NCBI GenBank assembly: GCA_007135125.1
Contig: SLJK01000057.1
Span: 3,612-67,611 of the forward strand
Direction: 5' to 3'
DNA length: 64,000 nt
From: Syntrophomonadaceae bacterium
GTDB lineage: Bacteria > Bacillota > Dethiobacteria > DTU022 > UBA8154
Shown: piece after piece, positions 1 through 64,000 of the stretch
Numbering within the stretch: the first letter of the stretch is position 1
How the letters are laid out: the number at the start of each line of letters is the position of its first letter
Program-made: the position numbers and the translations under genes
Notes under the pieces: generated by a model
Databases searched by the model: none
What the model was told of the DNA's origin: nothing
Seen by the model: only the letters and a program-made list of their open reading frames with translations

Positions 1-2
1 CA

Positions 3-560
3 GTGGACTATGATTCGGTAGGCCAGACAGGTGCCATCATGGGTTCCGGTGGGATGATTGTAATGGATGAAACAACCTGTATGGTGGATATGGCACGCTT
101 TTTCCTTGATTTTGTGCAAAACGAATCCTGTGGTAAATGCGTTCACTGCCGCCTGGGCACCAAGAGAATGCTGGAGATTTTGACACGTATTACCGAGGGT
201 AAAGCTCAACCCGAAGAACTGGATCTGTTGGAAGAACTGGCCTATAACGTCAAGGAAGGATCACTGTGCGGTCTGGGGCAAACCGGCCCCAATCCTGTGC
301 TGACAACTCTTAAATATTTCCGCGATGAGTACGAAGCACATATTATGGATCGCAGTTGTCCGGCCAAGGTATGCCGAGAGCTTCTAACATTTACTATAGA
401 TCCGGAGTTATGTAATGGCTGCCGACGCTGTGTAAAGCGCTGTCCGACAGAATGCATTACGGGTGAAAAGAAAGAACCCCATGTTATTGACCAGGATAAG
501 TGCATCAAATGTGGAAATTGCTATGATGCTTGCAAGTTTGATGCCGTTATAATGGAGTAA
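3..560 (+). CDS. NADH dehydrogenase NuoF/HndC-like flavoprotein subunit, C-terminal part (5' partial at window edge)
   Basis: ORF open to the window start. ESCGKCxxCRxG motif typical of the NuoF N3 [4Fe-4S] site, followed by two CxxCxxCxxxCP ferredoxin motifs. Confidence 0.7.
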
Positions 561-608
561 ATAAAATGCAGGGAATCAATTTTTTTATAAAGGGGTTGAG
601 TAGAACAT

Positions 609-3600
609 ATGAGTAAAGCACGAATTAACATAAATAGACAGGAACTTACTGGATATACCGACCAGACTATTTTAGAAGTTGCAAAAGAAAATAGCATAGA
701 AATTCCCACCCTTTGTTTTAGCGGCGAACTGGAAATATATGCTTCCTGCGGACTCTGCCTGGTTGAGGTAGAGGGAGCGCCTCGTCTCCTCAGGGCGTGC
801 GCCACAAAAATCACTGACGGGATGGTTATACAGACTGACAATGAAAAGATTAAAAAAGCTCGCAAATTGGCACTGGAGCTAATTCTTTCAGATCACGCAG
901 GAGACTGCCGCGCCCCCTGTGTGCTGGCCTGCCCTGCTAACTGTGATGCCCAGGGATATGCCGCCCTGGTGGCCAACGGCCAGTATAGGGAAGCATTGAA
1001 ATTGGTGAAAGAGTTCATGCCTATACCTGCTTGTATAGGGAGGGTTTGTCCGGCGCCCTGTGAGGACAATTGCCGCCGAAACCTAGTTGAAGATCCTGTC
1101 TCCATACGCTATTTCAAGCGTCTAATAGCTGATTTGGATTTAGCCAGTGATGATCCATATCGTCCGGAAGTAGAACCTGACACTGGAAAAAAGATAGCGG
1201 TGGTTGGCTCCGGCCCAGCGGGATTGACTGCTGCATATTTTCTACGGCGTAATGGTAACTCTGTAACCATATTTGAGTCTTTACCGGAGATGGGTGGTAT
1301 GCTGCGCTACGGTATCCCCGAGTACCGCCTTCCCAAGACCGTGCTGGATGCAGAAATTCAGCAGATCTTGGATCTGGGGGTGGAGGCAAAAACCGGTGTC
1401 CAATTGGGTGAGGATTTTAGTATTGATTACCTTTTCAAGAATGGTTTTGATGCTGTTTATTTGGCAATAGGTGCACAGAACAGCCGTAGGATGGGTGTTC
1501 CAGGTGAAGATATGCCCGGAATTTTAGGAGGAACAGAATTCTTAAGGGCGGTAATGCTTAATGAAGAAGTCAGCCTGGGAGAAAAGGTGGCCGTAATCGG
1601 TGGTGGAAATACAGCGATGGACGCTGCCAGGACAGCCAAGCGGCTGGGTTCAAAAGTCACCGTGGTTTATAGGAGGGCCAGGGAGCAGATGCCTGCTCAG
1701 GCAATAGAGGTGGACGAAGCAGAAGAAGAAGGAGTAGAGTTATACCTGCTGGCAAACCCGGTTAAAATCGAAGGGGACGGCAAAGTAGAAAAGATGGTTT
1801 GCCAAAAGATGCAGTTAGGAGAACCTGATGCATCGGGACGGCGTAGGCCCGAACCTATCCCTGATGAATATTTTACCCTGGAAGTGGATACTATCATCGC
1901 TGCCATCGGGCAGGATGTTGGAATTGAGAATATTAAGGATGATGTCGATATTGATAAGTGGAACACCATCCATATTGAAGAAGATACCTTTATCACCAAT
2001 GTTCCCGGTGTCTTTGCCGGTGGGGACGCTGTGACCGGCCCCGGAATAGCCATTGAAGCTATTGCTGCAGGGAAACGCGTCACCGAAGTAATTGAAAATT
2101 ACCTGGGCGGAAAAATGGCACCCTATAAAACTTATTATGATATTAAACAAGAAGATCTTACCGAAGAGGATTTTGCGGATAGGGAAAAACAGGAAAAAGT
2201 CAAAATGCCAATCACTGCTCCGGAGGTTCGTGTTCAGAACTTCCGTGAGGCAGAGCAGGGAATAAGCCCAGAGGATGCTTTGAAAGATGGACAGCGGTGT
2301 CTGGAGTGCGGTTGTTTTGATTCATTCGAGTGCAAACTTCGTGATTATGCTACAACCTACCAGGCCAGACCGGAACGTATCGGCGGAGAAAAACATGATT
2401 ATGAAACAGAGGTTCATCCCTTTATTATAAGAGACCAGAATAAATGTATTCTCTGTGGATTATGTGTACGAACCTGCAGTGAAATTATTGGGGCGGAGGC
2501 TCTGGGACTGGTTAACCGTGGATTTGATGCATATGTCAGCCCATCTTTAGACCTTCCGCTGGAGGAAACTTCCTGTATCGCTTGCGGTCAGTGTGTAGCG
2601 GCTTGCCCTACAGGTGCACTGGTTGAAAATATGCCCTTCGATAAGCCAGCTCCCTGGCAGTTTAAAGAAACGGTTTCTATTTGCGGTTACTGCGGTGTAG
2701 GATGCAGCCTGCAAGTGGAAACCATCGGTAATAAAATAGCCAGGATGGTGCCTTATGAAGGACCTGTCAATGAAAGCACTCTTTGTAGTAAAGGACGTTT
2801 CGGTTTCGATTTCGTTAATTCCGAGAACAGGTTAAAAACACCTCTCATCAAAGAAAACGGCCAACTTAAGGAGACAACCTGGAAAGATGCGCTTCTTTAT
2901 ATTTCCAAGAGAGCAAAGTCATTAAAGGCTCGCTTTGGCGGAGAAAGCATGGCTGTATTTGCCGGACCTCGCTACAGCAACGAGGAGAGCTACCTTATTC
3001 AAAAGTTTGCCCGTGGCGTTTTGGGCAGTAACAACATAAATAGCTTTGGCGAAAAGGACAATCCCCTGGCAGAGGTTTTGGGATGGGGAGCATCAACAAA
3101 TTCCTACCAGGAAATAGGTGCAGCTGATTTTATACTGGGCGTAGGAGTAGACTTTACAGACTACCCCATTGTTGCTTTAAAGATGAAGCTGGCCTCAGAA
3201 CAGGGTGGAAAAATGTGGTTGGTGGATAAAATAAAACCAAAGCTGGGCAGTTATGCCGAAAAAGTCTTTTTAGTTAATGAAAAAGCTGATACAGATATTT
3301 TTGTAGCTATGCTGGCCTATTCTTTACAAGAAGGCATTGTAGATAAAGGGTTTACAGGCACCTTTACATCTAATTTCAATGAGTTAAAAGAAAAACTTGA
3401 AAAGAAAAATATTGAGGAGCTGATAACCAACAGCGGCCTTACTAGAGATGACATCTCTACACTGGTGAAAGGTTATGCGGAAGCGAAAAAACCGCTACTG
3501 ATACTTGGTAGTAACAACTTGAGTTCCGAGGCAGCCCAGGTACTGGCCGGGCTAGCGATGCTGCTTGGCAAAGTGGGCAAGCCACGACAGGGAATTCTTA

Positions 3601-4334
3601 ACCTTCGAGGACGCTGTAACAGCCAGGGCATGCTTGATGCCGGTGTTTCTCCTTCTTATTTGAGCGGTTATCAAAAGGTAACTGATGAGCTCAGCAGGAA
3701 TAAATTTGCCCACACGTGGAAAGTCCAGCTGCCTCAAAAAGAGGGATTAAATACAGCGGAAGTACTGGATAACGTGGAAAATGGTAATATTAAGGGCTTA
3801 TTTGTCTTTGGTGAGGATCCAGACGCACCAACATCCCAAAAACTGGCTCAATCGGAATTTTTGGTAGTGCAAGACCTTTTCCTAACAGATCTGGCCAAAC
3901 AGGCTGATGTAGTTCTGCCAGCTGCCAGTTTTGCTGAAACAGAAGGAAGCTTTACAAATAGTGAGCGCCGGGTCCAAAAATTGCGGCCGGCCCTGGCATC
4001 CCCGGCCGGCAAACAAAATTGGGAAATAATGTTAGATTTAATGGAGATGACCGGGTTCCACCAGCAATTTTCATCGCCGGAAGATGTTTGGAATGAAATA
4101 AGGAAGTTATCACCTATTTTTGAAGAAATCACTTACGCCGAACTGGATAATGCTCCTTATTGGGGTGGTTCACCTGTATGCATGATTGACGAATTGGTTA
4201 ATGCCAACGGAAAACTAAAATTCATGCTGCCCGAAAAGGGAGTACCCGTTTTTGAGGAAATTACTATTGTTGACAGTGCTCTTAAATGGTACAGGGAATT
4301 TATGACGGAAAAAGGGCTTCAAAAACTGGTTTGA
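609..4334 (+). CDS. Multidomain Fe-S flavoprotein: 2Fe-2S ferredoxin N-terminus, GltD-like NAD(P)H/FAD domain, 2x[4Fe-4S], and a molybdopterin-oxidoreductase (NuoG/FdhA-like) domain with no apparent MGD C-terminal domain
   Basis: 1241-aa ORF. VVGSGPAGLTAAYFL Rossmann motif of glutamate synthase small-chain type. CxxCxxCxxxCP motifs. SICGYCGVGCS MopB Fe4S4 motif. No Sec/Cys-His active-site signature was visible. Confidence 0.6.
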   Translation: MSKARININRQELTGYTDQTILEVAKENSIEIPTLCFSGELEIYASCGLCLVEVEGAPRLLRACATKITDGMVIQTDNEKIKKARKLALELILSDHAGDCRAPCVLACPANCDAQGYAALVANGQYREALKLVKEFMPIPACIGRVCPAPCEDNCRRNLVEDPVSIRYFKRLIADLDLASDDPYRPEVEPDTGKKIAVVGSGPAGLTAAYFLRRNGNSVTIFESLPEMGGMLRYGIPEYRLPKTVLDAEIQQILDLGVEAKTGVQLGEDFSIDYLFKNGFDAVYLAIGAQNSRRMGVPGEDMPGILGGTEFLRAVMLNEEVSLGEKVAVIGGGNTAMDAARTAKRLGSKVTVVYRRAREQMPAQAIEVDEAEEEGVELYLLANPVKIEGDGKVEKMVCQKMQLGEPDASGRRRPEPIPDEYFTLEVDTIIAAIGQDVGIENIKDDVDIDKWNTIHIEEDTFITNVPGVFAGGDAVTGPGIAIEAIAAGKRVTEVIENYLGGKMAPYKTYYDIKQEDLTEEDFADREKQEKVKMPITAPEVRVQNFREAEQGISPEDALKDGQRCLECGCFDSFECKLRDYATTYQARPERIGGEKHDYETEVHPFIIRDQNKCILCGLCVRTCSEIIGAEALGLVNRGFDAYVSPSLDLPLEETSCIACGQCVAACPTGALVENMPFDKPAPWQFKETVSICGYCGVGCSLQVETIGNKIARMVPYEGPVNESTLCSKGRFGFDFVNSENRLKTPLIKENGQLKETTWKDALLYISKRAKSLKARFGGESMAVFAGPRYSNEESYLIQKFARGVLGSNNINSFGEKDNPLAEVLGWGASTNSYQEIGAADFILGVGVDFTDYPIVALKMKLASEQGGKMWLVDKIKPKLGSYAEKVFLVNEKADTDIFVAMLAYSLQEGIVDKGFTGTFTSNFNELKEKLEKKNIEELITNSGLTRDDISTLVKGYAEAKKPLLILGSNNLSSEAAQVLAGLAMLLGKVGKPRQGILNLRGRCNSQGMLDAGVSPSYLSGYQKVTDELSRNKFAHTWKVQLPQKEGLNTAEVLDNVENGNIKGLFVFGEDPDAPTSQKLAQSEFLVVQDLFLTDLAKQADVVLPAASFAETEGSFTNSERRVQKLRPALASPAGKQNWEIMLDLMEMTGFHQQFSSPEDVWNEIRKLSPIFEEITYAELDNAPYWGGSPVCMIDELVNANGKLKFMLPEKGVPVFEEITIVDSALKWYREFMTEKGLQKLV

Positions 4335-4393
4335 TGATATATTAGGCATTAACAGTTAACTGATATCTTATTAACAAAGGAGGAGGTTTATTA

Positions 4394-5278
4394 ATGGCAG
4401 CAAAAATTATTTCTGGTAAAGACGTAGCGGCGGAAATCAGGGCAGAATTAAAAGATCAGGTGGCAGATTTAAAGACAAAAGGTATTGTACCCGGGTTAGG
4501 TGTGGTCCTTGTAGGTGAAGATCCAGCATCGGTATCTTATGTTACCAGCAAGGCTAAAGGTTGTGAAGAAATTGGAATGTACGAAGAAACGGTTCGCCTT
4601 GATGCGGATACTCCTGAGGATGAAGTCCTGAAAGTAATCGATAGGATGAATAAAGATCCCAAGATCAGCGGGATCCTGGTTCAGCTTCCTCTCCCCGATC
4701 ATATCAGCGTAGAAAACGTTATCAGCTACATCTCCCCGGAGAAAGACGTTGATGGTTTTCACCCCGTCAACCTCGGCAAACTGTTACGAGGCGAACCCTG
4801 CCCACTACCCTGTACTCCTCATGGTGTCAAGCAGCTTCTGGAACGTTCAGGAAACGATCCTTCCGGCAAGCATGTAGTCATCTGTGGCCGCAGCAATATT
4901 GTGGGCAAACCGCTTGCAGCAATTCTTATGCAAAAAGCTAAAGGAGCCAATGCTGTGGTAACAGTGGTTCATACCGGTGCCAAAGATATACCCTATTATA
5001 CCAAGCAGGCTGATATCCTGGTGGCAGCTATGGGCAAGCCCGGAGCCATCACTGCAGACATGGTCAGTGAAGGAACTGTAGTTGTCGATGTAGGGGTTAA
5101 CCGGATTCCTGATGATACCAAAAAGAAAGGCTTCCGTCTTGCGGGAGATGTAGACTATGAACCCGTTGCCGAAAAAGCCTCTTACATTACCCCTGTGCCC
5201 GGTGGCGTAGGACCTATGACTGTAACTATGCTGCTTTATAATACGGTAGAAGCGGCTGTAAGACTTAACCAGGGTTAG
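4394..5278 (+). CDS. folD: Bifunctional methylene-THF dehydrogenase/methenyl-THF cyclohydrolase FolD (canonical copy)
   Basis: SYVTSKAKGCEE (YxxxK), KDVDGFHP, GRSNIVGKP and PVPGGVGPMT motifs all present. Strong RBS AAAGGAGGAGG upstream. Confidence 0.9.
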   Translation: MAAKIISGKDVAAEIRAELKDQVADLKTKGIVPGLGVVLVGEDPASVSYVTSKAKGCEEIGMYEETVRLDADTPEDEVLKVIDRMNKDPKISGILVQLPLPDHISVENVISYISPEKDVDGFHPVNLGKLLRGEPCPLPCTPHGVKQLLERSGNDPSGKHVVICGRSNIVGKPLAAILMQKAKGANAVVTVVHTGAKDIPYYTKQADILVAAMGKPGAITADMVSEGTVVVDVGVNRIPDDTKKKGFRLAGDVDYEPVAEKASYITPVPGGVGPMTVTMLLYNTVEAAVRLNQG

Positions 5279-5292
5279 GAGGTAGAACAATT

Positions 5293-6150
5293 TTGACTGC
5301 CAGGCTTATTAAAGGAGATGAGGTTGCCGAAGAAGTCAGGGCTGAAATTTCGTCAGAGCTAAAAGATCTATACGATGGCACTGGCTATGTAGCTGGGCTG
5401 GCAGTTATTGTTGTGGGAGAAAACCCTACTTCTTTAGCATATATTTCTAATTGTGAGAAACAGGGCGAAAAGATGGGGATTAGTATTCAAGTTCACCGTC
5501 TGGACCAAAATATATCTCAAGAAGAATTGCTTGAAATAATCGAAGAGCTAAATGATGATTTCTTCATACACGGTATTATGATCCAGATGCCCTTACCAGA
5601 ACATCTGGATCATAAAGTGATTGTAGAAACAATCGATCCGGACAAAGATGTTGAAGGAGTCCACCCGATTACTATGGGTAAACTTTTTAGTGATGAAAAA
5701 AGTTTTATACCATGTACTGCCCATAGTATTATGAAAATGATTGAACATACCAGGCAGCCTGTTTATGGAAAATCAGCAGTAATAATCGGCCGCAGCAATA
5801 TAGTAGGTAAACCGCTTTCTCTTTTACTTCTAAGAAGAAATGCTTCCATTACTATATGTCATACAGGCACAGTAAATTTACCAGATATCTGTCGGGAAGC
5901 AGATATAGTTGTGGCAGCAGCGGGCACTCCTTACATGGTAGAAGGAAACTGGATTAAGCAAGATGCAATTGTACTTGATGTTGGGGTTACCCAGGTGGAA
6001 GATAAAATGGTGGGTGATGTTAATTTCCAAGAATGCAGAGAAGTAGCCAGTTGGATTTCTCCTGTTCCCGGTGGGGTAGGGCCACTAACTATTACAATGC
6101 TGATGTGGAACACATTGGAAGCTTTTCGCAAAAAAATGGATCGAATTTAA
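5293..6150 (+). CDS. FolD-family paralog 2 (divergent; Cys where the catalytic Lys is expected)
   Basis: Full-length FolD fold with GRSNIVGKP and PVPGGVGP. AYISNCEKQGE replaces YVASKRK. KDVEG replaces KDVDG. TTG start after AGGAGG. Confidence 0.75.
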   Translation: MTARLIKGDEVAEEVRAEISSELKDLYDGTGYVAGLAVIVVGENPTSLAYISNCEKQGEKMGISIQVHRLDQNISQEELLEIIEELNDDFFIHGIMIQMPLPEHLDHKVIVETIDPDKDVEGVHPITMGKLFSDEKSFIPCTAHSIMKMIEHTRQPVYGKSAVIIGRSNIVGKPLSLLLLRRNASITICHTGTVNLPDICREADIVVAAAGTPYMVEGNWIKQDAIVLDVGVTQVEDKMVGDVNFQECREVASWISPVPGGVGPLTITMLMWNTLEAFRKKMDRI

Positions 6151-6273
6151 CGTTTCCTTGCGTAAAACATAGTAGTTAAACACCAGCAAATGCCGGGGGA
6201 TTCCTTTTGGATGGCCTATTCCCCCGGCATGTTACCTTTGAAAACATCTGGTGTTTTGAAGGGAGGTACAGAG

Positions 6274-7116
6274 TTGGCAGCAAATATTATTAGAGGAGAA
6301 ACTATTGCCCAAGAATTACATGACAATCTTAAACATGAAGTAGCAAAGTTAAAGGAAGACCGAGGAATAACTCCTTGCATGGCCATTATCGTGCTTAAAA
6401 GTCCTGTTTCCCGAATTCATGTAGCGCGCTTAAAAGAGAGAACAAGCCAGCAATTAGGAATAAAATGTCAAATATTTACCCTGCCGGAGACCACCACTGA
6501 GGAAGAGATAAACTATCTTACCGAACGTCTCAATACAGCTAAAGAAGTTCATGGTATCAATATACACCCCCTTACTCCCCATCTCAATCATACCCTTATT
6601 TCGCAGATGGTGGATCCCCGTAAAGATGTTGAAGGCCTAAACTTTTTAAATATGGGTGCCTTTTTGAGTGGGGATTTTAGGATGGTCCCGTTTGTAGCAA
6701 GAGGCATTATGAAATTAATCGAACACACGGGTGAAGATCTGGAAGGGAAAAGGGCTGTTGTTGTGGGACGCAGCCAGTTAGTCGGAGAACCAGTTTCCTT
6801 TTTGTTACTGGAACAAAATGCTACTGTCAGTGTGTGTCATTCCATGACCCCGGACCTATCCACTTTTACGAAAAAGGCTGATGTACTGGTCGTTTCAGCC
6901 GGTCAACCACGTATCATAAAAGGCAATATGGTCAAAGAAGGAGCCATCGTTATTGATGTTGGCGTTAATCAAGTTGGAACCAGGCTGATTGGCGATGTGG
7001 ATTATGATACCGTTAAAGATAAAGCAAGCTGGATTACTCCTGTACCGGGAGGAGTTGGTCCTGTAACCATAGCTATGCTCCTGGATAACCTTGTTAAAGC
7101 TGCCAAGTATTCATGA
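6274..7116 (+). CDS. FolD-family paralog 3 (divergent; His in place of the motif Tyr, altered DVDG region)
   Basis: GRSQLVGEP and PVPGGVGPVT conserved. RIHVARLKER in place of YVASKRK. KDVEGLNF in place of KDVDGFHP. Probable TTG start at 6274 after GGGAGG; the ORF track extends it to 6190. 4-nt overlap with xseA. Confidence 0.7.
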   Translation: MAANIIRGETIAQELHDNLKHEVAKLKEDRGITPCMAIIVLKSPVSRIHVARLKERTSQQLGIKCQIFTLPETTTEEEINYLTERLNTAKEVHGINIHPLTPHLNHTLISQMVDPRKDVEGLNFLNMGAFLSGDFRMVPFVARGIMKLIEHTGEDLEGKRAVVVGRSQLVGEPVSFLLLEQNATVSVCHSMTPDLSTFTKKADVLVVSAGQPRIIKGNMVKEGAIVIDVGVNQVGTRLIGDVDYDTVKDKASWITPVPGGVGPVTIAMLLDNLVKAAKYS

Positions 7117-8375
7117 GAGAAGCAGTAGTATATACCGTTACCCAGCTTAATCAACATATAAAAAGATTGCTTCTAAAAGACAACCTACTTCAAGAAGTTC
7201 TGGTGGTAGGAGAGATATCTAATTACAAACATCATACTCCTTCCGGACATATCTATTTCACTCTGAAAGATGAAAATAGCATACTACGCTGCGTCTTTTT
7301 CCGCCATAAAAACCGTGAACTAACATTTATTCCTGCTGAGGGAATGAGAGTCCTGGCCGGGGGAAATATTTCTCTTTATGAGCGCGGCGGAATCTACCAG
7401 CTTTACATTGCCAGTTTGGAACCTGAAGGACTTGGAGCTCTATATCTGGCTTATGAACAGTTAAAGGAAAGACTCGCCCAAGAAGGGCTTTTTGAAATAC
7501 AACATAAACGATTATTACCTTTTATCCCTCAAAAAATAGGCCTCATTACTTCTTCTTCCGGGGCCGCGGTAAGGGATTTTTTATCTGCACTGGGTAGAAG
7601 ATTTCCTTGCGTAGAAGTGCTCTTTAAGCCGGCAGCTGTACAGGGGACAGAAGCTCCGGCTCAGATCATAGATGCACTGGAAAAATTAGATCAAGAAGAT
7701 TTGGATGTTATTGTTATCACAAGAGGGGGCGGTTCCTTAGAAGAACTGTGGGCCTTGAATGATGAAAAGCTGGCCAGGGCAATTTTCCATTCCGGAACAC
7801 CTGTGGTGAGCGCAGTGGGTCATGAAACGGATTATACCATTGCTGATTTTGTAGCAGATATGAGAGCTTCAACCCCAACTGCCGCCGCCGAACTTATAAC
7901 TCCCCAAAAAGACGAACTGTTGAAAAACATTGAAGTTTTTAAATCTCGATTACAGGATGCCTGGCGATATAAGCAAAGAGAGAGAGACAATTTACTGGAA
8001 AGATTTGAACGTGCCGTAGCATTCAGGTATCCTTATGATAAAATAAATACCGGTAACCAGAGATTGGATGAACTCTGGGGGCGGCTGACCAGAAATATAT
8101 CAGTCCAGCTGCAAAAAAAAGCAGATAACTTACAGGGCAGCGCGAATAGGCTTAATAATTTAAACCCTTTGCAGGTCTTAAATAGAGGCTTCGCCTTTGT
8201 CATGGACAAAGAAAAGAAGCCGGTAAACGGTATTTCTGCCCTGGATCCGGGGCAAAATATTGAAGTGCTATTTAGTGACGGAATTGCTTTCTGTACAGTG
8301 GACAAAATTAGACAGAAAAAACTTTCTTCGGGAGAAGGGGGAGCAAATTGCCTGAAAAAGAAACGGAGCAGATGA
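7113..8375 (+). CDS. xseA: Exodeoxyribonuclease VII large subunit
   Basis: Length and N-terminal OB-fold region (VYTVTQLNQHIKRLL) typical of XseA. Synteny folD-xseA-xseB-ispA. Confidence 0.85.
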   Translation: MREAVVYTVTQLNQHIKRLLLKDNLLQEVLVVGEISNYKHHTPSGHIYFTLKDENSILRCVFFRHKNRELTFIPAEGMRVLAGGNISLYERGGIYQLYIASLEPEGLGALYLAYEQLKERLAQEGLFEIQHKRLLPFIPQKIGLITSSSGAAVRDFLSALGRRFPCVEVLFKPAAVQGTEAPAQIIDALEKLDQEDLDVIVITRGGGSLEELWALNDEKLARAIFHSGTPVVSAVGHETDYTIADFVADMRASTPTAAAELITPQKDELLKNIEVFKSRLQDAWRYKQRERDNLLERFERAVAFRYPYDKINTGNQRLDELWGRLTRNISVQLQKKADNLQGSANRLNNLNPLQVLNRGFAFVMDKEKKPVNGISALDPGQNIEVLFSDGIAFCTVDKIRQKKLSSGEGGANCLKKKRSR

Positions 8376-8581
8376 GCTTCGAAGAAGCATTACATAAACT
8401 GGAAGAATTAACAGAAAAGATGGAAAGGGGAGAGCTTACCCTGGAGGAATCCCTAAAATCTTTTGAGGAAGGTATACAGCTAACCAGCCATTGTCGAAAA
8501 CTGCTTGCAGAAGCTGAATATAAAGTAGAAAAACTATTGCAAACCGGAGAAAAAACTGAATTTGAGGAGTTTACTAGCTGA
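8348..8581 (+). CDS. xseB: Exodeoxyribonuclease VII small subunit
   Basis: 77-aa coiled-coil protein (SFEEALHKLEELTEKMERGELTLEESL). Overlaps the xseA 3' end. Confidence 0.85.
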   Translation: MPEKETEQMSFEEALHKLEELTEKMERGELTLEESLKSFEEGIQLTSHCRKLLAEAEYKVEKLLQTGEKTEFEEFTS

Positions 8582-8627
8582 GTAATTATTTTGAAGCACA
8601 GTTTTAAAAAGAATCGAGAGGGCAGAT

Positions 8628-9563
8628 ATGAAATTTCAAGATTTAATTGAAGATCGAATCAGGTCGGTAGACGCGGCTCTGAATTTTTATCTTCCGGGTG
8701 AAAATGTTTATCCTCAAACTATTCATCGTGCCATTCGCTATAGCGTTTTTGCAGGAGGAAAACGCATGAGGCCGTTATTGGCACTCTTTACCGCAGAACT
8801 TTTTAACCCTGACTGGAAAAGGGTGCTCCCAGCCAGCTGTGCCCTGGAACTAATTCATACCTATTCTCTGATTCATGATGACCTGCCTGCCATGGATAAT
8901 GATGATTACAGAAGAGGAAAGCCAACTTCTCATAAAGTTTTTGGGGAAGGTACTGCCATATTAGCCGGAGATGCTCTTCTAACATATGCTTTTAAAATTT
9001 TGGCCGGTCACACTTTTACTGAAAATGACTTCAATTATTCATATAATCACAATGTCACTTCACAACTAAAATTAAAAGTTATCTCTGATATATCAAGAGC
9101 TGCAGGTTTAGGTGGAATGATAAGCGGACAGGTAGTGGATATGGAATCAGAGTGCAAACAAGTTGACGAAGCCACTTTAGACTATATCAACATGCATAAA
9201 ACCGGGGCCCTGTTAGCTGTTTCCGCCAGAGCTGGAGCAATGCTGGGGGGGTGTTCTGATGAAGAAGCCCACATTATTAGTGTTTTTGGAACATACCTGG
9301 GAAAGGGCTTTCAACTTGTCGATGATCTTCTTGATGTGGAAGGTAATGAAGCAAGGATAGGAAAAGCCACTGGCAGTGACAGTAAGCAAGGAAAGGCAAC
9401 CTATATTTCTATATATGGCTCGGAGAAAATACGATATTTGCGGGATGAGCTTTATCAAAAGGCCCTTGAATCACTTGAACCGATTAAAAACAGGAACATT
9501 GGCAGCTCCAATCTTATGAATATCAGGGAACTGGCACGCACGATCCTTTACCGGGATCATTAG
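8628..9563 (+). CDS. ispA: Farnesyl/geranyl diphosphate synthase
   Basis: Two DDxxD motifs (LIHDDLPAMDNDDYRRG; FQLVDDLLDVEG). Confidence 0.9.
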   Translation: MKFQDLIEDRIRSVDAALNFYLPGENVYPQTIHRAIRYSVFAGGKRMRPLLALFTAELFNPDWKRVLPASCALELIHTYSLIHDDLPAMDNDDYRRGKPTSHKVFGEGTAILAGDALLTYAFKILAGHTFTENDFNYSYNHNVTSQLKLKVISDISRAAGLGGMISGQVVDMESECKQVDEATLDYINMHKTGALLAVSARAGAMLGGCSDEEAHIISVFGTYLGKGFQLVDDLLDVEGNEARIGKATGSDSKQGKATYISIYGSEKIRYLRDELYQKALESLEPIKNRNIGSSNLMNIRELARTILYRDH

Positions 9564-9574
9564 TGGTCTGCCTT

Positions 9575-10190
9575 GTGAGAACTGTTAAATTGTGCTATAA
9601 TTCTGTTGGATGTAGGTGGTGCAGTATCCTAGTTGGCAAACACTTCTGAAAACGGGCCTAAAAATCCGTTTAAGGGCACATCAATGAAGTCCCTGGTGCT
9701 GGCCGCTGAAGCCCAGTTGGGGGCTGGTGCTGGGGGTTAAGAAGGATGGGGCGATCTACAAAGGCATGTAGGCGTTGACCCTACCTTCGCGGAGACCTAA
9801 GATGGTGGTTCTTATCGAAAGGTAAGTTCTACTGCTTGGGGAAGAACCTGTGTGAGGCAGACGCTTTGCACAGTGTAGCCTGCCTTGAGTGGTGACGGGG
9901 GATAAGTGCTGTCTTTCAGGACTGGGAAACCGTCATTGAAAAGAGGCTAGGAAGTGTTCAATGCCAGCGAGGAAAACTCCTAGGCTGTTCCCATGGGGAG
10001 GCTCTATGGGGATTAAAGTGTGGTCTTAGTGGTAATCCAGCCCTGCTGTTGGCAACATGGCAGAGATGCTCTTAAAAGGTAACTGCCTTTCCGGTGACGG
10101 TGGGTGGGCATCTGGGAAATCCTGCTGGACCTTAAGCCGCAAAGTTTACTCATAGGGCTGCCACCTGCGTCTTTTTGTTATATCGTTGAG
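9575..10190 (+). ncRNA. ole: OLE (ornate large extremophilic) RNA, about 600 nt
   Basis: A ~630-nt gap with no ORF between ispA and a 4-TM membrane protein gene (oapA) that sits directly upstream of dxs. This is the characteristic ispA-ole-oapA-dxs-tlyA-nadK-recN arrangement described for OLE RNA loci. The sequence is GC-balanced and structured-looking. I could not run a covariance search. Confidence 0.7.
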
Positions 10191-10198
10191 GTGTTTAT

Positions 10199-10777
10199 TT
10201 GGCCAGAAGAACTGCAAAACAGAAAAAACGTGCATTGCGCTGGGCAATTATGGTTACTTTTTGGACTTTTCTGGTAGCCTTCGTTTTTGCACTGACCATG
10301 CGCTTCATTCTTCATGGTATACAGTCGATCATTATTTCTTTCCTGCTTCTTTTATTTATTATTTTTATCGGCGTACTCTTCGATACTATAGGCACGGCAG
10401 TAACAGCTGCCAACGAAACGCCGTTCCATTCCAAAGCCTCCAAAAAAGTTTATGGTGCGCAAAAAGGGATTTACCTGGTCCGGTATGCTGACCAGGTAGC
10501 TAACTTTTGCAATGATATGATTGGGGATATTAGCGGCGTGGTTAGCGGCGTGGTTGGTGCAGTAATTATTTTCAACCTGGTCCTGGCCCGGCCGGAACTG
10601 AGTGAAATATATTTAAGTATTATTTTAACCGCCGTAGTGGCTGCACTAACCGTGGGGGGAAAAGCGCTAGGAAAATATTTAGCAATCAGCAGGCCCACAG
10701 AAGTAGTGTTATTGTTTGCCCAGGTGCTTACCACTATAGAAAAAGTATCTTTAAGAAAGAAACAAAACAGGTATTAA
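10199..10777 (+). CDS. oapA: OLE-associated protein A (small polytopic membrane protein)
   Basis: 192 aa with about 4 predicted TM segments. TTG start after GAGGTG. Position immediately 3' of the OLE candidate and 5' of dxs. Confidence 0.65.
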   Translation: MARRTAKQKKRALRWAIMVTFWTFLVAFVFALTMRFILHGIQSIIISFLLLLFIIFIGVLFDTIGTAVTAANETPFHSKASKKVYGAQKGIYLVRYADQVANFCNDMIGDISGVVSGVVGAVIIFNLVLARPELSEIYLSIILTAVVAALTVGGKALGKYLAISRPTEVVLLFAQVLTTIEKVSLRKKQNRY

Positions 10778-10786
10778 ATTAATTAG

Positions 10787-12697
10787 GTGACGAAAAGCGG
10801 TGATCAATTGAGCAAACTGTTATCTGACATAGAACATCCCCAGTCTTTAAAAAAACTCAATAGCCAAGAGCTCAATCAACTTGCCCAAGAAATAAGGGAA
10901 TTAATCATCAACGTTGTTGCAAAAAAAGGAGGGCATTTAGCTTCCAGCCTGGGAGTTGTAGAACTTACTGTTGCCCTGCACAGCATTTTCCAAGCTCCTA
11001 AAGATAAAATTGTGTGGGATGTTGGACACCAGTGCTATGCCCATAAAATTTTGACCGGCAGAAAAGATTTATTCCAGGAAATGCGCAGCCTGGGTGGAAT
11101 AAGCGGTTTTCCTCGCAGAGAAGAAAGTCCTTATGATCCTTTTGGTACTGGTCACAGCAGCACTTCTCTCTCGGCAGCGCTGGGGATTGCCTTGGCCAGA
11201 GATCTGCGCCAGGAAGATTATAAAGTTATAGCTGTCATCGGTGACGGAGCCTTAACCGGTGGAATGGCTCTGGAAGCGCTTAACTATGCCGGAGAAATCG
11301 ATACTGATCTAATTGCTATTTTAAACGATAATAAACTTTCCATTGACCAAAATGTGGGAGGGTTGCCATCTCACCTGGCCAGGTTAAGGTCAGACCCCAA
11401 ATATTATCGCTTAAAAGAGGAATTGGAATTTTTTTTGGAACGTATTCCAGCTATTGGCAAAACTATGTTACGTTCCGCAGAACGCTTAAAAGACAGCGTA
11501 AAATATCTCTTGGTACCGGGTGTTCTTTTTGAAGAACTGGGATTTACGTACTTAGGACCGGTTGACGGACATAATATTTATAATCTTCAAGATTTGATGC
11601 GGCAGGCGCAAAAAATAAAAGGGCCTGTATTACTGCATGCAGTTACTCAAAAGGGTAAAGGTTATTCCCTCGCGGAAAAAGAGCCCTGTTACTTTCATGG
11701 AATCGGTCCATTCCATAAAGATACCGGGAAATTGCTGGTATCAGATTCCTCCAGCATCTCATATAGTGAAATTTTTGGTTCCTCCTTATTAAAAATGGCT
11801 GAAGATGATGAATCTATCGTTGCCATAACCGCTGCCATGGCCAGCGGGACAGGTTTAGAACCTTTTTCCCAGAAATACTCCCAACGTTTTTATGATGTAG
11901 GAATTGCCGAGCAAAATGCTGTAACTATGGGTGCTGGTATGGCTGCAGGTGGACGAAAACCTGTCATAGCAATCTACAGTACTTTTTTACAAAGAGCTTA
12001 TGATCAGATCCTGCATGATGTCTGCCTGCAAAAATTGCCTGTTGTTTTTGCCATTGACAGGGCAGGTGTTGTAGGAGAAGATGGTGAAACGCATAACGGC
12101 CTTTTTGACTATGCTTACCTCCGACATATGCCTGAAATTGTAGTAATGGCACCCACAAATGGCCAAGAAATTACCGCCATGCTTAAAACTGCTCTTACAC
12201 TGCAGGGACCTTCTGCAATAAGATATCCCAAGGGAAAAACATCGCCCCTTTCAAGTACAAAGATAGAAACATTGCTTCCTGGCAAAGGGGTTCTAGTAAA
12301 AGAAGGCAATGATCTTCTTATCCTGGCAGCAGGATCAATGCTTCCACGGGCCTTGGAAGCCTGGGAAGCGTTAAAACGGGAAAATATTTATTGTAGTGTT
12401 ATTAATCCGCGTTTTATTAAACCACTGGATAAAGAATTAATCTGTAAATGGGCTCAAACCTGCAAAAAAGTACTGACAGTAGAAGAGCATGTGTTAGCCG
12501 GAGGTTTTGGCAGTGCTGTCTTGGAGCTTTTTGAAGAAGAAAACATGACACAAATCAAAGTTAAACGTATGGGCATAAAGAATCCCTTTACAGGACAGGG
12601 CAGTCGAGAACAGATTTTAAAGCTAAATGGTCTTTCTACTGAGGGGATTGTGCAGGAGGCGATAAAGCTCTGTCAGGCAACGGCAAACATAAATTAA
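10787..12697 (+). CDS. dxs: 1-deoxy-D-xylulose-5-phosphate synthase
   Basis: 636 aa with TPP-binding GDG...N region (IGDGALTGGMALEALN) and transketolase-like C-terminus. The start may be the downstream in-frame TTG (MSKLLSD...). Confidence 0.9.
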   Translation: MTKSGDQLSKLLSDIEHPQSLKKLNSQELNQLAQEIRELIINVVAKKGGHLASSLGVVELTVALHSIFQAPKDKIVWDVGHQCYAHKILTGRKDLFQEMRSLGGISGFPRREESPYDPFGTGHSSTSLSAALGIALARDLRQEDYKVIAVIGDGALTGGMALEALNYAGEIDTDLIAILNDNKLSIDQNVGGLPSHLARLRSDPKYYRLKEELEFFLERIPAIGKTMLRSAERLKDSVKYLLVPGVLFEELGFTYLGPVDGHNIYNLQDLMRQAQKIKGPVLLHAVTQKGKGYSLAEKEPCYFHGIGPFHKDTGKLLVSDSSSISYSEIFGSSLLKMAEDDESIVAITAAMASGTGLEPFSQKYSQRFYDVGIAEQNAVTMGAGMAAGGRKPVIAIYSTFLQRAYDQILHDVCLQKLPVVFAIDRAGVVGEDGETHNGLFDYAYLRHMPEIVVMAPTNGQEITAMLKTALTLQGPSAIRYPKGKTSPLSSTKIETLLPGKGVLVKEGNDLLILAAGSMLPRALEAWEALKRENIYCSVINPRFIKPLDKELICKWAQTCKKVLTVEEHVLAGGFGSAVLELFEEENMTQIKVKRMGIKNPFTGQGSREQILKLNGLSTEGIVQEAIKLCQATANIN

Positions 12698-12789
12698 CTG
12701 AACGCGACGGAAAAACTAAAATTCGCCTTGACATATTCCTGGTAGAAAGTGAACTTGCACCAAATCGCAGCAAGGCTCGCGGGGAAATA

Positions 12790-13530
12790 ATGGCTGGCAA
12801 TGTATACGTGGATAATATCAAGCAGGACAAGCCCGGTTTTCTTGTTTCTTCTAAATCAAAAGTTGAAATTAGGGGTAAGTGTAATCCTTACGTTAGCAGG
12901 GGCGGGTTAAAACTGGAGAAAGCCCTGCAAAGCTTTTCTGTTTCCCTTACAGGAAAAACGGTACTGGATATCGGCGCATCTACAGGAGGCTTTACAGATT
13001 GTGCCCTGCTGCACGGGGCAGCTAAGGTTATCGCTCTGGATGTTGGTTATGGACAGTTGGATTGGAAATTAAGAAATCATCCGGATGTAGTAATCATGGA
13101 ACGTTTTAATGTGAGATATTTGAATGAGAAGCATCTACCTTTTAAACCGCAAGTAGCAACAGTTGATGTATCATTTATATCTTTGAAATTGGTACTGCCA
13201 GTCCTTTTTTCTTTAGAGTTCGAACAAATTATTGCCCTGGTAAAGCCCCAGTTTGAAGCTTCCCCTGACCGGGTAGGAAAACGGGGAGTTGTCAGGGATT
13301 TAAACATACATAAAGAAATTCTGGAAAAGGTAGTTGATATTTCCGTTGAACACAATTATATCGCACAGAACCTTACCTACTCTCCGATAAAGGGACCACA
13401 AGGCAATATTGAATACTTTATTTATCTAGAAAAGCCTAAAAACAAGGCAAGTGACACGGTACATCAGGAACCAAAGTCTTGTTTATCTGTTGAAAATGTA
13501 GTTCAGGAAGCTCACCGCAAATTATATTAA
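12790..13530 (+). CDS. tlyA: TlyA-family 16S/23S rRNA 2'-O-methyltransferase (hemolysin A-like); true start lies upstream of the listed ATG
   Basis: FtsJ-like methyltransferase core (DIGASTGGFTD). The S4 domain (IRLDIFLVESELAPNRSKARGEIMAGNVYVD) is encoded in frame upstream of ATG 12790, where no ATG/GTG/TTG exists. Confidence 0.8.
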   Translation: MAGNVYVDNIKQDKPGFLVSSKSKVEIRGKCNPYVSRGGLKLEKALQSFSVSLTGKTVLDIGASTGGFTDCALLHGAAKVIALDVGYGQLDWKLRNHPDVVIMERFNVRYLNEKHLPFKPQVATVDVSFISLKLVLPVLFSLEFEQIIALVKPQFEASPDRVGKRGVVRDLNIHKEILEKVVDISVEHNYIAQNLTYSPIKGPQGNIEYFIYLEKPKNKASDTVHQEPKSCLSVENVVQEAHRKLY

Positions 13531-13589
13531 AATTCACAATTAAAGGTGCATAAAACCATTTACTGGTGCAATGAAGGAGTGGTTCCTCT

Positions 13590-14438
13590 TTGTTTAAAGG
13601 TATAGGAATTGTCCCAAACTGGCAAAAAAATAATGTGCCGGAAGTTTTGGAGGAGATAAAATCTTTTTTCCGAAAACAAGATGTTCCTGTTTTTGTTGAG
13701 CCTGCCGCAGAACCTCTATTAAACCTGCCCACCCCTGTTATGGAATTCTCCGCATGGTCTAAAACTACAGACCTGGTTATTGTTGTCGGCGGTGATGGAA
13801 CTTTTTTGAGAGTAGCCAGGGAGTTAGCTCATACTTCACTGCCAATCTTGGGAATTAATTTAGGACATAAGGGGTTTTTGGCAGAGATTGAAGTTGATAA
13901 ATTGCTTCCCTCTTTACAAAAGCTGCTCGACGGCAATTTTTGCACAGGGGAACGGATGATGTTAAATACAGAAATTATCAGAGACAACCAGTCCATTGCT
14001 TCTTTTCTCTCCCTGAACGATGTGATCATTTCCAGGGGACCTTTTTCCAGGATTATTAAGTTGGATACCTACATAAATGAAGATTTTCTGGAAAGTTACC
14101 CTGGCGATGGAATGATTATCGCGAGCCCCACGGGCTCAACTGGTTATTCTCTTTCTGCAGGTGGCCCCATAGTTCACCCAGGCCTAAATGTTTTAGTAGT
14201 TACTCCCATATGCCCCCATCTACTCTACCAACGTTCTGTAATAGTTGACAAAGAAGATATTATTTCTATTGACGTAGCGACTTCTTCTGCAAAAATTTTT
14301 TTGACACTGGATGGGCAGGAGGGATTTTCCCTTAGCTATCGTGATTACATAAAAGTCCGTAAGGCAGACTATGTAACAAAAGTAATAACTTTTCCTGAAA
14401 ACAATTTTTATAAATTGCTGCATGATAAACTGATCTAA
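13590..14438 (+). CDS. nadK: NAD kinase
   Basis: GGDGT motif (VVGGDGTFL) and NE/D short motif. TTG start after GAAGGAG. Confidence 0.85.
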   Translation: MFKGIGIVPNWQKNNVPEVLEEIKSFFRKQDVPVFVEPAAEPLLNLPTPVMEFSAWSKTTDLVIVVGGDGTFLRVARELAHTSLPILGINLGHKGFLAEIEVDKLLPSLQKLLDGNFCTGERMMLNTEIIRDNQSIASFLSLNDVIISRGPFSRIIKLDTYINEDFLESYPGDGMIIASPTGSTGYSLSAGGPIVHPGLNVLVVTPICPHLLYQRSVIVDKEDIISIDVATSSAKIFLTLDGQEGFSLSYRDYIKVRKADYVTKVITFPENNFYKLLHDKLI

Positions 14439-14521
14439 TTAACTAACCCGGGAAACCCACTTATTTATGTAGAGCCATACCTTAACTAAGATCGATAGCT
14501 TTAATTAAAGGCGGTGTATTT

Positions 14522-16225
14522 GTGCTCTTAATGCTTAATTTGCGTGATTTTGCACTGATCGATTCTCTTACCCTGGATTTTTATCCCGGGTTGAATGTCC
14601 TAACTGGAGAAACCGGGGCAGGAAAATCAGTTATTATCGGTGCGATTGGTCTTATTTTGGGCGAAAGGGCTTCGACTGAGCATATAAGGGCTGGCAGCGA
14701 GCAGGCTTTTCTGGAGGCAGTTCTTTCTTTAGCTGATGCTCCTTCCCAGCTTAAAACAATAATGGAGCAGCATGGGATACCTGTTGAGGAAGAAATTATT
14801 ATATCCAGGGAAATATCTATAAGTGGTCGCAATATCTGCCGCGTAAACGGGCGCACCGTACCTCTAACGACACTAAAAGAACTCGGAAATTACTTAATTG
14901 ACCTTCACGGGCAGCACAGTCATCAATCTCTTCTGAAAACCGAGAGGCATCTTTTTCTTTTAGACGAGTTTGGTGACCTTGAGCTAATACAAACCAAACA
15001 AAAGCTCCAGAAACTATATGATCGGCGTCAAGAGGTTGCCGAAAAATTAAATTACCTGGGTGCCAGTGCGGATGAAAGGCTGAGACAGCTTGAATTGCTG
15101 CGATTTCAAAGGGACGAAATTATGAGCGCTTCTGTGAGTGCTGCCGAAGAACAAGAGCTATCTAAAAGACTTTCCCTGTTAGATAACAGGGAAAAACTAC
15201 TTCAAGTTTTAAACAAAGCCTATAACGATATATATGGTGGTGAATCATCCTCTATTTCTTGCCTGGACACTATAAATAACATTCAAGCAGAGCTTTCTTC
15301 TTTCAGCGACCTGGACTCTCAGATCGCTTATTTTGTGGATTCATTGGAACAGATAAGCGTCAGCCTTAATGAACTGGGACATGACTTATTTGGTTATCTG
15401 GAAAATTTAGAAGTTTTTCCCCAGGAAAGAGAAGAAATTGAAAGCAGGTTGGAATTGTACCGTCGCCTAAAAAATAAATACGGTGCTACGGTGGAAGAGC
15501 TGCTTTCCTTTGCTTCACGGTGCAAGCAAGAACTTGAAGCGCTCGAAGAAAACGAAAATAAGGCACTGCAGCTGGAAAAAGAACTGCAAGCCATAGAAGA
15601 GGAACTGCACAATGTTTCAGAACACCTTACTTCTATGCGGAAAAATGTTGCCCATCTACTGGAAAAAGAAGTTCAATCCATCATTGAGGAACTGGGTATG
15701 GAAAAGGGACGCTTTCATGTAAACATTTCTTCGCAAAACTCGATACAGCGTTCCGGAAAAGAAAAGGTGGAGTTTTTATTTTCTGCCAACCCGGGCGAAC
15801 CGCTAAAATCACTGGCCAAGATTATCTCTGCTGGTGAAATGTCTAGAGTTATGCTGAGCTTAAAATGCATACTGGCCAAGCAGGACAATATCCAGACCCT
15901 TATCTTTGATGAGATTGACAGCGGAATTGGCGGGAGGACTATCCAAAAGGTTTCAGAAAAAATGGCTAGTTTGGGCAATAATCACCAGGTAATTTGTGTT
16001 ACTCACAGCCCGCATATAGCTAGCGCAGCTCATCATCAATTTTATATTTTTAAAGAATTTAGGGAGGAACGGACGGTAACCTTTGTCGAGAAAATTAGCG
16101 GGGAAGAAAGGCTTTCAGAGATAGCACGTCTTTTAGATGGAGAAAGTACAAGCACAATTACCAGAAAACATGCACAGGAACTTTTACAAAAAGCAAAATA
16201 TATGGCAAACAATCAGGAGCATTAA
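14522..16225 (+). CDS. recN: DNA repair protein RecN
   Basis: Walker A (GETGAGKS), long coiled-coil, C-terminal signature/Walker B region. Probable start at ATG 14531. Confidence 0.9.
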   Translation: MLLMLNLRDFALIDSLTLDFYPGLNVLTGETGAGKSVIIGAIGLILGERASTEHIRAGSEQAFLEAVLSLADAPSQLKTIMEQHGIPVEEEIIISREISISGRNICRVNGRTVPLTTLKELGNYLIDLHGQHSHQSLLKTERHLFLLDEFGDLELIQTKQKLQKLYDRRQEVAEKLNYLGASADERLRQLELLRFQRDEIMSASVSAAEEQELSKRLSLLDNREKLLQVLNKAYNDIYGGESSSISCLDTINNIQAELSSFSDLDSQIAYFVDSLEQISVSLNELGHDLFGYLENLEVFPQEREEIESRLELYRRLKNKYGATVEELLSFASRCKQELEALEENENKALQLEKELQAIEEELHNVSEHLTSMRKNVAHLLEKEVQSIIEELGMEKGRFHVNISSQNSIQRSGKEKVEFLFSANPGEPLKSLAKIISAGEMSRVMLSLKCILAKQDNIQTLIFDEIDSGIGGRTIQKVSEKMASLGNNHQVICVTHSPHIASAAHHQFYIFKEFREERTVTFVEKISGEERLSEIARLLDGESTSTITRKHAQELLQKAKYMANNQEH

Positions 16226-16330
16226 AGACCCTACTACCTTTGTTTTATTTTCTATATAAAAGGATTTCATGGCACCTTTGTGGAATAACTTATTCATATT
16301 TCTGGATTTTTATTTAAGGGGTATACATTT

Positions 16331-17218
16331 ATGGAAGATCTGCTACAAAATTTTATTTACTACCTCTCTGTTGAAAAAGGACTGGCTCAAAATACCCTGG
16401 ATTCATACCGGCGTGATCTGAAAAAATTTACTCAATACTTGAAACGCCACCATATAACCGATGCAAAGGCTATTTCCAGAAAAAATATTTCCAATTATTT
16501 ACTTGAACAAAAAGAGTTGGGACATTCTTCTTCCACCATATCCAGGAATATAGCATCAATCCGTTCTTTTTTCCAGTTTCTTCTCATAGAACAGAAAATA
16601 AAGGATAATCCCTGTTCAGATCTGGATTCACCAAAGGCAGAAAAAAAACTTCCACATATCATATCTGCAAAGGACATTGATCTCCTTCTTGAGCAACCTC
16701 AAATAGGAGATATAATAGGAAGACGGGACAAGGCCATGTTAGAATTGCTTTATGCTACCGGTGTTAGGGTTACAGAACTTGTTTCACTGAATGTGGAAGA
16801 TATAAACTTAAAAATGGGTTTTCTGCGATGTAATGGAAAAGGGGGAAAAGAACGGATGGTCCCCTTAGGTTCGCTGGCTATAAAGAGTCTGCAGGACTAC
16901 CTTCGCAGCAGCAGGCCAGGTATACTTAAGAAAAGTGATAATAAGGCGCTTTTTGTCAATCAACATGGAAAACGTTTAACCAGGCAGGGATTCTGGAAGA
17001 TTTTAAAGAAGTACTGTCAAAGAGCAGGAATAAGTGGTGATATAACCCCCCATACTCTGCGCCACTCTTTCGCAACTCACTTGCTGGAAAACGGGGCTGA
17101 TCTACGGTCAGTACAGGAGATGTTGGGGCATGCTGACATTTCAACTACCCAGATTTATACCCAGATTAACAGAAGGAAAATACAGGAAATATATAATCAA
17201 ACTCATCCCAGGGCTTGA
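16331..17218 (+). CDS. xerD: Tyrosine recombinase XerD (chromosome dimer resolution)
   Basis: R..HxxR..Y catalytic region (HTLRHSFATHLLENGADLRSVQEMLGHADISTTQIYT). Conserved xerD-deoB-pdp neighbourhood. Confidence 0.85.
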   Translation: MEDLLQNFIYYLSVEKGLAQNTLDSYRRDLKKFTQYLKRHHITDAKAISRKNISNYLLEQKELGHSSSTISRNIASIRSFFQFLLIEQKIKDNPCSDLDSPKAEKKLPHIISAKDIDLLLEQPQIGDIIGRRDKAMLELLYATGVRVTELVSLNVEDINLKMGFLRCNGKGGKERMVPLGSLAIKSLQDYLRSSRPGILKKSDNKALFVNQHGKRLTRQGFWKILKKYCQRAGISGDITPHTLRHSFATHLLENGADLRSVQEMLGHADISTTQIYTQINRRKIQEIYNQTHPRA

Positions 17219-17236
17219 ATAAGGAGTGCAGCGTCC

Positions 17237-18427
17237 ATTCATAAAAACAGGGCTATTATCATTGTTTTAGATGGCGCAGGTGTAGGGGCTTTACCTGATT
17301 CCTTCAATTATGGGGATGAAGGAAGCAACACCCTTGGTCACATTCTTTCTTTAAGAGGGGATATGTACTTACCAAATCTGTTTTCACTGGGTCTGGAATC
17401 TATTCTTGGTTTGAAAAAAGGAGCAGAGGAAGAATACAAGGGAGCATTCGCTAAAATGGCACAACTTTCCCCTGCTAATGATACTACGTCAGGTCACTGG
17501 GAGCTGGCAGGACTCGTTCTGAAAAGCGCCTTCCCTGTTTATCCCCGGGGATTTCCGCAGGAAATAGTATTGTTATTCGAAAACTATATTGGCCGCAAGA
17601 TCCTTGGTAATGTTGTTTCATCAGGCACTGAAATTATTAAGCAGTTAGGAAAGAAGCATTTGCAGACGGGATTTCCTATCTTATATACCTCCGCAGATAG
17701 TGTTTTTCAACTGGCAGCTCATGAAAAAATAATTCCACTGGACACGTTGTATAACTGGTGTAGATTCGCGCGGGAAAATATTTTGGTTGAAGAACATGCA
17801 GTGGCAAGAGTCATCGCAAGGCCTTTTAATGGCGAAGAAGGTAATTTTTGGCGTACAGATGGCCGACGAGATTTTTCACTTGAGCCACCTGAACCCACCG
17901 TGTTGGACCTGTTAGTAGATTCCGGATTACAGGTATGGGCAGCTGGGAAAGTCAAAGATATTTTTGCCGGAAAGGGCGTAACTGTTCATCTTCCCGCATC
18001 GGGCAACGACAATATCATAAACTCAGTTACTACTGCACTGGAAAAAGATTTTAGCGGCCTTTTATGGGCTACCCTGGTCGATTTTGATATGTTATATGGC
18101 CATCGAAATGATGCAGCTGGCTTTGCAGATGCATTGGAAAATTTTGATCAGCAGCTTGGTGTGCTTATGCAAAAGGTCAAGAAAGATGATATCCTTTTCA
18201 TTACTGCTGATCACGGTTGTGATCCGACTTTTCAAGGGACAGACCATACCAGAGAATATGTACCGCTTTTCGTTTATGGTGAAGGAGTACAGCCGGTAGA
18301 TCTTGGTATACGGAAGAGCTTTGCAGATCTGGGACAGACTATAGCAGACATTTTAGGTTGTCAAAATACCAAAAACGGAAAGAGTTTCGCAGTAGAGTTG
18401 TTTGACAGGGGAGATGTAAATCTATGA
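17237..18427 (+). CDS. deoB: Phosphopentomutase; apparent AUU start
   Basis: The ORF track starts at an internal ATG (17363). The conserved N-terminus (IHKNRAIIIVLDGAGVGALPDSFNYGDEGSNTLGH) is in frame upstream. The frame is closed by the xerD stop at 17216. The only plausible initiator is ATT 17237, 10 nt after AAGGAG. Confidence 0.7.
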   Translation: MHKNRAIIIVLDGAGVGALPDSFNYGDEGSNTLGHILSLRGDMYLPNLFSLGLESILGLKKGAEEEYKGAFAKMAQLSPANDTTSGHWELAGLVLKSAFPVYPRGFPQEIVLLFENYIGRKILGNVVSSGTEIIKQLGKKHLQTGFPILYTSADSVFQLAAHEKIIPLDTLYNWCRFARENILVEEHAVARVIARPFNGEEGNFWRTDGRRDFSLEPPEPTVLDLLVDSGLQVWAAGKVKDIFAGKGVTVHLPASGNDNIINSVTTALEKDFSGLLWATLVDFDMLYGHRNDAAGFADALENFDQQLGVLMQKVKKDDILFITADHGCDPTFQGTDHTREYVPLFVYGEGVQPVDLGIRKSFADLGQTIADILGCQNTKNGKSFAVELFDRGDVNL

Positions 18428-19740
18428 GGGGATTAGATCTAATCTTAAAAAAAAGAAATGGTGAAAGCCTTTCACCCGATGAAATAAATTTTTTGGTTAA
18501 GCAATTCAATGAAGGCGTTATCCCTGATTACCAGATGGCTGCATTATTAATGGCAGTTTTTTTTCAAGGTTTCAGTAATAAAGAAACAAACGCACTTACT
18601 ACTGCCCTGGCAAGTTCTGGAGAAATGCTCGATTTTTCATTTTTGAGCGATATTGTGGTAGATAAACACAGCAGTGGGGGGGTTGGTGACAAAGTAACTT
18701 TGATCCTGGCACCTCTGGTTGCAGCTGCTGGGATTCCGGTTGCCAAACTTTCAGGCCGCAGTCTTGATTTTACAGGGGGCACTATTGACAAACTGGAAAG
18801 TATTCCCGGCTTTAATGCAAATCTTTCTATTGACCGTTTTATGGAGCTGGTCAGTGAACACGGGCTTGCTATTATGGCCCAAACAGACAGGATTACCCCT
18901 GCCGAAGGCAAACTGTACGCTCTGAGAGATGCTACAGGGACAGTTGATGACATTTCTCTTATTGCTGCATCTATCATGAGTAAAAAAATCGCTGCAGGTG
19001 CCAGCGCCATCTTACTGGATGTCAAAACAGGCAGCGGAGCCTTTATGCAGAGTAAAGATGAAGCATTTCATCTTGCTGAAACGATGATACGTATCGGAAA
19101 AGATCTGGGAAAACGTACAGTTGCCTTGATTACGGACATGAATCAACCCCTGGGATTTGCTGTCGGTAACGCTCTGGAGGTAAAAGAGGCAGTACATGTA
19201 TTACAGGGAGAAGGGCCGCGAGATGTAGAGCAGCTTTGCTTGATTCTAGGCGGGTACCTCATGGCTCTAACAGGCAAGGTCAGGAATGCGGAAGAAGGTC
19301 AGGTTCAATTATCCAGGCTCATCAACAGTGGGGCGGCCTATGAAAAATTCAAGCAACTAGTTGTGGCACAAGGTGGAGATAAAGCTTTTCTGGAGGATCT
19401 GTCACTGTTACCAAAAGCATCATATATACAGGAGATTCATGCCGGCAAGGATGGCTACCTGGTTGAAATTGACGCAAAAAGGGTTGGAAAAGCTGTATCA
19501 CTGCTGGGAGCAGGTCGCGCTTCTAAAGAACAGCAAATTGATCATGCAGTAGGGTTGGTATTAAACCACAAGGTGGGTGACAGCATCATAAAAGGTGAAA
19601 CGCTTGCATTTATACACAGCAATAATCAGGAAAACTTTGGAACTGCATTGAAAGAGTTATCCAATGCTTTTTCAATCAAAGCCGAAGCGGTTGAGATCCC
19701 ACCCCTTGTATATGGTGTGGTACCACCATTTCCCAGTTAA
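18424..19740 (+). CDS. pdp: Pyrimidine-nucleoside (thymidine) phosphorylase
   Basis: 438 aa with glycosyltransferase family 3 motifs (DKHSSGGVGDK). Start overlaps the deoB stop. Confidence 0.85.
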   Translation: MRGLDLILKKRNGESLSPDEINFLVKQFNEGVIPDYQMAALLMAVFFQGFSNKETNALTTALASSGEMLDFSFLSDIVVDKHSSGGVGDKVTLILAPLVAAAGIPVAKLSGRSLDFTGGTIDKLESIPGFNANLSIDRFMELVSEHGLAIMAQTDRITPAEGKLYALRDATGTVDDISLIAASIMSKKIAAGASAILLDVKTGSGAFMQSKDEAFHLAETMIRIGKDLGKRTVALITDMNQPLGFAVGNALEVKEAVHVLQGEGPRDVEQLCLILGGYLMALTGKVRNAEEGQVQLSRLINSGAAYEKFKQLVVAQGGDKAFLEDLSLLPKASYIQEIHAGKDGYLVEIDAKRVGKAVSLLGAGRASKEQQIDHAVGLVLNHKVGDSIIKGETLAFIHSNNQENFGTALKELSNAFSIKAEAVEIPPLVYGVVPPFPS

Positions 19741-19783
19741 AAATATTTTCAACGGCTTTGCCTAAAAGGATAAAAACCTATAT

Positions 19784-20923
19784 ATGAATAATATCACTCC
19801 CCTAATAAATGAAACGCTTTCCAGGGAAATGCAGTCTACCTTATTCCTGCTTAGCTCTTATGCACATAGATACTCTTTTACCGTTTACGCGGCAGGCGAT
19901 TTCGTGCGTAACCTTTTGCAGGGCAAAGAAAATCACTACATTAATTTAGTAGTAGAAAATTTTGCTATTGACTATGCCCGCAAACTGACAGAATTATTCC
20001 CAGGAAAAATCCATTGTTGTGACCGTATCGGAACTGCGAGGCTTGTAACCGCAAAAGGAGTAATTCTCGATATGGTAACCGCAAAGGATGAATTTTCCCC
20101 TTTTTCTTCTAATTCTAATGCTAGTGCGAAGGAAGAAAAGGCCAGCTTAAAAAGAAGCCTTTATAACAGGGACTTCACCATTAACGCCATCGCCTGTTCC
20201 CTCAACCGTGATGAGTATGGCAGACTTTATGACTTTTTTGGGGGGCTCCAGGACCTAAGACAACGAGAAATAAGGGTATTTAACAAGTTAAGCTTTGTTA
20301 ACGATCCCCTTCTTCTCCTGCGAGCTCTCTTACTGGCACAAAAGTTATCTTTTAAGTTGGAAGGTGAAACATTTTCTTTACTTCAAAGTGCATGTAAAAA
20401 TCATCAACTGCGTAAAATCAGCAAAGAAAAACTCTACAGAGAAATAGGGCAAATTTTTAATTCTAAGTACCCGTCTAAAATACTTAAGCAGCTGCATTCT
20501 CTGGGAGTACTGAGCTTCATTTTTCCCCGTGTGATATTTGACAGAGATATGATTAATAATATCGGGCGCTTGGAGACATTGTTGTTGGATAATTATTGGA
20601 TCAATAAACGGAATGATTTACATTTGTTCGTAGTTTATTTAAGCTTAATTATGCAAAACCTTTCCGAACACGATAGAAAGTATTTGCTTTATCTACTGAG
20701 GCTTCGAAAGCTTGAACGTCAAAAGATTGTAACCGTGCTTGATTCGCTGCCTCGCATAATAACACAAATAACGGCTCCTGAAATCTCTGAGGCAGATCTT
20801 AATTCACACCTAAAAATATTACCAAGAGAAGGCTTCCCTTTGGTAGAAGCTGTTTCTTGCTCCAGCATTGCAAGCAGGAGGATCAAACGCTACCTGGAAC
20901 ACCTTGATGATATCAAGCAATGA
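19784..20923 (+). CDS. Poly(A) polymerase/CCA-adding enzyme head-domain family protein, predicted catalytically inactive
   Basis: Head-domain similarity (DFTINAIAC). The GGxVRD...DxD motif is replaced by AGDFVRN...NLVVEN. Confidence 0.55.
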   Translation: MNNITPLINETLSREMQSTLFLLSSYAHRYSFTVYAAGDFVRNLLQGKENHYINLVVENFAIDYARKLTELFPGKIHCCDRIGTARLVTAKGVILDMVTAKDEFSPFSSNSNASAKEEKASLKRSLYNRDFTINAIACSLNRDEYGRLYDFFGGLQDLRQREIRVFNKLSFVNDPLLLLRALLLAQKLSFKLEGETFSLLQSACKNHQLRKISKEKLYREIGQIFNSKYPSKILKQLHSLGVLSFIFPRVIFDRDMINNIGRLETLLLDNYWINKRNDLHLFVVYLSLIMQNLSEHDRKYLLYLLRLRKLERQKIVTVLDSLPRIITQITAPEISEADLNSHLKILPREGFPLVEAVSCSSIASRRIKRYLEHLDDIKQ

Positions 20924-20955
20924 TGTAGAAACCTTCTGCACAGAAAGGAGAAAAA

Positions 20956-21606
20956 ATGATGGGACTATTTGGACCAGAAATGCTTTACCGAATTCCGGCG
21001 CTTTTAATTGCCGTAACCTTTCATGAATATGCACATGGTCGTATGGCACTGTTCTGGGGAGATCCCACTGCCAAGAGGCAGGGACGTTTAACACTCAACC
21101 CAATTTCTCACTTAGACCCCATTGGTGCATTGATGGTAATACTTGTGGGTTTTGGTTGGGCAAGGCCAGTGCCTGTTAATCCCTTTAATTTTTACGATCA
21201 AAGAAAAGGAATGTTCTGGGTTTCATTTGCTGGAATTGGAGCCAATCTGATTATAGCATTTATAGGAACATTAATATATTTCGTTTATTTGTTTAGCAGC
21301 CCGGATCCCCTTCTAATTGGCGGCGACGGATTTATTATAAATATAATTTATTCCATAATTGTAATCAATGTTTACCTGGCTATCTTTAACTTGGTACCAC
21401 TGCCACCGCTGGACGGATCAAAAATAATAAGCTCAGTCCTTCCTCCCCGGTATTTGGAACATTATCATGCCATAGAGCCTTATGCACCCATGATTTTGAT
21501 CCTGCTCTTAATAACTGTTTTGCCTGCGATACTCAGACCCATTGCTTTCTTAATTATCAGCGTTTTTGAAGTACTGGCCAGGTTTATGGTGGGGTTGATA
21601 TTTTAA
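20956..21606 (+). CDS. Peptidase M50 (site-2 protease family) membrane metalloprotease
   Basis: HEYAHG (HExxH) in a TM helix. Multiple TM segments. LDGS motif. Confidence 0.7.
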   Translation: MMGLFGPEMLYRIPALLIAVTFHEYAHGRMALFWGDPTAKRQGRLTLNPISHLDPIGALMVILVGFGWARPVPVNPFNFYDQRKGMFWVSFAGIGANLIIAFIGTLIYFVYLFSSPDPLLIGGDGFIINIIYSIIVINVYLAIFNLVPLPPLDGSKIISSVLPPRYLEHYHAIEPYAPMILILLLITVLPAILRPIAFLIISVFEVLARFMVGLIF

Positions 21607-21658
21607 ATACTCAGTGAATTTGTTTTGAATATTTACTTGGAAAGGATGATGTTGCCCT

Positions 21659-22651
21659 TTGACTGCAAAAAAAGGAGTAATTCTTAGCGGAATGCGACCT
21701 ACCGGTAGGCTCCACCTGGGAAATCTGTTTGGAGCCCTGGATAACTGGGTAAAATTACAGGAAGAATATAATTGTTTTTTTTGTGTAGTGGACTGGCACG
21801 CGTTAACAACTGCCTATGAAGATCCTGGTAATATAAGGGAAAACGTGAAGGAGATGGTCATTGACTGGATAAGCTGTGGCCTGGATCCTGAGAAATCAGT
21901 AATATTCAAACAGTCTGACGTAAAAGAGCATGCCGAGCTGCATCTGCTTCTGTCCATGCTAACCCCTATTTCCTGGCTTGAAAGAGTTCCCACCTATAAA
22001 GAACAGATTCAACAAATAGAAGGGCGCAACCTGGCTACTTATGGTTTTCTGGGTTACCCTCTTTTGCAAGCGGCTGATATTATGCTCTACAAGGCAGATG
22101 CAGTTCCCGTAGGTGAAGATCAGGCCCCTCATATTGAGTTCACCAGAGAAATTGCCCGTCGTTTTAACCATCTCTATGAACAGGAAATTTTTCCGGAACC
22201 AGCAACCTTACTGACAGAATATAAGGTTGTTCCAGGAGTGGATAATCGCAAAATGAGCAAAAGCTACAATAACATCATCGAGCTTTCTATTTCACCAGAC
22301 GAGATCTCCAAGCGGGTAAAAATGATGGTTACAGATACAGGTAGGATCAAGAAAAATGATCCTGGCAACCCTCATGTATGCAGCGTTTTCTCATTTCACC
22401 GTATATTTAACAAGGGTAACATGCTTGAGATTGAAGAAAGTTGTCAAAAAGGTCAAATTGGCTGTGTTCAGTGCAAACAGATAGTATCTGACTGGATGAA
22501 AGACCACCTTCAACCTATGTATGCTAAGCGCCGCGAACTTGAAAAAGACCCTCAACTCGTCTGGGAAATGCTTCAAGGAGGCCGGGAAAAAGCAGGGAAA
22601 GTTGCTCGGGAAACTATGGAAGCGGTACGCTCTGCTATGGGGCTTGCATAA
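21659..22651 (+). CDS. trpS: Tryptophan--tRNA ligase
   Basis: HLGN (HIGH-type) and KMSKS (KMSKSYNN) motifs. TTG start. Confidence 0.9.
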   Translation: MTAKKGVILSGMRPTGRLHLGNLFGALDNWVKLQEEYNCFFCVVDWHALTTAYEDPGNIRENVKEMVIDWISCGLDPEKSVIFKQSDVKEHAELHLLLSMLTPISWLERVPTYKEQIQQIEGRNLATYGFLGYPLLQAADIMLYKADAVPVGEDQAPHIEFTREIARRFNHLYEQEIFPEPATLLTEYKVVPGVDNRKMSKSYNNIIELSISPDEISKRVKMMVTDTGRIKKNDPGNPHVCSVFSFHRIFNKGNMLEIEESCQKGQIGCVQCKQIVSDWMKDHLQPMYAKRRELEKDPQLVWEMLQGGREKAGKVARETMEAVRSAMGLA

Positions 22652-22668
22652 GGGAAAGGTTTTCCCGA

Positions 22669-23577
22669 ATGGGGGAAAGAGTAGAAATGAGCTTATTGCC
22701 AGACAGGGTTGAGGGAAGCAAATATAATAACAATAATGTTGAAAACAGTACTTATTATGTTAAATTAGAAGCTTTCGAAGGTCCTTTCGATCTTCTCTAC
22801 CATTTGCTTACCAAAGAAAAAATTGATATCTGGGAAGTTCCTTTGGCATATATTACGGAACAATACTTAAAATATTTGCGGGGGATGCACGAACTCCAGA
22901 TTGCACCGGCAGGAGAATTTCTGGTAATGGCTACGTCCCTCTTACGTCTGAAATCTCGACTTCTTTTGCCACAAAAATCAGCAGGTATTGATGAAAAAGA
23001 GGAAGAAGCTTTTTATTTCGGGTCTAAGGAAGAGCTCGTTAATTCCTTACTTGAATACAAGCGTTTTAAAGAATTGTCTTTTTTTCTCAAGCAGAGGGAA
23101 GAACAACAACAAAAAATATTTTTACGCTCCTGGGGGCCGCCAAAGGTTTTTATTGTTACTCGCCAGTCTACTCTTTTTGCTTATCCACTTGATACTCTGG
23201 AACTAGCCATTCAAAATTTAAAGAAGAAAAAAAGTGCCGAAGAATCATACAATGCTATTCCAGCTCCGGAAGAATTTTCTTTGCGCCAGACTTTCCGGCG
23301 TATCATGGGGATAATTAAAAAGATTACCACTCTAAACTTTAGCTTTCGCGACTGCCTGGAGAAGGGTAACAGGAGCGATGTGGTTCAAACGTTCGCTGCC
23401 CTGTTAGAGCTGGCACGGCGCGGCAAAATATCTTTGCGCCAAGAAAAACTATTTGGAGAAATTTATATTTCGGGCAAAATAAGAAGAAATCAAAAAAAGA
23501 AACAAACCGTCGACCACAATAAAAATATTTTGGAGCGCTCGGGCAGCCGAGCATTTAGAAACGAAAGCCAGTTATAA
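22669..23577 (+). CDS. scpA: Segregation and condensation protein A
   Basis: N-terminal VKLEAFEGPFDLLYHLL motif. Followed by scpB. Confidence 0.85.
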   Translation: MGERVEMSLLPDRVEGSKYNNNNVENSTYYVKLEAFEGPFDLLYHLLTKEKIDIWEVPLAYITEQYLKYLRGMHELQIAPAGEFLVMATSLLRLKSRLLLPQKSAGIDEKEEEAFYFGSKEELVNSLLEYKRFKELSFFLKQREEQQQKIFLRSWGPPKVFIVTRQSTLFAYPLDTLELAIQNLKKKKSAEESYNAIPAPEEFSLRQTFRRIMGIIKKITTLNFSFRDCLEKGNRSDVVQTFAALLELARRGKISLRQEKLFGEIYISGKIRRNQKKKQTVDHNKNILERSGSRAFRNESQL

Positions 23578-23631
23578 TACATTTCACATATCGGATAATT
23601 GTTTAGGGGCGTTTAGGGGGTAACCGGTTGT

Positions 23632-24180
23632 ATGGCGGAAAGAAAACACGATACAGCAGCTTTGATAGAAGCTATTCTTTTTTTAAGTCAAGAGGCGATC
23701 ACTGGTAAAATGTTGCAGGAAATTTGCTCTGTTAACCCGGAAGAAATTGAAAAAGCTCTTCAAAAATTAAGGTGTGAACTACAGAAAACCGACAGAGGGT
23801 TAACTCTCCTGGAAACAGAGGCGGGATTCAGTTTGGGGACAAAACCTGAACTGGCTCCGGTGCTTAATAAGTTGCTGGAGGAAGAACACTCCCTGGCACC
23901 CCTATCTCAAGCTGCCCTGGAGACAATAGCTATCATTGCTATTAAACAACCTGTTACCAGGGTAGAAATAGAACACATCCGTGGGGTAAAAGCAGAGGGT
24001 GTTATTGAAAATCTGCTTAAAAGAGGACTTATACAAATTGCAGGACGCAAAGAAGTCCCTGGGAAACCCTTTTTATATCGTACTACAGATGAGTTCCTGC
24101 ATTATTTTGGATTATCAGATCTGGCTGAACTAGAACATCTGTCCAAAGAGCTGAGTCTCTTAAATCAGGAGAGTAAATAA
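23632..24180 (+). CDS. scpB: Segregation and condensation protein B
   Basis: 182-aa winged-helix protein. Synteny scpA-scpB-rluB. Confidence 0.85.
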   Translation: MAERKHDTAALIEAILFLSQEAITGKMLQEICSVNPEEIEKALQKLRCELQKTDRGLTLLETEAGFSLGTKPELAPVLNKLLEEEHSLAPLSQAALETIAIIAIKQPVTRVEIEHIRGVKAEGVIENLLKRGLIQIAGRKEVPGKPFLYRTTDEFLHYFGLSDLAELEHLSKELSLLNQESK

Positions 24181-24926
24181 TGCAGGAAAAGATCAGATTG
24201 CAAAAATATCTTGCCTCAGCTGGGCTGGCTTCACGACGTGCTGCGGAAGCAATGATTGCAAAAGGACGAGTAAAAGTTGATGGAAAAACAGTTACGCAAC
24301 AAGGAACGAAAGTCGATCCCCATATTAACGAAGTGAGCGTCGATGATCACCCGGTCAGCATGCTAAAAAATAAATATTATTATATTTTATTCAAACCCAG
24401 CGGGTATTTAACCAGCGTTAAGGATCCTTTTAATCGCCCCACAGTAATGGATCTACTACCTAAGAAGAAGGGACTTTTTCCGGTAGGAAGGCTTGATTTT
24501 GACACTACAGGTTTACTGCTGGCCACCAATGATGGGGAAATGGCCTTTCGCATAATGCATCCGCGATACAAGGTGCAGAAAAAGTATTTGGTCCTGGTAA
24601 AGGGTCTTATTTCGTCAAAAGCTCTTTTTTCCTTACGCAGAGGTACGCTTATAGAGGAGGAGATTAAGACTTCTCCGGCCAAAGTACAAGTTATCAACAA
24701 AAAGAGAGATTCGAACGAATCATTGCTGGAATTTATTATTCACGAAGGAAAAAACAGACAAATAAAACGTATGTGTTCTGCAGTAGGACACCCTGTTAAG
24801 TCTCTTCAAAGAACGGGGATTGCTTTTTTAACTCTCGAAGGTTTAGAGCCGGGTTCTTACCGGGCCTTGACTTCAGAAGAGGTAAAAAAACTAACTGAGC
24901 TGACCTTTAACCGCCAAAATGACTAA
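24180..24926 (+). CDS. rluB: Pseudouridine synthase, RsuA/RluB family
   Basis: N-terminal S4 domain (RLQKYLASAGLASRR) and catalytic GRLD motif. TAATG overlap with the scpB stop. Confidence 0.85.
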   Translation: MQEKIRLQKYLASAGLASRRAAEAMIAKGRVKVDGKTVTQQGTKVDPHINEVSVDDHPVSMLKNKYYYILFKPSGYLTSVKDPFNRPTVMDLLPKKKGLFPVGRLDFDTTGLLLATNDGEMAFRIMHPRYKVQKKYLVLVKGLISSKALFSLRRGTLIEEEIKTSPAKVQVINKKRDSNESLLEFIIHEGKNRQIKRMCSAVGHPVKSLQRTGIAFLTLEGLEPGSYRALTSEEVKKLTELTFNRQND

Positions 24927-25046
24927 AAGTAAATAATTAGAAAATTTATGCTCATTAAGCATGAAACTGGCAGGAAACGCCGCATTTTTCTCGAATAACA
25001 ACATATAACAACAATAAGAAGTGCTTAGGCAAGGAAGGGGTTAATT

Positions 25047-25550
25047 ATGCTCAAACCTGGAATTGATTCTTTGGAAAGGGGAAAAAAAGAAAAAAAAGAA
25101 GAACCCCAGGAGCTTCCCAAACAAGAAGAGAAGCTCAAATTCAAGGTGCGCTTTGATTACAAGGGCAAACCAAAGCCAGCCCGCTTTTTCTTCGGTGGCA
25201 AAAGAACAGAAGAAGTAGCCCATGAGATCAGGGAACAACAGCTCGGATTATGGCGTAATGTACCATTACAGGGCATATTTGTAGAGCATATTGATCTGGG
25301 TGATATTTATTTTGTTTACGATGATGATCTAGAAAGCGAAATGGCCTTTGCTCCCCTGGAACTGGTTGTCTCAGCTGATTCCTTTGAAGATATGCTGCGC
25401 TTTATTGTAAGAGAAGAATTTAGACGTATTGAAATACTTGAACCGACCAAAATTGTTTTAAGCACCAGGGAGGCGGAAAGGATGCTTTTTAAAATTAACG
25501 AAATCCTGCAAAACAAACTCTTGACCCGTAAAAGGGAGAATCATCGTTAA
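25047..25550 (+). CDS. Hypothetical protein, Lys/Glu-rich N-terminus
   Basis: 167-aa ORF with RBS GGAAGGGG. No family recognised. Confidence 0.4.
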   Translation: MLKPGIDSLERGKKEKKEEPQELPKQEEKLKFKVRFDYKGKPKPARFFFGGKRTEEVAHEIREQQLGLWRNVPLQGIFVEHIDLGDIYFVYDDDLESEMAFAPLELVVSADSFEDMLRFIVREEFRRIEILEPTKIVLSTREAERMLFKINEILQNKLLTRKRENHR

Positions 25551-25840
25551 AAATGTTTTCAATCTGCGATTAATACTTGTCAAAAAGGGCATAATAATAT
25601 ATGATTACATAAGGAAATTAATTTTAGTTTTTACGATAGTCTTTGGGTTCGTAAAGGGTGGTATAAAAGGTGCAAGTAGTACTCTTGCAAGGTGTTAGAG
25701 GGGAACAGGTGGCTGTTAGTATCCGGGTTTTTATTACACAGTGTCATGATTAATATGTAATTCGTGAACACTGTATGTAAAATATCCGGTTTTTTATTTT
25801 TTGCTTAAAATGAATGTGGGAGAATAAAGCAATGCAAATT

Positions 25841-26563
25841 GCCATAGATGGACCAGCCGGAGCAGGAAAAAGCAGTGTTGCCAGGGAAGTGGCTCGTCGG
25901 CTCAAGCTAGCATATTTAGATACTGGTGCAATGTACCGGGCAGTTACTTTGAAGGCACTGCAAAATAATGTCGATATCACTGACGGAGATGCTTTGGTTC
26001 TCCTTGCCAGGACCTCTAATATGGATATTCAGGTGGATGAGCAAGAGGGCAACCTGATTTATTGGGGTGGGGAAAATATAACAAGGGCAATCAGAAGCCC
26101 TGATGTAAATAAAAATGTTTCTGTGGTAGCCGAATCTCCCGAGCTAAGAAAAGAGCTGGTTTCTCTACAGAGAAAGATTGCTAAAAACGCTGTGGGAATC
26201 GTTATGGAGGGGAGAGACATAGGCACAAATGTTTTGCCTGGCGCTGACTATAAGTTTTTCTTAACTGCACAAGTTAATGAACGTGCCAGGAGGAGATGGA
26301 AAGAAATAAAAGAGAAAGATATTCAGTCAAGCTATTCTTTTGAGGAACTTGTAGAAGAGATTTCTACCCGGGACCGTATAGATCAAGGAAGAGCTGATTC
26401 TCCGCTGCTAATTGCTCCGGGGGCGTATATTCTTGATACAACCCCTTATCCTTTTCAGGAAGTTGTTGAAAAAGTCGTTACAGTGGTAAGAGAAGCTAAA
26501 ACAGCAGCAGAAAACAAAGATAGCAGTACTTGTGACAATGAGGTTAATTCAGATGTTTTATAG
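25841..26563 (+). CDS. cmk: Cytidylate kinase
   Basis: P-loop IAIDGPAGAGKSS. Likely start at ATG 25841 (MQIAIDGP) rather than 25814. Confidence 0.9.
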   Translation, partial: AIDGPAGAGKSSVAREVARRLKLAYLDTGAMYRAVTLKALQNNVDITDGDALVLLARTSNMDIQVDEQEGNLIYWGGENITRAIRSPDVNKNVSVVAESPELRKELVSLQRKIAKNAVGIVMEGRDIGTNVLPGADYKFFLTAQVNERARRRWKEIKEKDIQSSYSFEELVEEISTRDRIDQGRADSPLLIAPGAYILDTTPYPFQEVVEKVVTVVREAKTAAENKDSSTCDNEVNSDVL

Positions 26564-27149
26564 CTTTCTGCACATCTGTTTCCGTTGTTATTTCAAACTA
26601 CTTTTCCGCTACCAGATCTACGGTTCAGAAAACATTCCTTCCACCGGTGCTTTCATAATCTGTTCTAACCATACCAGCTGGTTTGATCCTCCGCTGGTAG
26701 GTTCCATAATACCCAGGGAAAAAAGGGTATATTTTATGGCAAAGGAAGAACTTTTTTCTATTTTTGTCCTTGGAAGAGCGATAAAGATGCTAGGGGCATT
26801 TCCAGTTAAAAGAGATACAGCAGACAGAAAAGCCATTACCAAAGCACTTCAGGTCCTGGAAGAAGGCCATGTGCTGGGCCTTTTTCCCGAAGGAACTCGC
26901 GTAAAAGCAGGAGATATTGGCAAGCCTTTTCACGGGCCCGCACTTATAGCTTTAAAGAGTAAAAAACCGGTGTTACCCATTAACATCAAATGGCCGTCCC
27001 GGTTTTTCAAGCCCCTGCAGGTATACATCGGAAAACCGCTGATTTTTAAGGAAGAAGGAAAAAGTAGAAAAGAGATACTTAACAACATAAGTATGGCAAT
27101 TATGCAAGAAATTAATAAGCTGCACCTGGAATTGCATGAGGAGGAATAA
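26532..27149 (+). CDS. plsC: 1-acyl-sn-glycerol-3-phosphate acyltransferase
   Basis: HxxxxD acyltransferase motif (NHTSWFD) and FPEGTR motif. Confidence 0.8.
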   Translation: MTMRLIQMFYSFLHICFRCYFKLLFRYQIYGSENIPSTGAFIICSNHTSWFDPPLVGSIIPREKRVYFMAKEELFSIFVLGRAIKMLGAFPVKRDTADRKAITKALQVLEEGHVLGLFPEGTRVKAGDIGKPFHGPALIALKSKKPVLPINIKWPSRFFKPLQVYIGKPLIFKEEGKSRKEILNNISMAIMQEINKLHLELHEEE

Positions 27150-27152
27150 TTT

Positions 27153-29252
27153 TTGGAGGTTGTCCTTGCCGAAAGTGCAGGTTTTTGTAAAGGGGTAGAG
27201 GATGCTATAAAAATAGCTTTGGAAAACGCATCCCTGGGGAAAACAGTTAGCACTCTTGGCCCTCTTGTTCACAACGAAGAGGTAATTGCGTATTTAGGCC
27301 GAAACAAGGTCAAATTCTACGATAATTTGGCTGATATACCGGAAGGAACGATCATTATCCGTACTCATGGAGTGGGTCCTGCTGTGCTTTCTGAATTGTA
27401 TAAAAGAGAAGACCTGGAAGTAATTGATGCTACCTGCCCACATGTAAAAAAAGTGCAGGAACTTGTCAGGAATTACGCGGATAGTGGTTATCAAGTCGTT
27501 ATTTATGGTGATATTAAGCATCCAGAGGTTAAAGCACTTATGGAATGGGCAGGTCCGCAAACGTTAGTAATATCACCAGGTGAAGTCGAACATGGTCATC
27601 TGGAACTCTCAGAAAAAGCTGTATTAATATCACAAACCACACAACAGGAGAATAGTTATGCTTCTTTGGCAAAGATATTAGAGGCAGAATATCCTCATCT
27701 AGTAGTACATAGCACCATTTGCAAAGCAGCAGCAAAAAGACAACTTGCTGCCTCAAAATTGGCAAATACGGTAGACTTGATGTTGGTAGTAGGTGACAAG
27801 AAAAGCTCAAACACCCACAAACTCACGCAAGTCTGTCGTGAAATAACACAAACCTATCAGGTTGCCGGAGCCCATGATATTGCTAGAGAGTGGCTGGTAG
27901 GTGCAAAGACTGTAGGGGTCACTGCCGGGGCTTCAACCCCTCATTGGAAGATAAAGGAGGTTATGGTTATGATGGAAAATGGAAGCTTTGAAGAAAAGGC
28001 AGCAGAGGAATTTTCTCCATCCCAGGAGGAACATAATCAGGAAGAAGTAAGCCAGGAAGAACTTGGCCAGGAAGAAATTAAAGAATATATGCCTGGTGAT
28101 GTAGTTACGGGAAAAGTTGTTCTGGTGGATGAAGAACAGGTTCTCGTTGACATTGGAGCCAAGTCTGAGGCTGTTCTCCCTAGAAAGGAAGTCTATTTAG
28201 AAGGTGATAACACACTGGATGAAATTTTTTCAAGGGGAGATAGTGTGGACGTGTTAGTTTTAAAAGCTAACGACCAGGAAGATAGAACAGTAGTATCACA
28301 GAAACGCTTGGAAAGGGAGCGTCGCTGGAAAGAACTGGAGGATGCCCTGGAAGACACTTCTAATTTAAGCGGAAACGTAAAAGAAGTTGTTCCTGCCGGC
28401 ATTATTATCGATCTTAAGAGTGGTATTGAAGGGTTCATGCCTGGCTCCCTGGTTGATCTTCGCTACATTCCTGATTTTCAAGAATTTTTAGGACAAGAAT
28501 TTTCCTTTAAAGTAGTGGAATTAAACAGAGAGCGCGATAAAGTAATATTGTCCAGAAAGCAAGCTCTGGAAGAAGAACAGGAACAACATAAACAGGAAAC
28601 CATTAACAACCTCACCGAAGGACAGATCATCTCCGGGGTTATAAAAAGGTTAACCGATTTTGGAGCCTTTGTAGATGTAGGTGGTATAGATGGTCTCGTG
28701 CATATCTCGGAGGTTTCCTGGCAGAGAGTAGGACACCCCCGTGAAATCTTAAAAGTTGGGGAAGAAGTTCAAGTTAAGGTTTTAGAAATAATACCGGAGA
28801 GGGAAAGAATAAGCCTCAGCATCAGGCAAGCACAGCCTGACCCCTGGAGCCAAATAGAAGAAAGATTGCAAGTAGGAGCAGTTGTAGAAGGCAAAGTGAC
28901 CCGAATTGTCAATTTTGGTGCTTTCGTGGAAATCATCCCGGGAGTTGAAGGGTTGGTTCATATTTCGCAGATGGCTGACTTTCATGTAAAACATCCTTCC
29001 GAAGTTCTCCAGGAAGGGGAAGAAGTTGAGGTTAAGATACTGGATATCAACAAAGAGGGTAAAAGAATAAGCCTCAGCATAAAAGAGGCACGTCCGGCAC
29101 CAAAAGATTATTCAGCATCCGCACAACAAAAAGATCAGGAAACTCAAAACGTAACCCTGGGCGATATCTTTGGCGACCTATTTCCTAACAACGTGAAAAA
29201 CGAACTACAAGATGCGGAAGATGAAGAAGATGATAATGGAAAAAACGAATAA
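27153..29252 (+). CDS. ispH: 4-hydroxy-3-methylbut-2-enyl diphosphate reductase fused to 30S ribosomal protein S1-like domains
   Basis: N-terminal ~280 aa LytB/IspH with three conserved Cys regions (GFCKGV, ATCPHV, TICKAA). C-terminal four S1 repeats and acidic tail. Follows cmk-plsC as in Clostridia. Confidence 0.85.
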   Translation: MEVVLAESAGFCKGVEDAIKIALENASLGKTVSTLGPLVHNEEVIAYLGRNKVKFYDNLADIPEGTIIIRTHGVGPAVLSELYKREDLEVIDATCPHVKKVQELVRNYADSGYQVVIYGDIKHPEVKALMEWAGPQTLVISPGEVEHGHLELSEKAVLISQTTQQENSYASLAKILEAEYPHLVVHSTICKAAAKRQLAASKLANTVDLMLVVGDKKSSNTHKLTQVCREITQTYQVAGAHDIAREWLVGAKTVGVTAGASTPHWKIKEVMVMMENGSFEEKAAEEFSPSQEEHNQEEVSQEELGQEEIKEYMPGDVVTGKVVLVDEEQVLVDIGAKSEAVLPRKEVYLEGDNTLDEIFSRGDSVDVLVLKANDQEDRTVVSQKRLERERRWKELEDALEDTSNLSGNVKEVVPAGIIIDLKSGIEGFMPGSLVDLRYIPDFQEFLGQEFSFKVVELNRERDKVILSRKQALEEEQEQHKQETINNLTEGQIISGVIKRLTDFGAFVDVGGIDGLVHISEVSWQRVGHPREILKVGEEVQVKVLEIIPERERISLSIRQAQPDPWSQIEERLQVGAVVEGKVTRIVNFGAFVEIIPGVEGLVHISQMADFHVKHPSEVLQEGEEVEVKILDINKEGKRISLSIKEARPAPKDYSASAQQKDQETQNVTLGDIFGDLFPNNVKNELQDAEDEEDDNGKNE

Positions 29253-29325
29253 TTTTAAAAATGCTACATGCTGTTCTTTCTGCTTTTTTAATTACTAAAA
29301 CCAGCATATTGTTCGGCAGATATAA

Positions 29326-29359
29326 AGGCCTGTTTCTTTTTCTAAGGAAACAGGCCTTA
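29326..29359. terminator. 12-bp perfect hairpin after ispH-rpsA (putative terminator)
   Basis: AAGGCCTGTTTC / GAAACAGGCCTT. The T-rich loop sits in place of a 3' U-tract. Confidence 0.45.
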
Positions 29360-29413
29360 CCTAATTAATTATCATTCTCGTTTAGGGAGACAAGCAGGTT
29401 ATAAAAGGAATCC

Positions 29414-29442
29414 TTGACACTTCAGCTAGTACATAGGATAAT
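29414..29442 (+). promoter_or_regulatory. Sigma-A-like promoter for the PDZ/DUF512-der-plsY-gpsA operon
   Basis: TTGACA, 17 nt, GATAAT. Confidence 0.5.
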
Positions 29443-29486
29443 GAGTTAGATCTTTTCAAGATTAGCCCCTTAAGAAAGTAAACATA

Positions 29487-30833
29487 TTGGTGGGTTTCGG
29501 AGAGTCACTTATGAATAGAGGATTTAAAGTAAAGAGCTTGGCGGAAGGTACACCTGCCCATAAAGCAGGTATAAAACAGGGAGACCGTATTCTGAAAATT
29601 AACGGGACTTCTTTTTTTGATGTTTTGGATTATAGTTACCTTTCTGCAGATGAAAAAGTAGAGTTGCAGTTTTACCGCAATGGCAATTTGCTACAAGTAA
29701 AAGTGGTAAAAGATATGGATGAAGACCTGGGAATAGAATTTTTCTCCCCGACCGTTAGTCCTCTTTATTTCTGTCGAAACAAATGCATCTTTTGCTTTAT
29801 AGACCAACAACCCGGTGGTATGCGTCTATCTCTGTATGAAAAAGATGATGATTATCGCCTTTCCTTTATTGATGGTAATTATGTTACCCTTACCAATGTA
29901 CAGGAAGCTGACCTTAAAAGAATAATCAGCATGAATATTTCACCCCTTTATATATCCATTCATGCCACGGATGGGGCAGTACGTAAAAAAATGATGGGGA
30001 ATGTGGCTGCCGGCAGAATAATGGAGCAACTGGCACAGCTGTCCGAAGCAGGTATTGAAATGCACGGCCAAGTTGTTGTATGTCCTGGCATAAATGATGG
30101 AGATGTTTTACAAAAAACAGTTTGGGAACTGGCTTCTTTGTATCCTCAACTAAAAACAATTGCCTTAGTTCCCGTAGGACTCACCAGGTACAGGGGAAAT
30201 TTAAAACCTCTAAAAAAAGTAACACAAAACAAAGCTCAGCAAATTGTTAAAGAGTATTCATCCCTGCAAAATGTATTTCAACAAGAAATAGGCTCGCCTT
30301 TTGTATACCTGGCAGATGACTTTTATCTTCTCTCCGGGGCATCCCTGCCTTCTCATGAACATTATGGGGATTATCACCAACTGGAAAATGGAGTGGGGCT
30401 GTGCCGATTGTTTTTAAACGAACTGCTTGACTGGAAGAGAAAAACTTCATTTGAGATAAAAAACAAAACACACATATCTATCGCTACAGGTCAGGCAGCA
30501 GCCCCTTTTCTTCAACTCTTTATAAGAGAACTTGAGAAGATCAAGAATTTGGAAACCGATCTACATATAATTGAAAACAGGTTCTGGGGTGGAAACGTAG
30601 ACGTAGCAGGTTTGTTAACTGGAAGAGACCTTTTTCATTCTTTATACCAAAAGAACCTGGGGGATTACCTTTTTATTTCTTCGGCCATGCTTAAGGCCGG
30701 GACAGATCTCTTTTTGGATGGAGTTAACTTGAAAGCTCTTTCGGTCCGCCTCCAAACACCTGTTGTCCCGGTCAATGCCCTAGGTGAAATAAGAAAATTT
30801 ATAGTTGGCCACACCAAAAATAAAGCGAGGTGA
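29487..30833 (+). CDS. PDZ domain plus DUF512 radical-SAM-like protein
   Basis: N-terminal PDZ (GIKQGDRILKING) followed by CRNKCIFC (Cx3Cx2C). Conserved position upstream of der in Clostridia. Confidence 0.65.
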   Translation: MVGFGESLMNRGFKVKSLAEGTPAHKAGIKQGDRILKINGTSFFDVLDYSYLSADEKVELQFYRNGNLLQVKVVKDMDEDLGIEFFSPTVSPLYFCRNKCIFCFIDQQPGGMRLSLYEKDDDYRLSFIDGNYVTLTNVQEADLKRIISMNISPLYISIHATDGAVRKKMMGNVAAGRIMEQLAQLSEAGIEMHGQVVVCPGINDGDVLQKTVWELASLYPQLKTIALVPVGLTRYRGNLKPLKKVTQNKAQQIVKEYSSLQNVFQQEIGSPFVYLADDFYLLSGASLPSHEHYGDYHQLENGVGLCRLFLNELLDWKRKTSFEIKNKTHISIATGQAAAPFLQLFIRELEKIKNLETDLHIIENRFWGGNVDVAGLLTGRDLFHSLYQKNLGDYLFISSAMLKAGTDLFLDGVNLKALSVRLQTPVVPVNALGEIRKFIVGHTKNKAR

Positions 30834-30837
30834 CTTT

Positions 30838-32169
30838 TTGAATACTCCGCTGGTGGCCCTTGTAGGGCGCCCCAATGTAGGAAAATCCACCCTTTTTAAC
30901 CGGCTTGTGGGAGCAAGGCAGGCCATAGAGGGAAAAACTCCCGGTGTAACCAGGGACAGGATCTTTGGTCGTGCCGAATGGCTTAACAGGGAATTTAGCG
31001 TTGTGGATACGGGCGGACTTACCTTTACAAATGATGAACCGTTGGAGAGCCAGGTTCAACAACAAACACACCTGGCCATAGCAGAAGCAACAGTGATCGT
31101 TTTTCTTCTGGACGGGCGTCAGGGAATTACACCTTTAGACGAAGAAATTGCCAATGAGCTGCGCCGCCAGGAAAAACCTGTCGTTTTGGTGGCCAATAAA
31201 GTAGAATCTCAGGAAATTAGCATAGCCGACTTTTTCAAATTGGGCCTTGGGGAACCTTTACCTGTTTCCGCAGCTCATGGCTTAAATACAGGCGATCTTT
31301 TGGATGTAATTGTTTCTTTTTTCCCTGCCACAAATTCAACGGAACAAATACCAGAGGATATTATTCGGATTGCTGTAGTAGGACGGCCCAACGTAGGCAA
31401 ATCTTCCTTTGTCAATACTATGCTGGGTGAAGAACGAGTAATCGTAAATAGTTCACCGGGCACCACCAGGGATTCCATTGATTTAATGTTAGAGATAAAC
31501 AATCAAAGATACATACTTGTTGATACGGCAGGTTTGCGGCGTAAAAGCAAAATAAAGGAGAGCATTGAGTACTATAGTTCAGTCCGTTCCTTAAAGGCGA
31601 TTGAAAATGCTGATATTGTGCTTCTTTTACTGGAGGCACAAGAAAAAGTGACAGAACAAGATAAGCGTATTGCGGGTTATATATTGGAAAGCGGAAAAGC
31701 TATGGTAATTGCTTTAAATAAATGGGACCTTATCAAAAAAGAGAGAAGGATTGATGGAGGAAAGAATATCAAAGAAGAGACAAAAGAAGCATTGAAATTT
31801 GTATCCTTTGCACCTCTCGTAACCACCTCTATATACGAACCCAAACATTTTAACAAATTATTTAATATATTTCAGGATGTATTTGCAAGTTACACCATGC
31901 GCATCTCTACTCCCATTTTAAATGAACTGCTTGCAGATGCACAGGCTATTAACCCCTTATCTTCATATAAAGGGCGAAGAGGAAAGATTTATTATTGCAC
32001 TCAACCACATATTAAGCCTCCTACCTTTGTTATTTTTGTTAATGACGCTTCTTTAATCCATTTTTCATACCTGCGTTATCTGGAAAACAGGTTCCGGGAG
32101 GCTTTCGGCTTTCAGGGCACACCCATCAGATTCTTGGTCAGGACAAGAAAACGAAAAGGAGAGGATTAG
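30838..32169 (+). CDS. der: Ribosome-biogenesis GTPase Der (EngA), tandem GTP-binding domains
   Basis: Two G-domains with GRPNVGKS P-loops, DTAG/DTGG motifs and a KH-like C-terminus. Probable TTG start at 30838. Confidence 0.9.
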   Translation: MNTPLVALVGRPNVGKSTLFNRLVGARQAIEGKTPGVTRDRIFGRAEWLNREFSVVDTGGLTFTNDEPLESQVQQQTHLAIAEATVIVFLLDGRQGITPLDEEIANELRRQEKPVVLVANKVESQEISIADFFKLGLGEPLPVSAAHGLNTGDLLDVIVSFFPATNSTEQIPEDIIRIAVVGRPNVGKSSFVNTMLGEERVIVNSSPGTTRDSIDLMLEINNQRYILVDTAGLRRKSKIKESIEYYSSVRSLKAIENADIVLLLLEAQEKVTEQDKRIAGYILESGKAMVIALNKWDLIKKERRIDGGKNIKEETKEALKFVSFAPLVTTSIYEPKHFNKLFNIFQDVFASYTMRISTPILNELLADAQAINPLSSYKGRRGKIYYCTQPHIKPPTFVIFVNDASLIHFSYLRYLENRFREAFGFQGTPIRFLVRTRKRKGED

Positions 32170-32170
32170 A

Positions 32171-32779
32171 TTGGCCTTTATGGCGGTGATTCTTTCTTAT
32201 TTAATTGGCTCTATATCTTTTGGATATCTTTTTGCCAGATTGTTCAGCAGCGTGGATATTCGGAGTTTAGGAAGCGGCAGCACCGGGGCCACCAATATAT
32301 CAAGGCTGTTGGGTCTGAAGATGGGGCTCGTTGTTCTTGTTTTGGATGTTTTAAAGGGCTTCATTGCTGTTTTTCTGGGAAATCTCGTGCTGCCTGGAAC
32401 CGCCTTTCCCTTACTATGCGGTTTAGTCGCCATTATAGGTCACAACTGGCCCGTATTTTTTGGGTTCAAAGGTGGACGAGGGGTTGCAACGACTCTGGGT
32501 GTTTTTCTCGGTTTTTCGCCCCTGCCGGCTCTTATAGTCCTGCTATTATTCTGCGTGATAGTAGCCATAACCCGTTATGTATCCCTGGGCTCACTTACCG
32601 GGAGCATTTGTATTCCGGTTTATATGCAGATAACGGCTTATCCCCCGGAGTATTTTCTTTTGGGCCTGGCTATATGTTTACTGATAATTATCAGGCATGC
32701 ACCAAATATAAAAAAATTGATCAACGGAACCGAATCTAAATTTGGAGAAAAAATTGACAGTACCCTGACGAAAAGGTAG
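32171..32779 (+). CDS. plsY: Glycerol-3-phosphate acyltransferase PlsY
   Basis: 202-aa polytopic membrane protein with the GSGxxGATN motif (GSGSTGATN). Confidence 0.85.
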   Translation: MAFMAVILSYLIGSISFGYLFARLFSSVDIRSLGSGSTGATNISRLLGLKMGLVVLVLDVLKGFIAVFLGNLVLPGTAFPLLCGLVAIIGHNWPVFFGFKGGRGVATTLGVFLGFSPLPALIVLLLFCVIVAITRYVSLGSLTGSICIPVYMQITAYPPEYFLLGLAICLLIIIRHAPNIKKLINGTESKFGEKIDSTLTKR

Positions 32780-32790
32780 GTGCTAATTTC

Positions 32791-33804
32791 ATGAAAATCG
32801 GTATAATTGGTGCCGGAAGCTGGGGAACGGCACTGGCAATTCTGCTTGGGAATAAAGGATTTAAAGTGGACCTCTGGGTCAGGAGAGCGTATTTGGCCGA
32901 AAAAATTGCTTCCACAGGCGAAAACCAGGAATACCTTTCGGGTTTTGCTTTGCCCAAAACAGTTCTTCCTACAGCAGACCCGGAAAAGGCAGTACGGGGA
33001 AAAGAGTTAGTAATACTGGCTGTTCCTTCTCATGCCGTAGGTGAAACAACGGCCAAAATAAAAGATTTTCTAGATAATAATTGTATTATTGTCAACACCG
33101 CCAAAGGAATAGCAGAAAAAGAACTGAAACGTCTTTCGCAGGTAATCGAATACGAACTATCCCCCGAAGTCAAAGCCAGAATCGCCGTTATATCCGGGCC
33201 CAATCACGCTGAAGAAGTAGTAAGAGGGATTCCCACAGCTACAGTAGTTTCCTCAAGGGACCAGCAAACAGCTGAAAAAGTGCAGGATATATTTATGGGC
33301 GCTAATTTTAGAGTATATACAAATACAGATTTAACAGGTGTTGAACTTGGGGGAGCTTTTAAAAATATTATTGCTATTGGAGCAGGTATATGTGAGGGGA
33401 TAGGGTTTGGTGACAATACCAAAGCAGCCCTCCTCACCCGGGGGCTGGTCGAGATTACCAGGATAGGTGTGGCCATGGGGGCAAGAAGCAATACATTCAG
33501 TGGTTTAACCGGGGTCGGCGATCTTTTTGTCACCTGCACAAGTACCCACAGCAGAAATCGCTACGTCGGATTAATGTTAGGAAAAGGTAACACCGTAACG
33601 GATATTACTTCATCGATGAAAATGGTGGCCGAGGGCATCAAAACAGCGAAGGCTGCCAAAGAATTGTCCCGGATCTACGAAGTAGAAATGCCCATATCCA
33701 ATGAAGTTTATGATATACTTTTCCAGGGCAAAACACCGCTTGAAGGAGTAAAAAGTTTGATGAGAAGAGATAAAACCTTTGAAATGGAGGATGTGGACTT
33801 TTAG
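32791..33804 (+). CDS. gpsA: NAD(P)H-dependent glycerol-3-phosphate dehydrogenase
   Basis: N-terminal Rossmann motif IGAGSWGTA. Synteny der-plsY-gpsA. Confidence 0.9.
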   Translation: MKIGIIGAGSWGTALAILLGNKGFKVDLWVRRAYLAEKIASTGENQEYLSGFALPKTVLPTADPEKAVRGKELVILAVPSHAVGETTAKIKDFLDNNCIIVNTAKGIAEKELKRLSQVIEYELSPEVKARIAVISGPNHAEEVVRGIPTATVVSSRDQQTAEKVQDIFMGANFRVYTNTDLTGVELGGAFKNIIAIGAGICEGIGFGDNTKAALLTRGLVEITRIGVAMGARSNTFSGLTGVGDLFVTCTSTHSRNRYVGLMLGKGNTVTDITSSMKMVAEGIKTAKAAKELSRIYEVEMPISNEVYDILFQGKTPLEGVKSLMRRDKTFEMEDVDF

Positions 33805-33843
33805 GGAAAAGGCGGTTTATGTAAGTTCACGGCAGATGAGAAA

Positions 33844-33874
33844 ACTGTATGGTAATAACTATACAGTTTTTTTA
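33844..33874 (+). terminator. Rho-independent terminator after gpsA
   Basis: ACTGTAT / ATACAGT stem followed by TTTTTTT. Confidence 0.7.
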
Positions 33875-34079
33875 TAAAGTAAATTTTAGAATTGTTAAGG
33901 TATTTAATAATTGCCTGTCAGCCGTAATAGAGCCAAAAAAAGGCGTCGGGTTGACAAATGTTAATAAATATATTAAGATAAGCTGTGAATATTAATATAT
34001 TTTAACAAAAAGCCAGGAAAATAATAGTTTAAGCGAAAAGACTATCCCGGGGCTTTTAAACAAATGAGGAGGAAGGAAA

Positions 34080-34976
34080 TTGCAGAAAGTAATTGTTTTT
34101 CTTTTAGTGCCGGCTCTACTGCTGGTATTTTCCTTTACAGTGATTTTTGCCGCAGAATCACCTGTCACTGAGGGGGAGAAAATAGTTTCAAACCAAAATT
34201 TTGTGTCTGATTATGAAGCACATCTTGCGGAAGAGAGGTTGCTGCAAAATGCTGCTTTTCAAGAGGCGAGAAGCGTGGAGCAAACCTTAGAATTTGATCC
34301 TCCGCCCCTGCTTCTGGACGGCGAAACCATGATCCCTCTAAAAACATTTTGTGAATACCTGGATATGGAGGTTTCTTGGAGCGAACAAACCAGAACAGTT
34401 ACGGTCAAAGATGGAACCTTTATACTCCGTTTCCCTGCAGAAAATGGCTCGGTTTACGTTAACGGGGCAGAGCTGGAAACAGACTATTCGTCAAAAATAA
34501 TTGAGGGCCATGCATATATTTCTCTGAATATGATCATGGGGATACTTGACCCCCTGCTCGAGTGGGAACAGGAAAGAAAAGAAATGTTCCTGCAACAGGT
34601 AGAAGAGCAGCTGGAAGAGTATGAAGTGCAAGAAGAGGCACACGAAAGCAATGTAAGTGATGATAGCAATAAAAGCGAGGTTGCCTATTCCACAAAGGGA
34701 GTAGCTTCCTGGTATGGAGGCAAATTTCATGGCAGGAACACTGCCAGCGGTGAAGTTTTTAACCAGAACGATTATACGGCAGCACACCGGGAACTGCCTT
34801 TTGGGACAAAGGTCAGGATTACTTTTTTAGGCACAGGGGAAAGCGTTAAAGTGCGCATAAATGACCGTGGACCGCATATCTCGGGAAGAATAATTGACCT
34901 CTCCAGGCGGGCAGCAGAGGATATAGGCCTTAAACCGCACGGCATTGGAACCGTAGAAATGCAAGTGCTCAAGTAA
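34080..34976 (+). CDS. Secreted protein with copper-amine-oxidase-N-like stalk domain and C-terminal RlpA-like double-psi beta-barrel
   Basis: Signal peptide. ASWYG...GEVF...TAAH...KVRI..RGP motifs typical of RlpA-like DPBB lytic transglycosylases. Confidence 0.65.
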   Translation: MQKVIVFLLVPALLLVFSFTVIFAAESPVTEGEKIVSNQNFVSDYEAHLAEERLLQNAAFQEARSVEQTLEFDPPPLLLDGETMIPLKTFCEYLDMEVSWSEQTRTVTVKDGTFILRFPAENGSVYVNGAELETDYSSKIIEGHAYISLNMIMGILDPLLEWEQERKEMFLQQVEEQLEEYEVQEEAHESNVSDDSNKSEVAYSTKGVASWYGGKFHGRNTASGEVFNQNDYTAAHRELPFGTKVRITFLGTGESVKVRINDRGPHISGRIIDLSRRAAEDIGLKPHGIGTVEMQVLK

Positions 34977-35006
34977 CGTATAGCAGCTACCCATTTTTCA
35001 TAAATA

Positions 35007-35041
35007 AAGCCCTGGGAACCTATTTCCCAGGGCTTTATTTA
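35007..35041 (+). terminator. Rho-independent terminator
   Basis: AAAGCCCTGGGA / TCCCAGGGCTTT hairpin followed by a T-run. Confidence 0.85.
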
Positions 35042-35228
35042 TGACTACTTTGAGCAGAAATCAAAGGTTTTCAGATGGCTTCAAAGAAAATATCTGTAGA
35101 GATTGAATATTTTTGCAATTATGCAGGATCTTAGGCTGCCATTATAGAAATATTTAATAATTAAAGATACTGCTTAGCTATTGCCTTTATAGTAAATTAT
35201 CAAATATAGAAAGGGTGATTGCAGATTC

Positions 35229-35972
35229 ATGGACCATTTTATCGTCCCTTTATTGAACTTATTTAGAGCAGCGGAAAGTGGAATTGTCCTTTCGGCCCAG
35301 GCTGAAGATCCGGGTGTTATTAGGGAAACAATCAATTACATTGCCCGGCGTATTGACTTAATCGGGGAGTTGATGCTTGAGCACCTCTGGTTGGTTATTA
35401 TAGCAATTGTCATAGCTGTTGTAGTATCAGTTGTAGTGGGCATAATTATCAGTTATTACGAGAGAAGTGCTCAGGCGGTGCTGTGGCTTTGCCAGATCTT
35501 GATGGTCATACCCAGTCTGGCTATGCTGGCATTTATGGTGCCTTTATTCGGGATTGGCTTTACGACCGGGGTGGTTGCCTTGATTCTTTACAGCCTGCTG
35601 CCGGTTGTTCGTAATACTTATACCGGCATCAGAGAGCTTAGCCCAGCAATTGTTGAGGCGGCTAAAGGTATGGGAATGACCGAATGGCGCATCTTGACCA
35701 AGATTAAAATACCACTGGCCACGCCCGTGATTATGGCCGGCATACGAACTGCAACTGTAATGGTTGTTGGTATTGCTGCGATTGCCGCCTACGTTGGTGC
35801 AGGTGGCTTGGGAGAGCTTATTTTCCAGGGTATTTCGAGAAGTAACGAACCGATGATTATTGTTGGTGCAATCGGCGTTTCCATTATCGCGCTTGCCTTC
35901 GACTTTCTTTTACATTGGGGCGAAAAACACTTTGCCGCAAAAGGCAAGCCAGGGGAGGTAACGGAAGAATGA
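35229..35972 (+). CDS. Osmoprotectant (glycine betaine/choline/carnitine, OpuC-type) ABC transporter permease
   Basis: ABC TM type-1 permease with an EAA-like loop. Operon with a CBS-ATPase, a second permease and an SBP. Confidence 0.8.
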   Translation: MDHFIVPLLNLFRAAESGIVLSAQAEDPGVIRETINYIARRIDLIGELMLEHLWLVIIAIVIAVVVSVVVGIIISYYERSAQAVLWLCQILMVIPSLAMLAFMVPLFGIGFTTGVVALILYSLLPVVRNTYTGIRELSPAIVEAAKGMGMTEWRILTKIKIPLATPVIMAGIRTATVMVVGIAAIAAYVGAGGLGELIFQGISRSNEPMIIVGAIGVSIIALAFDFLLHWGEKHFAAKGKPGEVTEE

Positions 35973-37081
35973 TTAAACTGGAAGGAATATCAAAAATATT
36001 TCCGGGACAAAAACATCACGCCGTAAAAAATTTAAATCTTGAGATAAACAAGGGAGATGTTTGTGTCTTGGTAGGCCCTTCTGGATGTGGCAAGACTACA
36101 ACCATGAAAATGATCAACCGTCTTTATGAACCCACCGAGGGGAAAATCTTTATCGGAGGTGAGGATGCGCTTAATAAGGATCTAATTAAGCTGCGCCTCG
36201 ATATCGGCTACGTTATCCAGGAAATTGGGCTATTTCCGCACATGACTATTGAACAAAATATAGCCACTGTTCCTAATGAAAAACACTGGCCTAAAGAAAA
36301 AACAAAAGAGAAGGTAGAAGAAGTGATGAACCTGGTCGGCCTTGATCCGAAAATTTTTAAGGATCGTTATCCTGCGGCTTTGAGTGGGGGGCAGCGGCAG
36401 CGGGTCGGAGTGGCCCGGGCAATGGTTGCTGATCCGCCGATTATGTTGATGGACGAACCATTCGGAGCGGTTGATCCGATTACTCGCGCCCGCTTGCAAA
36501 ATGAGTTTTTACGAATTCAGGAAGGCATGGAGAAAACGATTGTTTTTGTTACCCACGATATTGACGAAGCGATAAAGATGAGCGAAACAATTGTAGTAAT
36601 GAGGGAAGGTGAAATCGTTCAACATGCCACTCCAAGCGACCTTTTAAGTGCCCCTGCCGATGAGTTCGTCTCCAACCTGGTCGGCCGCAACCGTTCAATC
36701 AAACGTTTGCACCTGATCCGGATCCACGAGATTTTAGAAGAGCTGGGAAGGGTGAAACCGATTCCCGAGGATACGAAAACAGATGAAATCAAAAAGCGTT
36801 TAGATGAGAGTGCTACAAGGACAGTTATGGTTGTTGATAGCGATAATAAGTTGAAAGGGGTCATCGGGGTAAACGATCTGAAGCAAAAAACCGGTGAAGT
36901 GGCTGCCGATTATTACCAAGATGTCATGGAGACAATAACCAACGATGCTACTTTAAACGATGCTCTCTCGGTCATGCTTGAATGCGGAGAGGGTTATGTT
37001 GCTGTCGTTAATGAAAACAACCAGTACGAGGGAACAATAACCCTGGGCGACCTGCTCAACGTGGTTAAGGAGGATAGCTAA
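35969..37081 (+). CDS. Osmoprotectant ABC transporter ATP-binding protein with C-terminal CBS domains
   Basis: Walker A GPSGCGKTT, LSGGQRQRV signature, C-terminal CBS pair. ATG 35969 after GGGGAGG. Confidence 0.85.
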   Translation: MIKLEGISKIFPGQKHHAVKNLNLEINKGDVCVLVGPSGCGKTTTMKMINRLYEPTEGKIFIGGEDALNKDLIKLRLDIGYVIQEIGLFPHMTIEQNIATVPNEKHWPKEKTKEKVEEVMNLVGLDPKIFKDRYPAALSGGQRQRVGVARAMVADPPIMLMDEPFGAVDPITRARLQNEFLRIQEGMEKTIVFVTHDIDEAIKMSETIVVMREGEIVQHATPSDLLSAPADEFVSNLVGRNRSIKRLHLIRIHEILEELGRVKPIPEDTKTDEIKKRLDESATRTVMVVDSDNKLKGVIGVNDLKQKTGEVAADYYQDVMETITNDATLNDALSVMLECGEGYVAVVNENNQYEGTITLGDLLNVVKEDS

Positions 37082-37083
37082 CA

Positions 37084-37806
37084 ATGCTCCAAAACATTTG
37101 GAAATGGCTGATTATTCCGTTGATCATGATCGGTATCGGAACAGCAATTGTTATCTATGCAGTAAACAATCCCACCGATTCTATCGTAGCGCGCATGCTT
37201 ACTTATGAAAGAATATTCAGAGTTATTCGTGAGCACATGGCCCTACTTCTTATCTCGATGCTTGCTGCTACGTTCGTTGGTGTGGCAGCGGGGATTATGC
37301 TTTCCAGACCTCGACTTTACTATGCGGGTCGAGTCGTGGAAAATATTGTTAATGTAGGGCAGACTATTCCCAGCCTGGCTATTCTGGCTCTTTTCTTCAC
37401 GATCTTGGGTCTTGGTTTCAGAACAGCAGTTTTTGCCCTGTTCCTCTATTCAATACTTCCTATTCTAAGAAACACTTTTGCCGGTATTGACGGTGTCGAT
37501 TACAGTATTATTGAAGCAGCCAGGGGGATGGGCATGAATTCTTTTCGTATTTTAACGAAGATCGAACTGCCCATTGCTTTTCCAATTATTGTTGCCGGCA
37601 TACGGACAGCTGTTGTGATTAATGTAGGGGCAGCAACTCTGGCCACTTTTATAGCTGGTGGTGGTTTAGGTGATCTTATTGTCACCGGACTTTCTGTCCA
37701 CCGGGACATGATTATCGTTACCGGGGCAACCATAGCTGCTTTGACTGCTATTTTGCTTGATTATTTAATCGGGCGCGTAGAGGAGAAAATCGTTCGTTGG
37801 TCTTGA
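37084..37806 (+). CDS. Osmoprotectant ABC transporter permease (second)
   Basis: Paralogous to 35229..35972. Confidence 0.8.
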   Translation: MLQNIWKWLIIPLIMIGIGTAIVIYAVNNPTDSIVARMLTYERIFRVIREHMALLLISMLAATFVGVAAGIMLSRPRLYYAGRVVENIVNVGQTIPSLAILALFFTILGLGFRTAVFALFLYSILPILRNTFAGIDGVDYSIIEAARGMGMNSFRILTKIELPIAFPIIVAGIRTAVVINVGAATLATFIAGGGLGDLIVTGLSVHRDMIIVTGATIAALTAILLDYLIGRVEEKIVRWS

Positions 37807-37932
37807 AATGGATAAGCCGGTTTTTGAGTAAACAACAAGGTGTAAGGAATTTGATGTCTAGGAAGATAATTAAATTACAAAGTTTGGCTGTTTTTCCAAA
37901 ATCATTATATTAAAAGAGGGGGAGATTAATTT

Positions 37933-38850
37933 ATGACTATGAAAAGGGTGTTAGTAATATCTTTAGTCTTAGTCTTTTTAGCAGGGTCGATATTTATGAC
38001 GGGATGTGCACCGGATGAGGATGTAGTTACTATCGGTTCGAAAGAGTTTACCGAACAGTTGATCCTGGGCCAGATCGCGATCCATGCCCTGGAGGATCAT
38101 GGTATTCCGACCGAAGATGAAACCGGCTTGGGTGGAACTATAGTTGCCCGTGAAGCTCTGGAAAGAGGAGACCTAGATATGTACTGGGAATACACCGGAA
38201 CTGCGCTGGTTGAATTCTTTGGTATGGACGTGATCACCGATCCGGAAGAGTCCTACGCTACAGTTTCGGAAGCAGACCTCGAAAATGATCTGATCTGGCT
38301 GGACTATACTCCGTTTAACAACACCTACACAATTATGATGCGCCAGGAGGATGCTAATGAGTGGGGCATCGAGTCAATCAGCGACCTGGCCGAGGCAATC
38401 AATGAAGGCGTGGAAGCCCCGGAACCCGGTGAATGGACTTTCGCTACCGACCATGAGTATGAAGCACGTGATGATGGGTTAGAAGAGTTACAAATACATT
38501 ACGGTTTTGAGTTTGCAGATTATGATGTAATGGACCTCGGGGTTGTTTACGGTGCTTTAAGAGAAAAAGACCACCCGGTAGCCATGGGCTTTGCAACAGA
38601 TGCCCGCATTGCCGACTACAACCTGGTTAACCTGGTTGACGATCAGGAGTTCCACCCGGTCTATAACTGTGCACCGGTAGTGCGTCAGGAAGCACTGGAT
38701 GCTCATCCCGAGATACCAGACATTCTCAATCCTATTGCTGCAGCCTTGGATGAGGAAACCATGTCATCTTTGAACATGCAGGTTGACATTGAAGGTCAAA
38801 CTCCCAGTGAAGTGGCTGAAGAATGGCTGCTTGAGCAAGGTTTTATCTAA
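37933..38850 (+). CDS. Osmoprotectant-binding lipoprotein (OpuCC/OpuBC-like SBP)
   Basis: Lipoprotein signal (LAGSIFMTGC). Glycine-betaine-binding SBP fold. Confidence 0.75.
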   Translation: MTMKRVLVISLVLVFLAGSIFMTGCAPDEDVVTIGSKEFTEQLILGQIAIHALEDHGIPTEDETGLGGTIVAREALERGDLDMYWEYTGTALVEFFGMDVITDPEESYATVSEADLENDLIWLDYTPFNNTYTIMMRQEDANEWGIESISDLAEAINEGVEAPEPGEWTFATDHEYEARDDGLEELQIHYGFEFADYDVMDLGVVYGALREKDHPVAMGFATDARIADYNLVNLVDDQEFHPVYNCAPVVRQEALDAHPEIPDILNPIAAALDEETMSSLNMQVDIEGQTPSEVAEEWLLEQGFI

Positions 38851-38923
38851 TAAAGTAAAGGCAGATTCACGCTGCCCGTTACAGTAACTCTGAGTATGAG
38901 CTATGGGAAAACAGCCAGTATCA

Positions 38924-38961
38924 AGAGGGGCGAGCAGGAGCAGTCTTGCAGCCCCTCTTTT
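38924..38961 (+). terminator. Rho-independent terminator after the SBP gene
   Basis: AGAGGGGC / GCCCCTCT stem followed by TTTT. Confidence 0.75.
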
Positions 38962-39163
38962 AATCCACGCCTAACCCTTATAAATCAAAATTTTCTGATT
39001 GTCGGTTTAAATTAAAAAGCAATGTGATTGCATTACAATTGCATTGCTTCTTTTAGTTAAAATATTGTTAATTTATCTTGCTTGATTTGAAATTTTCCAG
39101 TATAGTAGTACTTACTAAACAATATTATTAACTGTAAAATAAAGGAAGGAGGCGCATGAACCA

Positions 39164-39448
39164 ATGGATAAAGAAGCCTATCAAAAAAAACTGGAAGCTC
39201 AATTAAAAGAATGGAAAGCCGAATTGGATAAATTAAAGGCCCAAGCAGAAAAGAAAGAAGCAGAAGCAAAAATTTCTTACCAGGACAAAATCAAGGACCT
39301 GGAGGCACAGTACCAAAAAATCAACGAAGAACTAAAAGGTCTTAAAGAGACAAGTTCTGAAACTTGGGAAGGTGTTAAAAAAGAGCTGGATAAAGGAACG
39401 GATGAGTTTAAGAAACAATTACAAGAAATATACTCTAAATTTAAATAA
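39164..39448 (+). CDS. Small coiled-coil protein (hypothetical)
   Basis: 94-aa K/E-rich heptad protein. RBS GGAAGGAGG. Followed by a terminator. Confidence 0.5.
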   Translation: MDKEAYQKKLEAQLKEWKAELDKLKAQAEKKEAEAKISYQDKIKDLEAQYQKINEELKGLKETSSETWEGVKKELDKGTDEFKKQLQEIYSKFK

Positions 39449-39463
39449 GTTATAATTAACGTA

Positions 39464-39500
39464 AAAAGCGAGAACTTGCAGTGCAGGGTTCTCGCTTTTT
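39464..39500 (+). terminator. Rho-independent terminator
   Basis: AGCGAGAAC / GTTCTCGCT stem followed by TTTTT. Confidence 0.8.
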
Positions 39501-39576
39501 ACGTTATTCATTTATAATTGATTTTGCCACAGGTAGCTGTATATATCAGCGGCCACATAAAAACAGGGAGGCAAAA

Positions 39577-39982
39577 ATGAGTGAACTGGTGACCATAAAA
39601 AATGACCTGTGGCAGTTTGCTGAACCGGAGAAAGCGAAAATATTGCAGCGCTTTTTTAAAGCTATCCCCGGCGGCTACGGGGAAGGGGACCGGTTCATAG
39701 GGGTTAAAGTGCCGTTCCAAAGGAAAATAGCCGGGAAATACTATAAAATAATCCCCCCGGAAGAAACAGCAAAATTGCTCCGGGACCCTTTTCATGAGTG
39801 TCGACTTACGGCACTGTTTATCCTTTGCCTGCAGTTTGAAAAAGGAGTCATTTTATCAAAAACCAGCAGCATATGCTTTTTTGCAAAAACATTATCGTAC
39901 GATGCCCCGCACTATGCTCCGTTATGCCATCGAAAAATTTGATCCCCGGTTAAGAAAGTTGTTTTTAAATGGAGAGATCTGA
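39577..39982 (+). pseudogene. DNA alkylation repair enzyme (AlkC/AlkD HEAT-like family) remnant, internally deleted and frameshifted
   Basis: N-terminal ~85 aa (ILQRFFKAIPGGYGEGDRFIGVKVPFQRKIAGKY) in one frame and a C-terminal-like piece (RYAIEKFDPRLRKLFLNGEI) in another. Total far shorter than the ~230-aa family. Confidence 0.55.
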
Positions 39983-40141
39983 TTCATCCAGGACCACATT
40001 TCCAAGCAAAAAAGCCCTTTCAAAAATGTTGGAAAAGTAATATGATGTTGAAAGGAAAACTGGAAGAAGGTTCAAGCTACAAGCATCTATAGTTTTGGTA
40101 CAGCGAGAAATCAAAAAACTGCAGTATGACCGCCTAGGAAG

Positions 40142-40879
40142 ATGGCTGGGAGGGGTTTGCTCTTTATCCCGCAGCGAGAGGAGAGCTGGGAATTGCCTAC
40201 AATTGTGCTCATTATTTTAATCATTATAATCTTTGCAGTTGTCTTGCTTGCGGGATTGCTCTTTATCCCTTTCAGATATAAAATTACGGGCAATTTTCGG
40301 GGAAGCAGTCTGGTTGCCAAATTACATCTAAAAGCGTTCGGATGTTTGGGTTTAAGCCTCCTCTACAAGGAAGATACATGGATGCTACATTTTTCAGTAT
40401 TTCAGGCTACTCTACCCTTTGTCTTCCCTTGGCAAAGAAAAGGGAAACTGAAAGAGAAAGGAGGAGAAGGAGACAAAGAAAAAGGGAAGTTTTCGTTCCA
40501 GGAATTCGTGAGGTATGCAAGGCACATAGCAGACCGGGAAATGCTGGCAGGGTTCTGGGATTTAGTCAAAAATCTGTTCAGGATATTTAAAATCCACTCC
40601 TTTAAAATCCAGGGTAAGGTGGGGTTTTATGAGCCTCATCTTACCGGGCAGCTGGCCGCCTTTCTTTACAGCGTAAAAAGTGCCTACCGGAATTACAGTT
40701 CAGATTTAGAACTGGTTTGGGATGAAGAAGTTTTGGACCTGGAAGTAAAAGCCGAAGGAAAATTCCTTTTTGCCGCTGTAATTTTCTACCTCCTACGCTT
40801 TTTGCTGTCCAAAAATACCCGTAGGGTTTGGAAAAAAATAAAAAAGGGAAAAAAGGCATCCCGGCTGGCAACTATATAA
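40142..40879 (+). CDS. DUF2953/YtfI-like sporulation membrane protein
   Basis: N-terminal TM segment. Lies upstream of a YtfJ/GerW-family gene, as ytfI-ytfJ does in Bacillus. Confidence 0.5.
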   Translation: MAGRGLLFIPQREESWELPTIVLIILIIIIFAVVLLAGLLFIPFRYKITGNFRGSSLVAKLHLKAFGCLGLSLLYKEDTWMLHFSVFQATLPFVFPWQRKGKLKEKGGEGDKEKGKFSFQEFVRYARHIADREMLAGFWDLVKNLFRIFKIHSFKIQGKVGFYEPHLTGQLAAFLYSVKSAYRNYSSDLELVWDEEVLDLEVKAEGKFLFAAVIFYLLRFLLSKNTRRVWKKIKKGKKASRLATI

Positions 40880-40938
40880 ACGTTCCAGGGGTATAGAAAA
40901 TTGAAAGTAAAAAATACCGAAAAACGGAGGGTAAACAG

Positions 40939-41301
40939 ATGGATACAGGCAGAAATATGATGGATTCAATGTTTGAAAAGCTGGATAAATTCCTGCGCAC
41001 AGAAACAGTGGTAGGAGAACCCATGCAGGTGGGTGAAATCACCATTATTCCTATTATTACCGTATCTTTTGGGGTGGGCGGAGGCGAAGGTGAAGGGAAG
41101 GACAAAGAAGGAAATGACGGAAAGGGGGCCGGTGGAGGATTAGGGTGCCGCATTTCTCCTACTGCCATGCTTATTATTAAGGAGGGGGAAGTAAGTGCAA
41201 TTCCTCTTGGTGTCAAAGGATCCCTGGAAAGAATAATGGAAATGGTCCCCGAGATCATCTCCAATATTAACATCGGCAAAAAATCATCCGGTAAAGAATA
41301 G
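40939..41301 (+). CDS. ytfJ: YtfJ/GerW-family sporulation protein
   Basis: VVGEPMQVGEITIIPIITVSFGVGGGEG...GGGLG glycine-rich core characteristic of Spore_YtfJ. Confidence 0.75.
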   Translation: MDTGRNMMDSMFEKLDKFLRTETVVGEPMQVGEITIIPIITVSFGVGGGEGEGKDKEGNDGKGAGGGLGCRISPTAMLIIKEGEVSAIPLGVKGSLERIMEMVPEIISNINIGKKSSGKE

Positions 41302-41631
41302 TTTAAAAGAAAGCCCTGTACGGGAACCTTCGGATACTAACAGTAAATTTAATTAAAAAGTTCAAGGCAGACGTTTGAAAAGAAAAAGCGAAAGTTTCCT
41401 CCCTGGAAGACAACACAGCTAGAACCGTTGCAGGCTGTTTTGTCTTCCATACGTTTTTAATATCTCCATAAAGAAAATAACTTTGTGGCAGATGGGCGGC
41501 TCTCTTGGTTCTACAATACATATAGTGCCACCGGAATAACAAAAATAACTTGAGGTATTATTATTTATCGGCACCTTCTACTAATCTATAAAAATGCTGT
41601 TATGGAGTTTACTTTTTAAGGATGTGAAAGA

Positions 41632-42696
41632 ATGAAAAATCAAAATATAGAAGCAAACATTGAGAATGCGTTTAGAGAGCAGATAAAAAAAGATCCCAAA
41701 GTAAAAAACGCATATTTACTGGTTCATTCAGAAAGTGCAGATATCCATATCAGCCTCGCAGAAGGCGCAACGGGCAATATACCGGCTCACCCGGAGCAAC
41801 CCAACTATATGGCCAGCGTGGGGAAGCTGTTTACCGCAACTTTGATTGGCATTCTCTTCGAAGAAGGAAAGTTAGCTTATAATGACCGTATTACCGCTTA
41901 TTTAGATGAAGAACTGACCAAGAACCTCCATGTTTACAAAGGAAAAAATTATACTGATGAGATTAAAATTAAGCACCTGTTAAGCCAAACCTCAGGTCTG
42001 TATGACAATTTTTGGCCGCTTCTGAAGAAGCTCATTAACGAGACCGATTTTAACATGGGTCCCCGGGAAGCCATCACTTGGGCTAAAAACAATTTAAAAC
42101 CCCATTTTCCTCCAGGCAAAGGTTTTAAATACTCTGACACCAATTATCACCTCTTGGGTTTAATTATTGAAAACATCACAGGAAAGCCCTTTCATGAAGT
42201 GCTGGCACAATATATTTTCAAGCCCCTAAGGATGAAGCACTCATACATGCTGAATTATTCCGAGCCGGCTGAAGCCAGCCCTTATCCTATGGCAGAATTC
42301 TACCATAAAGGCATCAAGGGTAATGACCTTAAAGGTTATGCCGGTATTGACTATGCCGGGGGTGGGGTAGTGGCTACCACTGAAGACCTGTTGAAATTCA
42401 TGAAAGCTTTAGTGAAATATCATTTGGTGACTAAAGAAACCCTGGAAATAATGAAGAACGACCGAGCAAAATACGGCCTGGGAATTGATTATGGATACGG
42501 AATTTGGCAATTCAAGACAATACCCTTGTTAATGCCGAAGAAACTTAATTCATGGGGAGTAGCGGGTGTAACGGGTGCTTTTATGTTTTATCACCCGGCA
42601 AAGGATACCTATCTTATCGGGAATTTTAATGATACCTCTTATGCGAGTAAGGGCCTAAGGTTTATGTTGTTGAAAGTGATCAAAAAGTTGTTTTAA
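41632..42696 (+). CDS. Serine hydrolase, beta-lactamase/PBP-like (class C type)
   Basis: SVGK (SxxK) nucleophile motif near the N-terminus. YxN-like region. 354 aa. Confidence 0.7.
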   Translation: MKNQNIEANIENAFREQIKKDPKVKNAYLLVHSESADIHISLAEGATGNIPAHPEQPNYMASVGKLFTATLIGILFEEGKLAYNDRITAYLDEELTKNLHVYKGKNYTDEIKIKHLLSQTSGLYDNFWPLLKKLINETDFNMGPREAITWAKNNLKPHFPPGKGFKYSDTNYHLLGLIIENITGKPFHEVLAQYIFKPLRMKHSYMLNYSEPAEASPYPMAEFYHKGIKGNDLKGYAGIDYAGGGVVATTEDLLKFMKALVKYHLVTKETLEIMKNDRAKYGLGIDYGYGIWQFKTIPLLMPKKLNSWGVAGVTGAFMFYHPAKDTYLIGNFNDTSYASKGLRFMLLKVIKKLF

Positions 42697-42825
42697 GAGC
42701 AACTATGGCCTTGAGCAAGCCTAACTTGCTTCTACTAATCCATACTACTGGCTGATTTTACCTATTTGAGATAGTTAGTAACTTGCTGCTATAATAATCG
42801 AGGGTCAGACTCTAGCAGAGGAAAT

Positions 42826-43710
42826 TTATGAGATAATCCCCTTATTATCCGGCAGAAATTTGATAATATGTCGGCGAAGATGTTTATAGGAGAGCGCCCC
42901 GGTGGTATGTCCTCTACTAATTGTTACCACGGGGCGGCTTCCATAAGATGCCTTCTGCAGCTCATACCGTATTATCTGATCAAAGCGAGCTAAGAGAGGG
43001 AATACATTGCTGTCCTCTCCAGCTTTAAACTCCTCTTCAAAATTTAACACCGGACCTATTGCTGCAGAGTTTTCTATAGCATGTTTTGCTACTGCCCTGC
43101 TGTAAATAGAATTTAAGAAAACATCGTCCATAGCTGTTCCGGCTAGCAAGGGAGTATAGAAATCAGCGCTGTTGAAGTGTATATGGTGCAGATTAGTGAT
43201 AAAACCGCCCAGGCTTGTACCAGCGACCAGGACTTGGCCTGTGCTATGCATCTTGTTGTATTGCACTAACTGCTCGATAAGACGGACAGAGACGGCAAGC
43301 ATCGCCACGAAATTAGCTAAAGTGCGGATCCCTTGCTGAAATTCTTTCATCGAACCGTGAAAAGGCGCCCGCACCAGAAATAAATTGAGAGGTATATTCC
43401 CTCTTTTTAGAGAAAAAATCCTTCTAAAACCATAGTCAAAAGGAATCTCGCTGGCACCGTGATGGTAAATGATAGAAGAACAACTTTTACCCTTCCACTG
43501 CGCCAGTCGGAAAGCTGCCTGCAGTTCTCCTACCAGCGTACCAGCAGAGAGTTCATAGTCTCCTTCACCTGTGATCTCCGGCAGTACAAGGCTTACATCC
43601 TGCAGATGCTCAGCAAATCCTTGAGAATGGATACTATCACGAAAATATTTAGGCATAAATTTTGCGCCCAAGCCCAGTGCTACCTTGTCTATTAACCCGT
43701 GGATGTTCAT
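42826..43710 (-). CDS. Alpha/beta-hydrolase (esterase/lipase-like)
   Basis: GTSLGG nucleophile elbow (GxSxG). 294 aa. Confidence 0.6.
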   Translation of the reverse strand: MNIHGLIDKVALGLGAKFMPKYFRDSIHSQGFAEHLQDVSLVLPEITGEGDYELSAGTLVGELQAAFRLAQWKGKSCSSIIYHHGASEIPFDYGFRRIFSLKRGNIPLNLFLVRAPFHGSMKEFQQGIRTLANFVAMLAVSVRLIEQLVQYNKMHSTGQVLVAGTSLGGFITNLHHIHFNSADFYTPLLAGTAMDDVFLNSIYSRAVAKHAIENSAAIGPVLNFEEEFKAGEDSNVFPLLARFDQIIRYELQKASYGSRPVVTISRGHTTGALSYKHLRRHIIKFLPDNKGIIS

Positions 43711-43955
43711 GAATGATGTATAAACTCCTTTAATTGAGGGTTTTTTATATTGTTATTATAATTATAGCTTATATTTACCGAAAAGAATGATTATCCATCT
43801 ATTTTTTTACAAAGTTTTTCAGGTATTATCTTTTGGGGTCTCTTGCCGGTGCGGTAGAGGGCAGAGGTGGTCAGGGACCGGGACCACTTCGACGCATCCC
43901 AAGTGCAACTCCGGGGGTATGTTCCCTTGTTCCTTGTCCCTTCTGCATGATGATA

Positions 43956-43984
43956 TTGACGGGTTTTGCCCGCAATGGTAAGAT
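43956..43984 (+). promoter_or_regulatory. Sigma-70-type promoter positioned to give a leaderless drrA-like transcript
   Basis: TTGACG, 17-nt spacer, TAAGAT. The -10 ends 6 nt before ATG 43991. Confidence 0.45.
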
Positions 43985-43990
43985 AAAATC

Positions 43991-44989
43991 ATGTCAAAAA
44001 GGATGCCTGGCTCTCAAACAGAACTTGCCGTGGAAACTCGTGCGCTGGTCAAAGTTTTTGGGCAAAACCGAGCAGTGGACGGGGTGGATCTGGAGATGCC
44101 CTGCGGCACCGTCTACGGTCTGTTGGGCCCTAACGGCGCCGGCAAAACCACCACCATACGCATGCTGTCCACCCTGCTGCAGCCAGATGGCGGCACCGCC
44201 CGGGTACTGGGTTATGACGTGGTACGCCAGGCAGACGCAGTGCGCAGCCGCATGAGCCTTACCGGGCAGTTTGCCTCGGCAGACGAAGATCTCACCGGTC
44301 AGGAAAACCTGGTGATGTTGGCCAGGTTGTGGGGTTTTTCCCGCATGCAGGCACGTTCACGGGCGGAAGAACTGCTGCACGCTTTTCATCTGGAGGATGC
44401 AGCCCGGCGCCAGGTAAAAAACTACTCCGGGGGGATGCGGCGGCGCCTTGATATTGCCGCCAGCATTATCATTACCCCGGAACTGCTTTTCCTGGATGAG
44501 CCCACTGCCGGCCTGGATCCTCGCAGTCGCAACCAGGTATGGAGTATTGTTCGTGCCCTGTTGGCAGAGGGTACTACGGTGTTGCTCACCACCCAATACC
44601 TGGAGGAGGCCGACCAACTCTGCGAAAGGATTGCCGTCATAGACCGGGGCAGGGTCATCGCCGAAGGTACCGGCGGTGAGCTCAAGGAGTCGGTAGGAAA
44701 GGGGACTCTGCTGGTGCGGCTGCGCCGGCCCGAACATCGGCCACGGGCTCAAGAGATTCTGCAGAGAGTTTTGAGCGATGTGACGCTGCACCAGTTGCTC
44801 GACCCTGCAGCGCTCTCGGCCCGCCTTAATCACACGGAGCGGGTGGCGGAAGCCCTGGCGGCATTGCAGCAGGCCGGTATCGCTGTAACTGAGTTTTCCC
44901 TGGGAAGGCCCAGCCTGGACGAGGTTTTTCTGGCGCTGACAGGACAGCCGGCAGAGGAGAAGACTACCGAAGGGGAGATTAACCATTGA
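43991..44989 (+). CDS. ABC transporter ATP-binding protein, DrrA/ABC-2 exporter type; >60% GC
   Basis: Walker [10 protein letters not shown], signature YSGGMRRRL, Walker B LLFLDEPT. Confidence 0.85.
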
Positions 44990-45834
44990 TAGAAACCCGG
45001 CAGACCACAGTACCGGTGCCGCAGGATATTCAGGAAGATCTGCAGTCCGCCCTTTTTTTGAGCACCCGCCCTCCTCGGCCCAGTCCCCTGGCTTCTTCTA
45101 TGGTTTTTGGATGGAGGGCGCTGCTGAAGATAAAATACGTCCCCGAGCAGATGTTTGATGTGACCATCTTCCCGGTCATGTTCACCCTTATGTTTACCTA
45201 TTTATTCGGCGGAGCCCTCGCCGGATCCACCAGTGATTACCTGCAGTTTCTTCTGCCGGGGATCCTGGTGCAGACGGTGGTGTTCCTCACTGTTTATACC
45301 GGCTTCGGGTTGAACACCGACATCACCAAGGGGATCTTCGACCGGGTACGTACCCTGCCTATCTGGCGTCCATCCGCTCTGGTAGGCGCTTTGCTGGGTG
45401 ATGCCATGCGTTACACTATCGCATCAATTATAGTGATAGGACTGGGGCTGTTGCTGGGATACCGCCCTCCTGGTGGCCCCGCCGGAGTACTGCTGGCTGT
45501 ATTGCTAATGCTGACCTTTGCCTTCAGCATGTCCTGGATCTGGACCATGCTGGGGCTAATCCTGCGAACACCCAACTCGGTCATGGGAGTAAGCATGACC
45601 ATCCTTTTCCCCCTGACCTTTGCCAGCAACATCTTTGTAGATCCGCAAACCATGCCCCCGTGGCTGGCATCTTTTGTTGACGTTAACCCTATCACCATCC
45701 TGGTGACTGCCATGCGGGGCCTTATTAACGGCAACGCCGCCGGCAGCGAAATTCTCCTGGCCCTGCTGGTGTCAGGCGGATTCCTCGCCATTTTCGCTCC
45801 TTTAACCATGCACTTCTACCACCATAAGAAATAG
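44986..45834 (+). CDS. ABC-2 family transporter permease (DrrB-like); high GC
   Basis: 6-TM ABC-2 permease. 4-nt overlap with the ATPase gene. Confidence 0.75.
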
Positions 45835-45839
45835 TGCCA

Positions 45840-46940
45840 TCATCTGCATAAATGCTTCCCCGAAGACCGCCGCACCTTTCCCTCTTGCGTTTGTTTTTTT
45901 ATCTCGATTATTTCCCGGTTAAATTTTTCAGTTTCTCCCAAAAAAGGGGTGTGGGCCGAATTATTGAATATTATTAACTCCTTTTGAGGGGCTTCCAGTT
46001 TCTCATAATATTCTTCTACCAGCCGGAGCGGGGTATTGTAGTCGTTATTGCCGACCAAAAAGAAAACAGGGACTTCCAGGTCGGGGATATGTTCCGGAAA
46101 ATTAACGCCGAGCATCTCCCCTTCCGGGTGCAAGGAAGCTCCTCCGCGGTTCATACCGTCCAGTAAGCGGTAGTAGTCCATAAATGTATATTCATCTGCC
46201 CGGAAGGATATAAAAGCCAATCGCCACATCTCTTTGTCAAAGTTTCCTCCATAGGAGCTTACCAGTTGGGCAAACTCCTTGTAGTCACTGTGTTTGTAAG
46301 GGGGCACACCTATTTCCCCTAACCGGTTCAAGCTGTCTTTATCCTTTCGTTTTTCTATTTCTTCTTCCAGCCACTCGTAAGCTATCTCAAGCTGCCTCCG
46401 GCTCTCCACTAACTGGCTTACCCCGATATAGGCGTGGAAATGCTCGGGATATTCAGCCGCCAGCTCCGTTCCCAGGTGTGTTCCCCAGGAATGGCCCAGC
46501 AGATATATTTTTTCCGTTTGCTGACGCTCTTTTAAATACTCTACCAGGTCCAGCGCATCGCTCTTAAACTGCTCGAAAGTCATGGTTTCTTCTTTAAAGC
46601 CTCGGTGGTTTGACTTGCCCGCCCCGCGCTGGTCCCAGTGCACCACCACAAACTCCTCTTCCAGATCTTCGTCTATGTGGTGCGACAATGACATCTGGGC
46701 AGCCCCGGGACCTCCGTGCAGCCATAAAAGGACCGGGTTGGAGACGTCTCTGCCGCGGATAGAGATCCACTGCTTCAAGTTACCTAGTTCTACCTCTTCC
46801 AGGGCTGCAATACTACCTGGCAATATGTTACCTTCTGCGTCTTTAAACTGCCTGGTGGAGGGGGTGACTCCCAGGCAAAGAACAGCGGCAAGAATTAATC
46901 CAGCCAAAGCGGCAGCTGAAAAGATCATAAATTTCTTCAA
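45840..46940 (-). CDS. Secreted alpha/beta-hydrolase, proline-iminopeptidase-like
   Basis: GHSWGT nucleophile elbow. Signal peptide MKKFMIFSAAALAGL if the TTG at 46940 is used. The ORF track extends it to 47009. Confidence 0.6.
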   Translation of the reverse strand: MKKFMIFSAAALAGLILAAVLCLGVTPSTRQFKDAEGNILPGSIAALEEVELGNLKQWISIRGRDVSNPVLLWLHGGPGAAQMSLSHHIDEDLEEEFVVVHWDQRGAGKSNHRGFKEETMTFEQFKSDALDLVEYLKERQQTEKIYLLGHSWGTHLGTELAAEYPEHFHAYIGVSQLVESRRQLEIAYEWLEEEIEKRKDKDSLNRLGEIGVPPYKHSDYKEFAQLVSSYGGNFDKEMWRLAFISFRADEYTFMDYYRLLDGMNRGGASLHPEGEMLGVNFPEHIPDLEVPVFFLVGNNDYNTPLRLVEEYYEKLEAPQKELIIFNNSAHTPFLGETEKFNREIIEIKKQTQEGKVRRSSGKHLCR

Positions 46941-47215
46941 TAGTTCTTTCCTCCCGCATTTTATGAATGTAAGAGAGAAATTCAAAAAAAGGCGGTTTAA
47001 TTTTAACATAAATCAACCCTTTTGCGTGCTCACCTTTGTAATTATCCTGGCAGGGTCCCCGGAAAAAGGGTTTGTACTAAATATCAATAATAAATATTGC
47101 GAAGCTTGTCTGCTTCATGGGAAAAACTGTCTTTCTATGTGCGCCCATTGCGATGTGCTTGGGAAAGGCTTATAATGAGTATAATTTTTACATATTCAAG
47201 GAGGGTAGATTATAA

Positions 47216-47413
47216 ATGGGAGATTTGAAATATTTATTCTTTGGTGCCGGTGTTTTGGGAAGTGTGTACGCTGCCAAACTGCACGAGGCCGGTGTTGATG
47301 TAACGGTTGTTGCCCGCGACAAAAGATTTGCGGATATTAAAGAACATGGTATCGTGCTGGAGCAGTTTAAAACGGTGAATGATGTATGTTGTAATAATTT
47401 TGCCCCGGTATAA
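47216..47413 (+). pseudogene. 2-dehydropantoate 2-reductase (PanE/ApbA) N-terminal fragment
   Basis: GAGVLGSVYAAKL Rossmann motif. Only about 55 aa of a ~300-aa family, ending inside the tRNA-Pro promoter. Confidence 0.55.
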
Positions 47414-47442
47414 TTGACTTTGCCACGGGCAGCTGTTATAAT
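47414..47442 (+). promoter_or_regulatory. Consensus sigma-A promoter of tRNA-Pro
   Basis: TTGACT, 17 nt, TATAAT, about 11 nt upstream of the mature tRNA 5' end. Confidence 0.7.
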
Positions 47443-47453
47443 ATCACTAACTA

Positions 47454-47530
47454 CGGGGCGTGGCGCAGTTTGGTAGCGCGCTTGACTGGGGGTCAAGAGG
47501 TCGCAGGTTCAAATCCTGTCGCTCCGACCA
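47454..47530 (+). tRNA. tRNA-Pro (anticodon GGG), CCA encoded
   Basis: Manual fold. Acceptor CGGGGCG/CGCUCCG. D-arm GCGC..GCGC. Anticodon stem CUUGA/UCAAG with loop CUGGGGG. T-arm GCAGG-UUCAAAU-CCUGU. 3' ACCA. Confidence 0.85.
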
Positions 47531-47601
47531 TAATATATGGGGCTTTTCAAACTTCTGAATTATACTCAGAAGTCCCTGAAAGGCCCTTTTGACATTAATT
47601 A

Positions 47602-47865
47602 ATGAGGTTTTATTCTATTGTAAATAGTAGTACCCAAGATAATGAGAAAACCTATAAACAATTGATGGAATGGCGCCAGGTAAAAATTGATGATATTAGA
47701 TTTAGCAAAAAACAAATGTGGCGATCAATATATTTTACTGTTCCTGTAATTGCTGCACTGATTGGTTTATATGTCTCAAGTGAGACAATAAGAAATGCAG
47801 ACACAGTAATCCAAATGAAATATATTTTTTTGTCATTTTCATTGATTGTTTCTGCTAACCCATAA
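47602..47865 (+). CDS. Hypothetical small membrane protein in an AT-rich tRNA-adjacent segment
   Basis: 87-aa ORF with one TM segment. About 30% GC context. Confidence 0.3.
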
Positions 47866-48042
47866 TGTATAAAAGCTGAATGGATGAATTTCGGCCGATA
47901 AAAAATAGCCCCTTAAAATAAAAGGTAATAATAACAGTTCAATAGTAAAGCAAACGGAAAAACATAACCCAAACAAGCAGGAAATACCGGCCTTTCTGAA
48001 GAATTTTGTGAATTAACAGAATAAAGGAGGTTTGAGATCTCC

Positions 48043-48610
48043 ATGACTGATTTTTATATGGAAGAGCTGCCTTACTTTGAAACAATAGCCTTGGAAATGG
48101 GAGTGCAAAAGGCAAAGATCATTGACACTAACACCATTTATTTAGGTGAATGGGCAATCTGGAAGTGTCGTTATGGTTGTCCCATGTATGCCAGGGATGC
48201 CTGCCATCAACCAGAGGCCCCCGGGATTGTGGAGATGCAAAGGATGCTCAGTGGCTACCATAAGGCACTGCTTATTAATGGTTATGAGGGTCCGGAGCTT
48301 TCCCGCATTGCTTTAAAACTGGAACATGAAGCATATAAACAGGGGTATTATAAAGCCTTTGCCCTGATTGCCCTTCCTTTTAGCAAAGGGTCTACCTGAA
48401 ACCCTGCCGAACCAGGGACTCAGGCTGGGTCCAAAGAGGCGGGGAATGAAGAAGGACGGCAGCAGGCAAAAATAACAGAGATACGGCCTATGATGGAAGC
48501 CTGTGGTATCGATGTATTTAAAACCGCCAGGCTTAACGGTTTCCAAATTTCAACACGCGAAGAGACTTACGCTACTTGGAATTACTTTGCCCTGGTTTTG
48601 CTAACATAAC
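48043..48610 (+). pseudogene. DUF2284-like predicted metal-binding protein interrupted by a single in-frame TGA at 48397
   Basis: The same frame is open 5' (118 aa, CRYGCPMYARDAC) and 3' (MMEACGIDVF...) of the TGA, giving ~188 aa if read through. Confidence 0.5.
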
Positions 48611-49137
48611 AAATACAAAAGGCAGGGGTGATTTGAGCTATCTTTTTCATCTCTGCAATCTCCCCTGCGAGTTCTATCATCTCTTTTTTCCAGCTATCCA
48701 AGGTCCTCTGTCACGAAAACACATCCCTTATGAAAGTTTTCTACCTCTACTTAGATTTATTTATATAAAACAAATGAAGCACCCTTGCCAAGAAGATAGC
48801 TCCAGGGATAACCAACAGAAAGAAAATAAGATATTCCATAAGTGCAGCTCCAGACTTATTTGCTCTTTTTCTTTAAATTTCTCCAGCAACACCTAGGGAG
48901 GGAGTATTAGTGAGTCTTTCTGACTTAACTACTACATTACGTGCCCATACCATCTTCCGAATAATTTTATATAGCCGAGGCAGCACAATTTTCTCGAAGA
49001 GCTGGAATCTCATAATACCAAAGGTTAACTCTATTCAGGGAATGGCTAGCACTCGACAGAAAAGTTGGCATCCGGGCGAGGGACCAGCGTGAATCGACCA
49101 AAATGGATCAATTTTTATCGGGCTAATTGCCCGTCAT

Positions 49138-49473
49138 TTATCCTTTAGGCGCATACCTAAAGGCCGCATATTCGATGATCACCCCATAGGCGATGCCGGC
49201 GAGGAAGCCCACTAAATCGTGAAACCCGGTGGAGCTGTAAAAGGCCAGGGAGACCAGCAAGCCCAGGAACCCGCCGCGTGTGAGCGCTTGCGGCAGCGCT
49301 TTCGTCCTGCCGGCCAGCCCAATGACCAGGCCCATAAGAAGCCGGTTGTACCAGAAGGCAAACAGGTAAAAGGCTTCCTCTTCAAATCCTGACCTGACCT
49401 GAGCGCCCAAGATACAGATCACGCCCAAGATAGCCCCTGCGGCTAGCGAGACCTTCATTCGTTTTGTCAACAA
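49138..49473 (-). CDS. Hypothetical membrane protein (GC-rich, possibly fragmentary)
   Basis: 111 aa, three hydrophobic segments, about 58% GC. Confidence 0.35.
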   Translation of the reverse strand: MLTKRMKVSLAAGAILGVICILGAQVRSGFEEEAFYLFAFWYNRLLMGLVIGLAGRTKALPQALTRGGFLGLLVSLAFYSSTGFHDLVGFLAGIAYGVIIEYAAFRYAPKG

Positions 49474-49537
49474 ATTATGATTCCTCCTCCTCCTTGCAGT
49501 TTCTTGATGAGACGGATAAATGACTTGTCAAAGTTCT

Positions 49538-49804
49538 CTAAAATCCCCGTGTCTGCCCCTGCCAAGGCGGGTCTTTTTTTACCTGGAATTCTTGTACCCC
49601 GGGGCCTCCCAGGTGGCGCAACCGCCAGATCCCGTAGAGATAACTGAGGATCAAAACCGGGATGGTCACCGGCCAGCCCAGCAGGGTGTTTGCCCAGCCC
49701 AGCCGGAAGGCATCCCCCTGCTGAAAGATGATGATTTGTACACCCAAACGCATCAGAAAAAAGGAAGCCCAAAACCAGGTCACCTCTCGATAGGCTGGTT
49801 TCAC
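49538..49804 (-). CDS. Hypothetical membrane protein (GC-rich, possibly the 5' part of one disrupted gene with 49138..49473)
   Basis: 88 aa, two hydrophobic segments. Same strand and GC as its neighbour. Confidence 0.3.
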   Translation of the reverse strand: MKPAYREVTWFWASFFLMRLGVQIIIFQQGDAFRLGWANTLLGWPVTIPVLILSYLYGIWRLRHLGGPGVQEFQVKKDPPWQGQTRGF

Positions 49805-50045
49805 ATCTAATTATTTGCTGCTGGTTATGTATTTTTTCCTTTCTTTATCTTACACTGAAAACAGTGGAATATCAATTGCGAACTTCATTGCATGCGAGAT
49901 AAACCGCAAACAACATTATCCACGGTCCCCAGGGTTGACCCATGCAGGGGATTTTGGAAATAGTTGTTTTCACTCCTGCAAAATTTTATGCTAAAATAAA
50001 AAATAAGGGCCTGATTGAAATAAAAAGCCGGCCGAAAGGGGAAAA

Positions 50046-50750
50046 ATGTTTAAAACACTTTTATTCGATCTGGACGGAACGCTCCTGTCCCTGGACAGGG
50101 ATGAATTTATCAACCGTTACCTGGAAAGCGTTGCCTCTTATTTTGCTCATCTATGTGAACCGGCCGTTTTTATAAAAGTATTGCTGCAGAGCACCCAGGC
50201 GATGATGATGAACAAAAAACCGGATAAGACCAATGAAGAAGTGTTCTGGGATGATTTTATCCGGCGTATGGGTCGGTCCCGGGCAGAACTACTACCCCTC
50301 TTTACAGATTACTACTTCCATAATTTCCCTGCACTGCAGCGTTATACTCGTCCTGAGCCAATAGTCCGTCAGATGGTGGAAGCGGTATTTGCACAAAATA
50401 AAGAGGTCGTTATCGCCACTAACCCAGTATTTCCGGAAACAGCCATCCGGCACCGCTTGAAGTGGGCCGGGATTGATCACCTGCCTTTTCGCCTGGTCAC
50501 AACCTACGAAAACACCCACTTTTGTAAACCGTATCCCGAATACTATGCAGAAATTCTCAGGGAACTGGATCGTGATCCCCGGGAATGTATAATGATTGGG
50601 AATGACACCCGCGAAGACCTGGCCGCGGCACATTTAGGCATTGCCACTTACCTGGTAAAAAACAACCTGATCATGGATGACGGAGATTCTTACTTTGCTG
50701 ATTACGAAGGCTACCTGGAGGATCTGCACCAGTTTATCTGTAGTTTTTAG
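50046..50750 (+). CDS. HAD-superfamily hydrolase
   Basis: Motif I LFDLDGTL and motif IV GNDTREDL. Confidence 0.8.
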   Translation: MFKTLLFDLDGTLLSLDRDEFINRYLESVASYFAHLCEPAVFIKVLLQSTQAMMMNKKPDKTNEEVFWDDFIRRMGRSRAELLPLFTDYYFHNFPALQRYTRPEPIVRQMVEAVFAQNKEVVIATNPVFPETAIRHRLKWAGIDHLPFRLVTTYENTHFCKPYPEYYAEILRELDRDPRECIMIGNDTREDLAAAHLGIATYLVKNNLIMDDGDSYFADYEGYLEDLHQFICSF

Positions 50751-50837
50751 CTTCCCTGTATGGCCGGCAAGAATTAGTGTTGCAAAAGTTGAAGATAAAT
50801 TAAAATAGATATGTAGGAAAAGCCCGATGAAAAGCAC

Positions 50838-52442
50838 TTAATGTTTGCCCAGCACTATCTGTGACAGTTTGTTAGCATGATCAGCAACCTTTTTCAGATT
50901 ACTCAATATATCGAGGCAGTTCACACCTACATCTGGCAAACACTCCTGCTGTTTTATCCGGTTAATAAGATTCTGGCGCAAATTATCTTTCAACTCATCC
51001 ACTTCATTATCCATTTTTACCACTTCTTTTGCCAGTTCTTTGTTTTCATCTGAAAAGGCCCTGATGGCTTTTTCGAACATTTCGTCTACCTTTTCGTAAA
51101 GGGAGTAAACTTCGTTCACGGTTGTGTTGCTTGACTCTATCTTTTTGTCAAGGGTCGCCTCCGCTAATTCAAGTATATTTTGGGAATAGTCCCCAATACG
51201 TTCCAGATTATTGGCAGCGCTCATCAGTCCGGATATGGTCGTTGACTGTTGAAGCGTAAGAGACTGCTGAGAGAGGTTTTGCATGTAAAGATAGATTGAC
51301 TCCTCCAAACCATCTATCAGTTCTTTCTTCTGGTTTATGTGGGCGATTTTTTTCCTGTCGCCGTAGTAAAAAAAATCTATCGATTCTCTCACCATTTCCC
51401 TGGCAATATTTGCCATGCGAAAAAGTTCCTGTCTGGTAGCTTGAATGCCGGCGACAGGGGTTCTCAGCACCTTTTTATCCAGGTACTTTGGGCCGAACTC
51501 AAGGCTTGTCTCTTTTCCCGGAACCGCGAATTCCACGAGACGGACAAAATATTTATAAAATGGGAAAACGAGCACCGTATTCATAATGTTAAAAAAGCTG
51601 TGGGCGTTAGCCGTTTGACGTGCCACAGTGTCTCCCATTTGCAAAACCAGGCTTGTAAAAGGCCCAATAATAAGCAGGACAATCCCAACTCCAAGCAGGT
51701 TAAAAATAATATGGGCCATGGCAGTTCTTCGTGCTGCCAGGGAGGTTCCCAAACCTGCTATCAGCACCGTTATGCTGGTACCCACGTTAACCCCCAAAAT
51801 AAGCGGTATTGCTGCTTCCAGCGTGATTAGATCCTGCAGCGTAAGCGCTATAATAACTCCTGTGGCACCTGTGCTGCTTTGAATGGCAGCAGTGAATATC
51901 GCTGAACTAAGTACTCCTAGCAATGGATTCTCGGCAAAACCTACCAGTAAATCTAAAAATAAGGTGCTTTCCCGCAGAGAATACATGGCTTCCGACATGG
52001 TGCTCATGCCCAGGAAAAGCAGACCAAATCCCAAAATAGATTGGCCCAGATATTGATAAAACCTCTTTTGCGCAATAAAATTGAGCAGGGCTCCTATGCC
52101 GATGGCTGGAAGGGCTAAATAATCAAGCTCGAATGAAATTATCTGCGCAGTAACGGTAGTCCCGATATTGGCTCCCATAATGGCACCCATGGCCTGTGAA
52201 AGGTTCATTAGACCGGTGTTAACTAAGCCCACTAACATTATGGTGGTAGTACTGCTGCTCTGAACAAGAACGGTTACCATTATTCCGGTCAAGACACCGA
52301 TGATAGGCTTACTGGTAAGGACCTCGATGGTGCGCTTAAGTCTGTCACCAGCCACTTTTTGCATCCCGGAAGACATTATCTGTAAACCGTATATGAAAAG
52401 ACCCAGGCCTCCCAAAAGCCCTATAATTACGAACCAGTCCAT
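50838..52442 (-). CDS. Na+/phosphate cotransporter family protein with PhoU-like C-terminal domain
   Basis: Duplicated N-terminal Na/Pi repeats (SSSTTTIM.. / SSTGATGVI..) and a C-terminal PhoU-like helical region. Confidence 0.75.
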   Translation of the reverse strand: MDWFVIIGLLGGLGLFIYGLQIMSSGMQKVAGDRLKRTIEVLTSKPIIGVLTGIMVTVLVQSSSTTTIMLVGLVNTGLMNLSQAMGAIMGANIGTTVTAQIISFELDYLALPAIGIGALLNFIAQKRFYQYLGQSILGFGLLFLGMSTMSEAMYSLRESTLFLDLLVGFAENPLLGVLSSAIFTAAIQSSTGATGVIIALTLQDLITLEAAIPLILGVNVGTSITVLIAGLGTSLAARRTAMAHIIFNLLGVGIVLLIIGPFTSLVLQMGDTVARQTANAHSFFNIMNTVLVFPFYKYFVRLVEFAVPGKETSLEFGPKYLDKKVLRTPVAGIQATRQELFRMANIAREMVRESIDFFYYGDRKKIAHINQKKELIDGLEESIYLYMQNLSQQSLTLQQSTTISGLMSAANNLERIGDYSQNILELAEATLDKKIESSNTTVNEVYSLYEKVDEMFEKAIRAFSDENKELAKEVVKMDNEVDELKDNLRQNLINRIKQQECLPDVGVNCLDILSNLKKVADHANKLSQIVLGKH

Positions 52443-53045
52443 TTAAGCGTAATCCCTCCAGTAAAACGTCTTACAGGATTAACCTAAATATATAGATCAA
52501 CTATTTTAGTCATAATGCTTGTTTTATAAACCGTTCTTGATCCAGGCTTCATTTCCTTTTCTTTGCTACTACCATTACGAGGAACCGCAAATTAGATTTT
52601 TAAACTCTATTTGTAATTATAATTTCCATAATTTATCCTGAGCTCCTGCCTACGCAAGATGCTTTCCCGACAATTTAAAACATACTTATTTCGGCACACC
52701 CTACGAAATAAAACCTCAGGGTGATTCCCCATTAAAAAACATTGGCAGTAAAAATTACTGCTTATTTTAACTTGCCCAAATATTTTGGCATTTGCAAAGA
52801 AAAAAAGATTTGGCCGGGGATGGGGGGTGCGGAATCCAAGTTGAACCGCATCAAATTGCGTAGCGCAAAAGTGGTGGGTACTGTGGTCCTTATAAAGAAC
52901 CTAGAAGCTATTTTACATATGTTGGTGGGAAATTTTACCTGCTAAGTCTTGTCACATTGGGGCTGCTGTTTTTCAAGGATGACAGGAACAAAGATATTTT
53001 ATCCTTCAGCTGTAATGGGAAAGCTTAATCAGCCAGGCCAATGGT

Positions 53046-54242
53046 TTAACGGAACAGCCCGGGGTTGATACGGATTATTTTGTCGTCATCAGGAGCGGGA
53101 CTGCCACGACCATCACGGTTGCTGGTAAGAAGATAAAAATAGCCTTCCGGGCCTAATACTACATTTCTTAGACGTCCATACTCATCCTGCAGGTGGCTTT
53201 TGACTTCAACGACTTCAGTGCCTGAGAGCACTGCTTCATAAAGCGTGGCACCGCGCAGCCCGGCAAAAAATATACTGCCGTCGTAATAAACAGCTCCTGA
53301 AGGCGCCCACGTTTCGTCAGTCCCTGAGTGCATTGCCGGGTCTTCCATCCCCGGAGCACTCTGATCGCCTTCAATTGCAGGCCACCCATAGTTCTTGCCG
53401 GATTCAATGTGATTAAGCTCATCCTGGGCAATCGGTCCGTGTTCCGTGGCCCACAAGTTGCTTTCACTGTCCCAGGCAAGCCCCTGGGGATTGCGATGAC
53501 CGTAAGAATACACTTCAGATCCAAAGGGGTTGTCATCCGGGATGGATCCATCATCTTCAAGACGCAAGATTTTTCCGGCCAAGGAATCACGATCCTGCGA
53601 GAGATCCGGAACGCCGGCATCACCGGTAGCGATGTAAAGCAAGCTGTCAGGTCCAAAGGCCATACGACCTCCGTCGTGGGTGGTTCCACCGGGTATATCG
53701 TCAATGATGACGGTATCCTTTGAGAGTTCCCCGTCAATAAAGTGGTACCGCTCCACGCGATTAATCAGCCCACCTTCAACCCGTGCTGTGAGGTAAAGAT
53801 AAAGATAGTTGTTTTCCGTAAAGTCAGGGTGAAGAGCCATACCAAGCAGGCCGCCTTCACCAGCATGTTCTACGCGTTCAATTTGCATTGATTCCACCTG
53901 ACCATCTTCAGATACGTAAAGCAGGTTTCCGGCACGTTCAGTTACCAGCTTTTCGCCGTCAGGCAGAAAGACCAGCTCCCAGGGGATGCTAAGGTTATCT
54001 AAAACCACTTCGCGCTCGGGGCCTTCAGGAATAGTAATTTCTTGGCCGTTTTCATCAATAATTTCTGGTTCTAATTTTCCCGGTACTTCCCGGTCCTGTT
54101 CCAACCGATCATTTTCTTCCAATTCTTCCAGTATTTCATCGTCTTCACCTGCTGTTAACCATCCAGGTTGCTGATAAAAAAGATATACTACCCCTATTAC
54201 AGCAACTAAGAAAATCACCCACAGCAAATTTCTATTTTTCAT
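53046..54242 (-). CDS. Membrane-anchored PQQ-type glucose/sorbosone dehydrogenase-family beta-propeller protein
   Basis: HGGRMAFGPD, YSYGHRNPQGLAWD and GDQSAPG motifs of the soluble aldose sugar dehydrogenase (YliI) family. The ORF track extends it to 54368. Confidence 0.65.
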   Translation of the reverse strand: MKNRNLLWVIFLVAVIGVVYLFYQQPGWLTAGEDDEILEELEENDRLEQDREVPGKLEPEIIDENGQEITIPEGPEREVVLDNLSIPWELVFLPDGEKLVTERAGNLLYVSEDGQVESMQIERVEHAGEGGLLGMALHPDFTENNYLYLYLTARVEGGLINRVERYHFIDGELSKDTVIIDDIPGGTTHDGGRMAFGPDSLLYIATGDAGVPDLSQDRDSLAGKILRLEDDGSIPDDNPFGSEVYSYGHRNPQGLAWDSESNLWATEHGPIAQDELNHIESGKNYGWPAIEGDQSAPGMEDPAMHSGTDETWAPSGAVYYDGSIFFAGLRGATLYEAVLSGTEVVEVKSHLQDEYGRLRNVVLGPEGYFYLLTSNRDGRGSPAPDDDKIIRINPGLFR

Positions 54243-54466
54243 AAAACCCACACCGCTAACTTGCCTGACCCTGTAATCAAGGCAGGTAAGGCGGCTTCCT
54301 CCTTCCACTAAGATTCTTACATCTAGAAGAGAGCATGACGATTGTTTAAACATCAGTTGACCAGGCATGGATCTTGGGTGGCCACTATCGTCCTATTCCT
54401 ACCGCTGCACTGGTTAAAAGTTTTACCGGCTATCATCGGCAAAGTTAGGGCTGGGCTAAAAGGGGG

Positions 54467-55930
54467 TCAAGCTCCCAGTGCTTCAATTAATTCGTCAAGC
54501 TCTTTCAAACCGGTATATTCAGGATCGAGCACGGTTGTTACCCCTCGTCCGTAAGCTCCTATCGCTTCGCCGATTCCCCCAGTAAAAGTGGGGAAGGAAT
54601 AGATCATGGAACGCAACTTTGATATTGGTATACGGGCATGCACAGCCAGAGTAAGCAGGCCGAGAATTTCCCCACCTGGTGGCCCGACTGCCGTTGCCCC
54701 AACCAGGGTACCGGTCCTGCGGTCAGCAATCAACTTGATAACCCCACCGCTAATGCCGTGCAACATGCCACGAAAAGTCGCCGCTATCTGCTTGGTTACA
54801 ACGGCCACATCAAACCCTGCTTCCCTGGCTGCAGACTCAGTCAAACCAACTGAACCTACCTCGGGATCTGTAAAAGTAACTTGAGGCACGGAATGATATT
54901 CTGCTGGTGGATGGACTTTGCCAAGAATATCAGCAGCTATAATAGCCGATTGATAGAGGGCTACATGGGTAAGCATTGCTTTGCCTGTCACATCCCCCAT
55001 AGCCCAGACACCGTCGGCTGCACGCATCCGTTCATCGACTTCAATAAATTTTGCTGAACTATCAAGCCCGGCAGATTCAAGACCCAGGTTGGTCAAATCA
55101 GGTTTCCGGCCGGTGGCAAGAACAAGGCGCTCAGATGACAGCTCTACACCCCCGTCTAACCTGGTAATAATTGAACTGCCACGGAGCTCTACTTCCTTTA
55201 TCTTCACTCCTTTATGCACTTTAATGCCATCATCGGCAAAAGCCTTTTCCACTATCTCAGAAGCTTCAGGCTCCTCTACTCTCAACAAACGATCGCCACG
55301 CACCACTATTGTAACCCTGACCCCAAACCTGGCCAGCACCTGGCCCAGCTCACAACCGGCACCACCTCCGCCCAGGATAACGATTGATTCTGGTAAACTA
55401 TCGGCCTCAATTATGTCGTCAGTTGTCCAGTACTTAACCTTGTCGAGACCGGGAACCGGAGGTATTACAGGCTTCGCTCCGGTTGCAACCACGACACCCT
55501 TTCGTGCAGTGAAGCTTTTGTCACCCACCGTAACAGTACGCGGCCCTGTCAGCTTACCTTTTCCGTGTATCAAGCGTCCACCACGCTTCTCATATCTTTC
55601 TACCGCGCCTGCGTCGTTCCACCCCCCGGTTAGCTGACGAACCCGCCCCGCTGTCTGGTTCCAGTCGGAAGAAGTGCGGGCTTGGCCGGACATACCGTTT
55701 ACTCGATCAGCTTCCTTTAATAAATTTGCCCCACGGACCATCATTTTTGAAGGAAGACACCCATAAAAAGGGCAAGTGCCGCCTACCAAAGCGGCCTCAA
55801 TCCCAACTACATCAAGGCCGGCGTCAAGTAGCTGCAGTGAGAGATCTTCTCCACAGGTCCCAACGCCCAGCACAATCACATCAACATAATCGTCATGAGC
55901 TGCCGCCGGATTACCATTTGTATTCATCAT
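54467..55930 (-). CDS. FAD-dependent pyridine nucleotide-disulfide oxidoreductase (dihydrolipoamide-dehydrogenase/mercuric-reductase class)
   Basis: GVGTCGEDLS FAD motif, redox-active GGTCPFYGCLPSK disulfide, second Rossmann ILGGGGAGCE, C-terminal dimerisation domain. High GC. Confidence 0.75.
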   Translation of the reverse strand: MMNTNGNPAAAHDDYVDVIVLGVGTCGEDLSLQLLDAGLDVVGIEAALVGGTCPFYGCLPSKMMVRGANLLKEADRVNGMSGQARTSSDWNQTAGRVRQLTGGWNDAGAVERYEKRGGRLIHGKGKLTGPRTVTVGDKSFTARKGVVVATGAKPVIPPVPGLDKVKYWTTDDIIEADSLPESIVILGGGGAGCELGQVLARFGVRVTIVVRGDRLLRVEEPEASEIVEKAFADDGIKVHKGVKIKEVELRGSSIITRLDGGVELSSERLVLATGRKPDLTNLGLESAGLDSSAKFIEVDERMRAADGVWAMGDVTGKAMLTHVALYQSAIIAADILGKVHPPAEYHSVPQVTFTDPEVGSVGLTESAAREAGFDVAVVTKQIAATFRGMLHGISGGVIKLIADRRTGTLVGATAVGPPGGEILGLLTLAVHARIPISKLRSMIYSFPTFTGGIGEAIGAYGRGVTTVLDPEYTGLKELDELIEALGA

Positions 55931-56327
55931 TCAAACCCTCCTTATTGATCTTGATAATTACTCAGCCATTATAAATCAATTCACTCTGCGTACTCCCGGA
56001 TTCCGTGTTATACTCCGAGCAAACATCGCTTTCCAAATAAACTAATAAAAGGTTAAACCAAACAATACCAATATTTATATAATAAAAACCCCCATTCTGC
56101 CATGAGTTCATTCTCATTTTTAGATGGGGGGTGATAAAAATAACCAATCAGGTTTCTCCAAAACCGGCGCTGTTTTGTTCTAAATTAACCCAGATTAATA
56201 AGTATTTTAATCCTGAGATTCCTGCAGGGAAATGCTATAATCGTGGGGAAGTAAAATCATGGTTGAGTATTCTCCCATATTTTAACGGGGATCTTCTTCT
56301 GGAGAGGTATTTTATGGGGGGAAGAAA

Positions 56328-57137
56328 TTGCCTGCACCTGTTTTTTTCCGCGACGATTACTATAAAGGAATAGGGATATCAAAAGGTTTGGCCCGTGGAG
56401 TACAAGTGATGACGGATGGTGTAGATTTAACCCAAGAAGGGATGGGCCTGGGTACAATCGCCATTAGATCTAAAGGTTACACCTATTTTTCGCAGAATAG
56501 CAAAGTAGCCTGGATAGATTCGCAGAATATGCTTTTGGATTATGTAATTGATACAGTGCACTTATCAAGTTACAAGAATGTAGCCTATCCATTGATTACC
56601 AGGATTAGAGAGTTAGGGGTCGTTTTGTATCGTTTGTTGCCTGCTTTCCAAAAAGTAATGTTACTGACAGGCACCAAAGTTCGTCGATTCTTGGGGGTCA
56701 AAACTATATTTGTGCCTGTTCCTCCACTGGCGCGTGCACAGTTTCATTTCAAGTTTGGCACTAATAGAGTTGAGGTATGCTTAAAATTTTATGCTATCGA
56801 TAAGGACATTGATGAGATTTTTATTATGAACGAATTGGGTGCTGACTTTTTCGACTGTGGATGGAAGGCAGGTTGTCTTACCAAACCCCCGTCAGGCTGG
56901 GAAGTCTTAGAAGACACAAATAGTTTACCTTCCCTTTATAGCTCTAATGAGCATTTACGTTACTCACTTTCTGATATAATAGTAAATCAGGAATTGCCTT
57001 TTAAAGTATGTTGGGGACGAGAACAAATTGAGGATTTGTGTTGGGCTGGGTTTACCATTCAAATCAATCCAGTCGTTTCCTCAATTTCCGGTATAATTTG
57101 TCGATATACACTCATTTTTGAAGATGCTGATAATTAA
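56328..57137 (+). CDS. Hypothetical protein, translationally coupled to the B12-radical SAM gene
   Basis: 269-aa ORF with TTG start. An alternative frame (56131..56373) overlaps its 5' end. Confidence 0.4.
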   Translation: MPAPVFFRDDYYKGIGISKGLARGVQVMTDGVDLTQEGMGLGTIAIRSKGYTYFSQNSKVAWIDSQNMLLDYVIDTVHLSSYKNVAYPLITRIRELGVVLYRLLPAFQKVMLLTGTKVRRFLGVKTIFVPVPPLARAQFHFKFGTNRVEVCLKFYAIDKDIDEIFIMNELGADFFDCGWKAGCLTKPPSGWEVLEDTNSLPSLYSSNEHLRYSLSDIIVNQELPFKVCWGREQIEDLCWAGFTIQINPVVSSISGIICRYTLIFEDADN

Positions 57138-57147
57138 GGGGTCGCAT

Positions 57148-58446
57148 ATGGAGAAAAGAGTTGTACTGGTTTATCCATATTTTCGGTATAAAGACCCGGT
57201 TTCCAAGCTATTTCCACCGTTAGGCATCGCCTATCTTGCCAGTCAGTTAAAAGAATATTCAATAGACGTCTACGTTATCGACTGTACTTTTGAGACCATA
57301 GATACTGCTGTAGAAAAGATTGTCTCCTTAAAACCTGCCATCATTGGGATGTCTATCATGGTATCATTGAGCCGGAGTTCCTTTGATATCGCTGCTCAAC
57401 TCCAGGCTTCTCTACCAGATACTATATTGGTAGCAGGGGGGGCATTACCCTCCGTTTATCCAGACCATTATTTTCGTCATTTTGACCTGGTATTTCAGGG
57501 GGAAAGCGACTTAATATTCTCCAGATTTTGTCGTGATTATTTGAATAGCAGTGATAAAATTGACTTTCTTAATCGCATTGATATACATGATTACCCGGGT
57601 ATTTGTATTAATACATCTAAAGGAATTATTTCAAGTCCAGCCGTGCACCACGACTCTAATATTCTTGACACTCTCCCCAGACCGGACCGTAGTTTTTTTC
57701 CACATGATCTATACCAGCTGCATTGGCATAACTCTCACCAAACCCCTCAAGCCAGTATAATGGTAACCCGCGGCTGTCCCCTTACCTGTGACTTTTGCTC
57801 TAAACCAGTATGGGGAAGTGTTTATCGTAAATTAGATTTAGATAATGTGTTTCTAGAAATCGATGATATTATTGATTACGGCTATGAAAGGCTTTGGATC
57901 GCAGATGATTCCTTTACTCTTGATCTATATTACCTGCGGGAATTCTGTCAACAAAAGCTATCACGAGGAATCAACATCGAATGGACATGTCTGTCCCGCA
58001 CCCGCGGCATAGATAAGGAAACGGTAGATTTAATGAAAGAGGCGGGTTGTGAAAAAGTATATCTGGGGCTTGAATCAGGCAGTGATGAAACATTACGCTT
58101 GATGGGCAAAAAAAGCACGGTCCAAGATGGGATCGATGCTGTTAAGGTATTAACTCAAGCAGGAATTAGTGCTGCCGGCTTTTTCATTGTAGGATATCCC
58201 GGAGAAACTGTAGGTTCAATAGAAAAGACCTTTTCCTTGGCATTAAGCCTTCCTTTAGAAGAACTTTCCATTAACGTGCCCCTACCATTACCCGGTTCGG
58301 CTCTTTATTCGAAGGTTTGTCATCTTAATTCCGATGAAGACTGGGAAATAGCAAGCGCTGCAAGCTTTGTATATAAATCAGAGCACAACCAGGATTGGCT
58401 GAAGAAGCGAATTAAAGAAACCCTGGCGAGTTTCAAGGAACGTTAA
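57148..58446 (+). CDS. B12-binding-domain radical SAM protein (class B)
   Basis: N-terminal cobalamin-binding-like Rossmann domain. CPLTCDFC (Cx3Cx2C). ATG 57148 after AAGGGG. Confidence 0.8.
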   Translation: MEKRVVLVYPYFRYKDPVSKLFPPLGIAYLASQLKEYSIDVYVIDCTFETIDTAVEKIVSLKPAIIGMSIMVSLSRSSFDIAAQLQASLPDTILVAGGALPSVYPDHYFRHFDLVFQGESDLIFSRFCRDYLNSSDKIDFLNRIDIHDYPGICINTSKGIISSPAVHHDSNILDTLPRPDRSFFPHDLYQLHWHNSHQTPQASIMVTRGCPLTCDFCSKPVWGSVYRKLDLDNVFLEIDDIIDYGYERLWIADDSFTLDLYYLREFCQQKLSRGINIEWTCLSRTRGIDKETVDLMKEAGCEKVYLGLESGSDETLRLMGKKSTVQDGIDAVKVLTQAGISAAGFFIVGYPGETVGSIEKTFSLALSLPLEELSINVPLPLPGSALYSKVCHLNSDEDWEIASAASFVYKSEHNQDWLKKRIKETLASFKER

Positions 58447-58682
58447 TAAACCATCTTGGATATAAACCTTTGTACAATATAGTTGTTTTCACTCCTGCAA
58501 AATTTTATGCTAAAATAAAAAATAAGGGCCTAATTGAAATAAAAACCGGCCGAAAGGGGAAGCGGTCTTTGCACAGGAAAAAATAGAAGTAGGATGGGCA
58601 GCCGATGTATTATTTTGCCTTTTTGAAAAAGAGCACTGAGTTCGTCTATCCATATAAGGATAAGTAATAGGGGGGCAAAGCA

Positions 58683-59381
58683 ATGGTTCACAGGGTCAAC
58701 AGGGAAACTTACATAGTTATCGGCTGCGGTCATTTTGGTCATAGGGCTGTGCAAGCCCTTAAAAGTCTATCTCCATCGCCCCGGGTCATAGCGGTTGATC
58801 GTGATAGGAATCAACTCCGAGCGGTAGAAAGGCGAGCAGATCAGGTTCATCACGGGGACGGTATACATTACCTGGCAGGGTTGCCTGAGTCGCAGGCGGT
58901 TTCATATTGGATAGTGCCTGCTTTACCCCTGCATTTAGCTTTGGAATGGATGCTGTATACACTGAACAGGGCAGGCGCCACCTACACAGCAGAAAGGTTG
59001 CCGTTGCCAAAGGCATTTAACCCGAGAAAGGTATTGTGGCAGCACTGTACCCCCACTGGAACATTTTATTGCAGCCTTAGTGATTTTACCTGCCCGGACG
59101 ATTGCCCTGAACCAGAGGAATACTGCTATGTAACACAGCAGCCTCGTCCAACTCCTCTATACCTGATCCTGAAGGAAATAACATGCGCTGGGTACCATTC
59201 CCTGGTCGTACGCAGCCGAATTATCGTGCCCGGAGTAGGCGGCTACCCCTTTGCTGATTTGCTGACGTTGCGCTCCTTTTTATTAAGCAATGAGGGTAAT
59301 TATTTGTTGAGTACAGCATGCACTTGCCATGGTATTGCTGGCGCCATTTCTATTTTTGCAAAAGAAAAGCAGGAGAAGTAG
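58683..59381 (+). CDS. Hypothetical protein: N-terminal NAD(P)-binding-like GxGxxG (IVIGCGHFG) plus Cys-rich central region
   Basis: 232-aa ORF, RBS GGGGGG, higher GC. Motifs CPDDCPEPEEYC and CTCHG. Confidence 0.45.
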   Translation: MVHRVNRETYIVIGCGHFGHRAVQALKSLSPSPRVIAVDRDRNQLRAVERRADQVHHGDGIHYLAGLPESQAVSYWIVPALPLHLALEWMLYTLNRAGATYTAERLPLPKAFNPRKVLWQHCTPTGTFYCSLSDFTCPDDCPEPEEYCYVTQQPRPTPLYLILKEITCAGYHSLVVRSRIIVPGVGGYPFADLLTLRSFLLSNEGNYLLSTACTCHGIAGAISIFAKEKQEK

Positions 59382-60010
59382 ATGCTGGAATGCTTATGCC
59401 ATTTTGTTATAAGCTGGCAATCAGCTCTGCGGCAACCAGCCCAACGTTGACAATGCACCCTATAATGCTAAAATATTCTAAATGCCGCTACTATTTCTAT
59501 GCTTTTAGTAGTACTAAGCTTAACGAAAATAGTTTTTGTGAAAACAAAAGGAAAAATTACCAATGTCAGAAGCTCCATCCCCAGAAGTTAACTCTCCAGC
59601 ATGAGGAAAGAGCTTTTTACCTCACGTACGGGTAAAGGAAAAAGTGTTGTGTGGCAAAGAGAAGACCCCTGCGACAGACAAAAACTACGATCCGTGCCCC
59701 GGAATCCCAAAAATCCAGGATTAATGAATTTCTGGAGAAAATAGGGGATGCAAGCGTAAGGTGCGGTATTGATGAAAATGACGTGTGCCACCTCATTGAA
59801 AGAATTACGGGAAGAAAAGAATAACCGGATTAAAGAAAACTCTAAGGAGCCGAAGAGCCACTCGGCTCCTTAGAGTTCTAGCCCATGGTAGAAGAAACTG
59901 GAGAAATTGAAGACACATAGACCGGAGCGACTGTAAGGGGAACAAAAATTATCAGTGCTATTAGGGACGGTCTGAACTGAGGACTTTATTAAAGGACATT
60001 TTAATTCAAT

Positions 60011-60046
60011 GGCGCTCCTATGATATAACAGGAGCGCCATTTTTTA
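60011..60046 (+). terminator. Rho-independent terminator
   Basis: GGCGCTCCT / AGGAGCGCC stem followed by ATTTTTT. Confidence 0.8.
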
Positions 60047-60326
60047 TGCAGTCGAGAATTGGTTTGTGCACATCTTCTTGCATATCATACATGATTGGCT
60101 GAATAGGAAGCAGCAGCAAAAGCAGGAAAATATTTTATAACGGGCAGGAAGTATAAGGCAACAAATGGAACTATAAAATATTATTTAGATCAATTGCATA
60201 TATTGCAATAATTTATGGGGAGATGGAGTAAATGTGGGGGTTGTAGGGTGTAAGAAGAGATACCAGCCACCTTTCGCCTGCAATCGTTTCCTTTGAAGCT
60301 GTTTTGACAATTAAGTAACGAGACAG

Positions 60327-61382
60327 TTGGGAGGCATCCGGGAAAACTATATGGGCAAAAAAAGTACGGCGAAATTAAAGGGATTGTCTTTTCTGAGAAA
60401 AGCCCTTTTTAACAGTAAGGTTAAAAAGAGGCCCATCTTTCTCTCTCATCTGATAACAACCCGCTGTAACTGCAGTTGCCCCATGTGCCTGTGGCGAGAT
60501 AATAACCCGGACTTGGAGATGAGCACGGTGGAAGTTTTAAACTTTTACCGTGACAGCGCCAGAGAAGGGTTTGTCTCCACGGGGATATGGGGAGGAGAGC
60601 CACTTCTGCGCAACGACCTGGAGGAAATATTGCGGGGCGCACACAGGGCGGGCCTTACAACTGTACTACTTACCAATGGTTATTACTTAGAAGAGCGCCT
60701 GGAAGAGCTCTCGCCCTGGCTGGATAGCGTGGTCCTTTCCCTGGACTACCCCGGTGAGGAGCACGACCGCATGAGAGGATGCCCCGGCCTTTATCAGAAG
60801 GTAACAAGATCTGTAGAACTGCTGCGCTCTCGCCACCCCCATATCAAAATACTTGTTAACTGCCTGCTGCACCGCGGGAACGAGAGAAACATTCCAGCCC
60901 TTGCCGACCTGGTGAAAGAGATGGAGGTTTCCTTTTACGTTTGTCCGGTAAAGGCGGAGGAACTGCCCGGGGAGGGGGGCCGCTCTGTTGAAGGCTGGGA
61001 GGCAGAGGGAGAGGACGAAAAGGAGGCCGTGCGCCAGCTGCTTCGTTTAAAAAAAGAGGGTTATCCGCTGAACAATTCTTATACCTACCTGCGGGAATTT
61101 TTGGGGCAGAAAAAGCCTTTCACTTGCCATCTTCCCCTTGTAGCACTGCTGGTGCGCCCGGACGGTGAGGTGGTTAATTGCTTGGATCCTGCAAATCCGC
61201 CGGGAAATGTTAGGAAGCAGTCTGTAGGACAGATCTTGCGAGGTGCCGCTTATAGGAAAATGCGCTTGGGGGCAAGGGAATGCCAACACTGCAATAACCC
61301 CAATGTGGTGGAGACTTCTTACCTTTGGGAGTTGAGAAGGGAACCTTTAATAAACGCCCTGAGCGTGCTTTCCAGGAGATAA
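60327..61382 (+). CDS. Radical SAM protein with C-terminal auxiliary Cys cluster (twitch/SPASM-like)
   Basis: CNCSCPMC (Cx3Cx2C with an extra Cys), GGEPLL, C-terminal C...C...CxxC. Confidence 0.75.
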   Translation: MGGIRENYMGKKSTAKLKGLSFLRKALFNSKVKKRPIFLSHLITTRCNCSCPMCLWRDNNPDLEMSTVEVLNFYRDSAREGFVSTGIWGGEPLLRNDLEEILRGAHRAGLTTVLLTNGYYLEERLEELSPWLDSVVLSLDYPGEEHDRMRGCPGLYQKVTRSVELLRSRHPHIKILVNCLLHRGNERNIPALADLVKEMEVSFYVCPVKAEELPGEGGRSVEGWEAEGEDEKEAVRQLLRLKKEGYPLNNSYTYLREFLGQKKPFTCHLPLVALLVRPDGEVVNCLDPANPPGNVRKQSVGQILRGAAYRKMRLGARECQHCNNPNVVETSYLWELRREPLINALSVLSRR

Positions 61383-61512
61383 ATACAATTTCCCTGGCAA
61401 GCCGGTACCTGGGGAAAAAAGGTGTTCTGATGATATTTTCCCGTAGCGTGGGAGGCAGGGAAGATGGCGGTCAGTTTTTGTTCACAAAAAAGTATAGGGG
61501 GATAAACAGACA

Positions 61513-62535
61513 GTGCTTTCGCGCCGGAAAAAAGTTGCCCGCCTTTTTCGCAAAATAGTTCTGGGACGCCTTGCAGGCAGCGGCCCCTTTTTCCTCTCAC
61601 ACCTGGTAACGGCAAGGTGTAATTGCCGTTGTCCCGGTTGCTTGTGGAGGGACAATAACTCAGCAGAGATGGGGACGCAAGAGGTAGAGGATCTGTACAG
61701 GGCAGCCGCTAAAAGGGGCTTTGTGGCCAATGTCCTGTGGGGAGGGGAGCCCCTCTTGCGAAAAGACCTTCCCCGTTTATGCAGCACTTCGCAGCTGGAA
61801 AGGATGCTAACTGTGGTTATCACCAACGGCTATTACCTGGCGGAGCGCTGCGAAGAACTGGTGCCCCATGTAGACGGCCTGATCATATCCCTGGACTACG
61901 CCCGTCCCGAGAATCATGACGCTTACCGCCGTTGCCCGGGGTTGTTCGCCAGGGCTGTAGAGGGGATCCGGCGAGTGCGTTCCCGTTATCCAAAAGTGAG
62001 GGTATTCCTGAATTGCCTGCTGCATCGCGGCAACGAAGAAGAAGTGGAAGAAGTAGCTTGCCTGGGCCGGGAACTGGGTGTCTCTGTCTTTTTTTCGCCG
62101 GCCATGGAAGGGCTCTCTCTCGAAAACGGTTTTCATAATAAGGAGGCCCTGCCTGTACCGGAAAGCCTCCGAAAAGCAGCAGCCCGCCTGCTGGAACTGA
62201 AAAAGAGCGGTCTGCCTGTAAACAACTCTCGCCGTTACCTGCAAGAGTACTTACTCGAGGGTCAGGGCTTCAGCTGCCGAGTGCCGCTGGTTTTCATGAC
62301 CGTCATGGCCGACGGCACCGCACTCAACTGCTTTACACCGGAGCGGCCGCTAGGAAACATCAGGGAGGAGGGTTTCGAAGGGATCCTGGACAAACAGAGC
62401 CGGAAAAAACTCCTCCATCTTGGACAAAGGTGTCAAAAATGTATCGTCCCGGACGTGGTGGACACATCCTTTATTTGGCAGCTGAGCCCGGAGCCTCTTT
62501 ATAACGCGTTGCGGGTTTTCCTTAAGGGAGAATAG
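61513..62535 (+). CDS. Radical SAM protein, tandem paralog of the preceding gene
   Basis: CNCRCPGC, GGEPLL, C-terminal C...C...CxxC. Roughly 50% identical to 60327..61382. GTG start. Confidence 0.75.
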   Translation: MLSRRKKVARLFRKIVLGRLAGSGPFFLSHLVTARCNCRCPGCLWRDNNSAEMGTQEVEDLYRAAAKRGFVANVLWGGEPLLRKDLPRLCSTSQLERMLTVVITNGYYLAERCEELVPHVDGLIISLDYARPENHDAYRRCPGLFARAVEGIRRVRSRYPKVRVFLNCLLHRGNEEEVEEVACLGRELGVSVFFSPAMEGLSLENGFHNKEALPVPESLRKAAARLLELKKSGLPVNNSRRYLQEYLLEGQGFSCRVPLVFMTVMADGTALNCFTPERPLGNIREEGFEGILDKQSRKKLLHLGQRCQKCIVPDVVDTSFIWQLSPEPLYNALRVFLKGE

Positions 62536-62854
62536 ATGAATGGAAACGAAAGACTATATTAAATACATGGGATTTTGACAAAAATATAAAGAAATAGCGG
62601 TTTGAAACTTTTTTTATGGTTCAAAATTATGCGAATATTACATAATAGGCAGGAAATATAAGACAAATATGGAACTATAAACTATAAAAAAATTATTAGC
62701 TCAATAGAGTATATTACAGCAATTTGTGAGGGGAAGGTGATCAGTATAGTAGATCTTATCCTCGCTTTAATTCCCAAAAATGAATGAGCTTCCTCATCGT
62801 CTTATCAGGACAAGGCTCGGAAGAAAAGACTTCAAAATATTAGGAGGTATTATT

Positions 62855-64000
62855 ATGGAAGCTTTAACCGGCGGTGCACTGCTGGCCAAACTCCTCAAAA
62901 ATGCAGGGGTAAAATATGTATTTGGGGTCCCCGGGGGGCAGCTTTTCCCTTTTATGGATGCTGTATCACGGGATGAAGAGATGACTTTTATCACCACAAG
63001 GCACGAGCAAAACGGCGCCCACATGGCAGATGCCGTAGCCAGGTTGACGGGTAAACCCGCAGCCTGTTTCGGGACCACCGGTCCCGGAGCCACAAACATG
63101 TTTCCAGGAGTGGCGGCAGCCTCTGCCGACAATATTCCCATCTTCGTTATCACCCCCAACAACCAGTCTTTTTGTGTATATCCCAGCATCGGTTCACTGC
63201 AGGACGGAGACCACTTCCAGATGTACAAGACAGTCACCAAGTGGAATGCCGTGGTAAACAGCAGGGAAAGGATATCGGAACTGGTAGCCACGGCCTTGAG
63301 ACATGCCACAAATGGCAGGCCCGGTCCTGTCCACCTGGATTTTCCTACCGATGTGCTCTTTGAGACGGCTGAAGAGGATGTCTCTCCCAGGTTTTACCGT
63401 TCCCAGAAGCCCAGAAGCGAGCCCCGGCAGGTGGAACTTGTGGCTAAAATGCTTAAGGAAGCAAAAAGGCCCCTCCTTTTGGCAGGGGGTGGGGTGGTAA
63501 GGTCGCAAGCATGGGAAGAATTCCGCAAAGTTGCCACAATGGGAATTCCCGCTACAACAACTCCCATGGGCGACGGATGCGTAGACTTAAAAAGCAATTA
63601 TTACTTTGGAGGGGCCGGCTGGCTGGGCGGTGAACCGGTCATCAAGGCTCTTTCCCGGGCCGATGTGCTCGTGGCAGTGGGATGTCGTTTTTCTACATGG
63701 ATGGGGCACGGCAGGCCACCCATCTTCGGTAATGCAGGAGAACAAAAAATTATCCAGGTGGACATCAAAGGGGAGGTAATTGGACAAAATGCCCCTGTAG
63801 AGCTGGGCATCGTCTCCGACGCCAAACTATTTCTTGAAGAGCTGGAAGAGGCCCTGCGGAATATTTCCCTGGACAACAAGGAGGAGTGGGATAGCTGGGG
63901 AAATGAACTTGCCGGCAGCTACAAGAGTTACATGGGTGAATTGATGCAGCTGGCGGACCAGTCCTCAGATCCCATGAACGAAGCAACAGCTCTAAGGGAG
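62855..64000 (+). CDS. Thiamine-diphosphate-dependent enzyme of the acetolactate synthase family (3' partial at window edge)
   Basis: ORF open to the window end, RBS AGGAGG. N-terminal TPP_enzyme_N (GVKYVFGVPGGQ..) and central domains. Not in the ORF track because it has no stop. Confidence 0.7.
   Translation, partial: MEALTGGALLAKLLKNAGVKYVFGVPGGQLFPFMDAVSRDEEMTFITTRHEQNGAHMADAVARLTGKPAACFGTTGPGATNMFPGVAAASADNIPIFVITPNNQSFCVYPSIGSLQDGDHFQMYKTVTKWNAVVNSRERISELVATALRHATNGRPGPVHLDFPTDVLFETAEEDVSPRFYRSQKPRSEPRQVELVAKMLKEAKRPLLLAGGGVVRSQAWEEFRKVATMGIPATTTPMGDGCVDLKSNYYFGGAGWLGGEPVIKALSRADVLVAVGCRFSTWMGHGRPPIFGNAGEQKIIQVDIKGEVIGQNAPVELGIVSDAKLFLEELEEALRNISLDNKEEWDSWGNELAGSYKSYMGELMQLADQSSDPMNEATALRE

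Follow-up and report, generated by a model that had tools for sequence, protein, structure and literature searches.

Electron-bifurcating transhydrogenases of the Stn/NfnABC type (Bfu family) balance the cellular pools of NADH, NADPH and ferredoxin. The family is well studied, with biochemistry and cryo-EM for the enzymes of Sporomusa ovata (8OH5), Caldicellulosiruptor saccharolyticus (9BOV), and Thermococcus sibiricus (9N5U). Activity and stoichiometry have been measured for S. ovata Stn, and the enzyme showed no formate dehydrogenase activity (PMC7483475). Its FdhF-like domain is inactive, with clusters C1 and C2 off the electron pathway, and is required for the tetramer; mutagenesis has shown the importance of K170 and R239 in the large subunit, StnC (PMC10482914). 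Another StnC residue, C114, varies within the family, and replacing it with Ala (C114A) leaves 50 per cent of the activity. The C. saccharolyticus enzyme has an incomplete pterin site, with pterin density absent (PMC11829005). The S. ovata stnABC genes lie directly downstream of the Wood-Ljungdahl cluster, and the methylene-THF dehydrogenase there is NADP-specific (PMC7483475).

The DNA analysed here (the window) is a stretch of 64,000 nucleotides. Our best explanation of its first genes is that they belong to an Stn/NfnABC transhydrogenase, with coupling to the FolD enzymes encoded downstream suggested by their arrangement; we put the probability of this reading as a whole at roughly 0.85. 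The features of the two transhydrogenase genes are as follows.

1..560, + strand: 3' end of stnB (nfnB), the last 185 codons, reading frame from base 3 (Pfam and PDB matches)
609..4334, + strand: stnC (nfnA in Bfu nomenclature), 1241 aa, predicted NADP(H)-binding large subunit
621..842, + strand: N-terminal [2Fe-2S] ferredoxin domain of StnC, residues 5-78 (Pfam Fer2_4, 2.5e-17)
894..2072, + strand: GltD/NfnB-like insertion of StnC (Pfam Fer4_20 and Pyr_redox_2; NF009454, 683 bits)
2298..2621, + strand: Cys-rich CxxCxC...C motif of StnC (C564-C575), then NuoG-type His/Cys cluster and 2x[4Fe-4S] (603-671; Fer4_Nqo3, 7.4e-09, and Fer4_7)
2664..4334, + strand: Fdh-like MopB remnant of StnC (PF04879 and PF00384 match, PF01568 does not)

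Both open reading frames (3..560 and 609..4334) were confirmed at these coordinates on the + strand. The sequence-only reading had placed a NuoF-like subunit at 3..560; the domain identity holds, but this is not a complete gene. The full stnB product is a NuoF/HydB-like protein of 589 aa, the window edge leaves its C-terminal third, and the GTG at position 3 is an artefact of ORF calling rather than the start. What falls within the window is an NADH_4Fe-4S domain (Pfam, 1.3e-34) followed by two 4Fe-4S ferredoxin motifs (Fer4); these correspond to the N3-type [4Fe-4S] region and the ferredoxin-docking 2x[4Fe-4S] domain at the C-terminus, the sole parts of the subunit encoded in the window. This part best matches 8oh5_B residues 400-584 (293 bits) and 9bov_B (280 bits). 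The full-length protein on the parent contig (L001) scores 910 bits against 8oh5_B and 890 against 9bov_B, with HydB and the NiFe-hydrogenase B subunit lower, and is predicted to be the FMN- and NADH-binding bifurcating subunit.

A NuoE-like gene (170 aa) precedes the full stnB on the parent contig, just outside the window, and its best matches are 9bov_C, 9n5u_C, and 8oh5_A. The order NuoE-like, NuoF-like, fusion is found on the parent contig and in nearly all homologous loci, and all three subunits match the 8OH5, 9BOV, and 9N5U complexes best. Judged by sequence, the locus is a three-gene stnABC operon (nfnCBA in Bfu nomenclature), and it is very probable that stnB and stnC encode two of the three subunits of a bifurcating Stn/NfnABC transhydrogenase. 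Chance is not an issue, since E-values across the stnB, stnC, and FolD domain matches are effectively zero.

StnC is 100 per cent identical to a public protein (P0001), and a Shine-Dalgarno-like AAGGGG lies upstream of its ATG at 609. Over its full length it best matches 9bov_A (1085 bits) and 8oh5_C (1011 bits). The Pfam domains (Fer2_4 5-78, Fer4_20 100-177, Pyr_redox_2 195-488, Fer4_Nqo3/Fer4_7 604-671, Molybdop_Fe4S4 686-738, and Molybdopterin 741-1146) bear out the fusion of 2Fe-2S, GltD-like, and NuoG/FdhA-like parts proposed from the letters alone. This architecture is not new, and the enzyme itself is an ordinary member of its family. The residues expected to hold cofactors are retained. 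In our alignment (A1), C36, C47, C50, and C64 of the [2Fe-2S] domain are invariant, as are C564, C567, C569, C575, H603, C613, C616, C619, C623, C656, C659, C662, and C666. The GltD/NfnB-like insertion contains HxxxCxxxCxxxCP (H96-P109), the Fer4_20 clusters, the Lys170 cluster ligand, a FAD site, and the NADP(H) site GGGNTA (residues 331-336). Aligned to 8oh5_C, K170 corresponds to K170 and R240 to R239, both invariant in A1; the functional residues of the S. ovata protein are thus kept here, including HxxxCxxxCxxxCP and the GxGxxA NADP motif. S. ovata Cys114 is replaced by Ala, and a Cys sits at 112 instead.

By analogy with the solved enzymes, the complex would carry out flavin-based bifurcation or confurcation (2 NADPH + NAD+ + Fd(ox) <-> 2 NADP+ + NADH + Fd(red)). 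NADP(H) would exchange hydride with the FAD in the GltD-like insertion, and electrons would move singly through the Lys170-ligated [4Fe-4S] cluster and along StnC's NuoG-type FeS chain, reaching the StnB FMN. There, with the [2Fe-2S] cluster of the NuoE-like StnA, they would bifurcate to NAD+ and to ferredoxin, the ferredoxin branch running through the two C-terminal [4Fe-4S] clusters of StnB. The suggestion of a possibly bifurcating NAD(P)H:ferredoxin oxidoreductase is thus supported by homology to solved and assayed enzymes. The bifurcation site in this family, taken from those homologues, is the FMN of the NuoF-like subunit with its NuoE-like partner and not the GltD-like part.

Pfam identifies three FolD genes directly downstream of stnC.

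4394..5278, + strand: folD1 (type A), Pfam THF_DHG_CYH and THF_DHG_CYH_C, canonical bifunctional FolD motifs
5293..6150, + strand: folD2 (type B), Pfam match, 'YISNCEK' in the alignment
6274..7116, + strand: folD3 (type C), Pfam match, stop overlapping the xseA start

The first begins 59 nt past stnC behind a strong RBS. Its product is 86-88 per cent identical to the FolD adjoining stnC in two other loci (L085 and L090) and 87 per cent identical to the one adjoining nfnAB in L136, and probably works with the transhydrogenase as its NADP(H)-linked partner. FolD2, with orthologues of 65-67 per cent identity in L085 and L086, has Cys in place of the catalytic Lys (the E. coli K54 position). Inspection of start codons and RBSs places the likely start of folD3 at TTG 6274 (280 aa) and not at ATG 6190. 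FolD3 represents a subfamily of fifty-four protein clusters that diverges from other FolDs and has a remodelled active site. An OLE RNA was also found.

The nusB-folD-xseA genes form a housekeeping block in Firmicutes, and folD sits there anyway, so adjacency alone is weak evidence of a functional tie. The arrangement nusB-stnABC-folD(x1-3)-xseA is present in six of the eight sampled members with at least 60 per cent identity. The sequence-only reading had set the absence of such linkage from related genomes beforehand as a finding that would count against it. Two close relatives (66 and 64 per cent identity) have no folD adjoining stnABC. In one related genome (L136) the slot between nusB and folD is filled by a classical NfnAB, followed by FolD-A (87 per cent identical to FolD1) and FolD-C. 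This swap of non-orthologous enzymes in a single slot supports functional NADPH coupling to FolD, and is stronger evidence than adjacency.

The enzyme could be correctly identified and its neighbourhood still be incidental, with stnABC having landed in, or been inherited within, a conserved efp/spoIIIA/asp23/nusB/folD/xseA housekeeping block with no special functional tie to FolD. Its placement within this block does vary among relatives: it lies after efp in L087, before spoIIIA in L091, before asp23-nusB in L011, and after an asp23-like gene in T. oceani. The single folD of L092 resembles a plain insertion between nusB and folD, and none of the eighty distant homologue loci has folD next to stnABC. 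Against this, StnABC and NfnAB take the identical position immediately upstream of the same FolD-A/FolD-C pair, and the S. ovata stn genes, adjoining a Wood-Ljungdahl cluster with its NADP-specific methylene-THF dehydrogenase, are a precedent (PMC7483475). Intergenic spacing is also tight (59 nt between stnC and folD1, then 14 nt), and no hairpin was found between stnC and folD1. Promoter and terminator scans performed no better than on shuffled sequence, and the first 33 kb of the window showed no Wood-Ljungdahl genes. We regard an incidental neighbourhood as possible though doubtful, and coupling of stnABC to FolD as having somewhat better than even odds. In this Dethiobacter-related lineage, the transhydrogenase is probably co-expressed with the downstream FolD paralogs. 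With reductive C1 flow it would supply NADPH for the reduction of methenyl-THF; with oxidative flow it would re-oxidise FolD-derived NADPH to yield NADH and reduced ferredoxin.

It is improbable that the Stn-type complex acts as an NADPH-dependent sulfur, polysulfide, or Fe(III) reductase instead of a C1 transhydrogenase. It is the role originally put forward for the homologous Nso, Sud, and Sfr enzymes, and would fit a Dethiobacter-like lifestyle of sulfur or iron respiration; the nearest named relatives are Dethiobacter MAGs, some homologues are annotated as 'NADPH-Fe(3+) oxidoreductase subunit beta', and no role has been assigned to the off-pathway FeS branch. Kremp et al. (PMC7483475) noted that StnC is 40.6 per cent identical to NsoC from the NADPH-dependent sulfur oxidoreductase. 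However, every member of this architecture that has been biochemically re-examined is a ferredoxin- and NAD-dependent transhydrogenase, and the trait that Stn shares with the classical NfnAB filling the same slot elsewhere is the transhydrogenase reaction.

The MopB remnant consists of the Molybdop_Fe4S4 cluster (686-738), MopB domains I-III (741 to about 1200), and a short helix-like tail. The Pfam search gave no match in StnC to Molydop_binding (PF01568, domain IV), and the match to the Fdh-alpha model TIGR01591 (672 positions) is confined to positions 2-546. When StnC is aligned to E. coli FdhH, T. kivui FdhF, B. subtilis YjgC, and a W-containing Fdh, its sequence is in each case gapped or substituted precisely at the 'CARVxH/CARLCH' catalytic loop, and every alignment stops near FdhH residue 522 of 715. 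Compared with an intact relative (P0088), the family as a whole is missing 5 aa precisely at the Cys/Sec-His loop and 4 aa of the pterin-contact MGITQ loop, and DPR is replaced by DKI. These results confirm the earlier observation that a Sec/Cys-His active site and a C-terminal MGD-binding domain are missing. Like its pterin-free solved homologues, the MopB domain has lost domain IV together with the Cys/Sec-His loop and a pterin-contact loop. The alternative of a Mo/W formate dehydrogenase, conventional or linked to NADPH and possibly bifurcating, with a GltD-like insertion in its alpha subunit, is largely refuted. In its favour, P0088 appears to be such an enzyme, the MopB part alone scores about 300 bits against real FdhF/YjgC (above StnC MopB domains), QDxFLT, ADVVLPA, EGxFTNxERR (domain III) and the Arg equivalent to FdhH R333 are kept, and homologues are publicly annotated 'formate dehydrogenase major subunit'. 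Against it stand the deletion of the catalytic loop that P0088 keeps and the other changes described above; S. ovata Stn does not oxidise formate (PMC7483475), and the C. saccharolyticus enzyme lacks pterin density (PMC11829005).

For the Stn/NfnABC transhydrogenase that we favour, the MopB domain would be a pterin-free evolutionary remnant with a probable role in assembly or oligomerisation, its FeS side branch lying off the productive path. The proposal that it is an electron-transfer scaffold and not a formate dehydrogenase is right in its second half; in the solved homologues the remnant is an off-pathway dead end that makes tetramer contacts, outside the productive wire. With no intact formate dehydrogenase found and the folD linkage present in related genomes, the overall interpretation made from the letters alone is supported.

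Among known systems, StnC has MopB domains I-III and FeS clusters in common with Mo/W formate dehydrogenases (FdhF, FdsA) but lacks three features present in them: the Sec/Cys-His loop, the pterin-contact loops, and domain IV. Geobacter-type SfrA/SfrB (G. sulfurreducens) likewise combines a pterin-less Fdh/NuoG-like protein with a GltD-like protein, but on separate polypeptides and without NuoE/F partners, according to the literature (PMC7483475). The kinship to bifurcating oxidoreductases seen in the sequence-only reading was real, yet StnC is the known Stn/NfnABC large subunit, and not unusual, rather than a fused SfrAB or NfnAB. The overall reaction is shared with classical NfnAB/NfnSL (T. 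maritima 4YLF, P. furiosus 5JCA), whose NfnB/L subunit is a homologue of the GltD-like insertion (43.5 per cent identity to the NfnB of L136). In contrast, classical NfnAB has two subunits, bifurcates at the NfnB/L FAD, and lacks NuoE-, NuoF-, and NuoG-like modules; no NfnA/S-like gene was found at this locus.

T. sibiricus NfnABC (9N5U; PMC12018979) has the same Bfu type-1 transhydrogenase core and Lys-ligated cluster. It is a single heterotrimer with a reduced Fdh-like part; at 955-963 aa its large subunit, from an archaeon, is some 280 residues shorter, and the match spans only residues 4-766 of our StnC. C. saccharolyticus NfnABC (9BOV/9BP5; PMC11829005) is the top-scoring solved homologue (large subunit 1085, NuoF-like 890, NuoE-like 189 bits) and shares the architecture, with a dead-end FeS side branch and an incomplete pterin site; it differs in coming from a thermophilic sugar fermenter with no folD linkage described and in its large subunit of 1178 aa. 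S. ovata StnABC (8OH5/8OH9; Kremp 2020, PMC7483475; Kumar 2023, PMC10482914; C 1011, B 910, A 177 bits) has the same three-gene operon and StnC domain order (2Fe-2S, GltD-like insertion, NuoG-type FeS clusters, truncated Fdh-like domain). It also shares the Cys motifs, the NADP motif, K170, R239 (R240 here), and the C-terminal 2x[4Fe-4S] domain of StnB. The protein described here (1241 aa) is 69 residues longer than S. ovata StnC (1172 aa), with the extra length in the MopB remnant, over which the HMMER alignment to 8oh5_C spans only the first 330 or so residues. Both sets of genes adjoin C1 genes, which in S. ovata form a full Wood-Ljungdahl cluster and here are FolD paralogs in a housekeeping block. 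The conserved placement directly upstream of several FolD genes is what is new and modestly interesting in this locus.

On the + strand, the window opens with ORFs of 185 aa (3..560) and 1241 aa (609..4334), after which the ORF listing and Pfam place three folD genes, xseA, xseB, and ispA. The parent contig (L001) carries consecutive genes for a NuoE-like protein of 170 aa, a NuoF-like protein of 589 aa, and the 1241-aa protein. On MAG contigs the full order is nusB, a 250-bp gap, these three genes, and the three folDs, with xseA, xseB, ispA, an unannotated ORF, dxs, an FtsJ-type methyltransferase gene, and nadK downstream. The window thus begins within gene 2 of a three-gene operon, and holds the last 185 codons of the NuoF-like gene and the whole gene for the 1241-aa fusion. 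This protein is 100% identical to public protein P0001, and the identical protein is encoded on NCBI MAG contigs (GCA_007126665.1 and three others). The same order of NuoE-like, NuoF-like, and fusion genes recurs in most homologous loci. The closest named relatives of the 1241-aa protein are from Dethiobacter MAGs. Cultured Dethiobacter have been published as using the Wood-Ljungdahl pathway, and papers on Dethiobacter and Ca. Contubernalis mention neither Nfn nor Stn.

The sequence-only reading had described a fusion of a 2Fe-2S domain, a GltD-like flavoprotein, and a NuoG/FdhA-like fold. This is accurate, and the order of Pfam domains agrees with it:

Residues 5-78: Fer2_4
Residues 100-177: Fer4_20
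Residues 195-488: Pyr_redox_2
Residues 604-671: Fer4_Nqo3/Fer4_7
Residues 686-738: Molybdop_Fe4S4
Residues 741-1146: Molybdopterin

An NCBIfam GltD-like model covers residues 1-626. Between the 2Fe-2S domain at the N-terminus and the NuoG-type clusters sits a GltD/NfnB-like insertion, the FAD and NADP(H) domain. In a PDB search, the fusion matched Caldicellulosiruptor saccharolyticus NfnABC (9bov_A, 1085 bits) and Sporomusa ovata Stn (8oh5_C, 1011 bits) end to end, with Thermococcus sibiricus NfnA (9n5u_A) at 694 bits. The full NuoF-like subunit scored 910 bits to 8oh5_B, 890 to 9bov_B, and 835 to 9n5u_B, compared to at most 759 for hydrogenase B subunits, and the top PDB matches of the NuoE-like subunit were 9bov_C, 9n5u_C, and 8oh5_A. 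All three subunits are therefore closer to Stn/Nfn than to their counterparts in hydrogenases, formate dehydrogenases (Fdh), or complex I. Judged by sequence, the window genes belong to the known and structurally solved Stn/NfnABC (Bfu type 1) family, of which the fusion architecture is a hallmark, and we refer to the fusion as StnC and to the NuoF-like and NuoE-like subunits as StnB and StnA. The earlier suggestion of an NAD(P)H:ferredoxin enzyme, possibly bifurcating, was essentially right, given that the best matches are the solved Stn/NfnABC transhydrogenases. By analogy with these, the predicted activity of the window enzyme is ferredoxin- and NAD+-dependent NADPH oxidation and its reverse.

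Individual residues follow the same pattern. The motifs HxxxCxxxCxxxCP (H96-C100-C104-C108-P109) and CxxCxC...C (C564/C567/C569/C575) flank the GltD-like insertion and are invariant in an alignment of twenty StnC homologues (A1, 45-100% identity). Also invariant there are the cysteines of the 2Fe-2S site, the NuoG-type clusters, and the MopB FeS cluster (C692, C695, C699, C726). Residues 331-336 form the NADP(H) fingerprint GGGNTA. Aligned to 8oh5_C, K170 corresponds to S. ovata K170 and R240 to S. ovata R239, and both residues are invariant in A1. In S. ovata StnC, K170 is a strictly conserved Lys ligand of the FAD-proximal [4Fe-4S] cluster and is essential by mutagenesis, while R239 is located at the FAD site (PMC10482914). 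Where S. ovata has C114, the window protein has an Ala, and its Cys is at 112 instead ('PANCDAQGY' in the window versus 'PAQTDCQGY' in S. ovata), which is the majority state in A1. C114 lies near cluster C7, has a modulating role, and varies among homologues, and the C114A mutant keeps 50% activity (PMC10482914). The partial stnB in the window encodes an NADH_4Fe-4S domain followed by CxxCxxCxxxCP twice (C137-C147, C167-C177) and aligns with residues 400-584 of NuoF/HydB-like chains of 584 aa, up to the end of 8oh5_B. The C-terminal 2x[4Fe-4S] domain of the B subunit, which has no counterpart in non-bifurcating NuoF homologues, is therefore present.

The MopB-like part of StnC is a remnant. 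The sequence-only reading had found neither a Sec/Cys-His pattern nor a C-terminal MGD-binding domain, and both absences held up. In alignments to E. coli FdhH, T. kivui HDCR-FdhF, B. subtilis YjgC, and a W-containing Fdh, the 'CARVxH/CARLCH' loop falls on a gap or on residues other than Cys/His, and all four alignments end near FdhH residue 522 of 715. The window protein has no equivalent of the catalytic Sec/Cys and His (U140-H141 in E. coli FdhH). The 1241-aa protein has no Pfam match to Molydop_binding (PF01568, domain IV), and the Fdh-alpha model TIGR01591 is matched only over model positions 2-546 of 672.

One homologue, P0088 (1356 aa), keeps both PF01568 and the CARLCH loop. Relative to P0088, all nineteen Stn-type sequences lack 5 aa of the catalytic loop and 4 aa of the 'MGITQ' loop, carry a 2-aa deletion with loss of the His in 'GSNTSAAHP', and have DPR replaced by DKI or variants. 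The domain IV of P0088 (~100 residues) is gone from all nineteen, with the C-terminus falling where 'YPLLLTTGR' begins; beyond a shared anchor column, ninety-two residues remain in the window protein compared to 194 in P0088. Domain-III motifs are kept and the domain-II motifs (MGITQ loop, GSNTSAAHP His, DPR) are lost. We take these motifs of both domains to be pterin/guanosine contacts. By analogy with the solved relatives, we infer that the Fdh-like domain of the window StnC would be pterin-free. P0088 is itself recorded as 'formate dehydrogenase subunit alpha [Clostridiales bacterium]' and combines the same GltD-like insertion with an intact Fdh module. We regard it as a candidate formate dehydrogenase linked to NADPH, possibly with bifurcation, and as a form from which StnC could plausibly have descended.

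The remnant diverges faster than the rest of the protein, with identities to the window of 81/62, 72/49, 65/43, and 57/38% for the N-terminal part versus the remnant. Among the matches listed, many distant homologues have no remnant, matching residues 1-671 only, with NuoE/F-like genes still upstream. The window remnant scores ~300 bits against real FdhF enzymes and only ~215 bits against StnC remnants. We considered that it might be an unusually Fdh-like evolutionary intermediate and rejected this, as Stn-type remnants are 32-40% identical to P0088 and that of the window is 39% identical. These similar values point to fast, independent divergence of relaxed remnants and no intermediate form.

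We sampled contigs of relatives across the identity range to compare synteny around stnABC. The proposed co-occurrence with folD paralogs is present in most of the sampled members of at least 60% identity. The order nusB-stnABC-folD(×1-3)-xseA-xseB-ispA-dxs is found in the window and with P0012 (69%), P0014 (69%), P0027 (60%, single folD), and P0030 (60%). The locus of P0004 (72%, a Dethiobacter MAG) reads nusB, a tsaD-like gene, stnABC, folD, a FolD/A_deaminase-like fusion, an unannotated gene, and urocanase. On a Dethiobacter MAG contig (L085, 12714-14171 and 14535-15146), FolD number two behind stnC carries a fused adenosine/AMP-deaminase-like domain (485 aa) and is followed by urocanase, hinting at a tie to the release of C1 units from histidine or purine breakdown. 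With P0022 (66%), stnABC follows efp and precedes a two-component system and an rnf operon; these downstream genes, a redox-pool neighbour with rnfCDGEA (ferredoxin:NAD+ oxidoreductase), are at L087 14939-19543. With P0025 (64%), stnABC is upstream of spoIIIA-asp23. A convergent DHFR gene is downstream with P0036 (54%), and a convergent dihydrofolate reductase gene after stnABC at L089 11711-12304 is a folate neighbour. No folate genes were found near stnABC for P0040 (48%) or in Thermosediminibacter oceani (47%). As a background set, we searched genome contigs with the StnC alignment; the matches listed are all at or below 44% identity, many over residues 1-671 only, and among them folD was in the flanks of 0/80 distant loci. 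Linkage to folD is thus confined to a clade at about 60% identity or more.

The order nusB-folD-xseA-xseB-ispA-dxs is a standard housekeeping block in Firmicutes, and the adjacency of stn and folD could have arisen by insertion of stn beside a pre-existing folD. The best evidence that the linkage is instead functional comes from L136, a locus in a 3.3-Mb genome found via a 64%-identical relative of FolD3. Its order is spoIIIA-asp23-nusB-X-folD-folD-xseA-xseB-ispA-...-dxs-tlyA-nadK-recN, where X is two genes and not stnABC. The first gene scores 335 bits to P. furiosus NfnI-S and 260 to T. maritima NfnA, and the second scores 610 bits to T. maritima NfnB and 535 to NfnI-L:

L136 (GCA_900198705.1 FZPS01000036.1), 5616-7888: classical nfnAB (NfnSL-type) between nusB and folD; also in L137

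By these matches the pair is classical NfnAB, a bifurcating enzyme that is structurally unrelated to Stn and carries out the same reaction. It occupies the slot of stnABC and is followed by the same pair of FolD-A and FolD-C. The FolD after L136 nfnB is 87% identical to the window FolD1, while XseA, IspA, Dxs, NadK, and NusB share only 50-70% identity between the two genomes. Two non-orthologous transhydrogenases thus take up the same position beside a common FolD pair, and the clade-specific association of a transhydrogenase (Stn or Nfn) with a variable FolD array is apparently functional. Stn and Nfn have been published as nearly mutually exclusive in acetogens, and in S. ovata stnABC is directly downstream of the Wood-Ljungdahl cluster and the methylene-THF dehydrogenase is NADP-specific. 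The swap at the folD slot fits both the exclusivity in acetogens and the Wood-Ljungdahl neighbourhood in S. ovata.

The three FolDs of the window (FolD1, FolD2, and FolD3; types A, B, and C) are old paralogs, with 38-41% mutual identity. FolD1 has a complete set of canonical motifs. FolD2 (5293..6150) has a Cys at the position of the catalytic Lys (E. coli K54, the cyclohydrolase residue); its orthologue in L086 (11775-12632) has an Ile there, and those in L085 and L088 keep the Lys. Type C is a discrete subfamily of fifty-four protein clusters (P0121-P0174) with at least 59% identity, the next sequences being at or below 50%. It was located at the following positions:

Window, 6274..7116: type-C folD (folD3)
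L086, 12699-13541: type-C folD
L088, 12759-13604: type-C folD
L136, 9001-9843: type-C folD

All fifty-four clusters have 'xHVARLKE(R/K)', 'GINIH-P(L/F)x', and 'KDVEGLH' where canonical FolDs have 'xYVxxKxK', 'GILVQLPLP', and 'KDVDGFH'. The Tyr, Gln, and Asp are thus His, His, and Glu in 54/54, with a 1-aa deletion at the Gln-to-His motif. An altered active site kept so uniformly speaks for a modified function and against decay. The type-C stop codon overlaps the xseA start in every locus examined, and public records label the type-C proteins as ordinary bifunctional FolD. A search of metagenome contigs with FolD3 gave only ordinary QLPLP FolDs, with no type C and none near stn, and was thus uninformative on whether FolD-C and stn co-occur. 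In a relative (L090, 10647-11138), a 163-aa chimera joins a type-B N-terminus to a type-C C-terminus, so the tandem array is dynamic, recombining and ranging from one to three copies.

Taken jointly, these observations allow a broader reading for the Dethiobacter-related lineage, to which we give a probability of about three in ten: the transhydrogenase (StnABC or NfnAB, in the one nusB|folD slot) and two or three FolDs would form a conserved operon-level module with a dedicated NADPH loop, and the divergent paralogs, FolD-B (some members of which lack the cyclohydrolase Lys) and FolD-C, would have split or new activities and would not be redundant. The NADPH loop of such a module would drive or drain the methenyl/methylene-THF step.

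Intergenic gaps are short through the first part of the array: 48 nt for stnB-stnC, 59 nt for stnC-folD1, and 14 nt for folD1-folD2. The stnC-folD1 gap has an AGGAGG RBS and no hairpin. The most likely start of FolD3 is TTG at 6274, with the RBS GAAGGGAGG and a length of 280 aa as in its homologues. This leaves a gap of 123 nt after folD2, containing a perfect 11-bp GC-rich hairpin at 6190-6230 (ATGCCGGGGGA/TCCCCCGGCAT, 19-nt loop). It is followed, within 6190..6263, by a second hairpin in which the Shine-Dalgarno region of FolD3 is paired (MFE -38.9 kcal/mol, z = -2.1). Three related loci (L086, L088, L136) do not conserve the hairpins, which may be a terminator or translational attenuator between folD2 and folD3. 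Together with the gap they give a hint that stnABC-folD1-folD2 and folD3-xseAB-ispA might be separate transcription units. Scans of the operon and the nusB-stnA gap for sigma-70 promoters and terminators gave counts no higher than in shuffled sequence, and were uninformative on co-transcription. Even with a permissive threshold, Rfam had no match in the 250 bp between nusB and stnA, and by this search the operon has no upstream riboswitch.

Up to 33 kb, the window otherwise consists of core housekeeping genes. Between ispA and dxs, which is a known genomic setting for it, is a full-length OLE (ornate large extremophilic) RNA (466 bits):

9600..10180, + strand: OLE RNA (Rfam RF01071)
10199..10777, + strand: ORF of 192 aa, no Pfam match

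We presume that the 192-aa ORF encodes the OLE-associated protein OapA. Further downstream, a 699-aa protein (27153..29252) has IspH (LytB) fused to four S1 RNA-binding domains (an ispH-rpsA fusion).

The enzyme family is already established; what the analysis adds is the clade-specific, apparently functional association of transhydrogenase and FolD, together with the divergent FolD-C subfamily. For the enzyme, the practical value is mainly in correct annotation. Public labels for these proteins include 'formate dehydrogenase major subunit', 'molybdopterin-dependent oxidoreductase', and 'NADPH-Fe(3+) oxidoreductase'. In reconstructions of redox metabolism in alkaliphilic and subsurface Bacillota, such proteins should be treated as StnC/NfnA, a subunit of a bifurcating transhydrogenase. 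The replacement of Stn by Nfn beside the same FolD paralogs is a small but new comparative result. As a natural experiment, it is evidence that Stn and Nfn can stand in for each other functionally and that their NADPH is linked to the folate C1 branch. It further draws attention to an uncharacterised subfamily of FolD, for which in vitro tests would be cheap.

Among known systems, S. ovata StnC has 1172 aa and joins a GltD-like NADPH/FAD domain to a NuoG-like one, the latter with a [2Fe-2S] N-terminus and an FdhF-like C-terminus described as 'catalytically inactive' (PMC10482914). Clusters C1 and C2 of S. ovata Stn are outside the electron path, yet are needed for tetramer formation (PMC10482914). 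When assayed, the complex was an NADH-dependent Fd(red):NADP+ oxidoreductase, also active in reverse, and did not oxidize formate (PMC7483475). In C. saccharolyticus NfnABC (9BOV), where the FeS side branch is described as a likely non-functional evolutionary remnant, the pterin site is 'incomplete' with 'no pterin density' (PMC11829005). Classical NfnAB (NfnSL) differs in having two subunits, an FNR-like NfnA/S and a free-standing NfnB/L, whereas in the window the NfnB-like part occurs solely inside the 1241-aa protein, as an insertion, and the parent contig has no NfnA/S-like gene at this locus. The StnC parts have 39.9% identity to SfrB and 27.8% to SfrA (PMC7483475). SfrAB, the NADPH:Fe(III) oxidoreductase of Geobacter, is set apart by its description, with separate SfrA (Fdh/NuoG-like) and SfrB (GltD-like) proteins and no NuoE/F; in the window enzyme, by contrast, these parts are fused and the NuoE/F-like partners are present.

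Follow-up and report, generated by a model that had tools for sequence, protein, structure and literature searches.

A conserved and probably neofunctionalised FolD subfamily within a tandem folD array of anaerobic Firmicutes

Results

The folD array and its surroundings

The window, that is, the whole 64,000-nucleotide stretch of DNA analysed here, carries three consecutive plus-strand open reading frames, each encoding the catalytic domain PF00763 and the NAD(P)-binding domain PF02882 (Pfam, E 1e-22 to 1e-64; Table 1). All three products pass the Pfam gathering scores for both domains, which bears out the initial annotation of three tandem FolD-family paralogs. Pairwise identity among them is 39-41%, so they are not recent duplicates, and automatic annotation names all three alike "bifunctional FolD". 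Together with their neighbours they form an operon-like block, nusB / nfnCBA (Stn-type transhydrogenase) / folD1 / folD2 / folD3 / xseA. Residue numbering throughout follows the human enzyme (Lys56 corresponds to Lys54 of Escherichia coli).

Table 1. Features of the folD array and flanking genes, in window coordinates
Feature	Position	Strand	Description
NuoF-like subunit (NfnB/StnB), C-terminal part	3..560	+	Pfam NADH_4Fe-4S and 2x[4Fe-4S]; cut by window start
NfnA/StnC	609..4334	+	1241 aa; 2Fe-2S, NfnL/GltD-like FAD/NADPH and Fdh/NuoG-like domains (Pfam)
folD copy 1	4394..5278	+	294 aa; predicted canonical bifunctional FolD (motifs, clade, selection)
folD copy 2	5293..6150	+	285 aa, TTG start; Lys-less FolD paralog
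GC-rich inverted repeat	6190..6230	+	ATGCCGGGGGA...TCCCCCGGCAT; in 123-nt spacer ahead of copy 3
folD copy 3	6274..7116	+	280 aa, TTG start; conserved subfamily, remodelled folate pocket
xseA, exonuclease VII large subunit	7113..8375	+	Pfam Exonuc_VII_L and OB fold

Upstream of the array, the 1241-aa protein has matches in the NfnA/StnC subunits of solved Bfu-type NfnABC/Stn transhydrogenases (PDB 9bov_A, E=0, 1085 bits; 8oh5_C, the Sporomusa ovata Stn, E=5e-303), a type that also includes the NfnABC of Caldicellulosiruptor saccharolyticus, and shares their domain architecture (PMC11829005, PMC7483475). The full 589-aa NuoF-like gene and a NuoE-like gene lie further upstream in the same assembly (L102), and the NuoE-like, NuoF-like and three-domain NfnA/StnC subunit set of the Bfu/Stn type is complete here. 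Judged by these matches, the upstream genes appear to encode a known Bfu/Stn-type NfnABC electron-bifurcating transhydrogenase. Relatives have NfnAB at the same site, so that NfnAB and Stn/NfnABC replace each other at one chromosomal position. An electron-bifurcating NADPH transhydrogenase directly 5' of an NADP-dependent folD is also found in Moorella thermoacetica, where it is understood as an NADPH-supply arrangement (PMC6405883); the nfn-folD linkage is thus already known, although Moorella has one FolD downstream, against two or three paralogs in the window and its relatives. Given the structural matches, the NfnAB in relatives and the Moorella precedent, the new C1-coupled redox complex originally proposed for these upstream genes is not needed.

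The ATGA overlap between copy 3 and xseA (4 nt, 7113-7116), with copy 3 in the ancestral folD slot, was confirmed, and the junction is of the overlap type in most related loci (in L003 the genes abut without overlap; L101 is without xseA). The inverted repeat in the spacer may be a partial terminator or a processing hairpin. The 141-nt stretch containing it (6145-6285) has a folding energy of -43.2 kcal/mol (z = -1.8), and similar hairpins with T-runs precede copy 3 in L001, L085, L086, L087, L093 and L096; a consensus terminator scan made no call at the repeat. GC3 is 0.42 in copy 1, like the nfn genes, and 0.31 in copy 2, while copy 3 matches xseA, ispA and dxs. By GC3 and the spacer hairpin, nfn with copy 1 and copy 3 with xseA are separate modules.

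Copy 1 retains the canonical residues

In MAFFT alignments copy 1 has Y52, K56, Q100, L101, D125, G273 and G276, in agreement with the initial view that it keeps all canonical motifs. Its clade has 100% bootstrap support in a neighbour-joining (NJ) tree, identity across related loci is 85-88% and dN/dS is 0.01-0.05, indicating very strong purifying selection. It barely passes one NCBIfam FolD model (NF010783, 333.0 against a cut-off of 333). The window copies share both Pfam domains, the NADP-binding residues and 38-48% identity with the bifunctional FolD/MTHFD1 domain (E. coli 1B0A, human DC301 1A4I), which copy 1 equals at every key residue. By motifs, clade and selection, copy 1 appears to be a canonical bifunctional FolD. 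It would work as an NADP-dependent methylene-THF dehydrogenase/cyclohydrolase paired with the upstream transhydrogenase, which would balance NADPH against NADH and ferredoxin.

Copy 2 lacks the catalytic lysine and varies among relatives

Unlike the bifunctional enzymes, copy 2 has no catalytic lysine. It reads Y-I-S-N-C, with Lys56 replaced by Cys in phmmer alignments to PDB FolDs and in MAFFT, and carries Glu for Asp125 (KDVEG), both as initially called, and Met for Leu101; Tyr52 and Gln100 are kept. The NADP motifs GRSxxVGxP and PGGVGP are intact in copies 2 and 3, in keeping with the NAD(P)-binding fold first described for both, and are found with Arg173 in all three window copies; Ser197 is Thr in copies 1 and 2. 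The best NCBIfam FolD score of copy 2 is 334 bits against a cut-off of 396, and that of copy 3 is 284 against 437; in contrast to bifunctional FolD, neither reaches the curated cut-off of any NCBIfam FolD model.

The copy 2 clade (100% bootstrap, NJ tree) is sister to the canonical FolDs that adjoin copy-3-type genes in Dethiobacter-type loci. Across it the Lys56 site varies freely (K/I/L/A/C/T), and copy 2 orthologues in relatives with copy 1 have lost NADP and folate motifs while the reading frame is intact. In five of them (L086, L092, L093, L094, L096), PGGVGP, GRSNIVGKP, KDVDG and CHS are gone from a frame that is still under purifying selection, the pattern of a pseudoenzyme. Alongside copy 1, copy 2 has a dN/dS of 0.18-0.25, compared with 0.064 in the lineage without copy 1 at the locus. 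Because relatives have lost the motifs yet keep the frame at a dN/dS of about 0.2, we read copy 2 as a decaying former FolD or pseudoenzyme. It may descend from the original canonical FolD of the locus and, beside copy 1, have come under relaxed selection and drifted towards a pseudoenzyme; lacking the general acid/base Lys, it would be at most a dehydrogenase without cyclohydrolase activity. A non-catalytic role for copy 2, as suggested at the outset, is reasonable in light of the orthologues' motif loss under purifying selection.

Yeast MTD1 (PDB 1EDZ) and the NAD-dependent enzyme of Acetobacterium woodii are FolD-fold proteins that catalyse only the dehydrogenase step, and Lys-less FolD homologues may likewise be monofunctional dehydrogenases, although MTD1 is very distant from copy 2 (E=2e-13). 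Non-canonical quartets occur in about 19% of 150 FolD cluster representatives, for example Y-I-Q-D and Y-Q-Q-E. Copy 2 (Y-C-Q-E, IQMPL, KDVEG) resembles the Y-Q-Q-E group, but there the NADP 2'-phosphate ligands are changed (GHS..., CHI.T), whereas copy 2 keeps Arg173. The best analogue of the degenerate copy 2 orthologues is the dead, FolD-derived dehydrogenase/cyclohydrolase domain of vertebrate MTHFD1L (PMC11064299), another FolD-homologous module that has outlived its catalytic residues. That domain, however, is fused to an active synthetase while copy 2 is a free-standing bacterial protein, and the copy 2 of the window is at an early stage, having lost only Lys and Asp125.

Copy 3 belongs to a conserved subfamily with a remodelled folate pocket

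The most likely start codon of copy 3 is the TTG at 6274, behind a GGGAGG ribosome-binding site, which gives the 280 aa seen in nearly all homologues; an alternative start at ATG 6190 was rejected on these grounds. Its AF2 model (pLDDT 93.7) has the FolD fold (TM 0.84-0.95 to FolD structures). The initial annotation placed substitutions at conserved catalytic positions of copy 3, but the catalytic Lys is retained: phmmer, MAFFT and HHalign all align a copy 3 Lys with Lys56, in H-x4-K spacing. The KDVEGLN motif and the absence of Tyr52 did hold; His takes the Tyr site in three of four alignments, via a one-residue insertion, and Val in an ungapped MAFFT run. Gln100/Leu101 is replaced by a single His (GINIH-PL), a change that had been overlooked. 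The resulting signature is H-x4-K, GINIH-PL, KDVEG and PFVA, together with a retained NADP(H) site (GRSxxVGxP, PGGVGP), a carboxylate at 125 and G273/G276. Compared with bifunctional FolD, then, copy 3 lacks Tyr52 and Gln100/Leu101, has Glu for Asp125 and carries about ten further fixed pocket substitutions.

Copies 2 and 3 each form a clade of their own, as had been suspected; copy 3 and its sister clade have 100% bootstrap support (NJ tree). Clustering at 90% identity divides the tight copy 3 clade into at least 69 clusters; at 50% a single representative remains. Its hosts are Dethiobacter and uncultured anaerobic Firmicutes, some of them uncultured and related to syntrophic acetate oxidisers from digesters and soda lakes. 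Lys56, His100 and Glu125 are conserved in 100% of the clade, and R173, S174, H196, S197, G172-P180 and P270-P277 in 89-100%. Switched and 81-100% conserved in the core clade are Y52H, L98N, Q100H, deletion of L101, D125E, F127L, P129F, C147F, T148V, P149A, I176L and M278V, at positions that are 89-100% invariant in 130 canonical FolDs. Among these, Tyr to His (or Val), Gln100/Leu101 to His and Asp125 to Glu are 98-100% fixed. The Dethiobacter-type sister clade, too, has L98N, Q100H, D125E and the loss of L101 in fixed form. PGGVGP, GRS and CHS are never lost, unlike in the degenerate copy 2 orthologues. The initial treatment of copies 2 and 3 as one kind therefore does not stand: the two are opposites, copy 2 variable and decaying, copy 3 with a fixed new signature.

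Copy 3 dN/dS is 0.05-0.15, and 0.046 in the lineage without copy 1 at the locus, where the Lys-less copy 2 and copy 3, the only copies there, are both strongly constrained. For most locus pairs dS is saturated. Pairs with dS < 1.5 gave 0.01-0.04 for copy 1, 0.11-0.15 for copy 3, 0.18-0.25 for copy 2 and 0.12 for xseA (one pair; 0.06-0.18 when every pair of finite dS is counted). The upstream gene is visible in 16 distinct loci, and in 14 of them the copy-3-type gene lies beside a Lys-bearing FolD, counted at the locus only and being copy 1, a Lys-bearing copy 2 or a Dethiobacter-type FolD; in the other two (L084, L100) the Lys-less copy 2 alone adjoins it. Copy 3 occurs with copy 1 alone, copy 2 alone or both, and neither emerges as a fixed partner. 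Dethiobacter-type loci have the copy-3-type gene in one operon with the canonical FolD gene, at a distance of 11-17 nt.

Discussion

We propose that the array holds three evolutionary states of one enzyme family, a working copy 1, a decaying copy 2 and an old, neofunctionalised copy 3, and assign this reading a probability of about 0.45. Since copy 3 coexists with a canonical FolD across the lineages seen, it is non-redundant and probably a neofunctionalised FolD derivative; new specificity, suggested initially for both divergent copies, is a reasonable proposal for this one. Tyr52, Gln100 and Asp125 are described as strictly conserved in FolD orthologues; with Leu101 they bind the folate, set its orientation and bring the Lys into position (PMC3368264, PMC3338484). 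Copy 3 is predicted still to bind NADP(H) and present the Lys, while a new and fixed combination stands in place of the residues that would hold and orient methylene/methenyl-THF: His near 52, Asn98, His for Gln100/Leu101, Glu125 and Phe-Val-Ala for Cys147-Thr148-Pro149. Domains, residue states, clades, selection and synteny are observed; that copy 3 is catalytic, and what it might act on, we infer from them: most likely, it would pass hydride between NADP(H) and either a pterin/folate-type substrate held in an altered pose or another folate derivative, with the Lys-His-Glu set doing acid/base work and little classical cyclohydrolase activity. The more specific proposal, that the clade is a new, non-redundant NADP(H)-dependent oxidoreductase tied to Nfn/Stn NADPH and acting on a folate or pterin other than canonically posed methylene/methenyl-THF, is in our estimate unlikely as it stands; such an enzyme might transfer hydride without a flavin at a different C1 oxidation level, or reduce the pterin ring.

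Copy 3 might instead be a plain FolD isoenzyme that carries out both usual reactions and, from the housekeeping operon with xseA, provides anabolic C1 units while nfn and copy 1 serve high-flux Wood-Ljungdahl catabolism, with pocket changes that tune only kinetics. Its place in the ancestral folD slot overlapping xseA, the GC3 affinities of copy 3 with xseA, ispA and dxs and of copy 1 with the nfn genes, the terminator-like hairpins between the upstream folD and copy 3 in many loci, and the retained Lys, NADP site, carboxylate at 125 and G273/G276 all suit that account. Against it, three residues invariant in 130 canonical FolDs (Tyr52, Gln100, Asp125) are all changed and fixed in the clade, and Q98H by itself leaves E. 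coli FolD with about 8% dehydrogenase and about 1% cyclohydrolase activity (PMC5688156). In Dethiobacter-type loci, moreover, a spacing of 11-17 nt within one operon argues that separate regulation is not what retains both genes. We consider the isoenzyme account rather unlikely, while noting that the drop in both activities caused by the single Q98H change means copy 3 could simply be a poor FolD. That mutant and K54N (about 19% dehydrogenase, no cyclohydrolase activity) arose as carolacton-resistance mutations (PDB 5o2a for Q98H), and they parallel the Lys site in copy 2 and the Gln to His change in copy 3; they are, however, single laboratory substitutions in an otherwise canonical enzyme, whereas copy 3 has co-adapted changes fixed clade-wide and the copy 2 clade has many residues at the Lys site. 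The exact match of carolacton-selected changes (Q98H or Lys54) in E. coli (PMC5688156), with 5o2a among the copy 3 fold matches, could suggest an inhibitor-insensitive spare FolD guarding C1 metabolism against natural carolacton-type FolD-directed compounds. That idea seems highly improbable to us: there is no biosynthetic or resistance context around the genes, the clade is old and keeps its synteny within a core block of housekeeping genes, and its many extra fixed pocket changes are unneeded for resistance.

FolD is a dimer, and heterodimers of co-expressed paralogs are conceivable; copy 3 has also lost two to three of seven key catalytic/binding residues, so it could be a non-catalytic pseudoenzyme, either an NADP(H)-binding regulator or a heterodimer partner of copy 1 or 2, for which the dead MTHFD1L domain offers a precedent (PMC11064299). 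A conserved NADP site would also be expected of a non-catalytic NADP(H)-sensing protein. Decay in copy 2 orthologues, however, wrecks the NADP and glycine-loop motifs, both of which copy 3 keeps at 89-100%. With Lys56, His100 and Glu125 at 100%, a dN/dS at the level of neighbouring enzymes and no fixed partner, the strictly kept cofactor site and Lys set copy 3 apart from the pseudoenzyme class, and we doubt this explanation strongly. More doubtful still is that copies 2 and/or 3 are Nfn/Stn subunits forming a ferredoxin/NADH-linked C1 redox complex. Wherever the upstream region is readable, in 14 distinct loci, NfnAB (9) or Stn-type NfnABC (5) lies directly 5', and an NfnL-like NADPH module is common to both transhydrogenase types (PMC11829005). 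Yet S. ovata Stn and C. saccharolyticus NfnABC, once purified, are active heterotrimers that are complete without a FolD subunit (PMC11829005, PMC7483475), and NADPH supply to an NADP-dependent FolD accounts for the Moorella adjacency (PMC6405883). Stn and Nfn are also functionally interchangeable and almost mutually exclusive in acetogens (PMC7483475), which points to a metabolic rather than a structural link with FolD.

If the specific proposal for copy 3 holds, its clade would be a new enzyme that does not duplicate FolD and is linked to the NADPH pool that Nfn/Stn sets in uncultured Wood-Ljungdahl-type Firmicutes, and the lineage with only the Lys-less copy 2 and copy 3 at the locus would split FolD chemistry between specialised paralogs. 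In folate C1 metabolism, as in the Wood-Ljungdahl pathway, FolD is taken to be one step that does not vary. No ancient duplications of the enzyme turned up among prokaryotes in a published survey (PMC11064299). The locus described here shows a conserved, previously undescribed bacterial FolD subfamily in which 'strictly conserved' residues are changed under purifying selection, with a normal FolD adjoining. The middle paralog provides a textbook series of stages from enzyme to pseudoenzyme, and two unrelated transhydrogenase types, NfnAB and Stn/NfnABC, are swapped at one site. Because all three paralogs are annotated "bifunctional FolD", metabolic reconstructions of these organisms count FolD too often and may overlook a distinct activity; if the substrate of copy 3 is new, it would represent an extra step or bypass in anaerobic C1 metabolism.

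Results

The ORF call gave three successive FolD-family ORFs and then xseA. Pfam placed PF00763 and PF02882 in each of the three (E-values 1e-22 to 1e-64), and in a phmmer search of the PDB each matched every solved FolD/MTHFD structure (E=1e-42 to 1e-72). Because homologues of the third ORF are nearly all 280 aa long with an N-terminus of the type MAANII..., and this start corresponds in the window to a TTG at 6274 with GAAGGGAGG directly 5', we begin copy 3 there, which leaves a spacer of 123 nt behind copy 2. The three copies share 39-41% identity among themselves and 38-48% with E. coli FolD. They are old paralogs, and near-identical recent duplicates, a possibility raised with the initial annotation, are rejected on this low mutual identity.

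Coordinates of the features described in the window
Feature	Position	Strand	Remark
nfnB	3-560		cut ORF, C-terminus of a NuoF-like subunit
nfnA	609-4334		1241 aa
Copy 1	4394-5278	+	FolD family
Copy 2	5293-6150	+	FolD family
Spacer	6150-6274		between copies 2 and 3
Spacer hairpin	6190-6230		GC-rich
Third ORF as called	6190-7116	+	FolD family
Copy 3	6274-7116	+	revised start
xseA	7113-8375		ORF call
OLE RNA	9600-10180	+	Rfam RF01071, 466 bits
OapA-like gene	10199-10777	+	membrane protein
Region after recN	14522-19740		
XerD-like recombinase gene	16331-17218		within region after recN
IspH/LytB fusion gene	27153-29252	+	699 aa, four S1 RNA-binding domains, ispH-rpsA-type

Seven residues are key to FolD, namely Tyr52, Lys56, Gln100, Leu101, Asp125, Gly273 and Gly276 in human numbering (PMC3368264), and their strict conservation in orthologues has been stated (PMC3338484). 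The initial annotation had read copies 2 and 3 as catalytically substituted. For copy 2 the alignment bears this out, both Lys→Cys and KDVEG being seen. Copy 3, on the other hand, retains the lysine that it was thought to have lost in every alignment made. Its supposed Tyr→His change appears in three of them (phmmer against the PDB, a 237-sequence MAFFT alignment and an HHalign profile-profile comparison), in which a one-residue insertion (H-x4-K) brings the His to Tyr52 and the Lys to Lys56, but one ungapped MAFFT run places Val, not His, at Tyr52. A single His stands in copy 3 for both Gln100 and Leu101.

Key residues (from alignment) and dN/dS (Nei-Gojobori), from a handful of locus pairs with dS < ~1.5, synonymous sites being saturated in most others, plus the pair L084-L100 (related loci without copy 1)
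Gene	Residues	dN/dS	dN/dS, L084-L100
Copy 1	7/7 key residues present	0.01-0.04	gene absent
Copy 2	Y-I-S-N-C (Lys56→Cys), IQMPL (Leu101→Met), KDVEG (Asp125→Glu); GRSNIVGKP, CHT, PGGVGP kept	0.18-0.25, motif-degenerate forms included	0.064
Copy 3	SRIHVARLKER, GINIH-PL, KDVEG, PFVA replacing PCTP; NADP motifs intact	0.11-0.15	0.046
xseA		0.12 (one pair); 0.06-0.18 over all finite-dS pairs	0.080
nfnA			0.071
dxs			0.083

None of the three copies is a pseudogene, a status rejected on their intact ORFs and dN/dS far below 1. Relaxed selection on copy 2 is confined to loci that carry copy 1, and copy 3 shows constraint throughout.

The homologue search recovered at least 69 clusters (90% identity) with the copy 3 signature; they form a core clade of 59-100% identity and a sister clade of 48-53%, to which the Dethiobacter alkaliphilus FolD C0GE27 belongs. 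The whole family amounts to a single representative in a 50%-identity library of 1.84 billion, the score falling from 486 bits for this representative to 356 for the next match, a canonical FolD; the H-K-H-E quartet occurs in none of the 149 other representatives listed. A profile search of genome contigs with the full-length copy 3 alignment ran on the generic TPVPGGVGP pattern, and the matches listed were canonical FolDs of 38-46% identity. No NCBIfam FolD model accepts copy 2 or copy 3, and a literature keyword search, in which 'fold' swamped the FolD-paralog terms, returned no description of an H-x4-K / GINIHP / KDVEG subfamily.

Column analysis (54 core, 15 sister and 130 canonical sequences) found Lys56 in 100% of the core clade, and Arg173, Ser174, His196, Ser197, the GxSxxVGxP segment and PGGVGP in 89-100%. 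Fixed in the core are Tyr52→His and four changes that the sister clade shares as fixed states (Leu98→Asn, Gln100→His, Leu101 deletion and Asp125→Glu); further fixed core changes are Phe127→Leu, Pro129→Phe, Cys147→Phe, Thr148→Val, Pro149→Ala, Ile176→Leu and Met278→Val. From this pattern we infer remodelling of the folate pocket and of the environment of the Lys, with the NADP(H) site spared. The AF2 model of copy 3 (pLDDT 93.7, pTM 0.91; TM 0.84-0.95 to FolD structures) confirms the predicted FolD fold.

The copy 2 clade behaves in the opposite way. About half of its members have K at position 56, the others one of I, L, A, C and T, and position 125 is D or E; in L086, L092, L093, L094 and L096 the middle gene, a full-length ORF, has also lost PGGVGP, GRSNIVGKP, KDVDG, Tyr52 and CHS. 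Over the same loci, identity is 85-88% for copy 1, 59-74% for copy 3 and 41-71% for copy 2. FolD homologues without the Lys seem to recur, for the most part unannotated: about 19% of the best 150 FolD cluster representatives have a non-canonical Tyr/Lys/Gln/Asp quartet (among P0393-P0518, Y-I-Q-D n=7 and Y-Q-Q-E n=5), and most Y-Q-Q-E representatives are also altered in the ligands of the NADP 2'-phosphate (GHSEIVGKP, CHI.T).

In a neighbour-joining tree (77 sequences, 283 columns, 100 bootstraps), four groups reached 100% support: the core of copy 3, this core joined with its sister clade, the copy 2 clade with its degenerate members, and the copy 1 clade. Copies 2 and 3 thus each have a clade of their own, a point that the initial annotation had proposed to check by phylogeny. 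The sister of the copy 2 clade is formed by the canonical FolDs immediately 5' of copy-3-type genes in the Dethiobacter-type loci L003 and L101. Copy 1 is a member of a separate FolD lineage, marked by an NRIPDxxKKKGFRLAGDV insertion.

Copies 1, 2 and 3 occur together at 10 distinct loci (the window, L086, L088, L089, L091-L094, L096 and L105). Two loci have copies 1 and 3 (L001, L085), two a Stn-type transhydrogenase with a Lys-less copy 2 and copy 3 (L084, L100), and two a canonical FolD with a sister-type copy 3 (L003, L101). A metagenome contig search limited to the N-terminal domain gave 13 loci, mostly on short contigs, which served for synteny. L104 (GCA_900198705.1 FZPS01000036.1, 171568-188452) was left out as a second copy 1 locus that lacks copy 3 and looks joined: a truncated NfnL piece and copy-1-type and copy-2-type genes are followed abruptly by an MTTB methyltransferase. 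Concatenation or a chimeric bin may lie behind the 3.3-Mb record, and per-genome FolD counts from it would be unsafe.

The nfnA product runs from 2Fe-2S through GltD/NfnL-like FAD/NADPH and 4Fe-4S cluster domains to an Fdh/NuoG-like domain, and over ~1000 residues it matches NfnA of C. saccharolyticus NfnABC (9bov_A, E=0) and S. ovata StnC (8oh5_C, E=5e-303). Formate dehydrogenase and glutamate synthase were rejected for it on this end-to-end match; formate activity is absent in S. ovata StnC (PMC7483475). In GCA_007126665.1 and GCA_003563065.1, given as the same assembly, nusB comes first upstream, then a NuoE-like gene, then a NuoF-like gene of 589 aa. Judged by these matches, the window genes are those of a Bfu/Stn-type electron-bifurcating NADH-dependent Fd:NADP oxidoreductase (PMC7483475, PMC11829005).

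Between nusB and the FolD genes a transhydrogenase is present at every locus with readable upstream sequence; it is of the Stn type at five distinct loci and NfnAB (NfnSL type) at nine. Two unrelated electron-bifurcating transhydrogenases share this one site, NfnAB in L001, L003, L085, L086 and L091 and Bfu/Stn-type NfnCBA in L084, L088, L089, L100 and L102, an exchange that looks like a functional module swap.

In the spacer before copy 3, compared between the window and L001, L085, L086, L087, L088, L093 and L096, a GC-rich hairpin is usual, often followed by a T-rich run, and its sequence is not conserved among loci. It could be a leaky terminator dividing an nfn-folD module from a copy 3-xseA operon. 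An Rfam scan of the spacers found no riboswitch or other known element, and the frequency of matches in a promoter/terminator consensus scan did not exceed that in shuffled sequence. GC3 is 0.42-0.47 in nfnB, nfnA and copy 1, 0.35-0.37 in copy 3, xseA, ispA and dxs, and 0.31 in copy 2, as would fit if nfn and copy 1 formed a module that evolves separately or is highly expressed, and if copy 2 were drifting towards AT; together with the hairpins and T-runs, these values agree with the module view.

Further along the window, an OLE (ornate large extremophilic) RNA of full length sits between ispA and the OapA-like gene and 5' of dxs, in the classical order; in relatives, ~600-1050 nt at this position are without annotation. 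Related loci carry spoIVB and spo0A directly after recN. Window synteny breaks there, without sporulation genes at that position, and the region holds the XerD-like recombinase, a phosphopentomutase-like gene and a pyrimidine nucleoside phosphorylase. An IspH/LytB fusion was also observed (see the coordinate table).

Discussion

The simplest history would begin with an nfn-folD-xseA order, as in Moorella. A tandem duplication before the split from Dethiobacteria would then have founded two lines, that of copy 2 as a canonical FolD and that of copy 3 as the downstream gene, which diverged. Copy 1 would have been acquired later, leaving copy 2 dispensable, decaying in some loci and lost in L001 and L085. 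A cross-kingdom survey reported no ancient FolD duplications in prokaryotes (PMC11064299), and three adjacent FolD-family genes have been listed in passing for 'Ca. Contubernalis alkaliaceticus' (HUE98_10805-10815; PMC10608574).

E. coli FolD K54N (Lys56) keeps ~19% of dehydrogenase and no detectable cyclohydrolase activity, and Q98H (Gln100) ~8% and ~1%, respectively; such mutants survive because methenyl-THF hydrolyses spontaneously (PMC5688156). By analogy, copy 2 could at most be a dehydrogenase. In the metaproteome tables of the acetate oxidiser unFirm_1, a highly expressed FolD, not matched to copy 1, 2 or 3, adjoins an FchA-like gene.

On evolutionary grounds, copy 3 would already have stood beside a fully canonical FolD before the Dethiobacteria split and been retained there ever since; when copy 1 arrived, selection would have eased on copy 2 and not on copy 3. 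The copy 3 cofactor site, Lys, His100 and Glu125 are all fixed in the clade. Long coexistence, unrelaxed selection and fixed residues argue that copy 3 is non-redundant with FolD, unlike the decaying copy 2. Tentatively, we favour for copy 3 the role of an NADP(H)-dependent enzyme that is competent in catalysis, probably with a folate-type substrate or a binding pose unlike that of FolD. A plain FolD isoenzyme would share the fold and Lys56; we consider it rather unlikely. An NADP(H)-binding pseudoenzyme or partner would account for the intact NADP motifs; with the Lys fixed throughout the core clade, we consider it improbable. An inhibitor-resistant spare FolD seems scarcely credible.

The constant presence of a transhydrogenase could suggest that copies 2 and/or 3 are its subunits, or that a redox complex is coupled to C1 chemistry, as the initial annotation supposed. 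Such a new complex is not required, because the upstream genes are of the known Stn/NfnABC type and the literature already explains the nfn-folD link: in Moorella nfn lies 5' of an NADP-dependent folD (PMC6405883), and in acetogens Stn and Nfn are functional equivalents, almost mutually exclusive (PMC7483475). We regard a subunit role as very unlikely. Copy 3, which we favour as a competent enzyme, belongs to a clade that is a real, conserved and unexplained subfamily inside a well-known fold and pathway.

Follow-up and report, generated by a model that had tools for sequence, protein, structure and literature searches.

An OLE RNA gene with a short P9 arm and its partner gene oapA in a Syntrophomonadaceae bacterium

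The ispA-oapA interval and its RNA gene

The window, by which we mean the whole 64,000-nt stretch of Syntrophomonadaceae DNA analysed here, contains an interval of 635 nt between the stop of ispA (9563) and the TTG start of an ORF of 192 aa (10199). Neighbouring genes were named by Pfam and NCBIfam, and the locus is organised as follows.

4394-5278, 5293-6150 and 6190-7116: three tandem folD-type genes (Pfam/NCBIfam)
7113-8375: xseA (Pfam/NCBIfam)
8348-8581: xseB (Pfam/NCBIfam)
8628-9563, + strand: ispA (farnesyl diphosphate synthase), the upstream neighbour; NF045485 at 320.7 bits (cutoff 275), and PF00348
9600-10180, + strand: OLE RNA gene, 581 nt by the Rfam boundaries (RF01071)
10199-10777, + strand: oapA, 192 aa, with four transmembrane helices and a DxxxD motif
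10787-12697, + strand: dxs, starting 9 nt past the oapA stop; TIGR00204 at 816 bits
12790-13530: tlyA, TlyA-family methyltransferase (Pfam/NCBIfam)
13590-14438: nadK, NAD kinase (Pfam/NCBIfam)
14522-16225: recN (Pfam/NCBIfam)

An earlier note on this DNA had described a GC-balanced gap of about 630 nt with no plausible ORF, and both observations were borne out. The only ORFs touching the gap are two short ones of 57 aa (10104-10277) and 101 aa (10186-10491) that overlap oapA out of frame; together with a third small ORF at 10471-10734 (- strand), they were set aside as out-of-frame by-products of the OLE and oapA sequences. The G+C content of the gap is 50.4%, compared to 44.0% for the whole window. 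When the whole window was scanned with Rfam models at gathering thresholds, two matches were returned, a tRNA (47454-47527) and OLE (RF01071). The OLE match lies on the + strand at 9600-10180, has a score of 466.3 bits (gathering score 50; E 1e-133, Rfam cmscan), and spans model positions 1-616 of 616 with no truncation. The covariance-model search confirmed the note's claim of an OLE RNA in this position: a full-length OLE RNA lies in the ispA-oapA gap, with a score far beyond chance. A routine Rfam scan would find this gene, and the finding in itself is annotation: a gap without annotation in a genome derived from a metagenome receives an OLE RNA and oapA in their correct places.

Gene order was compared over 80 reference-genome loci encoding a relative of the 192-aa protein, and each neighbour was counted where the flank sufficed. 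Upstream of ole, ispA was present in 65 of 71 loci, while dxs and tlyA were found downstream in 60 of 75 and 68 of 71 loci, respectively, giving a synteny of 80-96% for these three genes. The commonest order, xseA-xseB-ispA-(ole)-oapA-dxs-tlyA(-nadK), recurs in about 70 genomes. The flanking genes in the window are those that the note had listed in its ispA-ole-oapA-dxs-tlyA-nadK-recN locus, an order common in the family, and oapA directly precedes dxs, as it had also stated. Contig SLAW01000070.1 of a sister assembly (GCA_007126665.1) matches the window at about 99.9% identity. The assemblies nearest to it bear the labels Syntrophomonadaceae, Dethiobacter or Bacillota, and several of them come from soda-lake sediments.

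The score of the window OLE (466 bits) falls within the range of 17 other full-length OLEs (449-558 bits). In an 18-species alignment with OLEs from 17 other genomes, it could be aligned throughout, and nearly all invariant positions are kept. RNAalifold, applied to this alignment as an independent prediction, gave a consensus fold into which the window sequence fits; of its 152 pairs, 92 show compensatory changes. P1-P8, P10-P15 and all conserved sequence blocks are present in the window OLE. The elements referred to below are these.

9615-9624 and 10158-10165, + strand: the two strands of P1
9653-9668, + strand: P4 hairpin with its A-rich loop L4, CCUAAAAAU, conserved in the 18-species alignment
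9674-9689, + strand: J4a/5 segment GGGCACAUCAAUGAAG, the 5' half of the OapC k-turn, adjoining the P4a region (alignment to the model)
9708-9717, + strand: loop L5, GAAGCCCAGU, with an invariant GCCCAG block in the alignment
9759-9768, + strand: loop L6, CAAAGGCAUG, with an invariant GGCAUG block in the alignment
9795-9841, + strand: P7, of normal length in the alignments to the model and to the 18 species
9847-9873, + strand: P8, of normal length in the same alignments
9890-9938, + strand: truncated P9, with the proximal stem and internal loop kept and the distal arm replaced
10043-10063, + strand: P13 hairpin, the predicted OapB docking site, CUGCUG-U-UG-GCAA-CAUGGCAG, by inspection of the cmscan alignment
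10091-10100, + strand: P14.1 hairpin with a GUGA tetraloop (cmscan alignment)

By inspection, the P13 hairpin of the window OLE ends in a GNRA tetraloop preceded by U(bulge)-U-G. The B. halodurans OLE co-crystal has a U498-U499-G500-GUGA layout at the OapB site (PMC7936274), so the U(bulge)-U-G-GNRA arrangement is the same in both RNAs. The P14.1 GNRA hairpin, which was described in the same study as a weak secondary OapB site (PMC7936274), also has its counterpart here. At J4a/5, the C85-G144 pair of the B. halodurans k-turn is essential for OapC (PMC9723947); inspection with the numbering of that paper showed that the equivalent pair is kept (AUC...AAG), and that the U84-G145 wobble is replaced by U-A. 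The same segment carries a rare G-to-A change, AUCGAUGAAG to AUCAAUGAAG (AUCGAU to AUCAAU), which was seen in 6 of 133 OLEs, all of the window's immediate lineage, with G in the remaining 127. Judged by these sequence features, the predicted OapB and OapC sites are both intact in the window OLE. An OapA site has been mapped to the P4a region, next to J4a/5.

Elements of two inter-RNA contacts seen by cryo-EM are likewise conserved in the alignment. The A-rich L4 loop forms dimer bridge B1 via A-A contacts in the cryo-EM structures (PMC12286853, PMC12265935), and L5 and L6 are elements of dimer bridge B2 (PMC12286853).

The short P9 arm

Compared to the full-length OLE class (RF01071, including H. 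halodurans, C. acetobutylicum and C. botulinum), the window shares the full-length model match and all conserved blocks, the L4, L5 and L6 loops, the k-turn, the P13 GNRA hairpin with its bulge, the P14.1 GNRA loop, a proximal promoter and the downstream oapA-dxs. It differs in the rare J4a/5 substitution, in a missing C at the base of P9, and in P9 itself, where the class has a P9.3 arm with a palindromic GGCC loop and the window OLE has a 19-nt hairpin with a non-palindromic loop. The RNA and its OapA belong to a known class and are unremarkable within it, save for the missing distal P9 arm.

In the cmscan alignment, distal P9 appears as a local end, with 13 nt in place of 44 model positions. 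Folding placed a 19-nt hairpin here (9905-9923) with a non-palindromic UCUUU loop, and neither a P9.3 arm nor a GGCC kissing loop was found in the window OLE by cmscan, by folding or in a survey of P9 lengths. That survey measured the length between two invariant anchors in 76 sequences, comprising the genome loci, the window and L001 (the window's contig copy). The lengths are sharply bimodal, with 13 of 76 short (42-52 nt) and 63 long (78-94 nt). GGCC occurs in 61 of the 63 long P9s and in none of the 13 short ones, and when the long P9s were folded it lay in the terminal loop in 59 of 63, with TCGA there in one. All short P9s keep the proximal stem and internal loop and end in a 3-8 bp hairpin whose loop is non-palindromic; pairing persists in these hairpins while their sequences vary. 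Seven short-P9 loci could be placed on an OapA tree, where they fall within one clade of eight tips, and a metagenome scan found 86 further stretches fitting the short-P9 pattern, many from soda-lake sediment.

The arm that is lost has a described role in the dimer. L9.3 forms a symmetric kissing loop (bridge B3), in which GGCC covaries with other palindromes (PMC12286853), and the same P9 contact was reported as a fourth dimerisation centre, the "P9 arch" (PMC12265935). With no distal P9 arm, the window OLE cannot make bridge B3 (the P9 arch) in the way seen in structures 9MCW and 9LCR.

The window OLE was also compared with two published OLE variants. Variant 1, mostly from the TANB77 clade, has P7, P8 and P9 shortened and has often lost the OapB site (PMC11332333); it shares the short P9 with the window OLE, which however keeps P7, P8 and the OapB site. 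An assignment to variant 1 was rejected on these grounds and on the score, which is in the full-length range. Variant 2 (RF39) has no P7 or P8 (PMC11332333), whereas the window OLE has both. It is thus a form short only in P9, with P7, P8 and the OapB site kept alongside, and score-based binning would not separate such forms: 466 bits would fall in the "full-length" bin of PMC11332333 (at least 390 bits), although the model used in that paper is not Rfam's. Because the published variants shorten P9 too, a long P9 with a GGCC loop is a common rather than a defining OLE feature.

One further difference lies at the base of P9, where the window OLE lacks a near-invariant C between 9938 and 9939. 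This C closes the base of P9; 17 of the 18 OLEs in the alignment have it, and so do all 86 short-P9 copies from metagenomes. A reading of its absence as a lineage trait was rejected, as the sister contig SLAW01000070.1 and all of those metagenome copies carry the C. The likeliest cause of the missing C is an error of assembly or a change of very recent date.

It could be argued that the loss of P9.3, the missing C, which is a deletion unique to the window, and the J4a/5 substitution at a position where nearly all OLEs have G are signs of erosion in a decaying, non-functional relic. We consider this highly improbable. The score lies inside the range of the 17 full-length OLEs and all other conserved blocks and stems are intact, the sister assembly carries the C, and a promoter, a Shine-Dalgarno sequence and an intact oapA are all in place (see below). 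Moreover, the short P9 is common to a whole clade and to the 86 metagenome stretches, and its small hairpin is kept by differing, compensating sequences, which argues for selection rather than decay.

Predicted transcription of ole and identity of OapA

Two signals for expression were located on either side of the RNA.

9573-9601, + strand: promoter-like site for ole, with -35 TTGTGA (9573-9578), a 17-nt spacer and extended -10 TGcTATAAT (9593-9601)
10188-10193, + strand: Shine-Dalgarno GAGGUG, 5 nt ahead of the oapA TTG start, read from the sequence

The promoter site has 10 of 12 consensus matches plus the TG extension in a consensus scan, and it predicts a start of ole a few nt ahead of the P1 stem. 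The regional promoter scan returned 9 sites against 8.3 expected, which alone is not above chance. Across species, 59 of 64 loci (92%) have an extended -10 in the 60 nt that precede OLE, compared to 6% of random positions, and the strict form TGnTATAAT occurs in 62.5% of loci, compared to a background of 0.3%; a chance match was rejected on this test of position. For B. halodurans ole, a proximal promoter was validated experimentally, with a start site near P1 (PMC3413148), and the conserved position of the extended -10 agrees with it. The promoter of the RNA and the absent distal P9 arm are details that the earlier note had missed.

OLE ends 18 nt ahead of the oapA start (10180 to 10199) on the same strand, and a scan of the region between OLE and oapA found no intrinsic terminator, so co-transcription of the two is likely. 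The same arrangement, a gap directly upstream of oapA-dxs on the same strand with no intrinsic terminator found before oapA, is also what would be expected if the 635 nt were a long regulatory leader of oapA-dxs, such as a riboswitch or attenuator, and not a stand-alone non-coding RNA. We give this reading hardly any weight, since the only Rfam family reaching its gathering score in the interval is OLE, at full length and with no match to a riboswitch family, and since OLE in B. halodurans exists as a distinct RNA species and is very stable, its half-life being about 3 h (PMC3413148). We retain the stand-alone OLE RNA.

The small four-helix protein downstream, which the note had taken for OapA, the OLE-associated protein A, has four hydrophobic segments and a single DxxxD motif, D106-MIG-D110, within FCNDMIGD. 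Both of its termini are basic: residues 1-18 include 7 K/R but nothing acidic, and 6 K/R lie in the C-terminal segment 160-192, with 5 more in the loop at 70-103. It also carries the block TVGGKALGK. In an alignment with 16 relatives, whose identity goes down to 43%, neither D106 nor D110 varies, FCND-x-x-GD and TVGGK-x-x-GK are likewise invariant, and no proline occurs in the TVGGKxxGK block. The Pfam CNNM model (PF01595) matched residues 50-183 with 22.5 bits (E 1e-4), below its threshold of 28.4 bits. No NCBIfam or PADLOC model matched the protein, Pfam detected no CBS or CorC domains in it, and sequence searches of the PDB with the protein and with a 16-sequence profile gave nothing relevant. 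An AlphaFold2 model built on the relatives' alignment was all-helical with a mean pLDDT of 76.8. When it was compared with the PDB by Foldseek, the top three matches were all MtCorB, an archaeal CNNM protein (7M1T_B, 7M1T_A and 7M1U_B; E 0.013-0.068, probability 0.99-1.00), and the fourth match was about 40-fold worse (E 2.8). The CorB match is nevertheless modest, with a best E of 0.013 and a query-normalised TM of 0.43-0.46.

The sub-threshold CNNM score, the four helices, DxxxD and the CorB match are properties published for OapA, which is a small protein of about 21 kDa with no soluble domains. In a CNNM search, OapA was the next-best cluster after MpfA (Fernando and Breaker 2024, PMC11332333); the same work described four transmembrane helices, a DxxxD motif absent from CNNM domains and the lack of the conserved CNNM proline, and found the M. 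thermophilus CorB crystal structure to be the top structural match to the predicted fold of OapA (PMC11332333). The known OapA of H. halodurans (BH2780) has the same size (about 190-200 aa), four transmembrane helices, DxxxD and basic cytoplasmic clusters, and shares with the window protein the distant CNNM similarity, CorB as best structural match and the position right after ole. The window OapA is only about 40% identical to Bacillaceae orthologues; for example, comparison with the ole-adjacent protein of Halalkalibacter wakoensis gave 40% identity (E 8e-42).

The decisive test of identity was linkage. A search over one genome per GTDB species turned up relatives of the 192-aa protein in at least 583 stretches, from which 17 loci were chosen across Bacilli and Clostridia. 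They include Aeribacillus, Thalassobacillus, Halalkalibacter, Paenibacillus, Fervidibacillus, two Clostridium species and Heliorestis, as well as assemblies labelled Moorellaceae, Oscillospiraceae, Congzhengia and Petromonas. In all 17 loci a full-length OLE (449-558 bits) was found on the same strand, ending just before the gene of the homologue. Given that all 17 loci have a full-length OLE immediately ahead of the homologue's gene, the 192-aa protein is OapA, by linkage as well as by the published criteria (PMC11332333), and the note's assignment stands.

MpfA, CorB and other CNNM transporters (PF01595) have a similar transmembrane fold and weak sequence similarity to the window protein, but they have three transmembrane helices with a CBS pair and CorC domains, whereas the window protein has four helices, DxxxD and neither domain. 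With 22.5 against 28.4 bits and no other domains, it is not a strict member of the PF01595 family. That it is an ordinary stand-alone cation transporter of the CNNM/MpfA type lying beside OLE by chance would accord with the Pfam CNNM E-value, with CorB as best fold match and with database labels on some relatives ("CBS domain containing-hemolysin-like protein" or "CNNM domain-containing protein"), but is next to inconceivable for a protein of 192 aa without CBS or CorC domains, scoring under the CNNM gathering threshold and carrying a motif that CNNM domains do not have, whose homologues are OLE-linked in every one of the 17 genomes.

Proposed role of the module and its short-P9 form

We are highly confident that 9573-10777 constitutes an ole-oapA module, with a promoter, an OLE RNA, transcription that probably continues into oapA and dxs, and an OapA whose role is assigned by analogy. 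In this scheme, a sigma-A-type extended -10 promoter would drive synthesis of an OLE RNA of roughly 570-580 nt, and transcription would probably run on into oapA and dxs. The latter part of the transcript would give OapA, a small membrane protein with four predicted helices and a distant relative of the transmembrane (CNNM) domain found in the divalent-cation transporters MpfA and CorB.

OapA has been reported to bind OLE cooperatively and to localise the RNA to the membrane (Block et al. 2011, as cited in PMC12265935). If the module works as in Halalkalibacterium halodurans, the window OapA would bind OLE and hold the RNA at the membrane, OapB would bind to the GNRA hairpin of P13, and OapC to the k-turn. 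The ribonucleoprotein so formed may help the cell withstand stresses that include cold, short-chain alcohols, too much Mg2+ and a poor carbon source. The most likely route, again judged from other species, is that the ribonucleoprotein regulates a CNNM-like cation transporter or substitutes for its regulatory domains; OapA itself would probably act as a CNNM-like divalent-cation transporter, with the RNA in place of the regulatory domains of MpfA.

The clade-wide loss of the P9 arch is the sole aspect of this locus that adds anything beyond the known class. The OLEs of the clade, mostly from soda-lake and digester Bacillota assemblies, may be a distinct natural subtype that has been lumped with "full-length" OLEs, one that keeps the protein-binding sites, P7 and P8 and has lost the P9.3 arm with its palindromic kissing loop. 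We put this forward tentatively, as a suggestion drawn from sequence comparison that is somewhat less probable than its opposite. As distal P9 is lost in the clade, any OLE dimer there must rely on the L4 and L5/L6 contacts alone. If the subtype is real and its RNAs are functional, the P9 arch (bridge B3) would be dispensable for OLE function, and the OLE dimer of the clade would either be held by those two remaining contacts or be replaced by another assembly.

Natural variants that are missing defined structural elements are useful because OLE is among the largest of those conserved bacterial RNAs whose biochemical function has yet to be established. A clade with the predicted OapA, OapB and OapC sites but without the P9 arch would provide a ready-made test of the arch and of the third dimer contact.

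The base of P9 and the J4a/5 segment

At 9938/9939, where P9 has its base, the OLE RNA gene of the window lacks a single near-invariant C that the sister assembly GCA_007126665.1 has. This C was present in all 86 of the 86 metagenomic OLEs of the short-P9 form, which lacks the distal P9 arm and its GGCC kissing loop, and its absence at 9938/9939 is probably an assembly error. In J4a/5, the segment holding the 5′ half of the OapC-bound k-turn, position 9683 showed a G-to-A substitution (AUCGAUGAAG to AUCAAUGAAG), which lies within the k-turn region and adjoins a mapped OapA site. Of 133 OLE sequences only 6 carry this substitution, and each of the 6 is a close relative of the window.

In the neighbour-joining tree of OapA, the membrane-protein partner of OLE, Heliorestis acidaminivorans (reference locus L024), whose P9 is long and contains GGCC, is nested next to the short-P9 clade (L003-L012 and L020). 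P9 loss may thus be more recent than the clade itself, or the neighbour-joining placement of Heliorestis may be a long-branch artefact.

Genes downstream of ole

The tlyA ORF as called from ATG 12790 aligns with the TlyA model only from model position 23 onwards, and the tlyA frame stays open upstream of that codon (12700-12792, + strand), where the missing start of the S4 domain is encoded (KIRLDIFLVESELAPNRSKARGEIMAG...). No ATG, GTG or TTG occurs in this open frame upstream of 12790; the start is likely to be non-canonical, for example ATT at 12721.

Further downstream are the following genes:

25047-25550, + strand, 167-aa ORF between rluB and cmk, with no Pfam match
27153-29252, + strand, 699-aa IspH (LytB) fused to four S1 RNA-binding domains

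The IspH-S1 fusion adds a second gene of the isoprenoid pathway; about 17 kb separate it from ole, which lies upstream.

Putative one-carbon genes at the 5′ end of the window

3-560, + strand, NADH-dehydrogenase-F-type 4Fe-4S protein, fragment
609-4334, + strand, 1241-aa fusion downstream of that fragment
4394-7116, + strand, three tandem folD-type genes (Pfam; 294, 285 and 308 aa)

Each of the three folD-type genes contains both the tetrahydrofolate dehydrogenase and cyclohydrolase domains, and xseA lies directly downstream of the trio. Three such paralogues in tandem are unusual. In the 1241-aa fusion, a 2Fe-2S domain is joined to a GltD-like pyridine-nucleotide-disulphide oxidoreductase and to a molybdopterin oxidoreductase; this architecture looks like that of an NAD(P)H-linked formate dehydrogenase. 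Taken together, the formate-dehydrogenase-like fusion and the folD genes suggest a Wood-Ljungdahl-type cluster at this end of the window.

Follow-up and report, generated by a model that had tools for sequence, protein, structure and literature searches.

Layout of the tRNA-Pro(GGG) neighbourhood

We analysed a stretch of 64,000 nucleotides (hereafter the window) from a Syntrophomonadaceae bacterium, in which the segment at positions 39511-47530 ends with a tRNA-Pro(GGG) gene (47454-47530, forward strand; ARAGORN, and Rfam RF00005 at 64.5 bits) that is identical in a sister species (contig L027) of about 90-95% nucleotide identity. Upstream of the segment lies cc94, a gene for a 94-aa coiled-coil protein (39164-39448), followed by its strong intrinsic terminator hairpin on the forward strand (39457-39506), which is conserved in L027; the fold of 39450-39520 reaches -31.1 kcal/mol (z = -9.3) and the region is also listed as a terminator-like site. 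The first of two promoter-like repeats, copy 1 (39513-39549), begins 7 nt past this terminator, and 28 nt downstream of it starts an alkD pseudogene remnant (39577-39982), both on the forward strand. The sporulation gene pair that follows on the same strand (40193-41301) comprises a ytfI-like gene (40193-40879) and ytfJ (40939-41301; PF09579) and is conserved also in distant Bacillota. Between this pair and the tRNA lies a lineage-specific 6-kb block (41327-47380), which carries on the forward strand a beta-lactamase-like gene (41632-42696; PF00144), drrA (44003-44989; above the TIGR01188 cut-off) and drrB (44986-45834), and on the reverse strand an alpha/beta hydrolase (42826-43710), a second, proline-iminopeptidase-like hydrolase (45840-46940), both assigned with Pfam/NCBIfam as was drrB, and the open reading frame orf72. 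The GC content of drrAB is 0.56-0.61 versus about 0.42 in the surroundings. At the right edge of the block, panE' (47216-47413, forward strand) encodes an N-terminal Rossmann fragment of 2-dehydropantoate 2-reductase, matching positions 2-50 of the 150 of PF02558, and the PDB PanE chains 5hws and 5ayv align to its residues 7-46. The tRNA upstream region (47381-47453, forward strand), an AT-rich stretch with the second repeat, copy 2 (47409-47447), is ancestral and orthologous to L027 3469-3541.

The profile searches bore out the gene content that an earlier note had read from the letters of this DNA (AlkD remnant, ytfI/ytfJ, two hydrolases, a beta-lactamase-like gene, high-GC drrAB and a panE fragment), with two amendments. 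The panE' reading frame does stop inside copy 2 (TAA, 47411-47413), as claimed, but PanE homology reaches only about codon 55 (nt ~47380), 28 nt short of the repeat, and the last 10 codons and the stop come from the tRNA upstream region. An AlkD-like remnant does follow copy 1, but it is not simply truncated: its start and C-terminal end are kept and the losses are internal.

The start and the N-terminal ~90 codons of alkD are followed by two deletions (~190 and ~115 nt, measured against L027) and a +1 frameshift, which precedes the C-terminal MPRTMLRYAIEKF... segment read in the 39794-39982 frame. The open reading frame 39577-39942 accordingly matches only the N-terminal part of PF08713 (AlkD; positions 1-80 of 213), and a full-length HEAT-like repeat domain, ~213 profile positions in one frame, is absent, the remainder being deleted or frameshifted. 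Combined into one composite, the N-terminus from the window and the middle part from L027 yield a full-length AlkD of 236 aa, whose alignment to intact AlkDs of the same length is free of gaps and shows 73% identity. The frameshifting extra base, in 'acgatg', is common to the window species and L027, whereas their deletions differ; furthermore, a 352-bp deletion polymorphism within the species (39552-39903) removes most of the remnant and keeps copy 1, with 39551 joined to 39904 in contigs L004 and L006 (another contig, L044 of the metagenome-assembled genome GCA_007122375.1, stops at 39551). alkD is thus an old pseudogene, frameshifted before the window species and its sister split and eroding since by independent small deletions. 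This resembles pseudogene decay by deletion bias in its shared frameshift, in the independent 27-350 bp deletions of two sister lineages and in one deletion still segregating in the population; there is nothing unusual in it, and alkD is a clean small-scale example of such decay seen in metagenome-assembled genomes.

Comparison with the sister species gave a mixed outcome for the picture of a mosaic with genes broken at its ends. L027 has the order cc94, alkD remnant, ytfI, ytfJ, tRNA-Pro promoter and tRNA-Pro, alkD' and ytfIJ have therefore kept an ancestral position, and alkD is broken there too; the 6-kb block is absent. L027 and L028 match the window at 33951-34976, at 39071-39507, in the alkD pieces and at 40176-41326 (94.9% nucleotide identity to L027), and then directly at 47381-47530. 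Missing from L027 are thus 34977-39070 (the opu operon) and 41327-47380, in place of which BLAST against the window and the junction sequences revealed 34 nt.

The DNA 3' of the tRNA is variable as well. Homology to L027 stops with the very last base of the tRNA (47530), where one assembly contig ends too, and resumes at 58383; instead of 47531-58382 the sister has ~830 nt of unrelated DNA. The window carries here small unknown ORFs, HAD, Na/Pi-PhoU, GSDH, pyridine-nucleotide disulphide oxidoreductase and B12-radical-SAM genes (Pfam) and a DUF2284 gene that is truncated (48043-48399). Past 48787, strain L003/L048 departs from the window and has a Mu-like transposase cluster. As the note had stated, the ORFs scanned at 39-59 kb (Pfam, NCBIfam, PHROGs) gave no integrase or recombinase domain, and the att-like copy of the tRNA 3' end that it had thought worth seeking did not turn up in the window, where the 25-nt and 17-nt ends each occur once at up to 3 mismatches. 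These data support the view that the tRNA-Pro neighbourhood is a plasticity zone, in which DNA is repeatedly gained and lost and gene fragments stay behind.

Two similar promoter sequences

The imperfect repeat proposed for these two places proved real. In local alignment, 39513-39549 pairs with 47409-47447 at 33 of 38 identical positions with two 1-nt gaps (about 34 of 38 had been estimated); the ungapped core TATAATTGAYTTTGCCACRGGYAGCTGT is identical at 25/28 positions, and the longest exact block is the 9-nt TATAATTGA. A word-7 blastn self-comparison of the window gave the pair a score of 43, a value reached in none of 30 Markov-shuffled windows (maxima 31-38), and the similarity is above chance. 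The pair ranked sixth in the window, behind the 84-nt repeat D1 and longer, lower-identity matches in or beside coding regions (five pairs in all). A pattern search yielded 2 matches in the window versus 0 expected, a circular count given that the pattern was derived from both copies themselves.

The likeness is confined to promoter positions of about -45 to +3, and the flanks are unrelated. Screening for sigma-70-type -35/-10 elements with a 16-18 nt spacer, we obtained for copy 2 a near-consensus predicted promoter (TTGACT-17-TATAAT with TG, 11/12). Copy 1 has the appearance of a degenerate copy of this tRNA-Pro core promoter, with -35 TTGATT, spacer TTGCCACAGGTAGCTGT and an eroded -10, and was not called by the scan because two single bases are lost from its -10. 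The spacers are identical at 15/17 positions and all their differences are transitions. Copy 1 is invariant across all same-species contigs, and both it and the alkD ribosome-binding site (RBS) are missing from L027; since an intact alkD needed an RBS, their joint absence fits a deletion there and not a gain here.

All 12 mismatches to L027 fall in the tRNA upstream region 47381-47453, six of them clustered at 47421-47428: of nine neighbouring spacer positions, copy 2 and its L027 orthologue differ at six, by four transversions among others (P about 0.003 after correction), and in this patch copy 2 agrees with copy 1 at 8/9 positions. Outside the patch, copy 2 equals the L027 orthologue at three sites where copy 1 differs; therefore, the conserved, orthologous version is copy 2, and it is copy 1 that has diverged.

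Layers of the segment and the 6-kb block

The 8 kb are probably best explained as a patchwork of three layers, an ancestral backbone, the 6-kb block and a paralogous promoter pair, and not as one element. The backbone would consist of cc94, its terminator, alkD, ytfI, ytfJ, the tRNA-Pro promoter and tRNA-Pro. The block would have been joined in downstream of ytfJ, next to the upstream region of tRNA-Pro, by illegitimate, non-site-specific recombination, replacing about 34 nt. Its right edge is a panE gene broken off at around codon 55, and it is itself compositionally mixed (drrAB at about 60% GC). A donor-like arrangement was not found in the look-ups. The changes are ordinary genome wear around a tRNA gene.

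We infer that the block is an insertion rather than a loss in the sister, although nearby deletions in the sister are demonstrable: only the last ~65 nt of its B12-radical-SAM gene survive, and it has also lost the alkD promoter, the RBS and two pieces of alkD. An ancestral block that the sister lost, with no insertion in the window lineage, is nevertheless unlikely, as homology to L027 resumes at 47381, exactly where that to PanE ends (about 47380), and a deletion in the sister would thus have had to end at the exact base of an earlier panE' truncation. Moreover, L027 carries 34 nt absent from the window and is not a simple deletion derivative, the GC content of drrAB looks foreign, and more distant relatives bearing ytfIJ have no gene of the block within their available flanks.

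Origin of the promoter pair and role of the repeats

Within the patchwork, the two 38-nt repeats would be paralogues of one core promoter, copy 2 being the predicted working tRNA-Pro promoter, and copy 1 may have come to sit before alkD by promoter reuse. With alkD dead, copy 1 would then have decayed, undergoing three transitions and losing two single nucleotides from the -10. We infer both the direction of copying, from tRNA promoter to alkD, and its mechanism. Elsewhere, the closest intact alkD genes, three in number, are preceded by unrelated sequence and sit among other neighbours, and they are thus uninformative on the original alkD promoter.

The clustered differences between copy 2 and L027, exactly at positions where copy 2 matches copy 1, are a puzzle for this explanation. 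They call for one more event, be it that a patch was replaced in L027 or that sequence passed between copies 1 and 2 in the window lineage. They would be accounted for by a single event if copy 1 were the native alkD promoter and a post-split ectopic conversion or template switch had put its spacer (TTGCCACRGG) into the tRNA-Pro promoter, the rest of the likeness being what two strong sigma-70-type promoters share anyway; the position of copy 1, with the alkD RBS and start codon, looks ancestral. We regard this course of events as improbable, as the flanks outside the patch resemble each other more than unrelated promoters usually do (AATTGA.T, an in-register AGCTGT, and ATATCA past the -10), conversion needs such homology beforehand, a distance of at least 1.9 kb separated the copies, and no outgroup showed an alkD promoter like copy 1.

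Similarity without common descent, by chance between two promoters or by convergence on a spacer operator of one regulator, has a slim chance. The promoter hexamers constrain 12/38 positions and the excess over the shuffled windows is moderate (43 versus maxima up to 38), but that score was never attained, and the spacers agree at 15/17 positions and differ by transitions only. In addition, the tRNA-Pro promoter of the sister is without the spacer motif, so the motif would seem not to be needed for tRNA-Pro expression; a third copy is absent from the 64-kb window, and JGI metagenome contigs yielded only copy 1 itself and six matches with unrelated flanks.

Very improbable, and largely refuted, is the model in which the repeats are att-like or homologous recombination sites that bound an 8-kb mosaic cassette and drive insertions and deletions at a tRNA hotspot: the copies are same-orientation direct repeats 7.9 kb apart, each beside a broken gene, in a region that differs between relatives, but alkD' and ytfIJ are kept between both positions in the sister, copy 1 was lost there through a small local deletion that also took the alkD RBS and left the alkD remnant and ytfIJ, and no copy 1 x copy 2 recombinant was found in the sister or among the same-species contigs from the YtfJ, cc94 and DUF2284' look-ups. 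RecA-dependent recombination requires perfect homology over some 25 bp or more, and the uninterrupted identity of 9 nt falls short of it; neither the identity length nor the natural recombinant variants that repeat-mediated exchange calls for are present. Of the hotspot proposed in the earlier note, the repeated gain and loss near the tRNA thus stands, while the repeats find no support as bounds or as agents: the indel boundaries at 41327 and 47380 coincide with neither copy, so the 8 kb are not a unit bounded by them. On the patchwork reading, the repeats are probably by-standers of the rearrangements.

The region resembles integrase-mediated tRNA islands in that strain- and species-specific DNA adjoins the tRNA, with a 3' break at its last base, atypical GC content in part of the neighbouring DNA, and gene fragments. 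Unlike in such islands, an integrase domain, a duplicated tRNA 3' end or phage-like genes were not found here, and the boundaries are cut genes, typical of illegitimate recombination. Variable DNA starts at the tRNA 3' end only downstream; the segment 39511-47530 is located on the 5' side of both tRNA and promoter, and such integrases do not insert there.

Prokaryotic genomes commonly contain similar sequences upstream of unrelated genes (PMC3575422), and putative mobile promoters have been defined by at least 80% nucleotide identity across 50 nt or more upstream of non-paralogous genes (Matus-Garcia, Nijveen and van Passel 2012; PMC3575422). As in these cases of promoter reuse, very similar upstream sequences stand in one genome before unrelated genes, here tRNA-Pro and an AlkD-family pseudogene, with dissimilar flanking and downstream DNA and no IS element attached. 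Identity is 86.8% over the 38 aligned columns, but the alignment ends after these 38 nt, which falls below the length threshold; in contrast to that class, one downstream gene is a tRNA and not a coding sequence, and the decay of one copy makes the pair a relic rather than active rewiring. It is possible, if doubtful, that a bare ~38-nt tRNA core promoter was copied without flanks or IS before a DNA-repair gene about 2 kb off, or that a short, ectopic, post-split template switch rewrote the spacer of the tRNA promoter using the other copy.

Beyond annotation, these findings have little significance. They suggest that the tRNA-Pro(GGG) neighbourhood of an uncultured soda-lake Bacillota lineage is plastic through illegitimate recombination and deletion with no recognisable mobile element, and that variable DNA flanked by a short direct repeat need not owe its variability to that repeat. 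The promoter pair, together with the sister orthologue, is a rare case in which the time of a promoter duplication or micro-conversion can be bracketed and, if true in either copying direction, would represent a natural, datable and IS-independent promoter transfer between nearby loci. The same window also holds an 84-nt repeat pair at 49960/58479, which suits the definition of a putative mobile promoter better than copies 1 and 2 do; if the transfer is real, this pair would hint that such copying recurs in the genome.

Comparison of the locus with a sister species

A homologue search with YtfI led to a sister species at 94% amino acid identity (P0001); in nucleotide sequence its contigs (L027-L030) and the window share about 90-95% identity. 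We regard the comparison with one of these contigs, L027, as the decisive sequence evidence on the locus. L027 matches, in order, the lytic-transglycosylase-like gene (33951-34976), the gene for a 94-residue coiled-coil protein (cc94) with its terminator (39071-39507), pieces of alkD (39615-39698, 39782-39845 and 39866-40018), ytfI and ytfJ (40176-41326, 94.9% identity) and, after only 34 unrelated nucleotides, the tRNA-Pro upstream region with the tRNA (47381-47530); about 830 nt of L027 DNA without a counterpart in the window follow, beyond which 58383-58503 match at 99% identity. It follows from this order that alkD and ytfIJ, both located between the promoter-like repeats (copy 1, 39513-39549; copy 2, 47409-47447), are ancestral and in place, and that the window-specific piece is 41327-47380, with neither edge at a repeat: the first lies just beyond the ytfJ stop codon and the second at the end of PanE homology. 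Thus the 8-kb unit bounded by promoter copies, proposed in an earlier note for 39511-47530, is not borne out, as the indel boundaries coincide with neither repeat.

Pfam and NCBIfam assignments agree with the gene content described in that note: between the repeats lie a ytfI-like gene, ytfJ and genes for a beta-lactamase-fold protein, two alpha/beta hydrolases, DrrA (above the TIGR01188 cut-off), DrrB and a PanE/ApbA fragment. The GC content of drrAB is 0.56-0.61 versus about 0.42 around it. The PanE/ApbA N-terminal fragment spans 65 codons with homology to about codon 55 (nt ~47380), its last ten codons and stop being read-through into unrelated DNA; the stop codon does lie inside copy 2, where the fragment was said to end, but the homology ends before that copy. 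We favour a gain of the 6-kb block (41327-47380) by insertion rather than a loss from L027, since such a loss would need to end exactly at an older panE truncation point and since L027 holds 34 nt absent from the window. A search for the donor arrangement through the hydrolase adjoining the panE fragment did not find it; the best non-self matches of this hydrolase (78% and 74% identity) have unrelated surroundings that lack a panE gene.

The sister species has no counterpart of the four-gene opu-type glycine-betaine ABC operon (34977-39070), which encodes two permeases, a CBS-domain ATPase and an OpuAC binding protein; its flanking genes are joined there by 72 unrelated nucleotides. The operon is a further indel, and its presence or absence may constitute an osmoadaptation difference between the sister lineages. 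The intergenic stretch before ytfI (window 40019-40175, L027 2165-2283) has no detectable similarity between flanks that are 89-95% identical, and is another small replacement, located where the ytfI promoter would lie. Among ytfJ homologues, with one representative genome per species, only distant relatives were found (at most 62% amino acid identity), in which the ytfI-ytfJ pair alone is syntenic and which offer no useful outgroup. The ytfJ terminator in L027 folds weakly (z = +0.8) and is uninformative on the ancestral state.

The alkD gene is an old, decaying pseudogene. An AlkD-family N-terminal match spans 39577-39942, and a composite AlkD, assembled from the window N-terminal part, the L027 middle and the C-terminus in a shifted frame, comes to 236 residues and aligns gap-free with intact 236-residue AlkD proteins at 73% identity. 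An extra base directly before the MPRTMLRYAIEKF codons is the same in window and L027, a shared frameshift that predates the split of the two species. The window gene lacks about 190 nt and about 115 nt, the L027 gene 83 nt, about 27 nt and a promoter-plus-RBS segment, and in the species of the window a further deletion of 352 bp (39552-39903) is still segregating, a history of ordinary deletional pseudogene decay. In L027 the alkD start codon directly follows the terminator without an RBS (TACGTTAT-AGA-ATGAG), so a deletion most simply accounts for the lack of copy 1 in that species.

The promoter-like repeats and recombination

Copy 1 and copy 2 are present where the earlier note placed them. 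In a local alignment they agree at 33 of 38 columns, two 1-nt gaps included, and the alignment has an ungapped core, TATAATTGAYTTTGCCACRGGYAGCTGT, with 25 of 28 positions matching. Because a pattern search for the repeat (two hits, none expected) was circular, the pattern being derived from both copies, the window was compared with itself by blastn (word size 7). The pair scored 43 and ranked sixth; above it came the 84-nt D1 repeat, together with longer pairs of lower identity in or beside coding regions. Maxima across 30 Markov-shuffled windows were 31-38, all below this score, and the likeness is therefore real, though short. It is limited to about -45 to +3 of the promoter, with unrelated flanks. 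By sequence, copy 2 comes close to the promoter consensus (TTGACT-17-TATAAT, TG upstream, 11/12), and its end is separated by 7 nt from tRNA-Pro(GGG) (47454-47530), whereas copy 1 was not called in the same promoter scan because two single bases are gone from its -10 region. A metagenome-wide scan for TTGANTTTGCCACNGGNAGCTG returned only copy 1 itself and six matches with unrelated flanks, and a viral-sequence scan returned nothing; across these collections and the 64 kb of this genome covered by the window, there is thus no evidence of a dispersed element. In that unrelated genes are preceded by similar sequence, the pair is like the "putative mobile promoters" described by Matus-Garcia, Nijveen and van Passel, but it is shorter than their 50-nt criterion (PMC3575422).

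Recombination between the copies had been proposed to underlie the arrangement. Same-species contigs obtained by look-ups with YtfJ, cc94 and the truncated DUF2284 protein keep the full gene order in all cases, and no contig has cc94 and the tRNA linked by a hybrid promoter. The longest exact block common to the copies is 9 nt, and RecA-dependent exchange requires far more uninterrupted identity than this. As to an att site, a second copy of the tRNA 3' end was not found in the window, and the absence of an integrase was upheld, the ORFs scanned having no integrase or phage-like domain. Taken with the position of the indel boundaries off the repeats, these results argue that the repeats are not mediators. 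Furthermore, small ORFs around the tRNA had no phage or mobile-element family matches in PHROGs and NCBIfam. The locus is a zone of plasticity in which fragments of genes abound. It does not form an 8-kb unit that is delimited by the promoter copies or moves through them; the earlier interpretation is thus partly supported, its gain and loss of DNA near the tRNA standing and its route through the promoters not.

Exact-protein look-ups place the window within a population of MAGs and contigs that are 99.8-100% identical (GCA_007126665.1, GCA_003563065.1, GCA_003567515.1 and GCA_007122375.1, with ENA, Logan and JGI records). An assembly artefact or MAG chimera is ruled out, since the same arrangement occurs in four NCBI MAGs, ENA assemblies and Logan and JGI contigs. 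Assembly breaks occur at 39551, 47530 and 47390, the latter two being the ends of contigs L002 and L049 (both ERZ27301261), which overlap by exactly 141 nt covering the copy 2 promoter and tRNA-Pro. From the 'k141' contig names we infer that 141 is the assembler's k; the overlap indicates an assembly-graph branch, with co-existing variants that have a common 141-mer and differ up- or downstream. The breaks suggest a population that varies at the 352-bp indel and at the tRNA; none of them points to exchange between the repeats. The nearest named protein relatives of the window are Dethiobacteria and Syntrophomonadaceae MAGs, and the name of one JGI record, SL_1KL_011_SED, suggests a soda-lake sediment origin.

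The spacer patch and the origin of the copies

A point of some interest is a clustered patch in the spacer that links both promoters. Over 47381-47530 the window and L027 differ at 12 positions, all upstream of the tRNA, and six of these (four of them transversions) are packed in 47421-47428 of the promoter spacer (P about 4e-5 for one 9-nt window, about 0.003 corrected). The tRNA-Pro promoter spacer is TTGCCACGGG in the window type and TAACGCTGCG in the L027 type; within the patch, copy 2 equals copy 1 at eight of nine positions. The patch marks one extra multi-nucleotide event. At the three remaining differences between the copies, all transitions, copy 2 agrees with its L027 orthologue; therefore copy 2 is orthologous and conserved, and copy 1 has diverged.

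Two histories fit the copies. We favour copy 1 as a paralogue, since the likeness extends to either side of the patch, with AATTGA.T, an AGCTGT in register and, past the -10, ATATCA. On this view a copy-2-like tRNA promoter gave rise to copy 1 before the two species separated or at about that time; L027 would later have altered its tRNA-Pro promoter spacer and deleted copy 1. Such a copy could have come about through tandem duplication, with the tRNA promoter becoming fused to alkD and the first copy then being lost, which resembles promoter-capture events cited in PMC3575422. In the other history copy 1 would be the original promoter of alkD, its spacer having entered the tRNA promoter of this lineage by a short ectopic template switch; this also fits the 8/9 agreement in the patch. 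The three closest intact alkD genes (L033-L035) have different neighbours and upstream regions unlike copy 1, and thus do not polarise its origin. The L027 spacer contains a perfect palindrome, GCTGCGCAGC, but a quasi-palindrome (hairpin-templated) mutation was rejected, as on hand comparison it leaves two of the six changes unexplained, accounting for only four, and as no near-palindrome from which it could have started exists at that place in copy 2.

The 3' side of tRNA-Pro and further repeats

Homology between the window and L027 stops with the last base of tRNA-Pro. On the 3' side the window has 10.9 kb (47531-58382) and L027 about 830 nt of unrelated DNA (3619-4447), which includes a 96-residue ORF with no match in Pfam. 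Only the final ~65 nt of a B12-binding radical-SAM gene (57118-58446) survive in L027, and therefore at least part of this difference is an L027 deletion. The likeness to a tRNA-associated island is confined to this 3' side, and integrase and att repeats are absent here. A third truncated gene near the tRNA encodes a DUF2284 protein (48043-48399, + strand, profile positions 1-103 of 161).

A same-species strain (L003/L048; GCA_003563065.1, PWSW01000167.1) departs from the window after 48787, about 1.25 kb past tRNA-Pro, and beyond this point encodes a DUF6431 protein, a Mu-type transposase (rve and Mu-transpos_C), an AAA_22 ATPase and a small ORF. The domain set may be akin to TniA/TniB or Tn7-like transposition modules; the window lacks this mobile element, which occupies the same hotspot.

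The strongest repeat in the window is an 84-nt direct repeat (49960-50043 and 58479-58561, + strand; 97.6% identical, one 1-nt indel), which looks like a promoter with 5' leader and RBS. Only 2 nt separate its first copy from the start codon (ATG, 50046) of a HAD hydrolase gene; the second copy, whose position is kept in the sister species for at least its first 25 nt, is followed by 120 nt without a nearby start codon and then a TrkA-N-domain gene (58683). This pair falls within the published definition of putative mobile promoters, and it also flanks about 8.5 kb. In addition, two adjacent paralogous radical-SAM/SPASM genes (60327-61382 and 61513-62535) are accompanied by an AT-rich repeat of ~100 nt, about 71-74% identical, before the first (60129-60226) and after the second (62634-62737), and might form a peptide-maturation (RiPP-like) cluster. 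Finally, the window carries a full-length OLE (ornate large extremophilic) RNA at 9600-10180 (+ strand; Rfam RF01071, 466 bits, model positions 1-616), an RNA described from anaerobic extremophilic Bacillota, which would fit an alkaline soda-lake origin.
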